Origin: Patescibacteria group bacterium
GTDB taxonomy: Bacteria > Patescibacteriota > Minisyncoccia > 2-02-FULL-40-12 > GWA2-44-9
Assembly (NCBI GenBank): GCA_038065515.1
Contig: JBBTQV010000047.1
Span: 1 to 48,558, forward strand
Direction of reading: 5' to 3'
DNA length: 48,558 bases
In this document: positions 1 through 48,558 of the stretch, one piece after another
How the letters are laid out: each line of letters opens with the position of its first letter
Numbering within the stretch: the stretch's first letter is position 1
Made by a program: the position numbers and the translations under genes
Notes under the pieces: generated by a model
Databases searched by the model: none
What the model was told of the DNA's origin: nothing
The model's input: the letters and a program-made list of their open reading frames with translations, nothing else

Positions 1-54
1 TCGAGCGATTTTCGCTCGAAAAAGGTTCGAGCTTCGTTCAGCAATTGCGACAAA

Positions 55-225
55 ATGATCGGAAAAAAAATTATTGCCGTTCTCCTGATAGTGCTCGGTC
101 TTCTGGCACTTTTCACACCGTTCACGCCCGGGTCGTGGCTCGTATTCATCGGCGCAGAATTGCTGGGCATACGATTGTTATCGCAGAAGAGGCTCCACAC
201 ATGGTGGAACCGACTGCGTGGTTGA
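55..225 (+). CDS. small (56 aa) two-helix membrane protein, PGPGW-like motif
   Basis: ATG at 55, TGA at 223-225. The translation MIGKKIIAVLLIVLGLLALFTPFTPGSWLVFIGAELLGIRLLSQKRLHTWWNRLRG is hydrophobic and more protein-like than the Arg-rich track ORF 45..239 (TTG start) in another frame. Confidence 0.35.
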   Translation: MIGKKIIAVLLIVLGLLALFTPFTPGSWLVFIGAELLGIRLLSQKRLHTWWNRLRG

Positions 226-244
226 TTTCGATGCACTAAAAGGT

Positions 245-808
245 ATGGACGGATTTACCACATCACTTATCGTCATCGGGTATCGGCTGCTATTGCCGCT
301 GACCATTCTGCGATGGCCATTGGGCGGCTACATCGCCGCAATGCTCGCGGATGCATCGGACGCGATGGTATTCGAGGTAACGGGCTGGGGACTTTTTTCC
401 GGTAGCATCGGATACTCGCATTGGGACAAAGGACTGGATATATGGTACCTCCTGTTTGGCTTGTTGGCAGTACGCAAGTATTGGACCGAGCCGCTGGCAC
501 GCAAAACCGCCCACTGGTTGTTCGGGTGGCGCGCGCTTGGTGTCGCTACCTATTTCTTCTGGCCGCATCGCGTAGTGTTTTTGCTTGCACCGAGTATCTT
601 CGAAAATTTCTATCTGCTCTGGACCGTCATCAGAAAATGGCGGCCCTCCTTCGCCAAGGCTTCGGAGGGCAAGCCCTCAAAGATCGCGGCGGTTGTGTTG
701 CTAGCGGGGATCCCCAAGTTTATCCAAGAATACCTGATGCACTACCAATATGTGGATCAGACCTGGAACTTCTTCCGCGACCATCTCTTCTGGTGGATAT
801 ACCGATGA
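245..808 (+). CDS. hypothetical polytopic membrane protein
   Basis: Track ORF 218..808 starts at GTG; the first ATG is at 245. Several hydrophobic Trp/Tyr-rich segments. No family recognised. Confidence 0.6.
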   Translation: MDGFTTSLIVIGYRLLLPLTILRWPLGGYIAAMLADASDAMVFEVTGWGLFSGSIGYSHWDKGLDIWYLLFGLLAVRKYWTEPLARKTAHWLFGWRALGVATYFFWPHRVVFLLAPSIFENFYLLWTVIRKWRPSFAKASEGKPSKIAAVVLLAGIPKFIQEYLMHYQYVDQTWNFFRDHLFWWIYR

Positions 809-814
809 TGCATC

Positions 815-835
815 AAAAAATCCCGTGAGGGATTT
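815..835. terminator. bidirectional intrinsic terminator hairpin
   Basis: Stem aaatccc / loop gtga / stem gggattt. Flanked by an A-run on the left (a U-tract on the minus strand) and tttctt on the right. Confidence 0.6.
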
Positions 836-985
836 CTTGATGGCCCGGTCAGATTCCGCATAAGCAACTCAGCAGTTTGCTGGTATTGGAGGCCGCACTC
901 CCGACAGTTCAAGCCATCGGGACTGATATAGGCCGCCCTGGTGCAAAGAGTTGTCCTAAGGCTTATACGGAAATGATCGAGCTGT
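815..985 (-). ncRNA. candidate ~170 nt structured small RNA or long ndk 3' UTR
   Basis: Minus-strand TTGCGC-N16-TACAAT (1012-1017 / 990-995) lies just after the ndk stop. A 12-bp closing stem pairs 961-972 with 854-865; it holds a G.U pair only on the minus strand and would be C.A on plus. Inner hairpins are present. Ends at the U-tract terminator 815-835. Confidence 0.3.
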
Positions 986-1025
986 CTTCATTGTACCGCC
1001 GCTCCGGACGCGCGCAAGCACAGCG

Positions 1026-1529
1026 CTACCGGTCTTCCCGCAGGGTCATTTTTGTGTAGCCGGGCTTGTGCGAGACGAGCTCTTCGGGTTTGAACCAGAC
1101 CGCAATTTCCGCCGCCGCGTTCTCGGGAGAATCGGATGCGTGCACCAGATTGAACACGCCGATTTTCTTTTCGTCGGCGTACCGGTAGCTGATATGGGCA
1201 AAATCCCCGCGGATAGTTCCCGGCGCCGCCGCTTTGGGTTCGGTTGCTCCGATCATCTTGCGCACCACTTCGATGATGTCGATTCCCTCCCACACCATCG
1301 CGACAATGGGCCCCATGGCCAGCATCTGAATCATCAGGTCTCTGACATGCTCGCCGCGGCGCTTGGCGAGGTCTTCGGTGTAATGCTTCTTGGCGGTATC
1401 TTCCTGACTCACCAACAGCTTCATGCCGACGAGTTTTGCACCGACGCGTTCAAAGCGGGCGATGATTTCGCCGACAATGCCGCGGTCAACCGCGTCCGGC
1501 TTCAGTAACACAAGTGTCCGTTCAAGCAT
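1026..1529 (-). CDS. ndk: nucleoside diphosphate kinase
   Basis: LVLLKPDAV, GATEP..A.PGTIRGDF and NLVHASDS (active-site His) motifs. Overlaps the comEC stop by 8 nt. Confidence 0.95.
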   Translation of the reverse strand: MLERTLVLLKPDAVDRGIVGEIIARFERVGAKLVGMKLLVSQEDTAKKHYTEDLAKRRGEHVRDLMIQMLAMGPIVAMVWEGIDIIEVVRKMIGATEPKAAAPGTIRGDFAHISYRYADEKKIGVFNLVHASDSPENAAAEIAVWFKPEELVSHKPGYTKMTLREDR

Positions 1530-3045
1530 GGGTATTTGTTATTCGTTTTGCCTGTCCACGATACACAGAAAACAACCACACAGCAAGCGCTGCGTAGAGT
1601 GCGAACATGAGCGCGGGAGAGATGCGGACTTCCAGAGCCGCGTACGGAAGATATGCGAAGAAACGGATGACGGTGAGCTGGTATGCCGCGACCAGCCAAG
1701 CGGATTGCCCCACCAGTGCGCCCAAGAACGGCCAGAGCATGCCCGCAACCGCCGTTGCAAGCCCGAGTGCCATCGCGATGGGCACCAAAGGGAGCACCAA
1801 CGCATTAGCCGGAAGCGTGTATACCGCGAGCTGGCCGAAATCAAACAGTAACAGCGGGAGCACAAGCACCTGCGCCGAGAGTGTTGTCGCCAACAGCGAT
1901 GCCAGCGGTTTGAATCTAAACCACCGTTCAAATAAAGGCTGAAATAGCGGTTGCACATACACGATGCCCACCACCGCGAGAAATGATAATTGAAAACCGA
2001 CATCCCAGCGCAGCAGCATCGGATTGAACCAGCACATCACTGCCGCCGACAAGAGGATTGCCGTTCCCATATCCTGTGCACGGCCAAGTTGCCGTGCGGT
2101 AAGCACCAACACGCCCATAAGCGCGGCGCGCACAACTGATGCGGTGCCGCCCACCAACAGTACGAATAGCACGATACCCGCAACGGCGAGCCAGTATGCG
2201 CGTCTTTTCCCCAGCGGCGCCAAAAGCGACATCAAAACCGCCGCAACAATCGTGATATTGTATCCCGAGATTGCGAGAATATGGCTCGTCCCCGTACGCG
2301 AAAACTCGTCTTTGATTTCCTGACTCACCACGCCTTTTGCGCCGACGAGAATACCCGCCAGATACGATGCCATCGGTTGCGGCACCGCACGGGCGATGCT
2401 GTCGGTCACACCAATACGCACCGTTGCCATCGAAGCTCCGAACCACAATCGTGCCTTCATGTACCACGGAAGATTCAAGTCGGTCGGGACACTGTATTTC
2501 GGAAAATACATCGTCGCGTGCACGCCGTCTTTCGCCAGATACGATACATAATCAAAATCATCAAAACTCGTCGGCCGTTGAAGTTTTCCGTCAAGCACCA
2601 GCACCTGACCTTGGCGCGGTTTAATCCAATCGGGCCCCGACACTAATACACGGTCGTTCATTGCAATCACCGAATCTGCCGTCTGCACCCGAAGCACGCG
2701 AAATGCATAGCGCCCGCCGTTCTTTGTGGGTTCGAAATCGCCGTCGACATATCCGACCAGCAACGCCTTCGGTTTCGAACCGGCTATTTCCCACAATAAC
2801 GAGGGTACTGCAAATGCGTTGTTTGCATGCCACATACCGACGGTCACGGTCAGAAGAAGCACGCCGAGAATAATAGCGATGCGCCGTCGCACGAGAAGCA
2901 CAGATGCACCGACAAACACCAGCGCCCACAGCCACACCGTTCCGACCACAACAAAAGACGCAGCGGCGATTCCGCAGAGCAAACCGACACATCCCAACAG
3001 CAACAACGAAGACCGGTGCATGCAGGCCACGGTAACAGGTTGCAC
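1522..3045 (-). CDS. comEC: ComEC/Rec2 DNA internalisation channel (no metallo-beta-lactamase domain)
   Basis: 507 aa polytopic membrane protein with an N-terminal OB-like region and a Competence-domain pattern (SHILAISGYNITIV, GGTASVVRAALMG). An alternative start is at Met9 (3021). Confidence 0.85.
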   Translation of the reverse strand: MQPVTVACMHRSSLLLLGCVGLLCGIAAASFVVVGTVWLWALVFVGASVLLVRRRIAIILGVLLLTVTVGMWHANNAFAVPSLLWEIAGSKPKALLVGYVDGDFEPTKNGGRYAFRVLRVQTADSVIAMNDRVLVSGPDWIKPRQGQVLVLDGKLQRPTSFDDFDYVSYLAKDGVHATMYFPKYSVPTDLNLPWYMKARLWFGASMATVRIGVTDSIARAVPQPMASYLAGILVGAKGVVSQEIKDEFSRTGTSHILAISGYNITIVAAVLMSLLAPLGKRRAYWLAVAGIVLFVLLVGGTASVVRAALMGVLVLTARQLGRAQDMGTAILLSAAVMCWFNPMLLRWDVGFQLSFLAVVGIVYVQPLFQPLFERWFRFKPLASLLATTLSAQVLVLPLLLFDFGQLAVYTLPANALVLPLVPIAMALGLATAVAGMLWPFLGALVGQSAWLVAAYQLTVIRFFAYLPYAALEVRISPALMFALYAALAVWLFSVYRGQAKRITNTHA

Positions 3046-3056
3046 AAAGCGCGCAA

Positions 3057-3089
3057 CAAAAAGAGGCGAGGACGGATGTCCTCGCCTCT
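3057..3089 (-). terminator. intrinsic terminator 12 nt upstream of the comEC start
   Basis: 12-bp stem agaggcgaggac / gtcctcgcctct with loop ggat, followed on the minus strand by UUUUU. Confidence 0.6.
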
Positions 3090-3105
3090 ACGGTCGGAGC
3101 CGGAA

Positions 3106-3216
3106 CTACTCGCGGGGCCGGTGCTTCGGGTTCAGGCAGGGACCCGAACTCTTGAACCAGCAGTTCACGAAGCCGCTTGCCTCACACGCTAGGAAAGTGA
3201 ACCAAGTGCTGCGCAT
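3106..3216 (-). CDS. candidate 36-aa leader peptide or micro-ORF (MRSTWFTFLACEASGFVNCWFKSSGPCLNPKHRPRE)
   Basis: AGAGGAG lies 5 nt upstream of the ATG at 3216; TAG at 3106-3108. The ORF sits between a sigma70-like promoter and the terminator. It is below the ORF-track length cutoff. Confidence 0.3.
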   Translation of the reverse strand: MRSTWFTFLACEASGFVNCWFKSSGPCLNPKHRPRE

Positions 3217-3255
3217 ATATGCTCCTCTGGCCGGAACCTATCCGGTAGTATGTAT

Positions 3256-3284
3256 AGTTTAGCACATCGGTCTATATCTGTCAA
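3256..3284 (-). promoter_or_regulatory. sigma70-like promoter TTGACA-N17-TAAACT
   Basis: Reverse complement of 3279-3284 is TTGACA and of 3256-3261 is TAAACT, with an exact 17-nt spacer. Lies directly after the stop of the upstream gene. Confidence 0.45.
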
Positions 3285-3297
3285 GCGCTCCCGCGGC

Positions 3298-3687
3298 TCA
3301 TTCGGGGAGCCGTTCGGATGCGGGGCGTCGGAAGATGAAGAACTGCCACAAGCTGTACGCGATGAAGAGAAGGGCTATCCAGCGTTCAGGAGATGGCTGA
3401 CCGGAGAAAATGCGGATGCCAGCGAATGCGTTGAGCGCCGAGGCCAGCGCGAACCACCACGGACGGATGTGCATCGGCCCTCCGATGAGACCCCATGCCG
3501 CCCAGAACGCAAACAGAAAAGTGAGGTAGGCGCTTGAGAGAAACATCTCGGACGAGATGCCCGGACGCCACAACAAGTATGCGAACCAGAAAGACAAAAT
3601 CCAGAACGCCGGCCCGCACAGCACTGACATCGCCAACAGTCCCCGGCTGATGGACTTCGCAATCCATTCGATTGCATCACCAATCAT
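3298..3687 (-). CDS. hypothetical 4-TM membrane protein
   Basis: Track ORF 3298..3741 starts at TTG. The ATG at 3687 is preceded by GGGGGA. Hydrophobic and Trp-rich. Confidence 0.55.
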   Translation of the reverse strand: MIGDAIEWIAKSISRGLLAMSVLCGPAFWILSFWFAYLLWRPGISSEMFLSSAYLTFLFAFWAAWGLIGGPMHIRPWWFALASALNAFAGIRIFSGQPSPERWIALLFIAYSLWQFFIFRRPASERLPE

Positions 3688-3743
3688 AATTCCCCCTGTA
3701 AAGAACAGGATTGGTGTACCACACAAAAGACATCCCCACAAGA

Positions 3744-6590
3744 CTAATTACAAACGCCTGTCGTGAAGAAACAATTAGGGCACGAGTAGCACGACCCCGC
3801 CTTGAACATCAGCGTCCCGCACTGGCACACGGGTGCATCCGCATTTGTTGCGGTAAGCGCCTGCCTGCCGGTAGGCATGGTGTGCGGCGCAACTACCGCA
3901 TCGTCGGCGACCTGCTGTGCGCGCGGCTGGCTCACCGAAACAAGTTCAACCTGCGAGTCTCCGTGCGGGCCGCTGCCCGGCCCGAACAACTCTTCACGCT
4001 CCGAATCTTTGAGGAACCGAGTGCCAAGATACCGGAATATATAGTCGATGATGCTCTTTGCGACGGGGATGTCGGCAGTGTTGGTGAATCCGGCGGGAGC
4101 AAAACTCATATCCTTGAATTTCCGTACCAGAGTTTTCAGCGGAATGCCCGATTGCAGACACATACTCACCAGCGTCGCAATCGTGTCGAGCAATCCGGAA
4201 ACGGTGCTCCCCTCTTTTGCGGCAACGAGAAATACTTCACCGGGCTTCTTGGTATCGGGATATAACCCGACGGTCATGTATCCCTCATATCCGCCCACCG
4301 AAAACTTGTGCGTCAGTGCGGGCCGCTCATCGGGCAAATGAATACGGGTATACCCATTAATCTTTTCCACCAGTTCTGCCGATGCAGTTTTCGTTTCCTG
4401 CTTTTCCTTTTCTTTTTCTTTGCTCGTACTCAACGGCTGAACGCCTTTGGAGCCATCACGGTAGATCGCGATGGCCTTCAGGCCCAGTTTCCAGCCCTGC
4501 ATGAATGCATCGTAGACATCGTCAACCGTCGCCGCGTTGGGCATGTTGATGGTCTTGGAGATTGCACCGGAAATGAACGGCTGTGCCGCCGCCATCATGC
4601 GCAGGTGACCCATATACCCGATGCTGCGTGTACCTTTTGATGCCTTGAATGAGCAGTCGAAAACCGGCAGATGTTCTTCTGTAAGATGAGGAGCTCCTTC
4701 GATGGTTTCGTGTTCGATGAGATATTCCCCGATTGCTTTCACCTGCTCCGCGTCGTATCCAAGATTCGCTAGAGCGGCGGGCACCTGCGAATTCACTAAT
4801 TTCAAGACGCCTCCCCCCACAAGTTTTTTGTACTTGATAAGCGCGAGTTCCGGCTCGATGCCGGTGGTAGCGCAGTCCATCATGAACGCGATAGTGCCGG
4901 TCGGAGCCAGTACCGTGACCTGCGAATTGCGCACGCCATACTCACGGGCGAGCTCGAGCGCTTCATGCCACGCGACACGCGATGCGGCCTGTAAGCTGCG
5001 GTCGCCTGCGCCGGCCGACTGTGCGCGCTCGTACAGCGAGTCGGCCTGAACGCGGTGCATATCGATAACCGAGAGCTGGGGGTCGCGGTTTGCAGAGTAC
5101 CCCGCGTACGGTCCCTTCACATCGGCGATGAGTGCGCTCATGCGGTACGCCTGCCCGCACATCAACGAAGTAATCTGCCCGGCGGTCAGCAATCCTTTCT
5201 CGCCGTCGTAGGGCAAGCCCATCGCCATCAGAAGTGCACCTAGGTTCGCGTAACCCAGTCCAAGCTCGCGGAAATCGTGCGCGTTCTGTGTGATTTTTTC
5301 GGTAGGGTAGCTTGAGTAGCCGACGATGATTTCCTGCGCCATAATCATCGTGTCCACAGCACGGCGGAACAGGTGCGTATCGAACGAACCGTCCGGTCGC
5401 AGGAATTTGAGAAGGTTCAGCGATGCGAGATTGCAGGCGCTGTTGTCCAGGTGCATGTATTCACTGCACGGATTCGACGCGTTAATGCGGCCGGTGTTGG
5501 CGGCGGTGTTCCAGCGGTTAATGGTAGTGTCGTACTGCATGCCGGGGTCGGCGCTGTCGTGTGCCGCATCGGCAATCCACTGCATGACTTCGCGGGCACG
5601 GACTGTCTCCAGCGTTTTGCCCGTCGTCACCGCTTTGAACTCCCATATCCCGTCCTGTTCAACCGCTTGCATAAACTCGTCGGTCACCCGCACTGAATTG
5701 TTCGCATTCTGATACGGCAGAAGCGTGTAGGGTGAGAACAAATCACCGTCGAGTGAATTGGCGATGCCCGATGCCTCAAGCGCCTTGGAATATTGTTCAA
5801 TGACTTTTTTACAGTTGATGAAATCTTTCAGGTCCGGGTGGTCCACATTCATGACTACCATCTTTGCCGCGCGACGCGTCGTGCCGCCCGAACGAATGGT
5901 GTTTGCTACGCCGTCGGCGCCTTTCATGAATGAGACGGGACCGGACGAGAAACCGCCCTTGGACAACGGCTCGCGGCTGGAACGGAGCTTAGAAACGCTC
6001 AATCCCGCGCCCGAACCGCCCTTAAAAATCATGCCCTCATCGCGGTACCACTCCATGATGGATTTCATATTGTCTTCCACGGACAGAATAAAACACGCCG
6101 AGCACTGCGGTTTGTCATAGACGCCGACATTGAACCACACGGGCGAATTGAACGATGCGTACTGATTCACGAGCAGCCAGGTCAGGTCTTCGGTGTACCG
6201 CTCCGCATCGTCAGCCGAAGCAAAATAGTTTCCCTTGGTGCCCCAGAATCCGATGGACTTTGCGACCCGGTCTATCATCTGCCGTACACTGCCCTCGCGT
6301 TCGGGAGTGCCGAGCTGACCACGAAAATATTTGCTGGCAACGATGTCGGTTGCCGTCTGCGACCAGAACGAGGGTACTTCGATATTGAGCTGCTCGAACA
6401 CCACGGTACCGTCTGACTTGGTGATGCGTGCATCACGCCGCTCCCAATGTATCTCATCGTACGGATGCGCCGAACCGAACAAACGCTCCCAGTTGAACCC
6501 GGATTTTTTTCGCTCGTGCGCACGATTGTGTTCATGGGTACCATCGGCGTTCTGAAGATGAGTACGGGATTGCGGCGGCGTGATGTCCAT
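3744..6590 (-). CDS. nrdJ: class II (adenosylcobalamin-dependent) ribonucleotide reductase
   Basis: Typical NrdJ blocks (WSQTATDIVASKYFRG, NPCSEYMHLDNSACNLASLNL, GLGYANLGALLM, ISKTINMP) and a C-terminal CxxC...CxxC tail. The track ORF runs to 6725, but a promoter-like site at 6697-6725 favours the Met at 6590. Confidence 0.9.
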   Translation of the reverse strand: MDITPPQSRTHLQNADGTHEHNRAHERKKSGFNWERLFGSAHPYDEIHWERRDARITKSDGTVVFEQLNIEVPSFWSQTATDIVASKYFRGQLGTPEREGSVRQMIDRVAKSIGFWGTKGNYFASADDAERYTEDLTWLLVNQYASFNSPVWFNVGVYDKPQCSACFILSVEDNMKSIMEWYRDEGMIFKGGSGAGLSVSKLRSSREPLSKGGFSSGPVSFMKGADGVANTIRSGGTTRRAAKMVVMNVDHPDLKDFINCKKVIEQYSKALEASGIANSLDGDLFSPYTLLPYQNANNSVRVTDEFMQAVEQDGIWEFKAVTTGKTLETVRAREVMQWIADAAHDSADPGMQYDTTINRWNTAANTGRINASNPCSEYMHLDNSACNLASLNLLKFLRPDGSFDTHLFRRAVDTMIMAQEIIVGYSSYPTEKITQNAHDFRELGLGYANLGALLMAMGLPYDGEKGLLTAGQITSLMCGQAYRMSALIADVKGPYAGYSANRDPQLSVIDMHRVQADSLYERAQSAGAGDRSLQAASRVAWHEALELAREYGVRNSQVTVLAPTGTIAFMMDCATTGIEPELALIKYKKLVGGGVLKLVNSQVPAALANLGYDAEQVKAIGEYLIEHETIEGAPHLTEEHLPVFDCSFKASKGTRSIGYMGHLRMMAAAQPFISGAISKTINMPNAATVDDVYDAFMQGWKLGLKAIAIYRDGSKGVQPLSTSKEKEKEKQETKTASAELVEKINGYTRIHLPDERPALTHKFSVGGYEGYMTVGLYPDTKKPGEVFLVAAKEGSTVSGLLDTIATLVSMCLQSGIPLKTLVRKFKDMSFAPAGFTNTADIPVAKSIIDYIFRYLGTRFLKDSEREELFGPGSGPHGDSQVELVSVSQPRAQQVADDAVVAPHTMPTGRQALTATNADAPVCQCGTLMFKAGSCYSCPNCFFTTGVCN

Positions 6591-6696
6591 CGGCCATGGA
6601 ATGCATTCGCCGAGGCTCACGCGCCACACCGGATTGGTGTGGCGGGGCGGCGGTATGCACTTGTGAACGGTACCCTCTACGGAGGATCGGATTCTC

Positions 6697-6725
6697 ATTG
6701 TATGGCCATTGCAGGCGACCCGCAA
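6697..6725 (-). promoter_or_regulatory. candidate nrdJ promoter TTGCGG-N17-TACAAT
   Basis: Reverse complement of 6720-6725 is TTGCGG and of 6697-6702 is TACAAT. A 9-bp hairpin (6622-6644) lies in the resulting ~100 nt leader. Confidence 0.4.
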
Positions 6726-6739
6726 TGTGGATAAAAAAT

Positions 6740-6768
6740 TTGACTTAATATCTTACGCGTGCTATATT
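6740..6768 (+). promoter_or_regulatory. sigma70-like promoter TTGACT-N17-TATATT, divergent from the nrdJ promoter
   Basis: TTGACT at 6740-6745, 17-nt spacer, TATATT at 6763-6768. Confidence 0.4.
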
Positions 6769-6791
6769 ATTTCGCGAGGAGGCTCTAGGAA

Positions 6792-6887
6792 ATGGCACAC
6801 ATCGATGAGGGGCCGGGCGAGATTCCGGCATTCGTAAAGCTGGTCATCGTCATTTTGCTGGTGTTGTCGGTAAGCACCCTTCGCTGA
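6792..6887 (+). CDS. candidate 31-aa single-TM peptide (MAHIDEGPGEIPAFVKLVIVILLVLSVSTLR)
   Basis: GAGGAGG at 6776-6782 lies 9 nt before the ATG. The hydrophobic C-terminal half is followed by a strong terminator. Confidence 0.35.
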   Translation: MAHIDEGPGEIPAFVKLVIVILLVLSVSTLR

Positions 6888-6893
6888 AAACAA

Positions 6894-6919
6894 AGCACCC
6901 GCATCGTTATGCGGGTGCT
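6894..6919. terminator. bidirectional terminator shared by the micro-ORF and ftsZ
   Basis: Stem agcacccgcat / atgcgggtgct with T-runs on both strands. Confidence 0.65.
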
Positions 6920-6931
6920 TTTCCTTTTTTA

Positions 6932-8197
6932 TTATTTCATCTTGCGGCGGATGAACGCAGGGATATCGAGATCGTAATCCTCGGCAGCCGATGGGTCGGT
7001 GATAATATCGCGGGCCGGCTGTTGCGGCGGAAGATTTTGAGATTGTGAAGGTTGCGGTGCGGAAAACGGTGGCTGCTCAGAGCGAGTCTGTTGTGCGCGC
7101 GCGGAATCTCCCCCGAAAAAGCTGATATCCGCGGCGGATGCGCGGGATGCCTGATTGGCGATGGTCGGATGTGTGGGTTGAAATCCTCCGGTGAATCCGG
7201 TTGCGATAACGGTGACCTTGATTTCGCCCTTCTTCAGTTCACCGACTTCGTCGTATCCCATGCCGAAGATGATATTGGCATCGCGATCCACATGTTGCGT
7301 GATGATGCTTGCCGCCTCCGCGATTTCCGCCATCGCCATATCTTCACCGCCGCGCATGTTCAGCAGTACGCCTTTCGCGCCCTCGATGGACACATCCAAC
7401 AGCGGCGAGTTGATGGCCTGTTTCGCCGCCTCCAATGCACGGTCATCTCCCGACGCGACGCCAATACCCATGAGCGCAGAACCGGAGTTCGCCATCACTT
7501 TCTTTACATCATTGAAATCAGCATTGATGAGGTCGTGGCGAGTGATGAGATCGGACACGCCTTGGACGCCCTGCCGCAAGACATCATCGACGATTTGGAA
7601 TGCTTCGCGGGCGGGTGTTTTGCGGTCAATGATGCTCAAAATACGGTCGTTGGGAATGACGATAATCGAATCAACTTTTTCCCGTAGAATTGAGAGTCCC
7701 TCTTCGGCGATACGCAACCTGGCGTTGCCCTCGAACATGAATGGCTTCGTAACCACCGCAACCGTAAGCGCCCCGAGCTCGCGGGCGATGTCCGCAATCA
7801 CCGGCGCCGCGCCGGTTCCCGTACCGCCTCCAAGTCCGCATGCGACGAACACCATGTCTGCGCCGCGCAGTGCCGCCTGGATATCTTCTTTGGTATCAAT
7901 CGCCGCCTGACGGCCTATTTCGGGGTTCATGCCCGCACCCAGACCGCGAGTGAGCGATTTTCCGACATGCACCTTCACCGCAGCCGCACTTGAATGCAGG
8001 GCCTGCGCATCGGTGTTGACAGCAATAAACTCGACGCCGTGAATGCGCGCCTCAATCATGCGCTGAAGCGCATTGCAACCTGAACCGCCAACGCCGACCA
8101 CCTTGAGTCGGGCAAATGTTTCAAATTGTGGTTTTACTTGGGGCATAGAGTCAATCATGAGCGGGGCTACACTTCGTTTGCCCCCTTCCTGTGTCAC
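6932..8197 (-). CDS. ftsZ: cell division GTPase FtsZ
   Basis: GVGGSGCNAL, GLGGGTGTGAAPV and NADFNDV motifs plus a disordered Q/P-rich tail ending in DIPAFIRRK. The start is ambiguous: GTG 8197, ATG 8158 or ATG 8146. Confidence 0.95.
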   Translation of the reverse strand: MTQEGGKRSVAPLMIDSMPQVKPQFETFARLKVVGVGGSGCNALQRMIEARIHGVEFIAVNTDAQALHSSAAAVKVHVGKSLTRGLGAGMNPEIGRQAAIDTKEDIQAALRGADMVFVACGLGGGTGTGAAPVIADIARELGALTVAVVTKPFMFEGNARLRIAEEGLSILREKVDSIIVIPNDRILSIIDRKTPAREAFQIVDDVLRQGVQGVSDLITRHDLINADFNDVKKVMANSGSALMGIGVASGDDRALEAAKQAINSPLLDVSIEGAKGVLLNMRGGEDMAMAEIAEAASIITQHVDRDANIIFGMGYDEVGELKKGEIKVTVIATGFTGGFQPTHPTIANQASRASAADISFFGGDSARAQQTRSEQPPFSAPQPSQSQNLPPQQPARDIITDPSAAEDYDLDIPAFIRRKMK

Positions 8198-8429
8198 TCG
8201 TCGGTCTTCTAGACCTTCCTCGTTCCTACCTCCCCCGGCCTGCCCGGTACTCGCTCCCTCCTACGCTAAAGCTTCGGCGGGCAGGCAGGATATTCGCTGC
8301 GTGCCGCGGCGGGGTGTGGGATTCTTATACTTTTTCAAACTTGTTATCCACAGACGCGGTTTAGCATAAATGAAAAAGGGGCGCAAACAGCGCTCCCTCC
8401 GATGTGTATAACCCTGTTGATAACTTATC

Positions 8430-9671
8430 CTACGGCAGGAAATTTTTCAACCACTGACCGATGCTATGCAAAAGGCCTCCCATCGCCGATTGCTCTATGG
8501 GCCGGCGGCCTTCACCCACTTCGCGGGCGAAACCCCAGGAAACAAGCCCGATAGCAACGGCAAACGCCGGGTCCATCGCCGCATCGAATGCTTCCACGCC
8601 AACCGGTTTGGCTAGTTTCACCGGTAATCCGAGCGTATCGCGTGCAAGTGTAGCGAATCCGGGAAGTTTTGAACCGCCGCCGGAAACAACCACGCCAGCG
8701 GGCAAAAGACCGTCTTTCCCCGCTTTCTTGAGCTCTTCCTGTACCATGTCCAGCAACTCGCGGGCGCGCGCCTCGATGGCGCCCATCAGGTCGCGTCGCT
8801 GTACCGCAAACGGTTCGTCCATGTACGCACTTAAATCCACCAATTCCGGTTTCTTCCGACGATCCCACCGTTCATTGACAACACCCAACTGCACCTTGAT
8901 CTGCTCGGCGGTCTCCAGAGACGACTTGAGCAGAATAGCGAGATCGTTGGTAATATGACGACTGCCGACGCGCATGACAGCGCTGTGTATCATATCGGCC
9001 TGATCCCACACCGTCAGGGACGCGGTGCCGCCTCCGAAATCAAGATGTGCAACGCCAAATTCTTTTTGATGTTTATCGAGCACCGCCATCGAAGCCGCCA
9101 GCGGCGCAAATACATAACCGGCAACCTCTACACCACACTCGTTTGCGCATTTGGAAATATTTTTGAGATGACGCGACAGACCGTGCACGATGAGCACATC
9201 GGCTTCAAGCCGGACGCCCTTCATGCCCAACGGGTCTCTGACATGTTCGGTGCCGTCGATGATAAAATCGCGGGGAATGACATGGATGATTTCGCGATTG
9301 GGCGGCAACGACACCACCTGCGCGGTATTGATGACACGGTCGATGTCGCTTGCGGTGATTTCACCGTCAGCGCGGCCGATGGCAATGGTGCCCTTTGACA
9401 CTTGGGTTGAGATGTGAAGTCCGCTGACCGAGAGGTACGCACGGCGCACCGGAGTACCCGCCATCGCAGCGGCTTGCTGAAGTGACAGGCGCAGAGCATC
9501 GGATGCTTCTTTCATGTCAACGATTTCCCCTGCCCGCAGTGCGGATGCGGACGGCACCGAACCGACTCCGATGACATCCGGCTGGAGTGCGCCCGCGTCA
9601 ACTTTCACGACCACCGTCTTGATGGTGGTGTTTCCGATGTCGATTCCGCTGATCGTGTAGGGATGACTCAC
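8430..9671 (-). CDS. ftsA: cell division protein FtsA
   Basis: Actin-like ATPase pattern (GIDIGNTTIK, DFGGGTASLTV, VVSGGGSKLPG). Lies directly upstream of ftsZ. Confidence 0.9.
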   Translation of the reverse strand: MSHPYTISGIDIGNTTIKTVVVKVDAGALQPDVIGVGSVPSASALRAGEIVDMKEASDALRLSLQQAAAMAGTPVRRAYLSVSGLHISTQVSKGTIAIGRADGEITASDIDRVINTAQVVSLPPNREIIHVIPRDFIIDGTEHVRDPLGMKGVRLEADVLIVHGLSRHLKNISKCANECGVEVAGYVFAPLAASMAVLDKHQKEFGVAHLDFGGGTASLTVWDQADMIHSAVMRVGSRHITNDLAILLKSSLETAEQIKVQLGVVNERWDRRKKPELVDLSAYMDEPFAVQRRDLMGAIEARARELLDMVQEELKKAGKDGLLPAGVVVSGGGSKLPGFATLARDTLGLPVKLAKPVGVEAFDAAMDPAFAVAIGLVSWGFAREVGEGRRPIEQSAMGGLLHSIGQWLKNFLP

Positions 9672-10117
9672 AAGCCGGGAGTTTTTAGGATTTTCTGTTC
9701 AAGTGCAAACATTTTCCGGGCTGCCGCGACACTCTTTTCGTGATCGTAACCGGCCAAGTGCAACAAACCATGAACCGCCGTCCAGGCCATTTGCGAGCGC
9801 ACCGATCTGTCCGATTGGGCCGCGTGACGACGCACCGCGTCAGGACAGATAAAAAGGTCACCCAGCAATAATGCAGTATAGCCTGATATCGGCTTCATGT
9901 GGAGTGGAAAAGAAAGCACATCGGTCGCTCCATCAACTTTCCGGCGCGTCCGGTTGAGCGTCCGCATTGCCATCGGACCGATGAGCGTGATGCCCACCTC
10001 GGCCCGGTGCCCTTTGGGCAGGCGTATGTACCGTTCCGTTGCGCGATACACGCGCACGAAAAAATCCCGCCCATACACGCGGCTTTTTGTCCGGTTATGG
10101 AACACCAAATCAATCAT
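9668..10117 (-). CDS. ybeY: rRNA maturation endoribonuclease YbeY
   Basis: HGLLHLAGYDH zinc motif. ATGA overlap with ftsA. Confidence 0.9.
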   Translation of the reverse strand: MIDLVFHNRTKSRVYGRDFFVRVYRATERYIRLPKGHRAEVGITLIGPMAMRTLNRTRRKVDGATDVLSFPLHMKPISGYTALLLGDLFICPDAVRRHAAQSDRSVRSQMAWTAVHGLLHLAGYDHEKSVAAARKMFALEQKILKTPGL

Positions 10118-10119
10118 GG

Positions 10120-10632
10120 TTATGCTCCCAATGCTTCTTTCACAAGCGCATTGAGCCGCGACCCGTCGAATTTCCCTTTTGTTTTCGGAGCGACCGCTCC
10201 CATGACTCGCCCCATATCTTTTGCTCCGGCCTTGCCGGTGAGGCCGGCGGCACCGGTTTCGGCGATGGCCTGCGCGATGAGCGCCTTCACGGCGTCTTCG
10301 CTCATCTGCTCCGGCATGTACTTCATTAGGATTGCCGCTTCCGTAGTTTCCCCGGCAGAAAGCTCCGTCCGTCCGGCAGCTTCGTACTGCGCGGCTGCAT
10401 CTTTGCGTTTCTTGATTTCGGTTGAGATCGCCTCGACGACTTCCTCGTCGGTGAGCTGGGATTTCTCGGCAACTTCTACCTCGGCTACGGCACCCGACTT
10501 CATGAGTTTAGCGCGCTTTTCAAGCTCGCGGTTCTGAATGACCGATAACAACATCGTCAGCGTACCGCGCGTTACGGTGTCGCCCGCCTTGAACGCGGTC
10601 TTCATATCTTCCTTAATCGTGTCTTTAAGCAT
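10120..10632 (-). CDS. yqeY: GatB/YqeY domain protein
   Basis: YqeY-like N-terminus and the conserved rpsU-yqeY gene order. Confidence 0.8.
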   Translation of the reverse strand: MLKDTIKEDMKTAFKAGDTVTRGTLTMLLSVIQNRELEKRAKLMKSGAVAEVEVAEKSQLTDEEVVEAISTEIKKRKDAAAQYEAAGRTELSAGETTEAAILMKYMPEQMSEDAVKALIAQAIAETGAAGLTGKAGAKDMGRVMGAVAPKTKGKFDGSRLNALVKEALGA

Positions 10633-10636
10633 GGGA

Positions 10637-10903
10637 CTATAAACTAATTTTTTGTTTCAGGCGGCGCTTGGCCTCGTCGAAGGAGTCTTCATTGTATTTG
10701 CCGAGCTTCTCCAAGTTCTGCCGCAGTTTTCGCAGATGCACACCCATGATTGCCCGATTTTTCTGCTGGCGTTCGGTGAGCTTCTTGGGGCGGTGCTTGA
10801 GGCTCTTCTTGCGGATAAGTACTCCGGACTGCTGAACGAAACGCGAAAAGCGGCGCAGCATGCTGCCCGTTGATTCGTTTGCCTTTCTTTTTACTTCTAC
10901 CAT
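10637..10903 (-). CDS. rpsU: 30S ribosomal protein S21
   Basis: NES....LRRF.R..Q.SG pattern and a basic tail. AAGGGGG lies upstream of the ATG. Confidence 0.85.
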   Translation of the reverse strand: MVEVKRKANESTGSMLRRFSRFVQQSGVLIRKKSLKHRPKKLTERQQKNRAIMGVHLRKLRQNLEKLGKYNEDSFDEAKRRLKQKISL

Positions 10904-10937
10904 TTCATATACCCCCTTTCTTTTTATAAGCAGCTTA

Positions 10938-10999
10938 TTAGCTACTTAGCTTCTTAGCTTCTTAGGCATTTCCTACAAGCTAAAAAGCTAAAAAGCTAA
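10938..10999 (-). repeat. octamer tandem repeats forming a 20-bp hairpin between HIT and rpsU
   Basis: TTAGCT(A/T)C x3.6 (10938-10966) faces AGCTAAAA x2.5 (10978-10999). The arms pair perfectly on the minus-strand RNA with two G.U pairs; on plus these are C.A mismatches. A second palindrome ATAAGCAGCTTAT is at 10926-10938. Confidence 0.6.
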
Positions 11000-11346
11000 T
11001 CGCCCGGTACAAGCTTCGGTCCTAAATCGCGTCCTCCCAGCAAATGCATATGCAGGTGCGGGACGATTTTCCCGCCATGCGCGCCCTCGTTGATGATGAG
11101 GCGATATCCTTGGTCCAGCCCTTCTTTGGCCGCGATGTCATGTGCAACGCGTATCATTTTGCCTAACAGTAGACCATCGTGCCCTGCAAAATCCGCGATG
11201 CCGGTGAAATGTCGTACCGGTACCACCAACAGATGCACCGGCGCCTTCGGATTGATATCCCGGAACACAGCCACTTCCTCGTCGCGATACACAAAGTCCG
11301 CACCGACTTCCCCATTGATGATTTTGCAGAATATATCGTCGCTCAT
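10996..11346 (-). CDS. HIT-family nucleotide hydrolase
   Basis: Histidine triad HLHMHLLGG. Confidence 0.9.
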   Translation of the reverse strand: MSDDIFCKIINGEVGADFVYRDEEVAVFRDINPKAPVHLLVVPVRHFTGIADFAGHDGLLLGKMIRVAHDIAAKEGLDQGYRLIINEGAHGGKIVPHLHMHLLGGRDLGPKLVPGD

Positions 11347-11348
11347 GA

Positions 11349-12671
11349 TTATTTTGACTTGAGCCGCTTCTTGAGTTCATCAATGATTTTCTCCAGCGGA
11401 ATCGTTTCCTGAATCCCCGTCTCCATCTCGCGCAAAATCACGGTACCCTCAAGCGCTTCTTTCTGTCCGAAGATGAGCGCAAATCGGACTCCGAAGCGCG
11501 CCGCCATGCGCAGCTGCCCCTTAATGGTATCACGGCTTAAGCTGTAGCGGACTTCAATGCCCGATTTGCGGATTTGCTCGAACAGCATGAGCGAGCGCTT
11601 CTTTGCGGCCTCGCCGAGCTGACTCAAGAACACTTTCGGTTTTGCTCCCGCCTCGCCGACGGAAATATTGCGTGCTTTCAGGCGTGCGACGATACTGTCG
11701 ACATCAAGAGACCATCCCGCCGCCGGCGTCTTGGCTCCTCCGAGCAGTTCCGAAAGACGGTCCATACGGTTGCCGTGGATAACGGGCAAACCGGCCTGCG
11801 CCGCAATGCCGTCCACGCCCTCGCTTCCGGGTACGGCAGGAACCGGGTCGAGCACGAACTGCCACACCGTGTGCGATGCGAAATCATCGGCCGTCACCAG
11901 CGTGTGGTCAATGTCGTAGGGAACTTGGCCTTCGTCCAAAAATTCCAGCAGGTGCTTGAAGTGCGCGTGCGCTTCTTCGCTCAAAAAATCAACAGACTGC
12001 GGAGCCTCGCGTGCCAGTTCGATATTTTCTGATGCTAGCATCGTGAGCCCACGGAGCGGATTATCACGGAAGACTGCATTCACATGCGCACTCATTTTCT
12101 TCTGATTTGTTTTGAAAAACTCACGCAACGCACGCAGATAGGCTGGACGGCCGACGCCGTCGCCGATAGTGTTCAGGCGCACGGTGAATGTGCCAAGCCC
12201 GAGCGCCTCGATGATGCGACATCCCAAAAATAACAGCTCCGCGTCCACCGCTTCGGAATCATCGCCGATGGTCTGGACCGCCAACTGCCAGTGCATCCGG
12301 TGACCGCGTTCGACCGGTTCGAGCACCGCCGAGCTGGAAAACATTTTGACCGGGTGCGGGAGCGCGTGCATGCCGTGCTGAAGATATGCGCGCATGAACG
12401 ACGGTGCCATGGAAGCGCGCAACGCCAACTGCATTCCATGGCTCTTGCCGGCCGCAAGGCGCCTGCCAATGTCAGGGTCGCTGACCGCTACTGGCCGCGT
12501 GAATGTTTCTGCCTGCTCCACGGGCGCCAAATCCAGACGATTGAAGCTGTAGTCGGCCAGAAGACCGTTGGCTTTGCGCCACACGAAATGCCAGTACTTT
12601 TGATCCTCGGGCACAATATCAAAAAAGCCTGCGGGGAGCGTCGGAATGTTTGATTTTTTCTTGGCGGTCAT
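11349..12671 (-). CDS. histidyl-tRNA synthetase-like protein with divergent catalytic motifs
   Basis: HisRS-like length and fold order with a typical class IIa C-terminal anticodon-binding domain (VFLSQLGEAAKK...ALIFGQKEALEGTVILREMETG). Core motifs look degenerate: LRASMAP, AVLEPVERGHRMHWQ, GNRMD. Confidence 0.7.
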   Translation of the reverse strand: MTAKKKSNIPTLPAGFFDIVPEDQKYWHFVWRKANGLLADYSFNRLDLAPVEQAETFTRPVAVSDPDIGRRLAAGKSHGMQLALRASMAPSFMRAYLQHGMHALPHPVKMFSSSAVLEPVERGHRMHWQLAVQTIGDDSEAVDAELLFLGCRIIEALGLGTFTVRLNTIGDGVGRPAYLRALREFFKTNQKKMSAHVNAVFRDNPLRGLTMLASENIELAREAPQSVDFLSEEAHAHFKHLLEFLDEGQVPYDIDHTLVTADDFASHTVWQFVLDPVPAVPGSEGVDGIAAQAGLPVIHGNRMDRLSELLGGAKTPAAGWSLDVDSIVARLKARNISVGEAGAKPKVFLSQLGEAAKKRSLMLFEQIRKSGIEVRYSLSRDTIKGQLRMAARFGVRFALIFGQKEALEGTVILREMETGIQETIPLEKIIDELKKRLKSK

Positions 12672-12696
12672 ATCGTTTTTCTTTTTTCGTTTTTTG

Positions 12697-13353
12697 CTAC
12701 CGTATCACTGGCGGATATTGAGTCCGTGGAATAAAACCGACTTCGTTGAACGGCCACAACCGCAGCCACGCCATTCCCGAAAAGTACGATTTGTCCACGG
12801 GACCGAAGAAACGGCTGTCGCTGGAATGCTCGCGATTATCGCCCATCATGTAGTACTCGGTTGCTTTAAGCGTAACTTTTACTCCGCACCAGGTCGTGTT
12901 GTTGCCGCAGTAGGTCGGATTTGTCGCCGGAAGATAGCCCTGCTCGCTGACCACGAATCCGTTCGGGTAGCGCTCATTGAACACCGTGACCGAATTATTG
13001 TTGCCGGCCAGCACCGTTTCACCCGGAAGTCCGATAATGCGCTTGATGAAATATTCTTTCGGATTGCCGGGATATCTGAAGATGACAACATCTCCGCGTT
13101 CCGGCCGGCCAAGACGATAAGTCCACTTGTCGACCAGAATATATTCTTTGTCGTGGAAGTTGGGAACCATCGAACTTCCTTTGACGAAGAACGGCTGTAT
13201 AAGATAGTAGCGAATCGGCAGGATGATAACGAGCGACAATAGCACGACCTTCGCTGTTTCCCACACAAACTCGAACAACTCGCCCATGAAGCGCGATTTT
13301 TTTGGCTCCTGGTTCTGTGTGTTGACGGGTGTTGCGAGTGGTTTAGTCTCCAT
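12697..13353 (-). CDS. lepB: signal peptidase I
   Basis: S26 motifs VKGSSMVP, RGDVVIF and GDNREHSSDSR. The track ORF extends to a GTG at 13392, which overlaps the TGGTAGTAT -10 box (13383-13391). Confidence 0.9.
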   Translation of the reverse strand: METKPLATPVNTQNQEPKKSRFMGELFEFVWETAKVVLLSLVIILPIRYYLIQPFFVKGSSMVPNFHDKEYILVDKWTYRLGRPERGDVVIFRYPGNPKEYFIKRIIGLPGETVLAGNNNSVTVFNERYPNGFVVSEQGYLPATNPTYCGNNTTWCGVKVTLKATEYYMMGDNREHSSDSRFFGPVDKSYFSGMAWLRLWPFNEVGFIPRTQYPPVIR

Positions 13354-13424
13354 TTCGTGAGGTAATCTGCGGATTTCGATGCATACTACCACAGTTTTTT
13401 GTCTTCTTCAAGTGGCTTCTCAAT

Positions 13425-13452
13425 TTGTCATTTATCAGTATTCATTTATCAT
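13425..13452 (+). promoter_or_regulatory. pth promoter TTGTCA-N16-TATCAT
   Basis: The -10 box ends 9 nt before the pth ATG and no SD is present. Confidence 0.4.
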
Positions 13453-13461
13453 ACCTTCTAT

Positions 13462-14034
13462 ATGAAACTCATCATCGGCATCGGGAATCCGGACCCCGAA
13501 TATTTGGAGACGCGTCACAATGTGGGGTGGCAGTTTTTGGACTGGCTCTTGAAAAAATCAAAAATCAAAAATCAAAAATCAAAAATTGAATCGAAGCTGG
13601 ATGCGGAAGTCGCTGACATTGAGATAGCAGGGGTGAGAGCAAAACTCATCAAGCCATTGACATTCGTGAATAAATCCGGAGATGCCGTCAGAAAGGCAAT
13701 GAAAAATTGGAAATTGAAAACTGAAAATTTGATTGTCGTTCACGACGATCTCGATATCCCGTTCGGCATGTGCAAATTGTCGTTCGAAAAAAACTCGGGC
13801 GGGCACCGCGGCGTGCAGAGTGTGATTGACGCGCTGAAATCGTCGAAGTTTTTCCGCATCCGCATCGGTACCGGTGTGCGCGCGCTGGACAAAGCGCGCG
13901 ATGAGTCTGACAAGAAGCGCGACGCGTTTGTGAAAGATTTTGTGCTGAAAAAGTTCACACCCACCCAACACGACGAACTCAAGCAGATATTCAAAGACTG
14001 TGAAGTGCGTCTCCTGCAAGCATTAAAAAGGTAG
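13462..14034 (+). CDS. pth: peptidyl-tRNA hydrolase
   Basis: MKLIIGIGNP..EY..TRHNVG, VVHDDLDIPFG and GGHRGVQS motifs. The track ORF starts earlier, at 13399. Confidence 0.9.
   Translation: MKLIIGIGNPDPEYLETRHNVGWQFLDWLLKKSKIKNQKSKIESKLDAEVADIEIAGVRAKLIKPLTFVNKSGDAVRKAMKNWKLKTENLIVVHDDLDIPFGMCKLSFEKNSGGHRGVQSVIDALKSSKFFRIRIGTGVRALDKARDESDKKRDAFVKDFVLKKFTPTQHDELKQIFKDCEVRLLQALKR
13552..13587 (+). repeat. heptanucleotide repeat CAAAAAT x4 inside pth
   Basis: gaaaaaat(caaaaat)x4 tgaa; encodes KKSKIKNQKSKIE. Confidence 0.9.
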
Positions 14035-14049
14035 CTCAGAGATAAAGAT

Positions 14050-14073
14050 AGGCCCGGGGATTTCCCCGGGCCT
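14050..14073. terminator. GC-rich hairpin between convergent genes
   Basis: aggcccgggg / attt / ccccgggcct. The U-tracts are weak. Confidence 0.5.
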
Positions 14074-14080
14074 TGTGCGT

Positions 14081-15502
14081 CTACAACTGAACGGAAGCCC
14101 CATAACCGACGACAAGAGTCCGCTCGATGACGGCATCGATCGCCGCTTCCAGCGCCGCCTCGCGCTTTGCTTCTTGCTTCTGCTTGAGACGGACACGCAA
14201 CGCCCGGATTGGCCTGACCCGATGGTCGCGCTCGGCAACTGACAAACCCCTTGCGACACGGGTAACGATCTCTCCCCGGGTGAGCCGAGTGACCGGAGTG
14301 TACTTTGCCGTGTATGTCCGGCAGAATACCCCATGACCCTCCTCCCAGTTGAACCACGACGGGATGTGTGGGAGCGTTCCCTCCGAAAGAAGGTCGGCCA
14401 TTGAGATGCGCCGTGTGCGACCCATCTTCTGAAGATCACCGATACGGAGTTGCGCTGCAACCGGGTTGATGTTCAAACGCTTGCGCAGATCACGAATTGC
14501 AGCGCTCCCATCGGACCGACACTGCACCAGCACATCGCAGTCCGGGTCCTCGTATCTGACGGCCCGATTCATGAGTCGCGAATCGGACTCGACGAGGGCG
14601 ACCCGGTAGGAAGAACGATCGGACTCCAAGTAGCGGGCTTCACCGCTGGTCATCTTTTCTTGGAACTCGCGGCGTGCCGCAAGAAAATCCAATTGCTCCT
14701 TGTACTTGCTACGAAGCGACACGAGCACGAAACGCCGCCTCTCCTGCAGTGGCACGCCCGCCATGACCATTGCCCCCCAAATGCCCTCGAGGTCGAAATC
14801 GGATTTGGCACCGGCGTCGCGACAATCCAAGGTGGTGACTGGCTGCACTTCGTCACCAATCTGCTTGAAGAAAACAGCCGCGTCCTCGCCGGTTTTGAAT
14901 GTCCCCAGAAGCTTGCGCTTTTGATCTTTTGGAGCGAACTCCTCCACGAAGAACTCCGCGATGAGACAACGGAACGCTCCCGGTTGGACCTCACTGACCG
15001 GCAACATACTCGAGAACATCCGGTACAGCGAGCGGAATGCCAGTCGGTAGAGCGCCATGCCATCGTAGAGCGCTACTCCGGCTCCCCACCACGCCTTGAT
15101 GAGGTTCGCAAGCTCGAACGGCATGCTTCCGGCGTTACGATCAACGCGTAGCGAATAATCCAGAAGTGGTTCAAGCCCCGGATCGTTGCGACGACCAAGA
15201 AAGTCAGCCATTCTCGTTGAGGCGCTATGCCTCACTCGCGCGGCCTTGGATATGGCGTGCTCATCAAACTGGCCGCCATACACGCCGGTACACAGACGGC
15301 GTCGATTGACCAACAACCAATCACCGTCGTGACCATCATCCAAGTGCAAGCCGGCATCCACCAACATGATGGGTGCCTTGGCGATGCCCGGAAAGAGTTC
15401 GGAACCGAACAGGCGCGCCTGTTCATTGGCATTCATCTCATCCTCGTGTGGTTCGTGGTGGGTGACCACCATGTCCACCGGGTACGGCTTCTGTGTCAAC
15501 AT
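14081..15502 (-). CDS. hypothetical protein with an N-terminal MYG1/UPF0160-like metal-hydrolase motif set
   Basis: VVTHHEPHEDE, LVDAG and GGQFDEH resemble the MYG1 T-H-x-G-x-F-H-x-D-E / D-V-G-G / Y-D-H-H pattern. The ~300 aa C-terminal region is unrecognised. The track ORF extends to 15655; the ATG at 15502 has GAAAGG upstream. Confidence 0.4.
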   Translation of the reverse strand: MLTQKPYPVDMVVTHHEPHEDEMNANEQARLFGSELFPGIAKAPIMLVDAGLHLDDGHDGDWLLVNRRRLCTGVYGGQFDEHAISKAARVRHSASTRMADFLGRRNDPGLEPLLDYSLRVDRNAGSMPFELANLIKAWWGAGVALYDGMALYRLAFRSLYRMFSSMLPVSEVQPGAFRCLIAEFFVEEFAPKDQKRKLLGTFKTGEDAAVFFKQIGDEVQPVTTLDCRDAGAKSDFDLEGIWGAMVMAGVPLQERRRFVLVSLRSKYKEQLDFLAARREFQEKMTSGEARYLESDRSSYRVALVESDSRLMNRAVRYEDPDCDVLVQCRSDGSAAIRDLRKRLNINPVAAQLRIGDLQKMGRTRRISMADLLSEGTLPHIPSWFNWEEGHGVFCRTYTAKYTPVTRLTRGEIVTRVARGLSVAERDHRVRPIRALRVRLKQKQEAKREAALEAAIDAVIERTLVVGYGASVQL

Positions 15503-15669
15503 AGCGTTGACCTTTCTGCCCCAACACGGGGCGTAACATCGGTTTTCAACGACCGATCTGGGCGGGATGCCCAGCGCACTACTATTATATCGAGGTTTGT
15601 TGTGAAAGTCAATGGCTCGTAATGGTTCAATACCTTGGAATACTTCCGAAATCATGGTACAGTGACTGA

Positions 15670-16053
15670 ATGATGCCCCGTATGCGTTTGGCCGGAACCG
15701 TCCTCATCGTTGCCTTCTTTGCGCTCACCCTATGTGGAGCGGGCCTACTCGCCGCGCACGCCGGCAACGGCGCGCATGTACCCGGATGTCCGTTCACCAG
15801 CACGATGGATGCGTCCTGCCCGCAATCGGCTATTGATCATCTCAAAAATTTTACCGTTATTCTCGGCTCTCTGCCGATCAGCGCTCTTTCTCTTTCGCTG
15901 TTGCTGATGTGGCTTGCTTTGGCATCCGTCGTCACGATGGCTTCGCCTCTGTCGCGTCGCTCTTCGTTTCCGCATTGTCGTGATGATTCCGCGATCTGGC
16001 ATCCCCTTCAAGTCGCGTTTGCACGCGGCATTCTGAACCCGAAATCATTCTAA
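15670..16053 (+). CDS. small Cys/His-containing membrane protein (copper cluster)
   Basis: Signal/TM segment, HVPGCPF...SCPQSAIDH, and a second TM. The TGGTACAGT -10 box ends 6 nt before the ATG. Confidence 0.55.
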   Translation: MMPRMRLAGTVLIVAFFALTLCGAGLLAAHAGNGAHVPGCPFTSTMDASCPQSAIDHLKNFTVILGSLPISALSLSLLLMWLALASVVTMASPLSRRSSFPHCRDDSAIWHPLQVAFARGILNPKSF

Positions 16054-16134
16054 CAAAATACCGTCCCCATGCACGCTGCGTGCTGCGGATGGCGTTTTGA
16101 TTTGGTAGTATAGAACATCACTTCAGCTGAACAC

Positions 16135-17487
16135 ATGAAAACTCATTATCAGATAGCCGGGATGCACTGTAAGTCGTGCGAGATACTGGTCGCACAACAC
16201 CTGCGCAAAATCCCCGGCGTAGACGGCGTCCGCGTGAATCACTCCACCGGCGTGGCAACCATCGAGCACCAGGGCCGCGCGCCCGACCGCTCACGCATCT
16301 CTACAGCTGTTCGGGATGCCGGATACACGCTGGGCACTGCCGGAAGACGGCCTTTTATCTCGCGGGATTCATCCGAGTGGTTTGAGGTGCTCTTTGCGGC
16401 GTGCATTGTCTTCGTTCTGTTTATCTTCAGTAAACTGTTCGGCGTATTCGACCTCGTCTCGAAAGCCGGCACAGGCACCGGACCCGCAACGGCGTTGCTG
16501 GTCGGGCTTACCGCCGGAGTTTCATCGTGCATGGCGCTGGTCGGCGGTCTGATTCTGGGAATCTCGGCGCGCCACGCCGAACTGCACCCCGAAGCATCGA
16601 CGGCACAAAAATTCAGACCGCACCTGTTCTTCAATCTGGGCCGGTTGATTTCGTTCGCCGTCTTGGGTGGTGTCATCGGTTCCGTCGGCGCCATCGCCCG
16701 CCCTAGCGGCGGATTCCTGGGGATGCTCATCATCATCGCAGGCATCGTGATGTTCATGCTGGGCATCAAGTTGTTGGAAGTATTCCCGCGCGCATCATCG
16801 GGGCTGACCCTGCCATCGAGTATTGCCCGAATGCTCGGCATTGACCGCGAGACACGCGAGTACAGTCACCGCGGCGCCATCATCACCGGAGCGCTCACCT
16901 TCTTCATGCCGTGCGGATTCACGCAAGCCATGCAAATCTACGCGGTGAGCACCGGCAGTTTCTTGCAGGGCAGCATCGTAATGACACTGTTCGCGCTGGG
17001 CACGATGCCGGGACTTCTGGGCATCGGTGCACTTTCTTCAGCGGTGCGCGGTGCCGGAGCACGGTTGTTCTTCAAGTGCGCAGGCATCGTCGTGATTGTA
17101 CTGGGACTCTGGAATATCTCAAACGGATGGAACCTGACGGGTATCGTGCTGTCGCGACCGGCACCGTCGGGTGTCGTACAACAGCCGGGAAAAAACACCA
17201 CAGTTGCCGTGGTCCGCGACGGGGCGCAATACATGGCAATGGATCAGTGGGCGGGCGGCTACAAACCGAACCGCTTTACGGTGAAAAAAGGAATTCCGGT
17301 CGTATGGACCGTCAATTCAACGGATTCTTACACCTGCGCCAGTTCGCTCGTGATTCCCTCGCTGGGCATCGCGCGATCTCTGACACCGGGAACCAACATC
17401 ATCGAGTTCACCCCGGCACAAACTGGGTTCATCAAATTCAGTTGCTCCATGGGTATGTACACGGGACTCATCGAAGTAATCAATTAA
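16135..17487 (+). CDS. HMA domain - TauE/DsbD_2-like permease - cupredoxin-like domain fusion
   Basis: N-terminal GMHCKSC ferredoxin-like HMA domain and a ~7-TM Gly-rich core. The C-terminal domain ends in IKFSCSMGMYTGLIEV, paralogous to the next gene. Confidence 0.75.
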   Translation: MKTHYQIAGMHCKSCEILVAQHLRKIPGVDGVRVNHSTGVATIEHQGRAPDRSRISTAVRDAGYTLGTAGRRPFISRDSSEWFEVLFAACIVFVLFIFSKLFGVFDLVSKAGTGTGPATALLVGLTAGVSSCMALVGGLILGISARHAELHPEASTAQKFRPHLFFNLGRLISFAVLGGVIGSVGAIARPSGGFLGMLIIIAGIVMFMLGIKLLEVFPRASSGLTLPSSIARMLGIDRETREYSHRGAIITGALTFFMPCGFTQAMQIYAVSTGSFLQGSIVMTLFALGTMPGLLGIGALSSAVRGAGARLFFKCAGIVVIVLGLWNISNGWNLTGIVLSRPAPSGVVQQPGKNTTVAVVRDGAQYMAMDQWAGGYKPNRFTVKKGIPVVWTVNSTDSYTCASSLVIPSLGIARSLTPGTNIIEFTPAQTGFIKFSCSMGMYTGLIEVIN

Positions 17488-17496
17488 TCTCAACGA

Positions 17497-17856
17497 ATGA
17501 CTACAGACCAAGGTATCGTGATCATTATTGCGGTGCTCGGCATTGCCGGAGTGTACCAGTTCTTTCTGGGAAAGCGCACGAAGGCGGTACGGGTCACCGG
17601 CGATATCGACATCGTCGTGGACGGCGGCTATACGCCAGACACCATCGAAATTCCTTCGGGCAAGACCACGACCATCCACTTCTTCCGCAAGGATCCGTCC
17701 AGTTGTCTGGAAGAAGTGATTATCAGTGAATTCAAGATTCGCCGCGCCTTGCCGTTAAGCGAGCGGGTTGATGTGCAGATAACACCCGAGATGCCGGGAG
17801 CATTCAAGTTCTCGTGCGGAATGGGTATGTATCATGGCACTATCATCGTCCGCTAA
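17497..17856 (+). CDS. membrane-anchored cupredoxin-like protein
   Basis: N-terminal TM. FKFSCGMGMYHGTIIV matches the C-terminus of the preceding protein. Confidence 0.7.
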   Translation: MTTDQGIVIIIAVLGIAGVYQFFLGKRTKAVRVTGDIDIVVDGGYTPDTIEIPSGKTTTIHFFRKDPSSCLEEVIISEFKIRRALPLSERVDVQITPEMPGAFKFSCGMGMYHGTIIVR

Positions 17857-17863
17857 TACATCT

Positions 17864-20098
17864 ATGACCTCAATAAAGAAAACATTCGCCATCAAAGGGA
17901 TGCACTGCGCATCGTGCGTACGCATTCTGGAAGATGCGCTCAAGACCGTGCCGGGCGTCAGTAGTGCAACCGTGAATCTGGCAACCGAAAAAGCTACGGT
18001 CGACTATGATCCCGCCAGCGTCACCGACAAGCATTTGAGCTCGGCGGTATCCAATGTCGGTTATCAAGCGCTCATCGCAGATGAAATGGAACACGAAGAT
18101 GCCGAGCGAACGCGTAAACAAAAAGAGCTTTCGCAGCTGCGGACGCGGGTCGTGTTCAGTCTGGTGCTCGGCATTTTGATTGTCTGGGGGAGCTTTCCGG
18201 GCATCGTAAATACCTCGCCGCAGTTCATGAGGAGTTTTTGGCTCCAGCTTGTCCTTGCATTGCCTGTTCAGTTTTGGGCAGGGTGGTCATTCTATCGCGC
18301 GGCATTCTCATCGCTGCGGCATCGCACCGCCAACATGGATACGCTTGTTGCGCTTGGTACAACGGTTGCGTTCGGATATTCAGTGGTCGTTACCGCTTTA
18401 CCGCAGTTAGTCATGCGGGCCGGCATTGAACCGATGGCATACTTCGATGTCTCCACCATCATCATCGGCCTTATTCTGCTGGGCCGTTATTTCGAGGCGC
18501 GCGCGAAAGCGGGCACCTCCGATGCAATCAGAAAACTGCTGGGCTTGCAGGCAAAAACCGCACGCGTTGTGCGTGATGGCCGCGAACAGGACATCGCGAT
18601 TGACCAAGTTATCATCGGAGACATTCTCCGCGTCCGGCCCGGAGAAAAGATTCCAGTAGACGGTGTCGTCACCGAAGGATCGTCTGCCATCGACGAATCG
18701 ATGGTGACCGGAGAGAGTATTCCCGTCGACAAAGGACCCGATGCGCTCGTCATCGGTTCCACGATCAACAAAACCGGTTCATTCCTCTTTCGTGCAACCA
18801 AAGTCGGCAGTGAAACGATGCTGGCGCAAATCGTGAAGCTCGTTCAGGAAGCGCAGGGTAGCAAAGCGCCTATTCAACGGCTCGCCGACTTGGTTTCGTC
18901 GTATTTTGTTCCGGTTGTCATCATGCTTGCGCTGGCGACATTCGCGCTGTGGTATGTATTGGGCCCGCAACCAGTATTGCTGCTCGCCATATTGAACACG
19001 GTCGCGGTGCTCATCATCGCCTGCCCATGCGCAATGGGCTTGGCAACACCGACCGCAATCATGGTCGGCACCGGCATCGGTGCACAGCACGGCATCCTCA
19101 TCAAAGATGCCGCGGCGCTTGAAACCGCGCATAAAGTCCGCGCAGTTGTTTTCGATAAAACCGGGACACTCACGGAAGGAAAGCCGCGCGTGACTGCAGT
19201 CATAGCCACCGCAGGTCATACTGAAGATGAGGTTATCCGGATCGATGCTATCGTGGAACAGTCGTCGAGTCATCCGATATCACAGGCAATTATGGAGGAA
19301 GCGCACAAACGGAATGCTGTGGCCCCCACATCGGCCGGGAAATTCGAAGCGATACCGGGCAACGGTGTGCGCGGCGAATCGGACGGGAAAGTTATTATCT
19401 CCGGTACCGAGCGATTCATGCAGGTAAACGGTGTCGACACCGCGCCGTTGCGCGCCGACATCGACGGACTACTGGACAGCGGCAATACCATCACGATTGT
19501 CGCGCTTGACGGCATCGCCATTGGTGTCATCGGAATCGCCGACACGGTCAAGCCGTCTGCGCATGCGGGAATCGCGGAACTGAAAAAACTCGGCGTAGAG
19601 GTCGCGATGATTACCGGCGACCACACGCGGGTGGCCAAAGCAGTTGCGACGCAGTTAGGCATCGAGCGGTTCTTTGCCGAGGTGCTCCCCGAAGATAAGG
19701 CGTCTGCCGTCGCAAAACTGCAACAGGAGGGAAAGACGGTCGCGATGATTGGTGACGGTATCAATGACGCGCCCGCGCTGGCGCAAGCCGATGTGGGGAT
19801 TGCGATGGGCACCGGTACTGATGTGGCAATCGAGGCCGCCGACATCACACTGGTGAACCGCGACCTGCGAACGGTCGCGTCCGCAATCATTCTCTCCCGT
19901 AAGACGCTGCGTACGATTAAATTAAATCTGTTCTGGGCGTTCGGTTACAATATCATTCTGATTCCGGTTGCGATGGGTGTTCTGTATCCCGCGTGGGGCA
20001 TCCTGCTCAACCCTATCTTCGCATCGGTCGCGATGGCCGCCAGCTCCATCTCCGTTGTTCTCAATTCACTACTCCTACGCAAAGCTCGGATATCCTAA
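17864..20098 (+). CDS. copA: copper-translocating P1B-type ATPase
   Basis: GMHCASC HMA domain and TGES, CPCAMGLATP, DKTGTLT and GDGINDAPAL motifs. The track ORF starts at 17834, inside the previous gene. Confidence 0.95.
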   Translation: MTSIKKTFAIKGMHCASCVRILEDALKTVPGVSSATVNLATEKATVDYDPASVTDKHLSSAVSNVGYQALIADEMEHEDAERTRKQKELSQLRTRVVFSLVLGILIVWGSFPGIVNTSPQFMRSFWLQLVLALPVQFWAGWSFYRAAFSSLRHRTANMDTLVALGTTVAFGYSVVVTALPQLVMRAGIEPMAYFDVSTIIIGLILLGRYFEARAKAGTSDAIRKLLGLQAKTARVVRDGREQDIAIDQVIIGDILRVRPGEKIPVDGVVTEGSSAIDESMVTGESIPVDKGPDALVIGSTINKTGSFLFRATKVGSETMLAQIVKLVQEAQGSKAPIQRLADLVSSYFVPVVIMLALATFALWYVLGPQPVLLLAILNTVAVLIIACPCAMGLATPTAIMVGTGIGAQHGILIKDAAALETAHKVRAVVFDKTGTLTEGKPRVTAVIATAGHTEDEVIRIDAIVEQSSSHPISQAIMEEAHKRNAVAPTSAGKFEAIPGNGVRGESDGKVIISGTERFMQVNGVDTAPLRADIDGLLDSGNTITIVALDGIAIGVIGIADTVKPSAHAGIAELKKLGVEVAMITGDHTRVAKAVATQLGIERFFAEVLPEDKASAVAKLQQEGKTVAMIGDGINDAPALAQADVGIAMGTGTDVAIEAADITLVNRDLRTVASAIILSRKTLRTIKLNLFWAFGYNIILIPVAMGVLYPAWGILLNPIFASVAMAASSISVVLNSLLLRKARIS

Positions 20099-20114
20099 AT
20101 AGCAAGGTATTCCT

Positions 20115-20226
20115 GCGAGCGGACCACCCAAGCCCTGGCCTGCTCGCTTGCTGTACCAAAGCCGAGCGCACAGCGATGGCGATGTTACGCACGGGAGCGG
20201 ACAGGGTTTGGGTGGGAAGCGAGCGG
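20115..20226 (+). repeat. MITE-like element: 14-bp inverted repeats flanked by 8-bp direct repeats
   Basis: GCGAGCGG (20115-20122), then CCACCCAAGCCCTG (20124-20137) ... CAGGGTTTGGGTGG (20202-20215), then GCGAGCGG (20219-20226). GAGCG recurs inside. Confidence 0.35.
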
Positions 20227-20253
20227 TTCGGATAGCGCGGCCCCGCTCATGGC

Positions 20254-20976
20254 TTAACTTCCTTTCTGCACGATGCGGATGATGAGAGCAGTCGCGGCAA
20301 TGAGTCCTGCCGCAAAGGTGGCAACCGCAATATACTTCCAGATGAGCGGACGGCGTTTTTGCACCAGTAAAAATTCTTCTTGTACCTTAGAGGCCGCCTC
20401 CTCCACCTCCGTGTCCGATTTCGACGGAAATTCTTTGAACGCTTCGGCGCTTACTCCTGTCTGTTTCTGCACGACACGCTTGAGGTATGCTTCATTGAAA
20501 AACTTGATGACATCGTAGTGGGATATGATGCCGACCAGCTTGCCCTCCGCATCAACGATACACAGCGGATTGACCTTCGGATAATCGGCGAATATCTTTG
20601 CCGCATCTTCCAGTGGCGCATCAGGGCCGAGCGTAACGAGCCGCGGATTCATGATGCTCGTCGCTTTGATGTCACGCAGTTTTCCGAAGTGCTCTTCCAA
20701 TGCGCGCTTGTCCCCTTTCTCGCGGGCGATTTGATCGATGACTTTGAGCATTGTCGGCAGATGGATGTCCGATGACTGCACGACCATGTCGTATGCGGTT
20801 ATGACGCCCAAAAGCTTCTGTGTCTGGTCAATGACGGGCATGCCGTCGTAGTTGTATTTCTCGAACAACCCCGCGATAACATCCAGCGTATCGTTGGCAT
20901 CAATGGCCAAGACATCTTTGGTCATCACATCTCCGATGCGGATACCCTGCGGCGGCTGCAGTTGATATTCCTCCAT
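20254..20976 (-). CDS. tandem CBS-domain protein with C-terminal TM anchor
   Basis: Two CBS pairs (VMTKDVLAI..., IMNPRLVTL...) and a hydrophobic tail IAVATFAAGLIAATALII. Confidence 0.8.
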   Translation of the reverse strand: MEEYQLQPPQGIRIGDVMTKDVLAIDANDTLDVIAGLFEKYNYDGMPVIDQTQKLLGVITAYDMVVQSSDIHLPTMLKVIDQIAREKGDKRALEEHFGKLRDIKATSIMNPRLVTLGPDAPLEDAAKIFADYPKVNPLCIVDAEGKLVGIISHYDVIKFFNEAYLKRVVQKQTGVSAEAFKEFPSKSDTEVEEAASKVQEEFLLVQKRRPLIWKYIAVATFAAGLIAATALIIRIVQKGS

Positions 20977-21107
20977 AACACCCCAAGTATACCATAACGC
21001 CCCTTGCGGAGCGTTATATGACTAGTCCATGATGACTGTGAGGTCTAGGACCTCGGAGGGCGTGGCGGTAACAATTATTTTCTTATACATACTGCAAGCA
21101 TACACTT

Positions 21108-23144
21108 CTACACGAACAGCGCAACGAGAGCTAATGTCAGCGTCGAGAGTAACTTGATGAGCACATGCAGGGACGGCCCGGCGGTATCTTTGAACGGGTC
21201 GCCGACCGTGTCCCCCGTAACCGCCGCTTTGTGCGTATCAGAACCCTTGCCGCCGAAGTGGCCTTCTTCGATGAACTTCTTCGCGTTGTCCCACGCACCG
21301 CCCGCGTTGTTCATCAGCGTCGCCATCAGGATACCGGCGATAGTGCCCACCATCAGCAAACCGGCAGCTGCCTCGGCTTTCATCGTCATACCGACCGCGA
21401 TGGGAACCGCGATCGCGAGCAAGCCCGGCGCAATCATTTCTTTCAGCGCACCGCGGGTCGTGATGTCCACCGCGCGGGCATAGTCGGGCTTGCTGGTCCC
21501 CTGCATGATGCCCGGATTTTCTTTAAACTGTGCGCGCACATCATTGATGATATAGAAGGCGGCTTTGCCCACCGCACGGATAGCGAGCGAACTGAACACA
21601 AACACCAATGTTGCGCCAATGAGTGCACCGACGAACACATCGACTTTGGCGAGGTTCACGACCGTCAAATGCGCCTCTTCGAGATACGCAGAGAACAACA
21701 AAAACGCGGCTAGCGCGGCCGAACCGATGGCGTACCCTTTCGTGAGCGCTTTGGTTGTGTTGCCCGCGGCATCGAGCTGATCGGTCGTTCGGCGAATCTC
21801 TTCGGACGACCTGGACATCTCCACGATACCGCCCGCATTATCGGTGATGGGACCGAACACATCCATCGCCAAAATATACGCCGCGGTTGCCAGCATACCC
21901 ATCGTCGCTACCGCGGTGCCGTAAAGTCCGCCGTGTGCGACGCCACTGTTGGAGCCGAGCCAGTATGATGCGAGCAGCGCGGCACAAATCGCTACGACCG
22001 TGATGCCGGTTGACTCCAAACCGACCGCGTATCCGGAGATGATGTTCGTACCGTGCCCCGTTGTGGATGCCTGCGCGATTTCACGCACCGGCCTGTATTT
22101 CGATTCGGTGTAGTACTGCGTCAGATACACGAACACGATTGAGGTCGCGATACCGACCATGCCTGCCCAGAAGAACCACATGTTGCCGAGCATGTTGCGC
22201 GTCACGAAGAAGAATGCCACGGCGGCTAACACCGAGGTCACCCAGTAGCCGCGATTAAGTGCCTTCATCGGATTTTCGCCCGGTTTTGCATGTGCAGAAA
22301 AGATACCGATCATCGTCGCGATGAGCCCGAACGCACGGAGCACCAACGGAAACATAATGCCCTTGATGCCGAATACCGGGAACAGCGCGACCCCCAATAT
22401 CATCGCACCGATGTTTTCAGCGGCAGCGGATTCGAATAGGTCGGCTCCGCGGCCCGCACAGTCGCCGACATTATCTCCCACCAAATCCGCAATCACCGCA
22501 GGATTGCGCGGATCGTCTTCCGGGATTCCGGCTTCCACCTTACCAACGAGATCAGCTCCGACATCGGCTGCCTTCGTGAAGATGCCTCCGCCAAGCTGTG
22601 CAAACAACGCAACCAGCGATGCGCCAAAGCCGTACCCGACGATGAGCGACGGAACATCTTTGATGGCAAAACCAAGCCACTCATACACGAGGAACAATAC
22701 GCTGATTCCCAACAGCGACATCGCAACGATGATGATGCCGGACACCGCACCACCACGCAGCGCGATCTGGAGGGCCTGCGGAAGACCACGCTGTGCCGCA
22801 CCGGCCGTACGGATGTTGGCGCGTACCGAAATCGACATCGCGACGATGCCCGCAACCGCCGACGACACCGCACCGAACAGGAATGCCGCGGAGGTCTGCC
22901 AGCCGTGTGTCCAGTTTCCAGAAAATCCGTACGCTGCCAGCAGCACCACGGAAAGCACGATGCTGATGATGCCGATGGTGCGATACTGGCGCTTCATGAA
23001 CGCATGGGCGCCCTCTTTGATAATATCGGACACGGCGACCATAGCCGGCGTACCGACCGGTTGGGCGAGCACCCAACGGGCCAAGAATGCCGCAAAAACC
23101 AACGCCGCTATCGAAATACCGAATGCAATCAATGTGTACTCCAT
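21108..23144 (-). CDS. hppA: membrane-bound H+/Na+-translocating pyrophosphatase
   Basis: GGIFTKAADVGADLVGK, DNVGDCAGRGADLFES and GDTVGDPFKDTAGPSLHVLIK motifs. Confidence 0.95.
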   Translation of the reverse strand: MEYTLIAFGISIAALVFAAFLARWVLAQPVGTPAMVAVSDIIKEGAHAFMKRQYRTIGIISIVLSVVLLAAYGFSGNWTHGWQTSAAFLFGAVSSAVAGIVAMSISVRANIRTAGAAQRGLPQALQIALRGGAVSGIIIVAMSLLGISVLFLVYEWLGFAIKDVPSLIVGYGFGASLVALFAQLGGGIFTKAADVGADLVGKVEAGIPEDDPRNPAVIADLVGDNVGDCAGRGADLFESAAAENIGAMILGVALFPVFGIKGIMFPLVLRAFGLIATMIGIFSAHAKPGENPMKALNRGYWVTSVLAAVAFFFVTRNMLGNMWFFWAGMVGIATSIVFVYLTQYYTESKYRPVREIAQASTTGHGTNIISGYAVGLESTGITVVAICAALLASYWLGSNSGVAHGGLYGTAVATMGMLATAAYILAMDVFGPITDNAGGIVEMSRSSEEIRRTTDQLDAAGNTTKALTKGYAIGSAALAAFLLFSAYLEEAHLTVVNLAKVDVFVGALIGATLVFVFSSLAIRAVGKAAFYIINDVRAQFKENPGIMQGTSKPDYARAVDITTRGALKEMIAPGLLAIAVPIAVGMTMKAEAAAGLLMVGTIAGILMATLMNNAGGAWDNAKKFIEEGHFGGKGSDTHKAAVTGDTVGDPFKDTAGPSLHVLIKLLSTLTLALVALFV

Positions 23145-23217
23145 ACGAATAATAAAGACGGACGGAAACTTAGTTGTGTTACCTGATGAGTGTAAGAAAC
23201 TGGGCCCATAAAATCAA

Positions 23218-23246
23218 TTGACTTTGTTATAATGTCTATGTATAAT
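23218..23246 (+). promoter_or_regulatory. near-consensus sigma70 promoter TTGACT-N17-TATAAT
   Basis: TTGACT at 23218-23223, 17-nt spacer, TATAAT at 23241-23246. Followed by GAGGAGG and the ATG at 23266. Confidence 0.6.
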
Positions 23247-23265
23247 AAAAATGAGGAGGTTAGTT

Positions 23266-23481
23266 ATGAAGCTACCGTTGCACAGAACTGTGACGCTCGC
23301 AGAGGGCGTGAGAATCCCGCCGGAAGCGTGGCATCTGCACGGAGAGGTTCTGCAGTGCGGGATTTCCCGCCACCGAGTCGTCGTGAAGGGGTTCCCGATC
23401 TGCGAGAATGGCCAGCTTGGTATCAGCGTCGCCGTCTCGCCGTTGGATACTCCCATACCACTGCGACAGCGCGAGTCCTAA
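23266..23481 (+). CDS. hypothetical 71-aa protein
   Basis: GGAGG lies 6 nt upstream of the ATG. First gene of a two-gene unit. No family recognised. Confidence 0.5.
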   Translation: MKLPLHRTVTLAEGVRIPPEAWHLHGEVLQCGISRHRVVVKGFPICENGQLGISVAVSPLDTPIPLRQRES

Positions 23482-23539
23482 ATGATAGAAGCGCCGCAGT
23501 GGCGTCGCTCATTAACAAACGATTCAGAAGGAGGTTCGT

Positions 23540-24556
23540 ATGCCGCTATTGGGATGGTTCGCGGTCATAGCCGGCTGGCTCGCCACTGGAACCTTGCTGG
23601 GTATGATGAAGTGGAAGATATACCACGACGACACGACCGCGAAGACTTGGTCTGTCAAACAAGCTCTCCGTGTACTTTCCTTCCCGCTGTCAGTATTACA
23701 TGGCTGGGAAGATTGCATAAATGGTTTGGCAGCGCTTATCAGTGACTTCAAGAATAAGAAAGAGCGCTACCTGTTCCTATCCGGTATCACAGCACCGCTT
23801 GTCTTGGCCGGCCTCTTGCCCGGACTTGTCGGGGGGCTGCTCTTCTGTGCAGTCATGAGCGTCGTTTGGTTCACGACCGCAATCGTGCAGCTGATTTCCG
23901 CGAGCTGGCTTCGCATCACGAAGCGAGACACCGCGAAAAAGAGTTGCACGGAAACGGCCATCACGCGACTCACGGAGCTACGGGACAACGAGCTCATCAA
24001 ACAGGAATCCCATCTGCTTGAGCAAAGAAAAGCACTGGATGAACAGGTGGTCCGGCTCCGGCGCGAACGCGACACTCTGGTAAAGAACATCGAACGGGCT
24101 GACAAGGCGAGTGATCCGTTTGCGGGTGCGTATCGTACGACACTCGGGCGCGTTGAAAACCTGCTTTCCGCAAAACAGCGGGAGCTGACCTGCACCGAAA
24201 CAGCCCTCCGCGTGGTCACGGAGACCATAACACGACTTGGCGGCATTGTAGAACTCATCGGTGTGAGCGCGTACATGGACACCATCGACCCCAAGACAAA
24301 CGACTCATCTCAACAGCTTCTCCGCGATGCGTACACCTGCGTAGAAGCATGCCGCGCCATCATCGCTAGCGCGCAGAACATCAGTATCGGTGTTCAGGCC
24401 GACACAGCCGATGTCGACGAGCTCGCCCGACAGGTGGATGCGGGATGGACAGCAAATGAGAAGCACATCAAAGAAAACGAAAAGCTCTTGGACCGGCTCG
24501 CAGAGATACCGGAACAAGAAGCAACAGCACAACCCGCACCGCGTCTGCTCAACTGA
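23540..24556 (+). CDS. hypothetical membrane protein with long coiled-coil C-terminal region
   Basis: AGGAGG upstream. N-terminal TM, a TM pair around residues 80-125, then a heptad-rich region (ELRDNELIKQESHLLEQRKALDEQVVRLRRERDTLVKNIE). Confidence 0.6.
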   Translation: MPLLGWFAVIAGWLATGTLLGMMKWKIYHDDTTAKTWSVKQALRVLSFPLSVLHGWEDCINGLAALISDFKNKKERYLFLSGITAPLVLAGLLPGLVGGLLFCAVMSVVWFTTAIVQLISASWLRITKRDTAKKSCTETAITRLTELRDNELIKQESHLLEQRKALDEQVVRLRRERDTLVKNIERADKASDPFAGAYRTTLGRVENLLSAKQRELTCTETALRVVTETITRLGGIVELIGVSAYMDTIDPKTNDSSQQLLRDAYTCVEACRAIIASAQNISIGVQADTADVDELARQVDAGWTANEKHIKENEKLLDRLAEIPEQEATAQPAPRLLN

Positions 24557-24563
24557 CACACTC

Positions 24564-24593
24564 GCCCCGACGGAACATCGTCGGGGCGTTTTT
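24564..24593 (+). terminator. intrinsic terminator
   Basis: gccccgacg / gaacat / cgtcggggc followed by gttttt. Confidence 0.75.
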
Positions 24594-24628
24594 CGTTTTG
24601 ACTTTGTGTGAGACAAAGTCAAAACGGG

Positions 24629-24664
24629 CAGAATCGCAGCAACTTAGTTGCTTGAGCGATTCTG
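24629..24664 (-). terminator. extended stem-loop after the rmuC stop
   Basis: cagaatcgc...gcgattctg encloses agcaac/gttgct. A further 12-bp palindrome is at 24596-24624. Confidence 0.45.
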
Positions 24665-24670
24665 AGCTAC

Positions 24671-25666
24671 CTATTCTATCTCCTTCACCTCTTCGCTCAT
24701 CTCGATAACTTTCTGCGTGCGCTCAACAAGAAGGCCGAGGCGTTTGTCGGTGTCATCAAAGGCCGACTGGGCGTTGCCCAGATGCTTGCCCAGCACGCGG
24801 AAGTCGTCGGCGAGCTTGCCGGCATCCTGCACGACGCGGCCAAGTCGTTTCATGATGTCGCGGGTCTGCTTACTGAACTGCACATCGTTGAACCAGTGCA
24901 GAATTGCGGAAACGGTGAGGAAGAAAGTGTTTGGTGAGACGAGAATAACTTTCTTCGCACGCGCATACGATGACAGGTCAGCTTCTTTGATATTTTGGAT
25001 GATTTCGTAGTAGAGTGTCTCGGCCGGCATGTACATCAGCGCGAAGTCGGTTGTGCCCTCGGCGGGCAACAGATACTTGGCGGCAATTTCGTCGATTTTC
25101 TTTTTGACATCCGAGAGGAACTGCTTGCGGAATCCGTCGCGGGCCACTTCAGTATCCGCGTTCGCCATCTTTTCGAAGTTTTCCCAGTTGAACTTGCTGT
25201 CGATGGGCAGGATGAGGTCGTTGGGCAATTTCAACACGGCATCTACCGCTTCGCCAGATTTGAAGTAGTGTTGAATCGCGTAGCGATCTGCGGGGAAATA
25301 CTGCGCCAATGCGCTCTCCAGCGACGCCTCCCCCCAGATGCCACGCAGTTTCGGTGATTTGAAGATGTCCTGAAAGCTCACGACATCCTTGACGCGTTGT
25401 TGCACTTGCTCGACAACGCCCTTGAGCTCGGTCATTCCTTGTGTAAATGCCTGCACCTGCGACATCACGCGCGATGATGATAGCTCACCGGCCTGACGGC
25501 TCTGTTCAAGTTGCTGGGAAATCTGGTGCTGAAGCGCGGATATCTGCTGTCCAAGCATCAATATCGATTGGTCTTGTTGCTGCGGTCTCGGTCGGCGCAA
25601 TGTGTACAGCACCATACCGAGAGCCAGCAAGATGACCACAATGAATACGAATAAGATGATTTCCAT
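24671..25666 (-). CDS. rmuC: DNA recombination protein RmuC
   Basis: N-terminal TM, a coiled coil and the RmuC C-terminal block (DFALMYMPAETLYYE, VILVSPNTFF). The track ORF extends to 25912; the Met at 25666 begins the TM segment. Confidence 0.85.
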   Translation of the reverse strand: MEIILFVFIVVILLALGMVLYTLRRPRPQQQDQSILMLGQQISALQHQISQQLEQSRQAGELSSSRVMSQVQAFTQGMTELKGVVEQVQQRVKDVVSFQDIFKSPKLRGIWGEASLESALAQYFPADRYAIQHYFKSGEAVDAVLKLPNDLILPIDSKFNWENFEKMANADTEVARDGFRKQFLSDVKKKIDEIAAKYLLPAEGTTDFALMYMPAETLYYEIIQNIKEADLSSYARAKKVILVSPNTFFLTVSAILHWFNDVQFSKQTRDIMKRLGRVVQDAGKLADDFRVLGKHLGNAQSAFDDTDKRLGLLVERTQKVIEMSEEVKEIE

Positions 25667-25797
25667 ATCAGCGATGCTTCTTTGCCTTGCTGTCGGCCAT
25701 AGGGCAAACCCTAGTATGCGAATTATATCAAACATAGTCCCGGCCCGATATACCACACATCGCCCGTTTCTGACCACAGGCCGCCCCACAGAGCATG

Positions 25798-25806
25798 TGG
25801 TATACT
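25798..25806 (+). promoter_or_regulatory. extended -10 box TGGTATACT
   Basis: Ends 7 nt before the ATG at 25814, with no SD. The same 9-mer occurs upstream of two other genes. Confidence 0.45.
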
Positions 25807-25813
25807 TTTGGGT

Positions 25814-27532
25814 ATGAAGACCAGCAAGAATGTCCTGATCATTGAGGATAATAAAGTCATGGCTCAACTTTTGAGCGAAAAGATTGCCCACCAGGGCCTG
25901 GTGCCGGTGCACGCGGAGAATGGAAAGGCGGGTCTCGAGGCCCTCAAAAAAAGTGTTCCTGCATTGGTTCTTATCGATTTCCCCTTATCGGGATCTCCGG
26001 ACGGGTTTGAGTTGCTGGAAACAATTCGCAAAGGCTACGCTATCGACAAGCTGAAAATCCTTGCACTACTCCACACAGCGGATATTGAAACCACCGAACG
26101 GGTCACAAAATTTGGCGCCACTGAACTACTCATAAAATCCGACCTCAATGCCGACGGCATTGTGTCCAAGGTCGTTGAAATGGTGACCGGACATCCTGTC
26201 GCGTCCATCGCGTCAACTAAAAAGCCCGCAAAAACGGCAAAAGAAGTTGAGGGGTTGATCAAAGCTTCCGGGATACAGAACACCGGTGTTGATTTTGCCG
26301 CCCGGGCACTTGCATTGAAGGACAGTGTGGAGCAGATGTTGAAGCTTCCTGAAGCGGAAATCTCCATTATTAAACTTGTTGATGACATGATGGCATACGG
26401 ATATGCGGCCCGTGCATCCGATGTACACCTTGAACCCTACGAGGATAAGCTGGTGGCGCGCATGCGCATCGACGGCATTCTTAATGATGTGTTCGTATTT
26501 CCGAAAAATTTGCACTCCGGCATTATCACGCGCATCAAAGTGCTCGGCGGTATGCGAACCGACGAGCACCAGGCCGCGCAAGACGGGCGCTTCCGCATGT
26601 CGATTGCTGATCTCGACAAACAGTTCGATGTGCGCGTGAGTATCGTGCCCACCTATTACGGCGAGAACGGTGTATTGCGACTGCTTGCCGAACAGACGGC
26701 TATCAACTCGCTCGACGACCTTGCGTTCACGGACATCGACCGCAAGAAGATACGCAAAGCAGTCAAGACGCCGTACGGTATGATTTTGGCGACCGGCCCA
26801 ACCGGTTCAGGCAAAACCACCACCCTGTATACAATATTGCGCGAGCTCAACACGCGCGAAGTGTCGGTCATTACCATCGAAGATCCGATCGAGTATTCAC
26901 TGGAAGGCGTTGACCAGATTCAGGTAAACACGCGGACCGGTCTCACCTTTGCCAACGGTTTGCGCTCGGTGCTTCGGCAGGACCCCAATATCATCATGGT
27001 TGGCGAGATACGCGACCAAGAGACCGCATCTATTGCCATCAATGCGGCGCTCACCGGTCACAAGCTGTTGAGCACCATCCACACCAACGACGCCGCAACG
27101 ACGCTTCCCCGACTCCTCGATATGGGCGTCGAGCCGTTCCTCGTCGCCTCGACGGTCAATGTCGCCATCGGCCAACGCCTCGTGCGGACGATCTGTAACG
27201 ATTGCAAAGTTCCCCGTCGCATTACTGACGGTGAATTCAACGCACTGAAAGAAAATATCCCTGCCGCAATTCTGGATGACCATCGCAACTTCGCGCAGGG
27301 GAAGGGATGCGCGGTATGTAATCACACTGGCTACCGCGGTCGTATGGGTATTTATGAAGTCTTGGAAATGAACGACTTCATCCGCGAAGCGCTGATGCGT
27401 CGCGCTGATGCCGGTGAGGTGAAAAATATCGCCATCAAGAACGGCATGACAACTCTTTTGGAAGACGGATTTATGAAAGCTGTCGAAGGTCACACGACCA
27501 TTGAAGAAATCTTGCGCGTTATACATGAATAG
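25814..27532 (+). CDS. pilB: type IV pilus / T2SS assembly ATPase (PilB/GspE) with N-terminal response-regulator receiver domain
   Basis: REC-like residues 1-120 (LIIEDN, LVLID, LLIKS). Then GPTGSGKTTT (Walker A), Asp/His boxes and CNDC...CAVC tetracysteine. Confidence 0.85.
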   Translation: MKTSKNVLIIEDNKVMAQLLSEKIAHQGLVPVHAENGKAGLEALKKSVPALVLIDFPLSGSPDGFELLETIRKGYAIDKLKILALLHTADIETTERVTKFGATELLIKSDLNADGIVSKVVEMVTGHPVASIASTKKPAKTAKEVEGLIKASGIQNTGVDFAARALALKDSVEQMLKLPEAEISIIKLVDDMMAYGYAARASDVHLEPYEDKLVARMRIDGILNDVFVFPKNLHSGIITRIKVLGGMRTDEHQAAQDGRFRMSIADLDKQFDVRVSIVPTYYGENGVLRLLAEQTAINSLDDLAFTDIDRKKIRKAVKTPYGMILATGPTGSGKTTTLYTILRELNTREVSVITIEDPIEYSLEGVDQIQVNTRTGLTFANGLRSVLRQDPNIIMVGEIRDQETASIAINAALTGHKLLSTIHTNDAATTLPRLLDMGVEPFLVASTVNVAIGQRLVRTICNDCKVPRRITDGEFNALKENIPAAILDDHRNFAQGKGCAVCNHTGYRGRMGIYEVLEMNDFIREALMRRADAGEVKNIAIKNGMTTLLEDGFMKAVEGHTTIEEILRVIHE

Positions 27533-27554
27533 CAGTTAATATTATACGGAGGGA

Positions 27555-28631
27555 ATGTCCTGGATCGATACTGTCAACAACTCGCTTTTTCGCTTGTCAC
27601 TGAAGGATAAGATGCTTTTTGCGCGCCACATGGACATGATGACGCGCTCAGGGATGCAAACGCTTGATGCGCTGGAGATTCTTAAAAAACAGACCAGGAA
27701 CAAGTCGTTTCTCCGCATGCTGGACAGTCTTATCGCGGATGTCAGAAATGGTCAGTTCCTGTCAGTCGGCATGCAACGCTATCGGAATATATTCGGTGAC
27801 TTTTTTATCAACCTCATCAAGGTCGGTGAAACATCAGGAACGCTCTCTGAAAACTTCAAGTATCTCGCTGAAGAGCTTGCCAAAAAAGGCGAACTGCGGA
27901 GCAAGATCCGCGGCGCCATGGCGTATCCCATCATTATTCTGTTCGCTACCTTGGGTATTACCGGACTCCTCTCATTCTTCATCTTTCCGAAAATTCTTCC
28001 GGTGCTCCGGAGCCTGAACACGACGCTTCCGCTTTCAACACGGATGTTCATTGCCTCTTCAGAATTCTTGTTCGCCTATGGTCTGTATATGATCCTTGCC
28101 CTTATTCTCTTTCTCATTGTGTTCTTTATGCTTTTGCGCATACGCCGCTTCAAGCTTGCTTGGCACGGCATCATCCTGAAAATTCCGTATGTGGGCCGTC
28201 TCTCTACGGAAATCAATATCATCGGATTGTCCCGTACGCTCAATTTACTGCTTCGCGGCGGCGTCAAAATTGTCGAGGCATTGGATATCACCGCCGACAC
28301 TTTGAGCAGCTTAGTCTATCAGGATGAAGTGCGACGCATCGCGGAGACTGTCCGGCGAGGCGAGCCGATGAGCCGTGGGATGATTGCCAACCCACGGCTG
28401 TTTCCGGCCACTTATGCGCAAATGTCCAGCGTTGGAGAGAGTACCGGAAAACTTGATGAAACCATGGTCTTTCTGGCGGATTTCTACGAAAGCGAACTCG
28501 ACAACTCCACAAAGAGCATGAGCAGTGTATTAGAGCCTGCCTTGCTGTTAGTGATGGGCGGCATCGTTATGTTTGTCGCGATTTCCATTATTACCCCCAT
28601 TTACTCCATGTCCCAGAGTTTGGGACGCTGA
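27555..28631 (+). CDS. pilC: type IV pilus platform protein PilC/GspF
   Basis: Two GspF repeats and three TM segments. GGAGGG lies upstream. Confidence 0.9.
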   Translation: MSWIDTVNNSLFRLSLKDKMLFARHMDMMTRSGMQTLDALEILKKQTRNKSFLRMLDSLIADVRNGQFLSVGMQRYRNIFGDFFINLIKVGETSGTLSENFKYLAEELAKKGELRSKIRGAMAYPIIILFATLGITGLLSFFIFPKILPVLRSLNTTLPLSTRMFIASSEFLFAYGLYMILALILFLIVFFMLLRIRRFKLAWHGIILKIPYVGRLSTEINIIGLSRTLNLLLRGGVKIVEALDITADTLSSLVYQDEVRRIAETVRRGEPMSRGMIANPRLFPATYAQMSSVGESTGKLDETMVFLADFYESELDNSTKSMSSVLEPALLLVMGGIVMFVAISIITPIYSMSQSLGR

Positions 28632-28632
28632 C

Positions 28633-30390
28633 ATGCGGAATCCTAATGCACAATCGGGGTTTACCGTCATCGAGGTGCTCATCGGTTTGGCGATTCTGAC
28701 TATTGTCAGCACGAGCATTTATTTTTCGTATGCGAATGTGTTGGAAATCGTTCAGACGGCACAGTACAACAACGCCGCATTGAGCATCATGGAGTCGCGC
28801 ATCGAGACCGCACGCAATATGCGGTATGAAGATGTGGGGGTGATCGGCGGCGTACCGGCCGGAAAACTCAATCAAGTCGAGACCGTCACGCTCGGCTCCG
28901 TCCCGTTTACCCTGCATGCCTATGTACGCAACATCGATGACCCGTTCGACGGCACTATCGGTGGCACTCCTAATGACACGGCGCCTGCCGACTATAAGCT
29001 CGTCGAATTCCAGCTGACCTGCGATACCTGCACACGATATAAACTCCTCACCATGGTGACATATGTCGCCCCAAAGAATTTGGAGACCGCGAGCCGCAAT
29101 GGAAACCTGTTCATTCGCGTTCTAAATGCCTCCGGTATTCCCGTCAGCGGCGCAACCGTTCATGTAACCAATACACATGTGAATCCGCATGTCGACCTGA
29201 CCGATATCACGAACAATGCGGGCCTGTTGCAGCTGGTTGATATTGCAACAAGTTCTGCCGGCTATCATATAACCGTCAGTAAGGCCGGGTACAGTAACGA
29301 CCAGACCTATCCTCCGGGAAATCCGGTAAATCCGCTCAAACCTGACGCGACCGTCGCAAATCAGCAGCTCACGATTGCCACTCTCGCTATCGACCGCGTC
29401 GGCACGCTCACCGTTCGGGCACGCACGCAATTTTGCGCACCAGTCACCGGTTTTGATTTCTTGATGACCGGCGGCAAACTGATCGGTACACAACCGGATG
29501 TTCCGAAGTATTCCTCCTCGCTGGTAACAGACACCGACGGATATTTCATCAATAGCGGCGTTGAGTGGGATACCTATGCCATCCGCCCCACCGATACCGT
29601 CGACGACATTGCCGGCACAATATCATCGCTTTCGTTCACAATGGATCCCGACATGACCCGAACAATGGTGTGGCAAATTGCATCGCGCTCACAAGATGGT
29701 CTGTCAGTTTCTGTTACCGACCAAAATAGCCTACCGCTTGATGGCGCGCAAGTACAGATGACAGGAACGGGATACGACCGTACACAGACAACCGGCAGTT
29801 GGACATTGGAGCAATCTGATTGGTCTTCCGGTCAATATGTCGATAAAAGCAGCTTCCTGGACACATCCGTATCGGGCCAATTGACGCTGATGTTATCCAA
29901 CGGTTCGTACGCCAGCGCGGGGCAAGAGTGGCTTATCTCCGAGTCCTACGATCTGGGGACATCGAGCACGAACTTCACCACCTTGAACTGGGCACCCGCA
30001 TCCCAACCGCCACAAACGGGTCCTGACTCATTGCAATTTCAACTGGCCACCAACAATGACAATACAACCTGGAGTTGGGTTGGCCCTGACGGGACGCCTT
30101 CGTCATTCTTTACCGCGCCTGGACAGGCAATTCCGGCTACACTGGCCAGCAATCGCTATTTGCGCTATCGCGCGTATTTGAGTACGGCGGACGATACGGT
30201 AACCCCCACCCTGCAAGATGTAGCAATCGGTTTCTCGTCCGGTTGTGTGCTATCGGGCCAGGCCTACTTCAATGGGCTTGGCGCGGGCTCATACACCGCC
30301 ACCATAACCCTCGCAGGATATCAAGCCATTATTTCAACCATCAACATCAGCGATACCTGGCAACGCGCGTCTATACAACTCTCCCCATGA
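28633..30390 (+). CDS. large (585 aa) prepilin-type minor pilin
   Basis: N-terminal QSGFTVIEVLIGLAIL cleavage/methylation motif. CarboxypepD_reg-like segment (IRVLNASGIPVSGATVHVTN). Confidence 0.75.
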   Translation: MRNPNAQSGFTVIEVLIGLAILTIVSTSIYFSYANVLEIVQTAQYNNAALSIMESRIETARNMRYEDVGVIGGVPAGKLNQVETVTLGSVPFTLHAYVRNIDDPFDGTIGGTPNDTAPADYKLVEFQLTCDTCTRYKLLTMVTYVAPKNLETASRNGNLFIRVLNASGIPVSGATVHVTNTHVNPHVDLTDITNNAGLLQLVDIATSSAGYHITVSKAGYSNDQTYPPGNPVNPLKPDATVANQQLTIATLAIDRVGTLTVRARTQFCAPVTGFDFLMTGGKLIGTQPDVPKYSSSLVTDTDGYFINSGVEWDTYAIRPTDTVDDIAGTISSLSFTMDPDMTRTMVWQIASRSQDGLSVSVTDQNSLPLDGAQVQMTGTGYDRTQTTGSWTLEQSDWSSGQYVDKSSFLDTSVSGQLTLMLSNGSYASAGQEWLISESYDLGTSSTNFTTLNWAPASQPPQTGPDSLQFQLATNNDNTTWSWVGPDGTPSSFFTAPGQAIPATLASNRYLRYRAYLSTADDTVTPTLQDVAIGFSSGCVLSGQAYFNGLGAGSYTATITLAGYQAIISTINISDTWQRASIQLSP

Positions 30391-30983
30391 ACAACCGGGG
30401 ATTTACTCTCATCGAAATCATCCTTGCGATGGCAATCACCGGGGTAAGCTTGGTGTTTGTCACTTATTTCGCCGTTGATGTTTCCAACTTCGGCACTGAT
30501 TTGAGCAACCGGCTTTCCGCCGAATTTGAACTGCAGCTGACATTGCGTGCCATGGTTTCTGAAATCCGTTCGATGGGACCCGGCGGTAATGGTGCGTACC
30601 CGATTGCTACGGCGACAACCACTACATTTACCTTTTATAGCGACATCGACGGCGATGGCTTATTTGAGCAGGTGCGATATTTTCTCGATGGCACCGTCCT
30701 GAAAAAAGGCGTAATCAAACCGGCGGCGACTCAACCCGTTCAGTATCCCTCCGCAAGTGAAGTCATCAACGAAGCCGTTCATTATATGATACCGGGTACT
30801 ATTTTCACTTATTATCGCGAAGGGTTGCCCGATGAAATGTCGCCGCTGTCGAGTCCCGTGAATGTGGCGGACATTCGTCTTGTAAAAATCACCGGCATCG
30901 TCGACAAAGACACCACCCTGCCGCCGCTTCCGACAACACTTTCCATCACGGCCACCATCCGTAACCTTCGCGGCGAAATATGA
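30387..30983 (+). CDS. prepilin-type minor pilin (PulJ/PilW-like)
   Basis: NRGFTLIEIILAMAITG motif. ATGA overlap with the upstream gene. Confidence 0.75.
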   Translation: MNNRGFTLIEIILAMAITGVSLVFVTYFAVDVSNFGTDLSNRLSAEFELQLTLRAMVSEIRSMGPGGNGAYPIATATTTTFTFYSDIDGDGLFEQVRYFLDGTVLKKGVIKPAATQPVQYPSASEVINEAVHYMIPGTIFTYYREGLPDEMSPLSSPVNVADIRLVKITGIVDKDTTLPPLPTTLSITATIRNLRGEI

Positions 30984-32449
30984 TGACACTATTTAGAAAT
31001 TGGAAATTAGAAATTGGAAATTCCGGCGAAGCCGGTCAGATTACGCTCTATGTGCTTATCTTCAGCGCAGTTTCAATCATCATCTTATCCGGTTTTGTGC
31101 TGTGGGCTGATGCAAACATGAAGGCGGTCTTCCGCGATACTGATAGAGCGCAGGCATTCATGATAGCAGAGGCAGGCGTGGAATATTACCGGTGGCATTT
31201 GGCGCATGCACAGAGCGACTACCAGGACGGCACCGGCGGGGCCGGTCCGTATGTGCACGAGTTTAAAGATAAAGACGGTATCGTTATCGGCGCATTCTCG
31301 CTAGATATCACAGCGCCGCTGGCCGGTTCAACCGTGGTCACTATCAATTCTACCGGTACGGTCACTGCCAACCCCACCATCAGTAAAATCATTGAGGCAA
31401 AAATGGCCATCCCGTCTTTTGCAAAATACGCCATTGCGGTCAATGATTATGTGCGGTTCGGCGAGGGCACTGAAATCTTCGGACCAATTCACTCAAATGG
31501 CGGAGTACGGATGGATGGTCTCGCGCATAATTTGGTCACCAGCAGTGTGCTCAAGGTTAATGATCCTGACCATTCGGGAGGCGACGAAATAGGCGTACAC
31601 ACCCATGTAGTTCCCATCGACCCCAGCCCGCCGGCACCTGCGCCAAGCCGGCCGGATGTGTTTATGGTGGGCCGAGAATACCCGGTTGCTCCGGTCGATT
31701 TCGCCGGCATCACACAAGATTTGGCAAACATCAAAACTGACGCACAGGCTAGCGGGTTCTACCGTGGCCCCTCCAATGATGACGGGTATCATATTGTCCT
31801 AAAAACAAATGACACCTTCGATTTCTACAAAGTTACAAAGATCCTGAATGCTCCCAACGGCTGCATTAGTGTTCTCGGTCAACAGGATTGGGGGACCTGG
31901 ACTATCGAGAATGAAACTTTGTTGGGCAATTACGCATTCCCAGCTAACGGCCTTATTTTCATCGAAGACAGTATGTGGGTAGACGGCCAAATCAACACCG
32001 CCCGCGTTACCATTGCAGCTGCAACTTTCCCTGAAAATGCCTCTAAGTACGCCCATATCACGGTCAACAAAGATCTGTTGTACACCAACTATGATGGCCA
32101 GGATATTATCAGTCTCATTGCACAGGGGAATTTCAATGCCGGTCTCCAGAGCGAGGATGACCTTCGTGTGGATGCAGCCCTCATTGCACAGAACGGTCGT
32201 GTCGGGCGTTATTATTACCGCGCACCATCAGGCAACCAGAACCGGTGTGGCCCGTACCATACCCGCCAGAAAGTCACCCTTTACGGCATGATATCGTCCC
32301 GCGAGCGGTACGGCTTTGCGTACAGCGACGACACCGGGTATGTCCTCCGCGTCATTATTTATGACGCCAATCTCCTCTACGGACCCCCGCCGAGCTTCCC
32401 GCTCACCGCCGATTTCTACACGCCTATTTTCTGGAATGAAATAAAGTAG
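30980..32449 (+). CDS. PilX_N-like pilus-associated protein (489 aa)
   Basis: TM segment followed by QAFMIAEAGVEYYRWHL. ATGA overlap with the upstream gene. Confidence 0.65.
   Translation: MMTLFRNWKLEIGNSGEAGQITLYVLIFSAVSIIILSGFVLWADANMKAVFRDTDRAQAFMIAEAGVEYYRWHLAHAQSDYQDGTGGAGPYVHEFKDKDGIVIGAFSLDITAPLAGSTVVTINSTGTVTANPTISKIIEAKMAIPSFAKYAIAVNDYVRFGEGTEIFGPIHSNGGVRMDGLAHNLVTSSVLKVNDPDHSGGDEIGVHTHVVPIDPSPPAPAPSRPDVFMVGREYPVAPVDFAGITQDLANIKTDAQASGFYRGPSNDDGYHIVLKTNDTFDFYKVTKILNAPNGCISVLGQQDWGTWTIENETLLGNYAFPANGLIFIEDSMWVDGQINTARVTIAAATFPENASKYAHITVNKDLLYTNYDGQDIISLIAQGNFNAGLQSEDDLRVDAALIAQNGRVGRYYYRAPSGNQNRCGPYHTRQKVTLYGMISSRERYGFAYSDDTGYVLRVIIYDANLLYGPPPSFPLTADFYTPIFWNEIK
30994..31021 (+). repeat. 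heptanucleotide repeat TAGAAAT/TGGAAAT x4 in coding sequence
   Basis: tagaaat tggaaat tagaaat tggaaat; encodes RNWKLEIGN. Confidence 0.9.
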
Positions 32450-32592
32450 TGCGTGTGGATAAGAGTAGTGGTGCCCCCGTGATATACTAGAGAGTGAATC
32501 AAGGTCGATAGTGTTGGGGCGCTCCATGCATGACGCCTCAACGCAATGCACTCGTTGTCAGTTATTTATTAACCAACAAACTATCTAATACT

Positions 32593-33048
32593 ATGAAGGG
32601 AATTGTGAGAAAGCAAAAAGGGTTTACCCTTATCGAAATTCTGGTCGTTATCGGTATCATCGCCATTTTGGCGGCAGTTGTTATCGTAGCCCTGAACCCA
32701 GCCCGTCAGTTCGCACAGGCCCGCAACACTCAACGCTGGAGCAATGTGAACACTCTGCTGAACGCTGTCGGCCAACGCATGGCTGATAACCGCGGCATCT
32801 GGAGTTCGACTTGTGGTGCCTCAACAGTCGCGATGCCATCATCGGCGAATGTTATCGGAAGTGGTGCCGGAAACACGAACCTCGAAGCTTGTGTGGTATC
32901 GGACTATGTATCCACGATGGTTGTAGATCCGTCTGTCGGAACTCTCGCATCTACCGGATACACAATCTACAGAGCGGCAGGAACAGGCCGCATTACGGTC
33001 AATGCTCCGGCGGCAGAACTTTCGGAAGTGATTTCAGTCACCCGTTAA
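32593..33048 (+). CDS. type IV major pilin candidate
   Basis: KGFTLIEILVVIGIIAILAAVVIVAL class III signal. 151 aa. An extended -10 box TGATATACT at 32480-32488 gives a ~95 nt leader. Confidence 0.8.
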   Translation: MKGIVRKQKGFTLIEILVVIGIIAILAAVVIVALNPARQFAQARNTQRWSNVNTLLNAVGQRMADNRGIWSSTCGASTVAMPSSANVIGSGAGNTNLEACVVSDYVSTMVVDPSVGTLASTGYTIYRAAGTGRITVNAPAAELSEVISVTR

Positions 33049-33065
33049 GATAAGGAGGAATTCTA

Positions 33066-33090
33066 CAAAGCGCCCCACCGGGGCGCTTTG
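33066..33090 (+). terminator. hairpin after the pilin gene
   Basis: caaagcgccc / cacc / gggcgctttg. Confidence 0.55.
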
Positions 33091-33113
33091 TAGTCGTGGT
33101 ATACTGACATTAC

Positions 33114-34799
33114 ATGAAGCGATTGCTGTTATTCATAATTCTCGGACTCCTGTGGGCATTTCCCGCGCATGCGTCACTCTTTTACGAGTTCAATCCTGAC
33201 TATTCTCAAAGCCTGCTCGTAGCATCCTCAGAAACTGTCTCCGAAATATTTCTCCCCTTGAACGATTATCTCGGGGCTCTTGATTTTTGGGTCAGTAACG
33301 CCAATACAGCAGGTGATGCAACTTTTACGATGTACAACGCAGCCGGAACGGTGGTAGCGGAGCGAACGGTTGCGGTTCCCGCAATCGCTGATACGGCGGA
33401 CGGTACGCGGCTGCGCGTGACCTTGCCCGCACAGATTGCCGTAACCTCAAACGCAGCGTATCGCATCCGCATTGTCACCGCGACACCCACATTCCGTTTG
33501 TACTATGCCGACGCAACACAGCTGTTGGCTCACAACGGAGTTCCGCTACCGTCATACACCGGCGGACTGGCACGCATAGGAACCGATGACATGGGATTCA
33601 GCTTCAAGTTTGCGCTCTATGAGAACCATGAGACCGCACCGCCCCTATTGACCGGGGTTACCGTTACACAGCAGAATCCGCATCAAGCCACTATCAACTT
33701 CAATGCAAATGAACCGGTAGACCGCCATCTGCAATACGGAAGTACAACCATCAATTGGAATGGCGAGTACTCTTCATGCGCTCCGAATATACAGGCCTGT
33801 ACGGTAACACTGGCAGTCTCTCCCGCTACAACCTATCAGTACACGCTTACCGTACAAGATGTGTGGGGAAACCAAACGACAACGACGGGAACATTTACCA
33901 CATTGGACGAGGGTCAGACCCCTGCACCGACTCCGACCGCTACACCCACCCCTACGATTAGTGTCACAATAACCCCGACGCCGACGGCCACACCGGACAC
34001 CACCGGCCCATCATTGAGTAATGTCCGCCTTGTTTCTTCAACACCGAACAGCGCCGCGTTTGCGTGGACAACGAACGAAGCCGCGAACAGTTTGGTTGTT
34101 GTCCAAATGCTCCCGCTGTTCATCTCTGCCGGAGCGAATAATGACAGCGCGTTGGAGCTTGAACATTTTGTGAGCGTAGGCGCCCTTACCTCCGATACAT
34201 TGTACCGCGCCACAATTACATCGTCTGACATTGCCGGTAATTCAGGAGTGGCGACGCTTGACTTTATGACACCTCGGTTGACGCCAACGCCCAGCCCCGG
34301 AACGACAGTACCTCCTCCCGCCATTGTGTCACCCGCTCCGGCACCGAGTAGTACACCCGCAGTATCAGGTTCGAGTGATAATCCACAACTCACCTGGTCT
34401 CCACCTATTGGTGGTGAACCGTCAAACGGATACCGCATTGATATCTTCGACAGTGCGAACAATTTGATTAAGACCATTACCGTTGCACCCGGACAACATC
34501 AGATTGCCTTGGGTGCACTCCCGACGGGTAACAACCGCGTCGTGGTGTACGCAAACAATAACGGTGTATTTGAAAAAGTTGCCGCGCCGACAGCGATAAC
34601 CACGCGACCGCCGAAACCATTTCTCGAGCGCGCGCTGGGAGCTTTGCCGTATATTCTCGGCGGCGTTGTTTTTGTCATACTCGGAGCGGTTGTTGTTACG
34701 AAGCTCCGTATGCCAAAAACGCCTCCCATGCCTCCGGCGGTCGTTCCCGTTGCACCATCGCCGATTACCGTAAGTCCATCAACGACCGCGGCTGAATAA
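33114..34799 (+). CDS. secreted, C-terminally membrane-anchored surface protein with FN3-like repeats and Thr/Pro linkers
   Basis: Signal peptide LLWAFPAHA, PTPTATPTPT linkers, FN3-like blocks and a terminal TM segment YILGGVVFVILGAVVV. TGGTATACT lies 8 nt before the ATG. Confidence 0.7.
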   Translation: MKRLLLFIILGLLWAFPAHASLFYEFNPDYSQSLLVASSETVSEIFLPLNDYLGALDFWVSNANTAGDATFTMYNAAGTVVAERTVAVPAIADTADGTRLRVTLPAQIAVTSNAAYRIRIVTATPTFRLYYADATQLLAHNGVPLPSYTGGLARIGTDDMGFSFKFALYENHETAPPLLTGVTVTQQNPHQATINFNANEPVDRHLQYGSTTINWNGEYSSCAPNIQACTVTLAVSPATTYQYTLTVQDVWGNQTTTTGTFTTLDEGQTPAPTPTATPTPTISVTITPTPTATPDTTGPSLSNVRLVSSTPNSAAFAWTTNEAANSLVVVQMLPLFISAGANNDSALELEHFVSVGALTSDTLYRATITSSDIAGNSGVATLDFMTPRLTPTPSPGTTVPPPAIVSPAPAPSSTPAVSGSSDNPQLTWSPPIGGEPSNGYRIDIFDSANNLIKTITVAPGQHQIALGALPTGNNRVVVYANNNGVFEKVAAPTAITTRPPKPFLERALGALPYILGGVVFVILGAVVVTKLRMPKTPPMPPAVVPVAPSPITVSPSTTAAE

Positions 34800-35322
34800 C
34801 AATGTAGCGCCGCTTGAACGCGGGTAAGAATGCTTTTAATGCCAAAGCTTTGCGTCCCTCTCGTTCGCTCATCTCTTCAGGGTCATTGAGAAACACAAGT
34901 CCGTCGTGTGCGCCGGTGAGCACGACGATGTGGCCTCCTTTTCGGTACGGGTCCAAACCGGCAAAGACGCTTACCAATATCGGACCGCTCTCAATCTCTT
35001 TCACAAGTAAATCCCATGCCTCCGATAGGCTCTTCGGTGTCGGCCCGTTTGGCGCATAATCAACATTGAATCCCGTATAGCCGAAATGCCGGGCAACCTC
35101 CACGAGGCCTTTGTGCGACCATCCGACGCCCGGAAGATATGCGCCGTTACGAAGGCCTTGTGCCAGCACTTCCTCAAGAGTCGCGGTGCGATGCACAGCA
35201 TTGAGGCCGTGCCAATAATCCATGACCATCTTCAACGCGGTGATACCGCAACCGCGGGCACGCCACTCATGGTGGCCCAAGTCCGTATACTGCGAGGAAA
35301 ATGGGACATGATACGATGGCAT
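34765..35322 (-). CDS. peptidase C39-like (papain-fold) protein
   Basis: ARGCGITALKMV (Cys) and GGHIVVLTG (His) motifs. Its 3' end overlaps the convergent surface-protein gene by 35 nt. Confidence 0.6.
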   Translation of the reverse strand: MPSYHVPFSSQYTDLGHHEWRARGCGITALKMVMDYWHGLNAVHRTATLEEVLAQGLRNGAYLPGVGWSHKGLVEVARHFGYTGFNVDYAPNGPTPKSLSEAWDLLVKEIESGPILVSVFAGLDPYRKGGHIVVLTGAHDGLVFLNDPEEMSEREGRKALALKAFLPAFKRRYIVIQPRSLMDLR

Positions 35323-35377
35323 GTATGGTGGGTCAAATCTTCGTATTGTCTCAATGGCTATTGGCGGACCGCGAGTG

Positions 35378-35450
35378 TGGACCGTACCAGATTCGAACTG
35401 GTGACCTCCTCATTGCAAATGAGGCGCTCTACCAACTGAGCTAACGGCCC
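35378..35450 (-). tRNA. tRNA-Ala (anticodon UGC)
   Basis: Cloverleaf GGGCCGT/ACGGTCC with G3:U70, anticodon loop TTTGCAA and T-loop TTCGAAT. CCA is not encoded. Confidence 0.9.
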
Positions 35451-35456
35451 GAATGG

Positions 35457-35531
35457 TGGTGGGCGCACTAGGAATCGAACCTAGGGCCTCCGTCTTATCA
35501 GGACGGCGTTATACCACTTAACTATGCGCCC
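35457..35531 (-). tRNA. tRNA-Ile (anticodon GAU)
   Basis: Acceptor stem GGGCGCA/TGCGCCC, anticodon loop CTGATAA and T-loop TTCGATT. CCA is encoded. Lies 6 nt upstream of tRNA-Ala. Confidence 0.9.
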
Positions 35532-35557
35532 ATTCTTTCTTTTGTGAAATACGGCCA

Positions 35558-35586
35558 ATAATAACAGTAAAATCACTTTCTGACAA
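35558..35586 (-). promoter_or_regulatory. tRNA operon promoter TTGTCA-N17-TATTAT
   Basis: Reverse complement of 35581-35586 and of 35558-35563. Lies ~25 nt upstream of tRNA-Ile. Confidence 0.5.
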
Positions 35587-35612
35587 TAAGTAAGCCGATA
35601 GCACGGAAAGTA

Positions 35613-35641
35613 TTGCCAAATTTGACTGGACATGCTATTAT
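35613..35641 (+). promoter_or_regulatory. promoter TTGCCA-N17-(TGC)TATTAT
   Basis: The -10 box ends 12 nt before the ATG at 35654, with no SD. Confidence 0.5.
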
Positions 35642-35653
35642 CAAGCAATCAAT

Positions 35654-36208
35654 ATGACTGACACGAAGACACTCACTTCGGTCAATAAGGCCCTCAAAGA
35701 GAAGTTTAAGGGCCACAAGCTCGTGTTCGGACAAGGCGCGATCGGTTCCCGGGTCCTCGTCGTCAGCGAAATGCTCGACCCCCACGGCGAAAAGGACGGC
35801 ACACCGGTTGGCGGTCCGCACATGAAGCTACTCGCGAAGCTCCTCAAAGAAGCGGGTATCGACCGTCGCAAAGTGTATGTGACCAATGTGGTGAAGTACC
35901 GTCCGGTAGCCGACAAGCAACCGACCCCGAAGGAAATCAAGAGTCATGCCTCATTCCTGAAGGAAGAAATCCGCACGGTGAATCCGGAGATTGTGGTCAC
36001 ACTGGGCAACCTGGCGCTCAACGGCGTCGGCCTGCGCATCCCCGTGGAAAATGTTCACGGACGCACATTCCCGCTGGGCACATACCGGCTGCTGCCGACA
36101 TTCCACCCCGAACGCGCTCTGCGGGACCCAGGCGCAAAGACACTCCTGGAAGCGGATTTCGCAAAACTCAAAGAACTCTTCAAGTCTCCCAAGCCCGAAG
36201 CAAACTAG
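35654..36208 (+). CDS. uracil-DNA glycosylase superfamily protein (family 4/5-like, divergent motif A)
   Basis: VYVTNVVKYRP, PTPKEI and TFHPERAL fit UDG family 4. The usual GEAPG is SEMLD here. Confidence 0.65.
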   Translation: MTDTKTLTSVNKALKEKFKGHKLVFGQGAIGSRVLVVSEMLDPHGEKDGTPVGGPHMKLLAKLLKEAGIDRRKVYVTNVVKYRPVADKQPTPKEIKSHASFLKEEIRTVNPEIVVTLGNLALNGVGLRIPVENVHGRTFPLGTYRLLPTFHPERALRDPGAKTLLEADFAKLKELFKSPKPEAN

Positions 36209-36216
36209 GAAGTTGC

Positions 36217-36239
36217 ATGTTAAGGGGCCCCCTTAACAT
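36217..36239. terminator. palindromic hairpin between convergent genes
   Basis: atgttaagggg c ccccttaacat. Confidence 0.55.
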
Positions 36240-36270
36240 CTTCTATTCCGGCATTTCCATTGCTGACACA

Positions 36271-37218
36271 CTAGCGCTTTCTGGCAACAACTTTCCTGAC
36301 TGCGCTGATGATGCCTTCCGCGGTCAGGCCGAATGCTTTCATCAGTTCATCGGGACTTCCAGATTCCCCGAATCGGTCCTGCGTACCGACGAATTCAATG
36401 GGAACGGGAGCACGGCGTGCCAGCACTTCGGCGACAGCTGAACCCATGCCACCGGCAACCTGATGCTCTTCAGCGGTCACGACCGCGCCGCAGGCCTGCG
36501 CGGCGGCGGTGATTGTTTCTTCATCCATCGGCTTTATCGTGTGATTATTGATGACCGTGCATTTGATGCTGTCTTTTGCTAGCGCGTCCGCAGCAAGAAG
36601 CGCTTCATATACCAGTGTACCGCAGGCGATGATTGCAACATCTGTGCCCTGCCGGAAGTTTTCGGCTTTTCCGATGGTGAACGGCGAGTCAGGAGTTGTG
36701 ATAACCGGTGACTTTTCGCGGCCAAGCCGCAGATAGGTCGGCTGTCCGTTGAACGCTGCCGCAACCGTCGCCTTTTCGGCCTCGATGGCATCGCAGGGCA
36801 CGATAACGACCATACGCGGGAGCACCCGCATCAGTGCAATGTCTTCGAGCGCCTGATGCGTTGCGCCATCCGGTCCTACGCTGATACCGGCGTGCGCACC
36901 TGCGATTTTGACCGGCATGTTGTTGAGGCAGATATTGGTGCGAATTTGCTCATTGTTGCGGCCCGGACTGAAGGTAGCATAGCTGGAGATGAACGGTATC
37001 TTTCCCGTAGCCGCCATGCCGGAGGCGATAACCGCCATGTTTTGCTCGGCGATGCCAACCTCGATAAACCGATGGGGGAATTTCTCGGCGAACCAGTGGC
37101 TCCGTGTGGATTCAGTGAGATCGGCGCACAGCACGACAATGCGTTCGTCCTGCTCACCCGCGCGAACCAAACCTTTGCCGTATCCATCGCGAATTGCAAT
37201 AAGTTCGGACTTGTTCAT
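36271..37218 (-). CDS. transketolase, C-terminal (pyrimidine-binding) subunit
   Basis: IAEQNMAVIASGMA and GATHQALEDIALMR motifs. The Met at 37218 gives MNKSELIAIRDGYG. Confidence 0.9.
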   Translation of the reverse strand: MNKSELIAIRDGYGKGLVRAGEQDERIVVLCADLTESTRSHWFAEKFPHRFIEVGIAEQNMAVIASGMAATGKIPFISSYATFSPGRNNEQIRTNICLNNMPVKIAGAHAGISVGPDGATHQALEDIALMRVLPRMVVIVPCDAIEAEKATVAAAFNGQPTYLRLGREKSPVITTPDSPFTIGKAENFRQGTDVAIIACGTLVYEALLAADALAKDSIKCTVINNHTIKPMDEETITAAAQACGAVVTAEEHQVAGGMGSAVAEVLARRAPVPIEFVGTQDRFGESGSPDELMKAFGLTAEGIISAVRKVVARKR

Positions 37219-37222
37219 ATCA

Positions 37223-37597
37223 TTACGGATTACAACTGCCGCATACATTTGTCATCGTTAGCGAATCGGCCTGATTGGCTTTCAGCGCGCGGCACACAGT
37301 CCGCTGTCCGTCGCTGTCGCATGAATCCCCCACATCCTGACTGGCAAACGAACCGGAAAAATCCAGCCCGAGCACCGCCGGAGCGGTGGGAAGCCCTTGC
37401 ATGATGGCGGCGTACAATTCCTGTTTTTTGGTTCTCGTCACATCGCTCTTCTCAATGGTTGTGACAATAAATGCCATGCGTTTTTGCGAAGCGGCTTGCA
37501 CCGAATGCGCCTGCAGGTACTGCCATCCGCCGAACAGAAACGATGCTCCGGCGAGGAAGAACATCACAGCAGGGAAGATGGCGCGCTTTTCCACCAT
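37223..37597 (-). CDS. hypothetical membrane-anchored Cys-containing protein
   Basis: One TM segment (IFPAVMFFLAGASFLFGGW) and a Cys-rich tail. Tightly packed on the same strand as its neighbours. Confidence 0.5.
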   Translation of the reverse strand: MVEKRAIFPAVMFFLAGASFLFGGWQYLQAHSVQAASQKRMAFIVTTIEKSDVTRTKKQELYAAIMQGLPTAPAVLGLDFSGSFASQDVGDSCDSDGQRTVCRALKANQADSLTMTNVCGSCNP

Positions 37598-37598
37598 G

Positions 37599-38039
37599 TC
37601 AGCGGGTAAAACAGTCCAGACATCCAAGACCGTCGATATTTAATTTTATTTGGGATGCCTGTACGCAGGCATCCCCCACACCCTTACCGCGCAAACAGGA
37701 GGCATTGAGACCGGCCAGCTGTCCCGCAAGGTTCACACAATTACTGACAAGCGCTTCGGAACACACGGGACCCTGCACCGGCGTGTCGGCACTGGAACGG
37801 GACAAGTCTATGACGGGTGGAGGCGTTCCGAATGTTCCCAGCGCCGCATCAACGATACTGGCCTTTGCGGCAGGACCGATGCTCGCATTGTTGACCGCGC
37901 CGATGACGCGATACGCCTGTTCGTACACAAAACCCTTGGCGTTACCGGCTTCGATATTCTTGTAGACACCGAAGCTCAATGACGCAACCGATATCAAAAC
38001 CGAGAATATCATGGTCAGATCGCGCAGCATAGAAGACAA
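37599..38039 (-). CDS. hypothetical membrane-anchored protein with six Cys in the ectodomain
   Basis: N-terminal TM segment MIFSVLISVASLSFGV. TTG start at 38039; ATG alternatives at 38030 and 38012. Confidence 0.5.
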   Translation of the reverse strand: MSSMLRDLTMIFSVLISVASLSFGVYKNIEAGNAKGFVYEQAYRVIGAVNNASIGPAAKASIVDAALGTFGTPPPVIDLSRSSADTPVQGPVCSEALVSNCVNLAGQLAGLNASCLRGKGVGDACVQASQIKLNIDGLGCLDCFTR

Positions 38040-38756
38040 TCAGGAACGGAAGTCCGGCGGGTTTTTGTGTGCTTCGTCGGAATACGACTTCGCTTCATTG
38101 CGGCGGAACGCATCACTCCCCGCATACCCGACATACAGAAGCGCGACGATACTGCCAACGATAAGAGCCAGAATGGTTGTCTCACCCGGCCCTGTCTGCA
38201 CCTGTGCGACACCGCCGATAGAAGTCGGGCTTGGTGTGGGGGTGTATGAGTAGTACGGGGTCGGAGTCAGCGTTGCTGCTCCTGCTGTTACAACCGACAG
38301 GGTAACGGGGCTTGTAGCGCCCAACACAGTAGCGTTCGTGTTTTCTGTTATGGCAATTGCCGTTGGCACTCCGAATGTCAGCGGCGCAGAACCGGCCGCT
38401 TTTCCACGGAACACCAGTGTAAAGGCCATCCCTGTACCCGCACGGGCGGGATTGGAGCCGGCCGAGAAGTTCATCCGTCCGACAACATTATCGATGGTTG
38501 CCGTTCCCAGTCCGCTGCTGAAAAAACTGCCTTTGTCGATAGACACACCTTCAAGTTTGTCGGCCGGGTAGCGCACTTCGAGCGTCGCCGCGGACACCGT
38601 TCGGTCGTTGGCGTTGATGTCAACGGTCACGGTGATAAGCTGACCAACGGTAACCGATTGCATTGCGCTCTGCATGGTAAGCGACGGTTCAACCGCAGCC
38701 AGCGCCGTCAGCGGCATGAGAAGCGTAAACGCGAGAATGGAGATGGGGTATCGCAT
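38040..38756 (-). CDS. cohesin-domain protein with C-terminal membrane anchor
   Basis: Signal peptide and a cohesin-like block (ITVTVDINANDRTVSAATLEVRYPADKLEGVSIDKGSFF...MAFTLVFRGKAAGSAPLTF). Then a TPTPYYSYTPTPSP linker and the TM segment ILALIVGSIVALLYVGYAG. Confidence 0.6.
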   Translation of the reverse strand: MRYPISILAFTLLMPLTALAAVEPSLTMQSAMQSVTVGQLITVTVDINANDRTVSAATLEVRYPADKLEGVSIDKGSFFSSGLGTATIDNVVGRMNFSAGSNPARAGTGMAFTLVFRGKAAGSAPLTFGVPTAIAITENTNATVLGATSPVTLSVVTAGAATLTPTPYYSYTPTPSPTSIGGVAQVQTGPGETTILALIVGSIVALLYVGYAGSDAFRRNEAKSYSDEAHKNPPDFRS

Positions 38757-38763
38757 AGACAGA

Positions 38764-39834
38764 TTATTTCGTTATAGTTCCGAAAAAAGTAACAACCGCA
38801 TTAAAGTCCACAATATCTATTACTCCGTCTTTGTTTTCATCGCCAAGCACTGCGCTACTGGGCACTTTCCCGAAATTCGCCACGACAATGTTGAAGTCCG
38901 ATATATCCACCTTGCCATCAACATTCACATCACCCCGGATTGGGGCCTGCGCAGTAATCGTCGCCTGCGCAACGGTAACCGTTGCTGTCGCCGTTGCGAT
39001 TCCGCCCGGACCCGTCGCGGTCAGCGTATAGATTTTTGCTGTCACGGGACTTACGGAAACCGAGGTTCCCGTGACAGCACCGACGCCATTGTCGATGGAG
39101 ATGGAAGTAGCGTTGCTTACCGTCCAGGAAAGCACGGAAGATCTGCCGCTCGTAATAGAGTCGGGAGTCGCAATAAATGACGAAATGGAGGGGCCCGGAG
39201 TAGCTGTGGCAACAATGCTCTGAACGCATGCCCTGTTGCTCCAACCGGCAAGAGTCATATCAAGGACATTGGTGTCCACCCCCTTGGCGGTCACCAGAGT
39301 GTTTGCCATGTCAACAGTGGCGCATACCTGCTTTGCGGTTGAATCTGTCGGCAAAGAATAATCGACGGTAGCCACGGTTGTTGCGCTCAAGGCGCCCGGC
39401 TGACCGGCAGGGATACCGGCGGCGAAACTTAAGATGCCACCGGCCAGCAGATGCGCCGGTTCCAAAATCTGACTGAATACCGTGGAACCGATGAGCCCGC
39501 TGACATTGGTGAATGTAGCGTCGGAAATACCCGCCCTGAACTGGAAACCGGTAATCTCGAGGTCTCCGGGCTCCAGAACGAATCGCACTTTGGATGCCGC
39601 CTCATCAAATACAGGGTAGAGCTTGACCGAATTCGTGACCGGCGGCCCAAGTGCCCCGGGTTCTGCCGCAAAGAACCGGCCTACATCAATCCCGTAGCGC
39701 GGACCGAAATATACTACCGCCGCAGCGATAACGACAAGAACACTGACAACCATGAGCACTTTTGTGCGGGCTGACATTCCACTCGCCTGAACAACCGGCG
39801 TTCCCATACCGACACCTTGTGTTGGAGTATCCAT
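38764..39834 (-). CDS. membrane-anchored protein with Ig-like domains and C-terminal dockerin
   Basis: N-terminal TM. The C-terminus carries a duplicated Ca-binding dockerin repeat: GDVNVDGKVDISDFNIVV ... GDENKDGVIDIVDFNAVV. Confidence 0.7.
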   Translation of the reverse strand: MDTPTQGVGMGTPVVQASGMSARTKVLMVVSVLVVIAAAVVYFGPRYGIDVGRFFAAEPGALGPPVTNSVKLYPVFDEAASKVRFVLEPGDLEITGFQFRAGISDATFTNVSGLIGSTVFSQILEPAHLLAGGILSFAAGIPAGQPGALSATTVATVDYSLPTDSTAKQVCATVDMANTLVTAKGVDTNVLDMTLAGWSNRACVQSIVATATPGPSISSFIATPDSITSGRSSVLSWTVSNATSISIDNGVGAVTGTSVSVSPVTAKIYTLTATGPGGIATATATVTVAQATITAQAPIRGDVNVDGKVDISDFNIVVANFGKVPSSAVLGDENKDGVIDIVDFNAVVTFFGTITK

Positions 39835-39850
39835 ATGAATAATTATACAT

Positions 39851-41569
39851 CTACTGCCCGAAATGCGAAACGATATCGTTGAAATCGAGGATGCTCACTT
39901 TGCCGTCTCCGTTAACATCGCCCAGTATGTTTGCGCCGGTCTGGCCAAAGTGCGAAACGGCTATATTAAAATCGAGAATATCTACTCTATCATCGCCGTT
40001 GGAGTCGCCTTGGGTACTGCTCAACGGACCGGCTGCGCTTTCGTTGCTCCGACATGTTTCCCCGGCGCATATCTTCATCGCATTCACCTTATCCCGAAGT
40101 CCATACTGGGCGATGAGCGATTCGGCGCGCACCGGGTCAAGCACGACAATGTTGCTTAGTTCATACGGATCAGCCTGCACATCATACAGTTCGGTTTCTC
40201 CGTTGACATACTCGACATACTTGTAAGCCCGGGTCCGGATGCCGTATGTTTGGGGATAGGGAGCGTCACCGGTCGGCCAATTTTCAATCAAGAAGTTGCG
40301 GCGCCAGTTGTTCAGGGAGAGAGTGTCATTCGGCATTCCGGGCGCCAGAAGCGAACGGAACGATTTGCCGTCCATAAAGCCCGGAACTGCCGCCCCGGCA
40401 ATCTCAGCAAATGTAGGGGTAAGATCGTGGTCCATAATAAAATAGTCCAGATATTGCCCCGCCCCGACTCCCGGACCCCGTATGATAAGTGGTACACGAA
40501 TGGATTCTTCGTACGCCAGTCCTTTGCCTTTTGGAATTCGATGTTCGCCCAATTGATATCCGTTATCAGACATGAAAACGATATAGGTATTTTCGAGACG
40601 CCCATCGGACTGTAACTCTTTAATGACTCTCGCAACCATTTCTTCAACTCCGAGCATCATCTGTAACCGTTCACGGAAATCCGCATCAATTTTTGCGATA
40701 CTCGGGTCTCCCGTATCGGGAAGCGGCGTCGGATATATCTGTTGCAACCACTGTGGTTTGTCTTGCATATCCGTCTCGTTGAACGCAAGTCCACGTGGAG
40801 CTTGCACTCCGGTAAACTGCGTCTCGGAACCGGGAGCTCCGGGTCCGGGTTCGTGAGGAGCGGGAGGAGTCAGGTACAGGAAGAATGGCTTCCCTTGGTC
40901 ACGCGTTTCACGGATAAAATTCAGCGCTTTTTCCGTCAGCACCGTCGTGCTGTAATCAGCGGGGCTGGACCCATAGCTTATCGAGGCACCCCCGAGATGG
41001 CCGGGGATATCATTTTCGAACATCGCGTAGTTATACTTCGCCATGGATAACGCACCGACCCACCGGTCCCATCCGGGCGGGATGTGCGGAGGCGTATGCA
41101 CGCCATACTTGTTGAGATACTTACCGATTAAGGCAGTTTGATAGCCTGCATCATGAAGCCACACCGCCAGCGTCGAGGATTCCAACGGCTTGAATACTTC
41201 AGCCCCGCCATTCGGTTGTGCATTCGTAAGTACGCCGGTGTTGTGTGAGTACTGCCCACGGAGAAAAGAAGAGCGCATCGGGCAGCACAACGCATTCGGT
41301 GTTATAGCATACCTGAATGTCGTACCGAGATCTTGAAGATACGCCTTGATGGTTGTGAGGTACGGCATCTCCTTCCACGACAAGTCGTCAGCAAGAATGA
41401 AAACGATGTTCGGCCGCCCGACAGTCGCCGGCGGCCCGAGGAATGACGGTTGTGCCGCAGAAATAAGGCCAACCTGCTGTGTCACACCGAATCGCGATGC
41501 GAGCAAGCTGCCCGCAATCAACAAGAGGACTCCTCCGAGTACCAGTGATTTTTTTAGTTCGGGATGCAT
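39851..41569 (-). CDS. secreted Cys-type sulfatase with C-terminal dockerin
   Basis: IVFILADDLSW and the CCPMRSSFLRGQ (C-x-P-x-R) sulfatase signature. The tail is GDSNGDDRVDILDFNIAV ... GDVNGDGKVSILDFNDIV. Confidence 0.85.
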   Translation of the reverse strand: MHPELKKSLVLGGVLLLIAGSLLASRFGVTQQVGLISAAQPSFLGPPATVGRPNIVFILADDLSWKEMPYLTTIKAYLQDLGTTFRYAITPNALCCPMRSSFLRGQYSHNTGVLTNAQPNGGAEVFKPLESSTLAVWLHDAGYQTALIGKYLNKYGVHTPPHIPPGWDRWVGALSMAKYNYAMFENDIPGHLGGASISYGSSPADYSTTVLTEKALNFIRETRDQGKPFFLYLTPPAPHEPGPGAPGSETQFTGVQAPRGLAFNETDMQDKPQWLQQIYPTPLPDTGDPSIAKIDADFRERLQMMLGVEEMVARVIKELQSDGRLENTYIVFMSDNGYQLGEHRIPKGKGLAYEESIRVPLIIRGPGVGAGQYLDYFIMDHDLTPTFAEIAGAAVPGFMDGKSFRSLLAPGMPNDTLSLNNWRRNFLIENWPTGDAPYPQTYGIRTRAYKYVEYVNGETELYDVQADPYELSNIVVLDPVRAESLIAQYGLRDKVNAMKICAGETCRSNESAAGPLSSTQGDSNGDDRVDILDFNIAVSHFGQTGANILGDVNGDGKVSILDFNDIVSHFGQ

Positions 41570-41572
41570 GGG

Positions 41573-42436
41573 TTATTCGTGTTCGCTTTGAATCTTGCCG
41601 CCCAGCGTGCGCAGTTCAGTGAGGAATACCTTGGCCTGCTCCGGACTGGGGGGGATGCCGTGCCACTTGTAGTCGAATTCTATTTCCTTGATTCCCTTGC
41701 CCGGAATCGTATGTGCGATGATGACCGTGGGTTTTTCGTGAATTGCCTTCGCCTGCTGAATCGCATCGACGAACGCTTCAATGTTGTGACCGTCAACTTC
41801 CAACACATGCCAGTTGAACGCTTCCCATTTGGCGCGCAAAGATTCCAACGGCATCACATCTTCGGTCATGCCGTCGATTTGGATATTGTTGCGGTCGATG
41901 ATGCCGGTCAGATTTGCCAAGCGGTACTTTCCCGCAAGCATCGCCGATTCCCAGATGATGCCCTCGTCCTGCTCACCGTCGCCCATGAAGCAATAGGTGC
42001 GCCACGCGGCTTTGTCCATGCGCGCGGCAAGCGCCATGCCGATGGCCTGCCCCAAACCGGAACCAAGCGGGCCTGAAGTCGTCTCGACGCCGGGCAGGCG
42101 TTCGCGCTCGGGATGACCCTGTAGCCGTGTGCCAAATTTGCGCAGGGTGAGGAGCTCTTCGACAGGGAAGTACCCTGCATGTGCCATCGCGGCATAGCGT
42201 ACGGGCGTGATGTGGCCGTTGGAGAGCACGAGCCGGTCACGGTCGGGCAATTCGGTGTTCTTCGGGTCGTGGTGCAACACATGAAAATACATGGCCGTGA
42301 AAATATCGGCCATGCCCAACGGCCCCGCGGTGTGCCCTGAACCGGCGGCAACGAGCATTGAAATAATGCTCTGGCGGATTTCATTCGCCTTCACCTCCAA
42401 CGCTTTGATTTTCTCTTCAGAAATATATTCAGACAA
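41573..42436 (-). CDS. transketolase, N-terminal (TPP-binding) subunit
   Basis: GHTAGPLG, SNGHITP and GDGEQDEGIIWE...IIDRN motifs. TTG start 10 nt after the gap stop. Confidence 0.9.
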   Translation of the reverse strand: MSEYISEEKIKALEVKANEIRQSIISMLVAAGSGHTAGPLGMADIFTAMYFHVLHHDPKNTELPDRDRLVLSNGHITPVRYAAMAHAGYFPVEELLTLRKFGTRLQGHPERERLPGVETTSGPLGSGLGQAIGMALAARMDKAAWRTYCFMGDGEQDEGIIWESAMLAGKYRLANLTGIIDRNNIQIDGMTEDVMPLESLRAKWEAFNWHVLEVDGHNIEAFVDAIQQAKAIHEKPTVIIAHTIPGKGIKEIEFDYKWHGIPPSPEQAKVFLTELRTLGGKIQSEHE

Positions 42437-42446
42437 GTGAGATTTG

Positions 42447-43502
42447 CTATTGGCTCAATGCTTTCGCTATCTCCAATACATGCATGACGAGAGAGTTTGT
42501 ATATCCGAATTCATTGTCGTACCACGCGTAGACACAGCAGAGGTCACCGTCGACAACCTTTGTGAGCGAGAGGTCGGCGATGGCGGCATGCGGATTGCCG
42601 ACGATATCGCTGGAGACCAATTGGTCGCGCGTCACCGAGAAAATACCCTGCCAAGCGTCTTCGGCGGCGGCAATTTCCAGAATGTCGTTGATTTCGTCAA
42701 CGGTCGTCTTCTTTTTTGAAATAAATGTGATGGCCGACAGCGAACCCGTGAGCACGGGAACGCGCATCGAGATACCGTCGAATTTTTCTTTCAGTTCAGG
42801 AATTGCACGGGCAACGGCAATCGTTGCGCCTGTGGTACTGGGACTGATGTTTGCCGCCGCGGCGCGCCCGCGACGGAAATCGGTGCCTTTAACCGGCCCG
42901 TCAATCAGACTCTGCGTGGCGGTGTAGCCATGTACTGTATTGAGAAACGCTTTTTTCACGCCGAGCTTTTCGGTCAATATTTGGAGAATAGGTGAAGCGG
43001 AGTTCGTAGTGCAGGAACCATTACTCGACAGCGTGCAGGTTTTCAGCGCTTTCTCGTTCACACCCATCAGCACCGTTCTTGCATCGGGCCCGTCATCGTC
43101 TTTTGCCGGAGCGGTGAGCACAACGCGCCTCGCACCCGCCTTGATGTGCACGCGGGCTTTTTCGAAACTCTCGAATGCACCGGTGGCTTCAACGACAATA
43201 TCGACATCAAGCGCTTCCCAGGGGAGTTTGAGCGGGTCTTTCTCCTGCAAAAACATCATCCGCCGCGCTTGCCCCGAGCCTATCGAGGGGCCGATAACGA
43301 GGAACTTTTTCCCGTCGGATTCTTCGATGGAAACGGGCTGGCCATAGTGACCGTATGCGGAATCGAAACGGAGCAGATAGGCGAGATTCTCCGGATCGCC
43401 CAAGTCGTTGATTGCCACCACATTGAGCTCCGGCTTGGTAAGCGCGAGCTTGAGAAACGCCCGTCCAATGCGACCGAAACCGTTGAGTGCGATGTTTGCC
43501 AT
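42447..43502 (-). CDS. gap: glyceraldehyde-3-phosphate dehydrogenase
   Basis: NGFGRIGR, SCTTN and WYDNEFGY motifs. Confidence 0.95.
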   Translation of the reverse strand: MANIALNGFGRIGRAFLKLALTKPELNVVAINDLGDPENLAYLLRFDSAYGHYGQPVSIEESDGKKFLVIGPSIGSGQARRMMFLQEKDPLKLPWEALDVDIVVEATGAFESFEKARVHIKAGARRVVLTAPAKDDDGPDARTVLMGVNEKALKTCTLSSNGSCTTNSASPILQILTEKLGVKKAFLNTVHGYTATQSLIDGPVKGTDFRRGRAAAANISPSTTGATIAVARAIPELKEKFDGISMRVPVLTGSLSAITFISKKKTTVDEINDILEIAAAEDAWQGIFSVTRDQLVSSDIVGNPHAAIADLSLTKVVDGDLCCVYAWYDNEFGYTNSLVMHVLEIAKALSQ

Positions 43503-43509
43503 ATCTCAT

Positions 43510-43518
43510 ATTCTAACA
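43510..43518 (-). promoter_or_regulatory. extended -10 box TGTTAGAAT
   Basis: Ends 7 nt before the gap ATG, so the predicted transcript is leaderless. Confidence 0.45.
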
Positions 43519-43531
43519 CTATACGAAAAGG

Positions 43532-43560
43532 AAAACCCGCCTGCTTTTCAACAGGCGGGG
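43532..43560 (-). terminator. intrinsic terminator
   Basis: cccgcctg / caggcggg stem followed by UUUU on the minus strand. Confidence 0.7.
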
Positions 43561-43567
43561 CTGGGTA

Positions 43568-44281
43568 TCAGACTATCAGTACACCGGGAGGGAGCTGGCG
43601 TTTTGGTCGGGGTGTCAGCGGTTGGGGCGGCGGTGTCACCTGTGGAGCCGGTTGCGGTCCCGTAAACGCTCCGCCGTTCCGGGGGATGAGCTGTCCCCGA
43701 AGATACACATACCCGCACTCACCTCCATGACCGTCGGCATCGACCTCTTTGCCGCAAATCTGAATACCGATAAGCTGGTACAGTGCGACACAGTCCCTCC
43801 GGTTCTTAGTGCTACAGGCAAGGAGATAGGTCTGGTCGAACTCTTCGGGACCGTGGTATGGGCGCTGGTATTCAATGTGCGCTTGAACCGTTTCCGGTAC
43901 CGGCCATGGCACCGCCATCCACTCGAAATGCTGCAACGGTACCTGAAGCCACAGAATGCGTGAAGGCATGTAGACCGCTTCGAACTTGAGTATTTTCGTG
44001 CCGGGAACAAATCGCCGGGCATCTTCGATGACGCCGTAGCGGCCGAAGTCGCCCGCCGTCATGGGTAGTCTGTGGCGTTTGATGCCAAAGTAGGTCCAGC
44101 ACAAACCAAGCACTAGGATGAGGCATGCCGCCGCGACGATGGCCTCTCCCAACACCCGCAATGCGCTCCATGCGCTCAATCGCTTTCGGGCTACACCCCG
44201 AGAGCGAGCGAAGCGGACTGCAAGCACGATAATGCATGCCGCACCCAACAAGACCGACACGAAAGCAACGGCCATCTGCAT
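43568..44281 (-). CDS. hypothetical two-TM protein with Pro-rich tail
   Basis: AGGAGG lies 5 nt upstream of the ATG at 44281. No family recognised. Confidence 0.55.
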   Translation of the reverse strand: MQMAVAFVSVLLGAACIIVLAVRFARSRGVARKRLSAWSALRVLGEAIVAAACLILVLGLCWTYFGIKRHRLPMTAGDFGRYGVIEDARRFVPGTKILKFEAVYMPSRILWLQVPLQHFEWMAVPWPVPETVQAHIEYQRPYHGPEEFDQTYLLACSTKNRRDCVALYQLIGIQICGKEVDADGHGGECGYVYLRGQLIPRNGGAFTGPQPAPQVTPPPQPLTPRPKRQLPPGVLIV

Positions 44282-44316
44282 CACCGCCTCCTATCGAAAA
44301 GAGCAATAAGGAAATA

Positions 44317-44967
44317 CTACTCTGTCAACCCCGTCAAGTCAACGCCGCGGAATGAGCGGCGGTGTAAAGGACAGGGGCCAAGCACGGCCAGCTGTGCACG
44401 ATGCAGGGCAGTAGAGTAGCCCTTGTGGATCTCGAAGCCGTAGCCCGGATACTGCCCCGCGTATTGCATCATCAGACTGTCACGATGTACTTTCGCCAGA
44501 ATGGATGCCGCCGCGATAGCCCAAATCTTCCGGTCACCACCAACGATGGCCCGCTGCGGCAATGCGAGTTCCGGTATGTTTTTGTTGCCATCAATCAGTA
44601 CGATACCATTTTGATTTTTGATTTCTAATTTTTGAATCGCCTCTCGCATTGCCGGTCGCGACGCCTGATAGATATTCATCTCGTCAATGACATTCGGGTC
44701 GCATAATGCAATCTGCCACGCAAGGCCGGGTATTTGCTCCAGCTGATCCGCATAGTGCTGTCGCTGGTGCGCCTGCAGCAGCTTGGAATCGCGCATCCGC
44801 GCCAACGCAGGATGCCATTTTTCATAGAACACGGGCGCGACCGATAGCGCGCACACCACTACGGGACCTGCCAGACAGCCCATGCCGACCTCATCGACGC
44901 CGATGATATGCTCGTAGCCCTGCCCGAACAGTTTGCGCTCGAGTGTCTTGTGCGGGACTTTTACCAT
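44317..44967 (-). CDS. rnhB: ribonuclease HII
   Basis: GVDEVGMGCLAGPVVV and DSKLL motifs. Confidence 0.9.
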   Translation of the reverse strand: MVKVPHKTLERKLFGQGYEHIIGVDEVGMGCLAGPVVVCALSVAPVFYEKWHPALARMRDSKLLQAHQRQHYADQLEQIPGLAWQIALCDPNVIDEMNIYQASRPAMREAIQKLEIKNQNGIVLIDGNKNIPELALPQRAIVGGDRKIWAIAAASILAKVHRDSLMMQYAGQYPGYGFEIHKGYSTALHRAQLAVLGPCPLHRRSFRGVDLTGLTE

Positions 44968-45050
44968 ATGAATAATTCGCGACGCGCTAAAAATGTTCCG
45001 TGCGTGCGGAATATTTTGATATTTTTAGAAATAGTTTTTCGTATCATTTC

Positions 45051-45539
45051 TTATTTCCAACGGCGGGTGAGTTCGTATAATGCGATTCCAAGAGCAACGG
45101 CCACATTGAGCGATTCTTTTTTGCCTCGCATCGGAATCTCAATGCATGCGTCAACTAGATTATGCGACATATTCTGTATACCCTTCACTTCGTTGCCGAC
45201 GATGAGCGCCATCGGAAATTTCGGCCTGAACTCGCGGTAGTCAATTGATTTTCTTGCCTGTTCCAGCGCCACTATCGTTACATCCTCCCGCTTGAGACTT
45301 CGTATCAGGTCCCCCACCCTACGCACTCGGCCCCATGACACGGTCAATTGGGCACCCAGTGCGGTTTTCGCTAGTTTGTCAGGATGAGTATCAGGTCCCG
45401 GCGTGTAGCCGGTGAGCCATATCATCCCAGCCCCGACAGCATCCGCTGTGCGAAATATGGCGCCCACATTCAAAATACTCCGCACATCGTGCACAATCAC
45501 AGTCAGTTTCGGGATTGATTGCGATGTGTTGATTGCCAT
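45051..45539 (-). CDS. SpoU/TrmH-family RNA 2'-O-methyltransferase
   Basis: NVGAIFRTADAVG, IVGNEVKGI and IPMRGKKESLNVAVA motifs. Confidence 0.85.
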   Translation of the reverse strand: MAINTSQSIPKLTVIVHDVRSILNVGAIFRTADAVGAGMIWLTGYTPGPDTHPDKLAKTALGAQLTVSWGRVRRVGDLIRSLKREDVTIVALEQARKSIDYREFRPKFPMALIVGNEVKGIQNMSHNLVDACIEIPMRGKKESLNVAVALGIALYELTRRWK

Positions 45540-45586
45540 CGTTTTATGCTAGCATGGTAGCAGTATTGTGATGTAATCCTCAACCC

Positions 45587-46333
45587 ATGATGGAGAAATT
45601 CCAACGGCAGCTGCAGATCGGAAGCTGGGTACTTGTCGCGGTGTTCGTACTGTCAGCGGTGTGGCTCCTGCAAGGCATCGACCAGATGCGGCGCACGGGT
45701 AATGTGGGCGATGTGCTTGCCGTCTCTGGCACGGGCAAAGTATCGGCAAGTCCCGATATCGCGGTGGCCGATATTGCCATCAATGTCGAGAGCCTGACCG
45801 CAAAAGCGGCACAGACCGATGCAAACAAGAAATCGGTTGCAGTCGTCGCGTACCTGAAAAAAGCGGGCATCAAAGATGCGGATATCAAAACGAGCGGATA
45901 CAACATCTACCCGCAGTACGATTACACGAACGGCCGCAGTGTGATCCGTGGCTATCAGGTGACTCAATCCCTCACCGTGAAAATCCGTGACATGGATAAA
46001 GCCAACACGATCATCGACGGTGTCGTGACCGCAGGCGCTAATCAGGTCAGTAGTATCCGGTTCGAAATTGACCAACCCGAATTGCTTAAGAGTGAAGCGC
46101 GTAAGAAAGCAATCGATGACGCAAATAAGAAAGCCGATGAACTGCGCGACCAGCTGGGCGTGCGCCTCGGAAAGATTGTTAGTTTCTCCGAATCCGGCGA
46201 CTACATGCCGCCCATCATGTACGGGGTTGGCGGTATGGGCGGTGGCGATATGAAAGTCGCTAGCGTACCATCACTTCCCGCCGGCGAGAATGAAATTGTC
46301 GTGAATGTGACAATCACCTACCAGCTCCGGTAG
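45587..46333 (+). CDS. SIMPL/DUF541 periplasmic protein
   Basis: N-terminal TM and a typical DUF541 pattern (YNIYPQYDY, GYQVTQSLTVKIRD, ARKKAIDDANKKA). Confidence 0.75.
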   Translation: MMEKFQRQLQIGSWVLVAVFVLSAVWLLQGIDQMRRTGNVGDVLAVSGTGKVSASPDIAVADIAINVESLTAKAAQTDANKKSVAVVAYLKKAGIKDADIKTSGYNIYPQYDYTNGRSVIRGYQVTQSLTVKIRDMDKANTIIDGVVTAGANQVSSIRFEIDQPELLKSEARKKAIDDANKKADELRDQLGVRLGKIVSFSESGDYMPPIMYGVGGMGGGDMKVASVPSLPAGENEIVVNVTITYQLR

Positions 46334-46359
46334 GCCATAACTCCCCCGCAAAAAGAATG

Positions 46360-46387
46360 AGGCACCCGCGCCGGCGGGTGCCTTTTT
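46360..46387 (+). terminator. intrinsic terminator
   Basis: aggcacccgc / gccg / gcgggtgcct followed by tttt. Confidence 0.8.
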
Positions 46388-46396
46388 CGTTATCTC

Positions 46397-46588
46397 CTAG
46401 TGCTTTACCTTCTCAAAGCGACTCACCTCAAATGTGACCAGCAAGCCCAGAACCACTTCTGTACTCGTGCCGAAATCATGCGCGAGGGTTCGTACTGTGC
46501 GATACGCATTGCGCGAAATCTCGACAGTGCACATCTTCATCTTCCTCGTCATGCGTACCGGCCGTGGCAGGAGATTGCGTTTGCTCAT
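46397..46588 (-). CDS. hypothetical 63-aa protein, possibly ribbon-helix-helix
   Basis: The CTVEISRNAYRTVRTLAHDFGTSTEVVLGLLV pattern resembles strand-helix-helix. ATGA overlap with the upstream ORF. Confidence 0.4.
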   Translation of the reverse strand: MSKRNLLPRPVRMTRKMKMCTVEISRNAYRTVRTLAHDFGTSTEVVLGLLVTFEVSRFEKVKH

Positions 46589-46977
46589 TTCGATCCTCTC
46601 CCCTTTTCGGTGTCCGGCCTATCTTGAAGATAGATGCGGGCAATCGCCTGCATCTGCGATTCATTTCGCTTTGCCGCTTCTGTAACGCGATTACGGGCTC
46701 TCTGAAGGCTTATCGCCTCCGCTCTCTGGTGTTTCTGCGCTTTCAGATAACGGCGCGTCTCTCTCATGAGTCCATGAGGACACTCTTCCTCGCAAACGGG
46801 CACCAGACTTCCAAAGGCGTCGGGAGGCACGGGATGGGGTGTATGAACCACCTGAATCGCACCGGGCGGATGTATCCACTGGAACTGCACCTGCTCCTCG
46901 GGTACCCACACAACATACATCGGAATCGGGAATCCCGACCTGGGACTGCAAAACGAGAACCACTGCGCTTTCATCAT
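46585..46977 (-). CDS. hypothetical 130-aa protein
   Basis: GAAAGGAG lies upstream of the ATG and TTGTCA-N17-TAGAGT upstream of that. Basic helical C-terminus. Confidence 0.45.
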   Translation of the reverse strand: MMKAQWFSFCSPRSGFPIPMYVVWVPEEQVQFQWIHPPGAIQVVHTPHPVPPDAFGSLVPVCEEECPHGLMRETRRYLKAQKHQRAEAISLQRARNRVTEAAKRNESQMQAIARIYLQDRPDTEKGRGSK

Positions 46978-47064
46978 CGCACTCCTTTCTGGCGCTACTC
47001 TACAGTATCATCACACATTTGACAAGTTCTCCCAAAAAGCTCGTTGAGGGAGTACACTAAAGAT

Positions 47065-47421
47065 ATGAAACCTCTCGTCGTTGTGGTGGTGCTGGCGCTT
47101 ATCATGGGAGTCGGTATTTATATCGGCATGTCCGGATTGGTGACGCAATACGCATTCGTGCCGGGCCGTTCAAGCGCGGGCACGGCCGTATGCACTCCCG
47201 ATTCGGCTTTCGTACAACGCGGAGCTGCGGTTCGCTTTATTTCTTCCCAACTGCCTGCGGGTGCCCTGTATCACTGGGCCTCTGATGAAGGCCGTTCCGA
47301 GATGAGCACGAACGGCACATTCTCGGTGCAATTCTCAACGGCGGGCGCAAAAACCGTCTCTCTGTTCTACTTCGACCGCAATGCGTGGCTGCGTTCCACC
47401 TGTCAGGTGCAGGTACGCTAA
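47065..47421 (+). CDS. hypothetical membrane-anchored small beta-rich protein
   Basis: N-terminal TM segment LVVVVVLALIMGVGIYI. The track ORF starts at a TTG at 47044. Confidence 0.5.
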   Translation: MKPLVVVVVLALIMGVGIYIGMSGLVTQYAFVPGRSSAGTAVCTPDSAFVQRGAAVRFISSQLPAGALYHWASDEGRSEMSTNGTFSVQFSTAGAKTVSLFYFDRNAWLRSTCQVQVR

Positions 47422-47936
47422 GGTTGGCGCGGCCGTGTGGCGCCGACCTGCTTACTGATGACATCCCGAAGCGCTTCGGGATTTGCGATTTGGTCGATGA
47501 CAAATTCTTTCTCTGAACCGGCCGTCTGCACCACCACGCTCCCGTAGCGAAGAAGCGTGCCGACGATGCCTTTCACATGCGTGGTGACATCCTGCACGCG
47601 CTCTAACCGCACTATGGCAATGTTGCGATCAAACAGCCGCTGGTAGTCGATGTCGATGATACGCCGGCTGGTGACAACCCAGATGTCCATATAGTAGGTG
47701 GTCCAGAACTGCCAGAACATCACCCAGAGTACCAGCCCCCACAGCGCCCAGAGCGTCACCGGGGCAAACGAGCCCGCACCCGCGAATAACACGATTCCGA
47801 GCATGCCGAGCAATGCGGCAACGGCCAGTGGAACGGCAAGCATCAACGCCAATGCAATCAGTCGCGTCACGATGAACAACCAGTGCCGGTGCACTTTCGC
47901 CACTATCTCCTCCCCTTCTTCCATCGGGATATACAT
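47418..47936 (-). CDS. bacterial PH-domain (bPH_2, YdbT/YdbS-like) membrane protein
   Basis: Two TM segments followed by VVTSRRIIDIDYQRLFDRNIAIVRLERVQDV...VVVQTAG. Confidence 0.7.
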   Translation of the reverse strand: MYIPMEEGEEIVAKVHRHWLFIVTRLIALALMLAVPLAVAALLGMLGIVLFAGAGSFAPVTLWALWGLVLWVMFWQFWTTYYMDIWVVTSRRIIDIDYQRLFDRNIAIVRLERVQDVTTHVKGIVGTLLRYGSVVVQTAGSEKEFVIDQIANPEALRDVISKQVGATRPRQP

Positions 47937-47952
47937 TTCAATAAAATCTTAT

Positions 47953-47986
47953 ATTCGTAGTATTCGCATTCATTCGTAGATTCGTA
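47953..47986. repeat. four ATTCG(T/C)A copies at 8-10 nt spacing
   Basis: Copies at 47953, 47962, 47972 and 47980, in the gap between two minus-strand genes. Confidence 0.7.
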
Positions 47987-48271
47987 TTAAGCCGTTAGGA
48001 ATATACCGACGACCGCAACAGCCAACAGCAGAACAACACCCACCATATATATCCGCTCTGCACGGCGGAATACATCGTGCTCGAACGGGAAACGGCGCCA
48101 GTGATACACCAGCATCACCGTCATGGCCGCAACAAAAATACCCACCAGCATCGTGAGCACGACCAGCACCAACGGCGACACCGCTAATTGCATCGAAAAT
48201 TCCGCCAGCGGTCCGCCAATGCGCGGGAGGACGGGAGCACCGAACTGCGGTAACGAAGGATTGACCGCCAT
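47987..48271 (-). CDS. hypothetical two-TM small protein (94 aa)
   Basis: Hydrophobic hairpin. The TGATACAAT box ends 9 nt before the ATG. Confidence 0.55.
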   Translation of the reverse strand: MAVNPSLPQFGAPVLPRIGGPLAEFSMQLAVSPLVLVVLTMLVGIFVAAMTVMLVYHWRRFPFEHDVFRRAERIYMVGVVLLLAVAVVGIFLTA

Positions 48272-48287
48272 CGTCTTTCAATTGTAT

Positions 48288-48317
48288 CACAAACGCCGCC
48301 TCGCGGCGGCGTTTGTG
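48288..48317 (-). terminator. 12-bp GC-rich hairpin downstream of the 16S 3' end
   Basis: cacaaacgccgc / gcggcgtttgtg. The U-tract is weak. Confidence 0.45.
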
Positions 48318-48513
48318 CATTTCATATCTTACACAGTCAATCAGTCCCAGAGTGCGTTTGTGTTCCTTGCACCATTGATAGAACTCCGATTTCGCGGTCG
48401 GACCCCGCATAGTTCGTACGCCGTGCAACCCGTGAAGGCAACGCGACGCACATTCTATATCGACTTCTTTTACCTTTCACAAACTTCGATCTACACGAAG
48501 TAGAAAGAATAGA

Positions 48514-48558
48514 AAGGAGGTGATCCAAGAGCAGCTTCCGCTACCCTTGCCTTGTTAC
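48514..48558 (-). rRNA. rrs: 16S rRNA, 3'-terminal ~45 nt (partial, continues off the window)
   Basis: The reverse complement reads GTAACAAGGCAAGGGTAGCGGAAGCTGCTCTTGGATCACCTCCTT. This covers helix 45 with its GGAA loop and the anti-SD CCUCC. Confidence 0.85.

Follow-up and report, generated by a model that had tools for sequence, protein, structure and literature searches.

A probable cohesin–dockerin display system between the transketolase halves of a Patescibacterium

What are cohesin and dockerin genes doing inside a split transketolase locus, between its N- and C-terminal halves? We addressed this in a stretch of 48,558 nt (the window) from a groundwater Patescibacteria group bacterium (Paceibacteria; GCA_038065515.1, contig JBBTQV010000047.1), for which an original prediction had proposed that a membrane-anchored cohesin scaffold displays a sulfatase and an Ig-domain protein on the cell surface. 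Our analysis indicates that three of the five inserted genes probably form a minimal, non-cellulosomal cohesin–dockerin display system in a recurrent tkt insertion site.

The tkt insertion site and its transcription

All of the predicted reading frames are present on the minus strand, as are all gene segments given below, in the order gap, tktN, sulfatase-dockerin, adaptor-like, cohesin anchor, sm1, sm2, tktC. Intergenic distances across the block are 10, 3, 16, 7, 9, 1 and 4 nt, and these gaps of 1–16 nt bear out a tight, same-strand five-gene insert between the tkt halves. The first recognisable gene of this operon-like block is gap, encoding a type I GAPDH (42447–43502; Pfam Gp_dh_N and Gp_dh_C; NCBIfam TIGR01534, 3e-104). 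It is followed after 10 nt by tktN, the TPP-binding N-terminal transketolase half (41573–42436; PF00456 Transketolase_N, 1e-60), which lies 3 nt before the sulfatase gene; the C-terminal half, tktC, occupies 36271–37218 (or 37248) (PF02779 Transket_pyr, 7e-42; PF02780 Transketolase_C, 1e-31).

Adjacency of the tkt halves, taken as the normal arrangement in the original prediction, is a poor generalisation for this lineage. Among 76 Paceibacteria loci (72 species loci and four near-identical copies of the window's locus), the halves lie <200 nt apart in 28 and are separated by >450 nt intervening ORFs in 35, four of which are the copies from the window's population. Many Paceibacteria have genes for unrelated proteins, membrane or Cys-rich, between tktN and tktC. 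Because separation is this common, we regard the position as a permissive site that recurs, not as the product of a unique event.

The two small genes also belong to the history of this site. By hydropathy, sm1 (37599–38039) and sm2 (37223–37627), which always adjoins it, encode small N-terminally anchored proteins with six and four Cys, respectively. Thus the two small Cys-rich membrane proteins of the original prediction exist, yet they do not complete a set with the cohesin and dockerin proteins, since seven close relatives have tktN-sm1-sm2-tktC with neither module; sm1 occurs without cohesin or dockerin at L007–L009, L011, L012 and L030. This makes sm1 and sm2 earlier residents of the site, and the membership of sm1 in the display system is uncertain. 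There is no match to sm1 in Pfam or NCBIfam, a search of 1.8 billion clusters yields only 14 representatives of it, and paralogy between sm1 and sm2 is not detectable (BLASTP E 1.7).

Strong hairpins flank the block and none lies inside it: one is terminator-like and directly upstream of gap (43559–43536), and the other is a GC-rich hairpin with a 10-bp stem (36217–36239) where tktC and the UDG gene converge, likely a bidirectional terminator closing the block. As the intergenic space is too small for terminators, the genes are probably co-transcribed with gap and tkt. It is rather unlikely that the cassette is instead transcribed from internal promoters, with a purely positional tie to central carbon genes. 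A promoter-like site (TTCGCA-16-TATAAT, 10/12 matches) at 39869–39842, a short way upstream of where the adaptor gene starts, could allow the distal genes to be expressed on their own, and very different inserts are tolerated at the tkt site in relatives. However, gaps are as short as 1–9 nt in most relatives, tktC needs expression and a promoter of its own would fit only inside sm2, and the window's promoter-like sites (12 versus 6.0 ± 2.7 expected from shuffles) and terminator-like sites (14 versus 9.1 ± 2.8) are each merely ~2 SD above expectation.

Domains of the anchor, adaptor and cargo

HMM searches placed Sulfatase and one Dockerin_1 match above the Pfam cut-offs and Cohesin and the other Dockerin_1 match slightly below. 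The anchoring scaffoldin (38040–38756; PF00963, AF2 model, Foldseek, hydropathy) comprises a signal peptide (residues 1–22), a cohesin domain (25–156), a TP-rich linker (160–180), a TGPGETT motif, a TM helix (193–213) and a cytoplasmic tail, and hydropathy agrees with the signal peptide and C-terminal TM segment originally called. The TGPGETT motif and tail are conserved, and across homologues the C-terminal anchor part is better conserved than the cohesin domain. Its Cohesin score is 22.9 bits, slightly below the cut-off of 24.1; a precomputed PF00963 match is present in most of the 12 homologues, and a profile of the cohesin family found no solved cohesin by sequence. Fold prediction upheld the cohesin-like domain, with nearly exclusive matches to cohesin crystal structures: the AF2 model has pLDDT ~90 across residues 25–135, and cohesin modules make up nearly all of the ~50 top Foldseek matches in the PDB (E 3e-8, TM up to 0.80), among the best of which is the non-cellulosomal Archaeoglobus fulgidus cohesin 2xdh (TM 0.77).

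The adaptor-like protein (38764–39834; AF2 model, Foldseek, Dockerin_1) had been described as an Ig-domain protein. The Ig-like domain and dockerin are present, but a second cohesin-fold domain had been overlooked: the protein consists of a TM segment (22–44), a cohesin fold (~68–205), an Ig-like domain (~214–290) and a dockerin (300–352), with pLDDT ~88 in the beta domains of its AF2 model. Its top Foldseek matches are cohesins, 6kgf (TM 0.70) and the Coh-FN3 construct 2w1n, and its L013 counterpart matches PF00963 at 0.004. The dockerin scores 19.2 bits, below the cut-off, and 24–30 bits in orthologues. As modelled, this layout is like that of an adaptor scaffoldin and, since the adaptor is itself cohesin-Ig-dockerin, the cassette contains a pair of cohesins along with dockerins of two classes. 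Alignment with L001, from a co-occurring Hainich strain, revealed that the two differ only in an allelic hypervariable segment (38870–39560, ~700 bp), which runs through the adaptor cohesin from about its third strand, and through the linker and Ig domain. Nucleotide identity in this segment is 51–66% with indels, whereas the rest of ~7.6 kb is 96–100% identical per 100-nt window, mostly 100%, ragged alignment ends excepted; protein identity is 71%. Strands 1–3 and 6 are the best conserved parts of the adaptor cohesin.

The cargo (39851–41569) has a leader/TM segment (1–47), an S1 sulfatase domain (~50–480) and a dockerin (520–572), with Pfam matches to PF00884 Sulfatase (4e-48), SGSH_C (9e-21) and Dockerin_1 (23.4 bits, cut-off 22.9). 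The C-x-P-x-R signature was found as C95-C-P-M-R99, in which Cys95 (codon 41285–41287) is the predicted formylglycine precursor; it aligns with S-G-P-S-R of 5g2v, whose chain has Ser where the window sulfatase has Cys. The best solved relative of the domain is this structure, the GlcNAc-6-O-sulfatase BT4656 (2e-39), and the FGly motif, DD, GK..H, SD(N/Q)G..GEH and K motifs all align. BT4656 of Bacteroides thetaiotaomicron is periplasmic, lies within a PUL and lacks a dockerin, unlike the window sulfatase, and identity is only moderate, which makes a substrate assignment tentative. Just two close orthologues (85–88% identity) are found, both with the dockerin, which is missing from the homologues that come next, with identity no higher than 46%. 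No FGE or radical-SAM enzyme occurs among the main ORFs of the window, in agreement with the earlier reading that FGE and anSME are missing, so that sulfatase activity is only predicted.

A regex search recovered the duplicated Ca-binding repeats reported for both proteins: each dockerin has two D-x-N-x-D-G-x-V-x-I-x-D repeats, and the motif occurs nowhere else in the 48.5-kb window. The cargo-class dockerin (39854–40012; regex, Pfam) has two F-hand repeats (...ILDFN..VSHFGQ) and best matches the type I dockerins 5nrk and 4fl4; the adaptor-class dockerin (38779–38937; ..VDISDFNIVVANFGK ... IDIVDFNAVVTFFGT; regex, cross-lineage comparison) best matches dockerin 2y3n (6e-5), and thus both classes match solved type I dockerins. 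They differ from each other at repeat positions 11, 18/19 and 22, which are canonical specificity positions, and each is conserved across lineages. In 1.28 Mb of related loci, paired repeats are confined to cassette loci, one isolated motif match at L022 being the sole exception.

Cargo exchange in relatives and known systems

Cohesin anchor, sm1 and sm2 occur at the same site in about nine related lineages, eight of which also keep the adaptor. Order and site are the same in L021, L087, L088, L089/L090, L091, L092 and L093, with a divergent form in L013; L089/L090 has a cargo-class dockerin and the anchor cohesin and no adaptor at the locus, and the L088 adaptor lacks the Ig module. The slot directly after tktN holds one to three cargos per locus, among them the sulfatase, a GH99/DUF5010-like protein, a Kazal_2 protein and unknown proteins of 576, 606, 625, 702 and 344 aa. 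A dedicated role in desulfation, as first proposed, therefore does not hold, the sulfatase being one of at least six unrelated cargos in this slot. All eight cargos of related loci keep the cargo-class dockerin (mean column identity 82%; scores in relatives above the Pfam cut-off), and all but the Kazal cargo keep the N-terminal leader. Between unrelated cargos, nucleotide identity is 64–81% in the leader, 66–82% in the dockerin and ~50%, the level of unrelated sequence, in the middle; at L087 a 285-nt dockerin-stop-start-leader junction is repeated. The cargo slot is exchangeable, and the conserved ends of the cargos, repeated at the DNA level, plausibly serve as recombination handles.

The cassette shares several features with cellulosomes such as those of Acetivibrio cellulolyticus (ScaA/ScaB) and Clostridium thermocellum (CipA/OlpB/SdbA, adaptor and anchoring scaffoldins): cohesin folds (best matches 3ghp, 4ums, 6kgf, 1g1k), secreted enzymes that carry duplicated F-hand dockerins C-terminally, a protein with both cohesin and dockerin, an anchor that is cell-bound and has a single cohesin, dockerins of two classes unlike at specificity positions, and clustering in one locus. 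Unlike cellulosomes, it has one cohesin per scaffold and hence no multi-enzyme amplification, and a C-terminal TM helix in place of a sortase signal or SLH repeats; it lacks a CBM, its cargos (sulfatase, Kazal, GH99/DUF5010-like, unknowns) are other than plant-cell-wall CAZymes, and it lies inside an operon-like gap-tkt block of an ultra-small Patescibacterium. Non-cellulosomal modules such as those of A. fulgidus are likewise few, occur in organisms that do not degrade cellulose and can combine cohesin and dockerin within one polypeptide, whereas the cassette is a conserved three-part locus in ~9 lineages that combines a dedicated anchor in the membrane with a cargo slot open to exchange. Non-cellulosomal modules of this kind were the subject of a survey by Peer et al. 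2009 (FEMS Microbiol Lett 291:1), cited in PMC6487960. In the Clostridium perfringens GH84C/GH33 toxin complexes (2w1n, 2jh2, 2vo8, 2jnk), pairs link enzymes acting on host glycans, not cellulose; 2w1n, a Coh-FN3 tandem, is similar to the Coh-Ig tandem of the adaptor and dockerin 2jnk is among the best matches, but these modules sit on large, secreted, mutually binding enzymes with neither membrane scaffold nor cargo slot. The amylosome (Ruminococcus bromii) and mucinolysome (Limousia) also involve non-cellulose substrates and cell-surface association, yet both belong to Firmicutes and are large, with dockerins on many proteins. The mucinolysome genome has a dockerin on 0/9 sulfatases, in contrast to the sulfatase–dockerin fusion found here as cargo (PMC12997984).

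Candidate wirings and likely role

In the display system that we favour, the anchor would sit in the cytoplasmic membrane by its C-terminal TM helix; the proteins would be exported by Sec, with the leader probably cleaved at a shared AA(V)EP site, and Ca-dependent cohesin–dockerin binding would hold the cargo, here a Cys-type S1 sulfatase apparently closest to exo GlcNAc-6-O-sulfatases, at the cell surface. The AA(V)EP motif follows the hydrophobic segment in the cargo, adaptor and anchor proteins, and the window also codes for signal peptidase I.

Which dockerin would meet which cohesin can be answered in two ways, each held tentatively. One possibility is an extended anchor-adaptor-enzyme tether, in which the cargo dockerin binds the adaptor cohesin and the adaptor Ig-dockerin binds the anchor cohesin. 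Two cohesin types and two dockerin classes would permit such one-to-one pairing, the cargo-adaptor-anchor gene order is conserved, and strand conservation in the adaptor cohesin (1–3 and 6) is consistent with it. In cellulosomes, type II X-Doc dyads have a module placed directly ahead of the dockerin, and the Ig domain directly before the adaptor dockerin mirrors these (matches 3kcp, 4fl4). Against this, the L088 adaptor has no Ig module, the adaptor cohesin is replaced between co-occurring strains with 100% identical cargo dockerins, a single-cohesin adaptor brings no amplification, and the adaptor is absent at L089/L090 despite a cargo-class dockerin and anchor cohesin, so that a simple cargo-adaptor-anchor hierarchy is not universal. 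It may equally be that cargo dockerins bind the anchor cohesin everywhere, the adaptor being a separate protein of the cell surface whose dockerin either pairs with its own type of cohesin, in self-association, or competes for the anchor. The L089 combination of anchor cohesin and cargo-class dockerin only, the high conservation of cargo dockerins in all lineages and the anchor cohesin strands that putatively form its binding face, kept even in 66% and 43% identical homologues, point this way, as does 2xdh among the best anchor matches; A. fulgidus cohesin–dockerin proteins reportedly bind themselves. However, an L089 adaptor could be encoded elsewhere in the genome, and no role is offered for an adaptor gene that consistently lies between those of cargo and anchor.

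That no pairing occurs, each protein being held singly by an uncleaved N-terminal anchor and the modules being generic adhesion or stability units (for example, for host-surface binding), is improbable: co-location could reflect a surface-protein hot spot, given the unrelated residents of the tktN/tktC gap, Pfam scores in the window are borderline and partnerless non-cellulosomal dockerins are reportedly common, but dockerin repeats and cohesins co-occur only in the cassette over 1.28 Mb (the single L022 motif aside), the same dockerin class on at least eight unrelated cargos would be difficult to account for if they had no protein partner in common, and the anchor's canonical cleavable signal peptide and C-terminal TM segment are the topology expected of a scaffold. 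This reading also draws on the leaders: hydropathy gives N-terminal TM segments in the sulfatase, adaptor, sm1 and sm2, and the cargo and adaptor leaders, with long c-regions and a poor -3 residue (F-A-A), resemble signal anchors more than canonical signal peptides and may be uncleaved; each protein would then already be membrane-bound and dockerin tethering redundant.

What stands of the original prediction is a membrane-anchored cohesin protein beside two dockerin proteins, of which one is the sulfatase, within an operon-like block that includes gap and tkt, supported by domains, folds and ~9 lineages; the Ig-protein reading, the desulfation-only role, the small proteins as completing the set and the normal adjacency of the tkt halves do not. 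A comparable three-part locus with cargo slot and membrane anchor in Patescibacteria was not found in the searchable literature, and the cassette is a real and apparently so far undescribed non-cellulosomal cohesin–dockerin variant. A dockerin-domain protein has proved essential in Southlakia, a Patescibacterium that has been cultured (PMC10633639). The display system's likely role would be processing of, or adhesion to, glycans or proteins of the host or environment, by an ultra-small, probably host-dependent cell whose cargo and adaptor vary by strain.

Gene block and split transketolase

ORF analysis bore out eight genes, all on the minus strand: gap (42447-43502), tktN (41573-42436) and tktC (36271-37218), which were identified by Pfam, and between the transketolase halves the five cassette genes for a sulfatase (39851-41569), an adaptor (38764-39834), a cohesin protein referred to as the anchor (38040-38756), and two small Cys-rich membrane proteins, sm1 (37599-38039) and sm2 (37223-37627), with six and four Cys, respectively. 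The block is as tightly packed as originally predicted, with successive gaps of 10, 3, 16, 7, 9, 1 and 4 nt, and the only strong hairpins (43559-43536 and 36217-36239) lie on either side of it. tktN (PF00456) and tktC (PF02779 plus PF02780) are each intact with 4.35 kb between them, and the locus lacks the adjacency that defines a split transketolase operon. No direct or inverted flanking repeats typical of a mobile element were found around the cassette in the window. The cassette is a real feature; copies of its cohesin gene with 100% identity occur in Hainich groundwater contigs (ENA Hain_H41, H51, H52) and in MAG GCA_964360775.1. The closest tktN relatives are all from Paceibacteria-type MAGs, and the source of the window is an uncultured Patescibacterium of the Paceibacteria/Parcubacteria group. 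Elsewhere the window encodes ComEC, class II RNR, FtsZ/FtsA, HisRS, signal peptidase I, a Cu-ATPase, an H+-PPase and a type IV pilus cluster, all typical of such genomes. The pilus ATPase (T2SSE, 25808-27532) has an N-terminal response-regulator receiver domain, and the gene at 16135-17487, which joins HMA, a DsbD_2 transmembrane region and a cupredoxin-like domain in one product and adjoins a Cu-type P-ATPase (17834-20098), may have a bearing on how thiols or copper are handled outside the cytoplasm for the Cys-rich surface proteins. A lone tRNA-Ala(TGC) and tRNA-Ile(GAT) pair, a combination usually located in the 16S-23S spacer, lies at 35377-35531 between a C39-like peptidase gene and UDG with no rRNA gene nearby.

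Two aspects of the original prediction, that the transketolase halves are normally adjacent and that sm1 and sm2 complete the cohesin-dockerin set, did not withstand comparison with relatives. The tblastn comparison covered 80 species loci found with tktN, six copies of the window locus and five loci reached via the cohesin family. Among the 76 loci that contain both halves (72 species loci and four near-identical copies of the window locus), the halves are <200 nt apart in 28, 200-450 nt apart in 13 and >450 nt apart in 35, four of the last being copies from the window population. In this lineage the halves are thus often apart, and the ORFs that intervene at the 35 widely spaced loci mostly encode small membrane or Cys-rich proteins. 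The order tktN-sm1-sm2-tktC occurs in seven relatives, among them the closest ones that lack the cassette (L007-L009, L011, L012 and L030), without cohesin or dockerin, so sm1 and sm2 are not necessary parts of the set; nor do they appear to be paralogues of each other (BLASTP E 1.7). At locus L021, from another genome, three tandem paralogous small membrane proteins with MNENFQNESQ... N-termini (6493-7851) are inserted between gap and tktN, which makes the gap-tktN junction another variable site. The same junction in L092 holds an NTP_transf_2/HEPN pair.

Cohesins, dockerins and their predicted pairing

The anchor scores 22.9 bits against the Pfam cohesin family PF00963 (gathering cut-off 24.1), and because a search of the PDB with the anchor-family profile found no solved cohesin, a comparison of folds was needed, for which we took the nine-stranded beta-sandwich as the mark of a cohesin. 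The AF2 model of the anchor has a pLDDT of about 90 over residues 25-135, and nearly all of its roughly 50 top Foldseek matches are cohesin crystal structures (E 3e-8, TM up to 0.80), including the non-cellulosomal Archaeoglobus cohesin 2xdh; the cohesin fold proposed for 38040-38756 is thus predicted by structure as well. Pfam itself gave a mixed answer, with the sulfatase dockerin at 23.4 bits (cut-off 22.9) accepted while the adaptor dockerin, at 19.2, fell short like the anchor cohesin. Support for the borderline assignments comes from the precomputed PF00963 match in most of 12 anchor homologues, from the Dockerin_1 scores of orthologues (24-30 bits for adaptors and up to 39.7 bits for the cargos, or dockerin-bearing proteins after tktN, of relatives) and from the anchor fold.

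As expected for a membrane-anchored scaffold, the anchor has a canonical signal peptide (..TALA|AVEP) and, by hydropathy, a C-terminal TM segment at 195-213. Its last part (38040-38200, residues about 183-238) consists of a TGPGETT motif, the TM helix and a cytoplasmic tail, VxQVQTGPGETT-TM-YVGY..FRRNEAKSY..PPDFRS, and surpasses the cohesin domain in conservation, even where overall identity falls to 43%. We considered an LPXTG, PEP-CTERM or PGF-CTERM sorting signal; NCBIfam returned only one weak, irrelevant match, no known sorting signal fits, and the tail is regarded here as a simple TM anchor. That it is so conserved hints at a dedicated partner in the membrane or the cytoplasm, for which sm1 and sm2, always adjoining, are speculative candidates. 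A 561-aa protein with several TP-rich linkers, a C-terminal TM anchor and no Pfam match (33114-34799) resembles the anchor in linker and anchor style and adjoins the type IV pilus and pseudopilin cluster (25808-33048).

The adaptor had been described as an Ig-domain protein ending in a dockerin, and both of these parts stand, but a second cohesin had been overlooked. Its AF2 model comprises a TM helix, a beta-sandwich (residues 68-205), an Ig-like domain (214-290) and a two-helix dockerin, and among PDB structures its fold is closest to cohesins, namely CaCohA2 6kgf (TM 0.70) and the Coh-FN3 construct 2w1n of C. perfringens; the counterpart in the divergent locus L013 matches PF00963 directly (0.004). 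From the fold matches and the domain model the adaptor is therefore TM-Coh-Ig-Doc, which as modelled is the architecture of an adaptor scaffoldin, and the cassette contains two cohesins and two dockerins. The Ig module (38965-39195) shares 50-69% identity with modules from Acidobacteria and Deltaproteobacteria that occur in widely differing proteins (Pal lipoproteins, phospholipase C, PKD-repeat proteins), and this distribution points to a widely shared or mobile domain.

Dockerins were recognized by duplicated Ca-binding F-hand repeats of ~22 residues at the C-terminus. The predicted pairs in the sulfatase and the adaptor were recovered by regex as the only such repeats in the window, and in 1.28 Mb of loci the paired repeats and the anchor motif are confined to cassette loci, the sole exception being one isolated motif match in locus L022. 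The best PDB matches of both dockerin classes are genuine type I dockerins, and at the level of fold and motif the cassette belongs among cohesin-dockerin systems. Cargo dockerins carry GDxNGDGxVNILDFNxVVSHFGQ twice (mean column identity 82%), and adaptor dockerins read RGDVNxDGKVDISDFNIVVANFGK ... GDENKDGxIDIxDFNAVVTFFGT; the classes differ at repeat positions 11, 18/19 and 22, which determine specificity in type I dockerins. With the hydrophobic N-terminal leaders of cargo and adaptor (hydropathy), all components are predicted to be exported and the scaffold to be attached to the cell. The strict co-occurrence of the modules and the way the cargo dockerin is conserved on cargos that are themselves unrelated indirectly support Ca-dependent cohesin-dockerin binding. 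Such binding could be wired hierarchically, from cargo to adaptor to anchor, as favoured by the Ig-Doc dyad of the adaptor and by gene order, or the cargo dockerin could bind the anchor cohesin directly, as favoured by the L089 locus, which has no adaptor, and by the adaptor cohesin being the part that is replaced between strains. Conservation patterns are weakly informative on this pairing.

Cassette variation and cargo exchange

The full cassette is present at the same site in nine lineages, here read from tktN to tktC. The window and L001 have sulfatase, adaptor, anchor, sm1 and sm2; L092 has a 606-aa dockerin protein ahead of the same five genes, and L093, a short contig from which no tkt gene was recovered, has sulfatase, adaptor, anchor and sm1 before the contig end. 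Upstream of adaptor, anchor, sm1 and sm2 there are cargos of 702, 344 and 585 aa in L087, one of 586 aa in L088 (where the adaptor lacks the Ig domain), one of 576 aa in L021 (where a 95-aa ORF follows sm2) and at least two in L091, whose contig does not include tktN. L089 and L090 have no adaptor and consist of a Kazal-dockerin cargo, anchor, sm1 and sm2, with a 94-aa ORF in L089; in L090 (6234-7486) the cargo is seemingly split into ORFs of 293 and 100 aa, which may reflect a frameshift, a pseudogene or an assembly error. The divergent L013 cassette, whose proteins are about 30% identical, has ORFs of 227-257 and 90 aa, a 678-aa dockerin protein, TM-Coh-Ig-Doc and TM-Coh-linker-domain. A separate Cys-rich secreted protein at the cassette start shares the C-terminal domain of this last cohesin protein (..IYIINESGFKRLFLNPIIFSFYGHLGG..; 10836-11519 and 14876-15919), and the domain may be an alternative anchoring or wall-binding one in place of the TM tail. 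Short segments (APSVSLKSSGGCTANCTAFFEATA..., CFTTPCDPI..CP) are common to the 702-aa cargo of L087 (1973-4081) and L013 ORFs 11544-11816 and 10836-11519, and connect the divergent cassette with the window clade, whether through descent or through exchange.

Every cargo has a C-terminal dockerin of the same class, and all but that of L089 begin with the leader MHPELKKxLxLGGxxLLIxGGLLAWRFGxVPQIGKFFAAEP. Among otherwise unrelated cargos, DNA identity is 64-81% in the leader and 66-82% in the dockerin, with middles that align at about 50% nt, the random level, and L087 contains a repeat of about 285 nt made up of the dockerin-stop-start-leader junction. Conserved ends, unrelated middles and a junction repeat are the pattern that recombinational cargo exchange would produce.

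The window cargo is a sulfatase, as predicted, of the S1 family within the alkaline-phosphatase superfamily, matching PF00884 over the full model (4e-48) and SGSH_C (9e-21), and its C-x-P-x-R signature is the FGly motif C95-C-P-M-R99. Solved sulfatases matching at E below 1e-10 number 57, the best being the BT4656 GlcNAc-6-O-sulfatase (PDB 5g2v, 2e-39), with which this motif, ADDL at 60, GKY at 149, SDNG at 334, GEH at 341 and KGKG at 347 align. JGI annotates many homologues as N-acetylglucosamine-6-sulfatase, and an S1_11-like exo GlcNAc-6-O-sulfatase is a candidate assignment. The enzyme is of the Cys type and requires an anSME or FGE, and, in agreement with the original prediction, neither was found in the 48.5-kb window by Pfam scans of the main ORFs or a CxxxCxxC regex. 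The sulfatase core has two close orthologues only, both with dockerin; the next homologues are <=46% identical, lack a dockerin and belong to other phyla wherever a source is given (Actinomycetota, Chloroflexota, a cyanobacterium). This distribution suggests a foreign catalytic domain captured into the cargo slot.

The adaptor varies in another way. Two variants co-occur at Hainich, that of the window and L002 and that of L001, L003, L004 and L005, and, ragged alignment ends apart, identity in successive stretches of 100 nt is 96-100% (mostly 100%) across about 7.6 kb except at 39560-38870, where identity drops to 51-66% with indels over ~700 bp. This segment runs from strand 3 of the adaptor cohesin to the linker before the dockerin; the TM helix, strands 1-3 and the dockerin are 91-100% identical. 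A diversity-generating retroelement can be dismissed given the ~700 bp length, the indels, about 45% substitutions of every kind and no RT nearby. Recombinational replacement fits better, and the segment looks like an allelic replacement of the exposed cohesin-Ig part.

We think it possible, though rather unlikely, that these features together make up a strain-variable host-interaction toolkit of an episymbiotic Patescibacterium, comprising a fixed scaffold, a cargo slot, adaptor allele swapping and an sm1/sm2 base. In such a toolkit the slot would recruit new surface enzymes or inhibitors through recombination between leader and dockerin 'handles', amounting to integrase-free cassette exchange, and the exposed adaptor cohesin-Ig part would undergo allelic replacement. 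Variation in cargo and adaptor would then set the host surfaces available for attachment or feeding, and the membrane base of the complex would come from the conserved anchor TM tail together with sm1 and sm2, which are always present.

Relation to known cohesin-dockerin systems

The features of a strict cellulosome, namely a multi-cohesin scaffoldin, a CBM, SLH or sortase anchoring and plant-cell-wall CAZyme cargos, are absent from the cassette, and its proteins gave no SLH, CBM or LPXTG match in Pfam or NCBIfam. Unlike a cellulosome, the cassette has one cohesin per scaffold, a TM anchor and non-cellulolytic cargos (a sulfatase, a Kazal protein, GH99/DUF5010-like proteins and unknowns), whereas its modules and logic are those of cohesin-dockerin systems. 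Non-cellulosomal cohesin-dockerin modules have reportedly been known since the work of Peer et al. in 2009, as cited in PMC6487960, and substrate-shifted complexes, the amylosome and the mucinolysome, exist. The mucinolysome genome has a dockerin on none of its sulfatases (PMC12997984), in contrast to the sulfatase-dockerin cargo of the cassette; the predicted cargo would be a case of the cohesin-dockerin principle serving desulfation that is not seen in that recently described system. In the cultured Patescibacterium Southlakia one dockerin-domain protein is essential by genetics (PMC10633639), and this protein is all that the searchable literature on Parcubacteria, CPR and Patescibacteria yielded, with no cohesin-dockerin locus.

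The locus offers a natural minimal set of cohesin-dockerin pairs, with predicted pairing, for protein engineering, and as a marker its cargo and adaptor variation could be tied to host range or niche. A large part of bacterial diversity falls within the Patescibacteria, most of which are thought to be host-attached; to our knowledge, there is hardly any information on the way their surfaces interact with other cells. The locus provides a concrete, testable model for surface-enzyme display in these organisms, and its significance comes from neither the sulfatase nor the tkt position as such, but from a compact, conserved, cargo-swapping organisation in a group whose surface biology is largely unknown.
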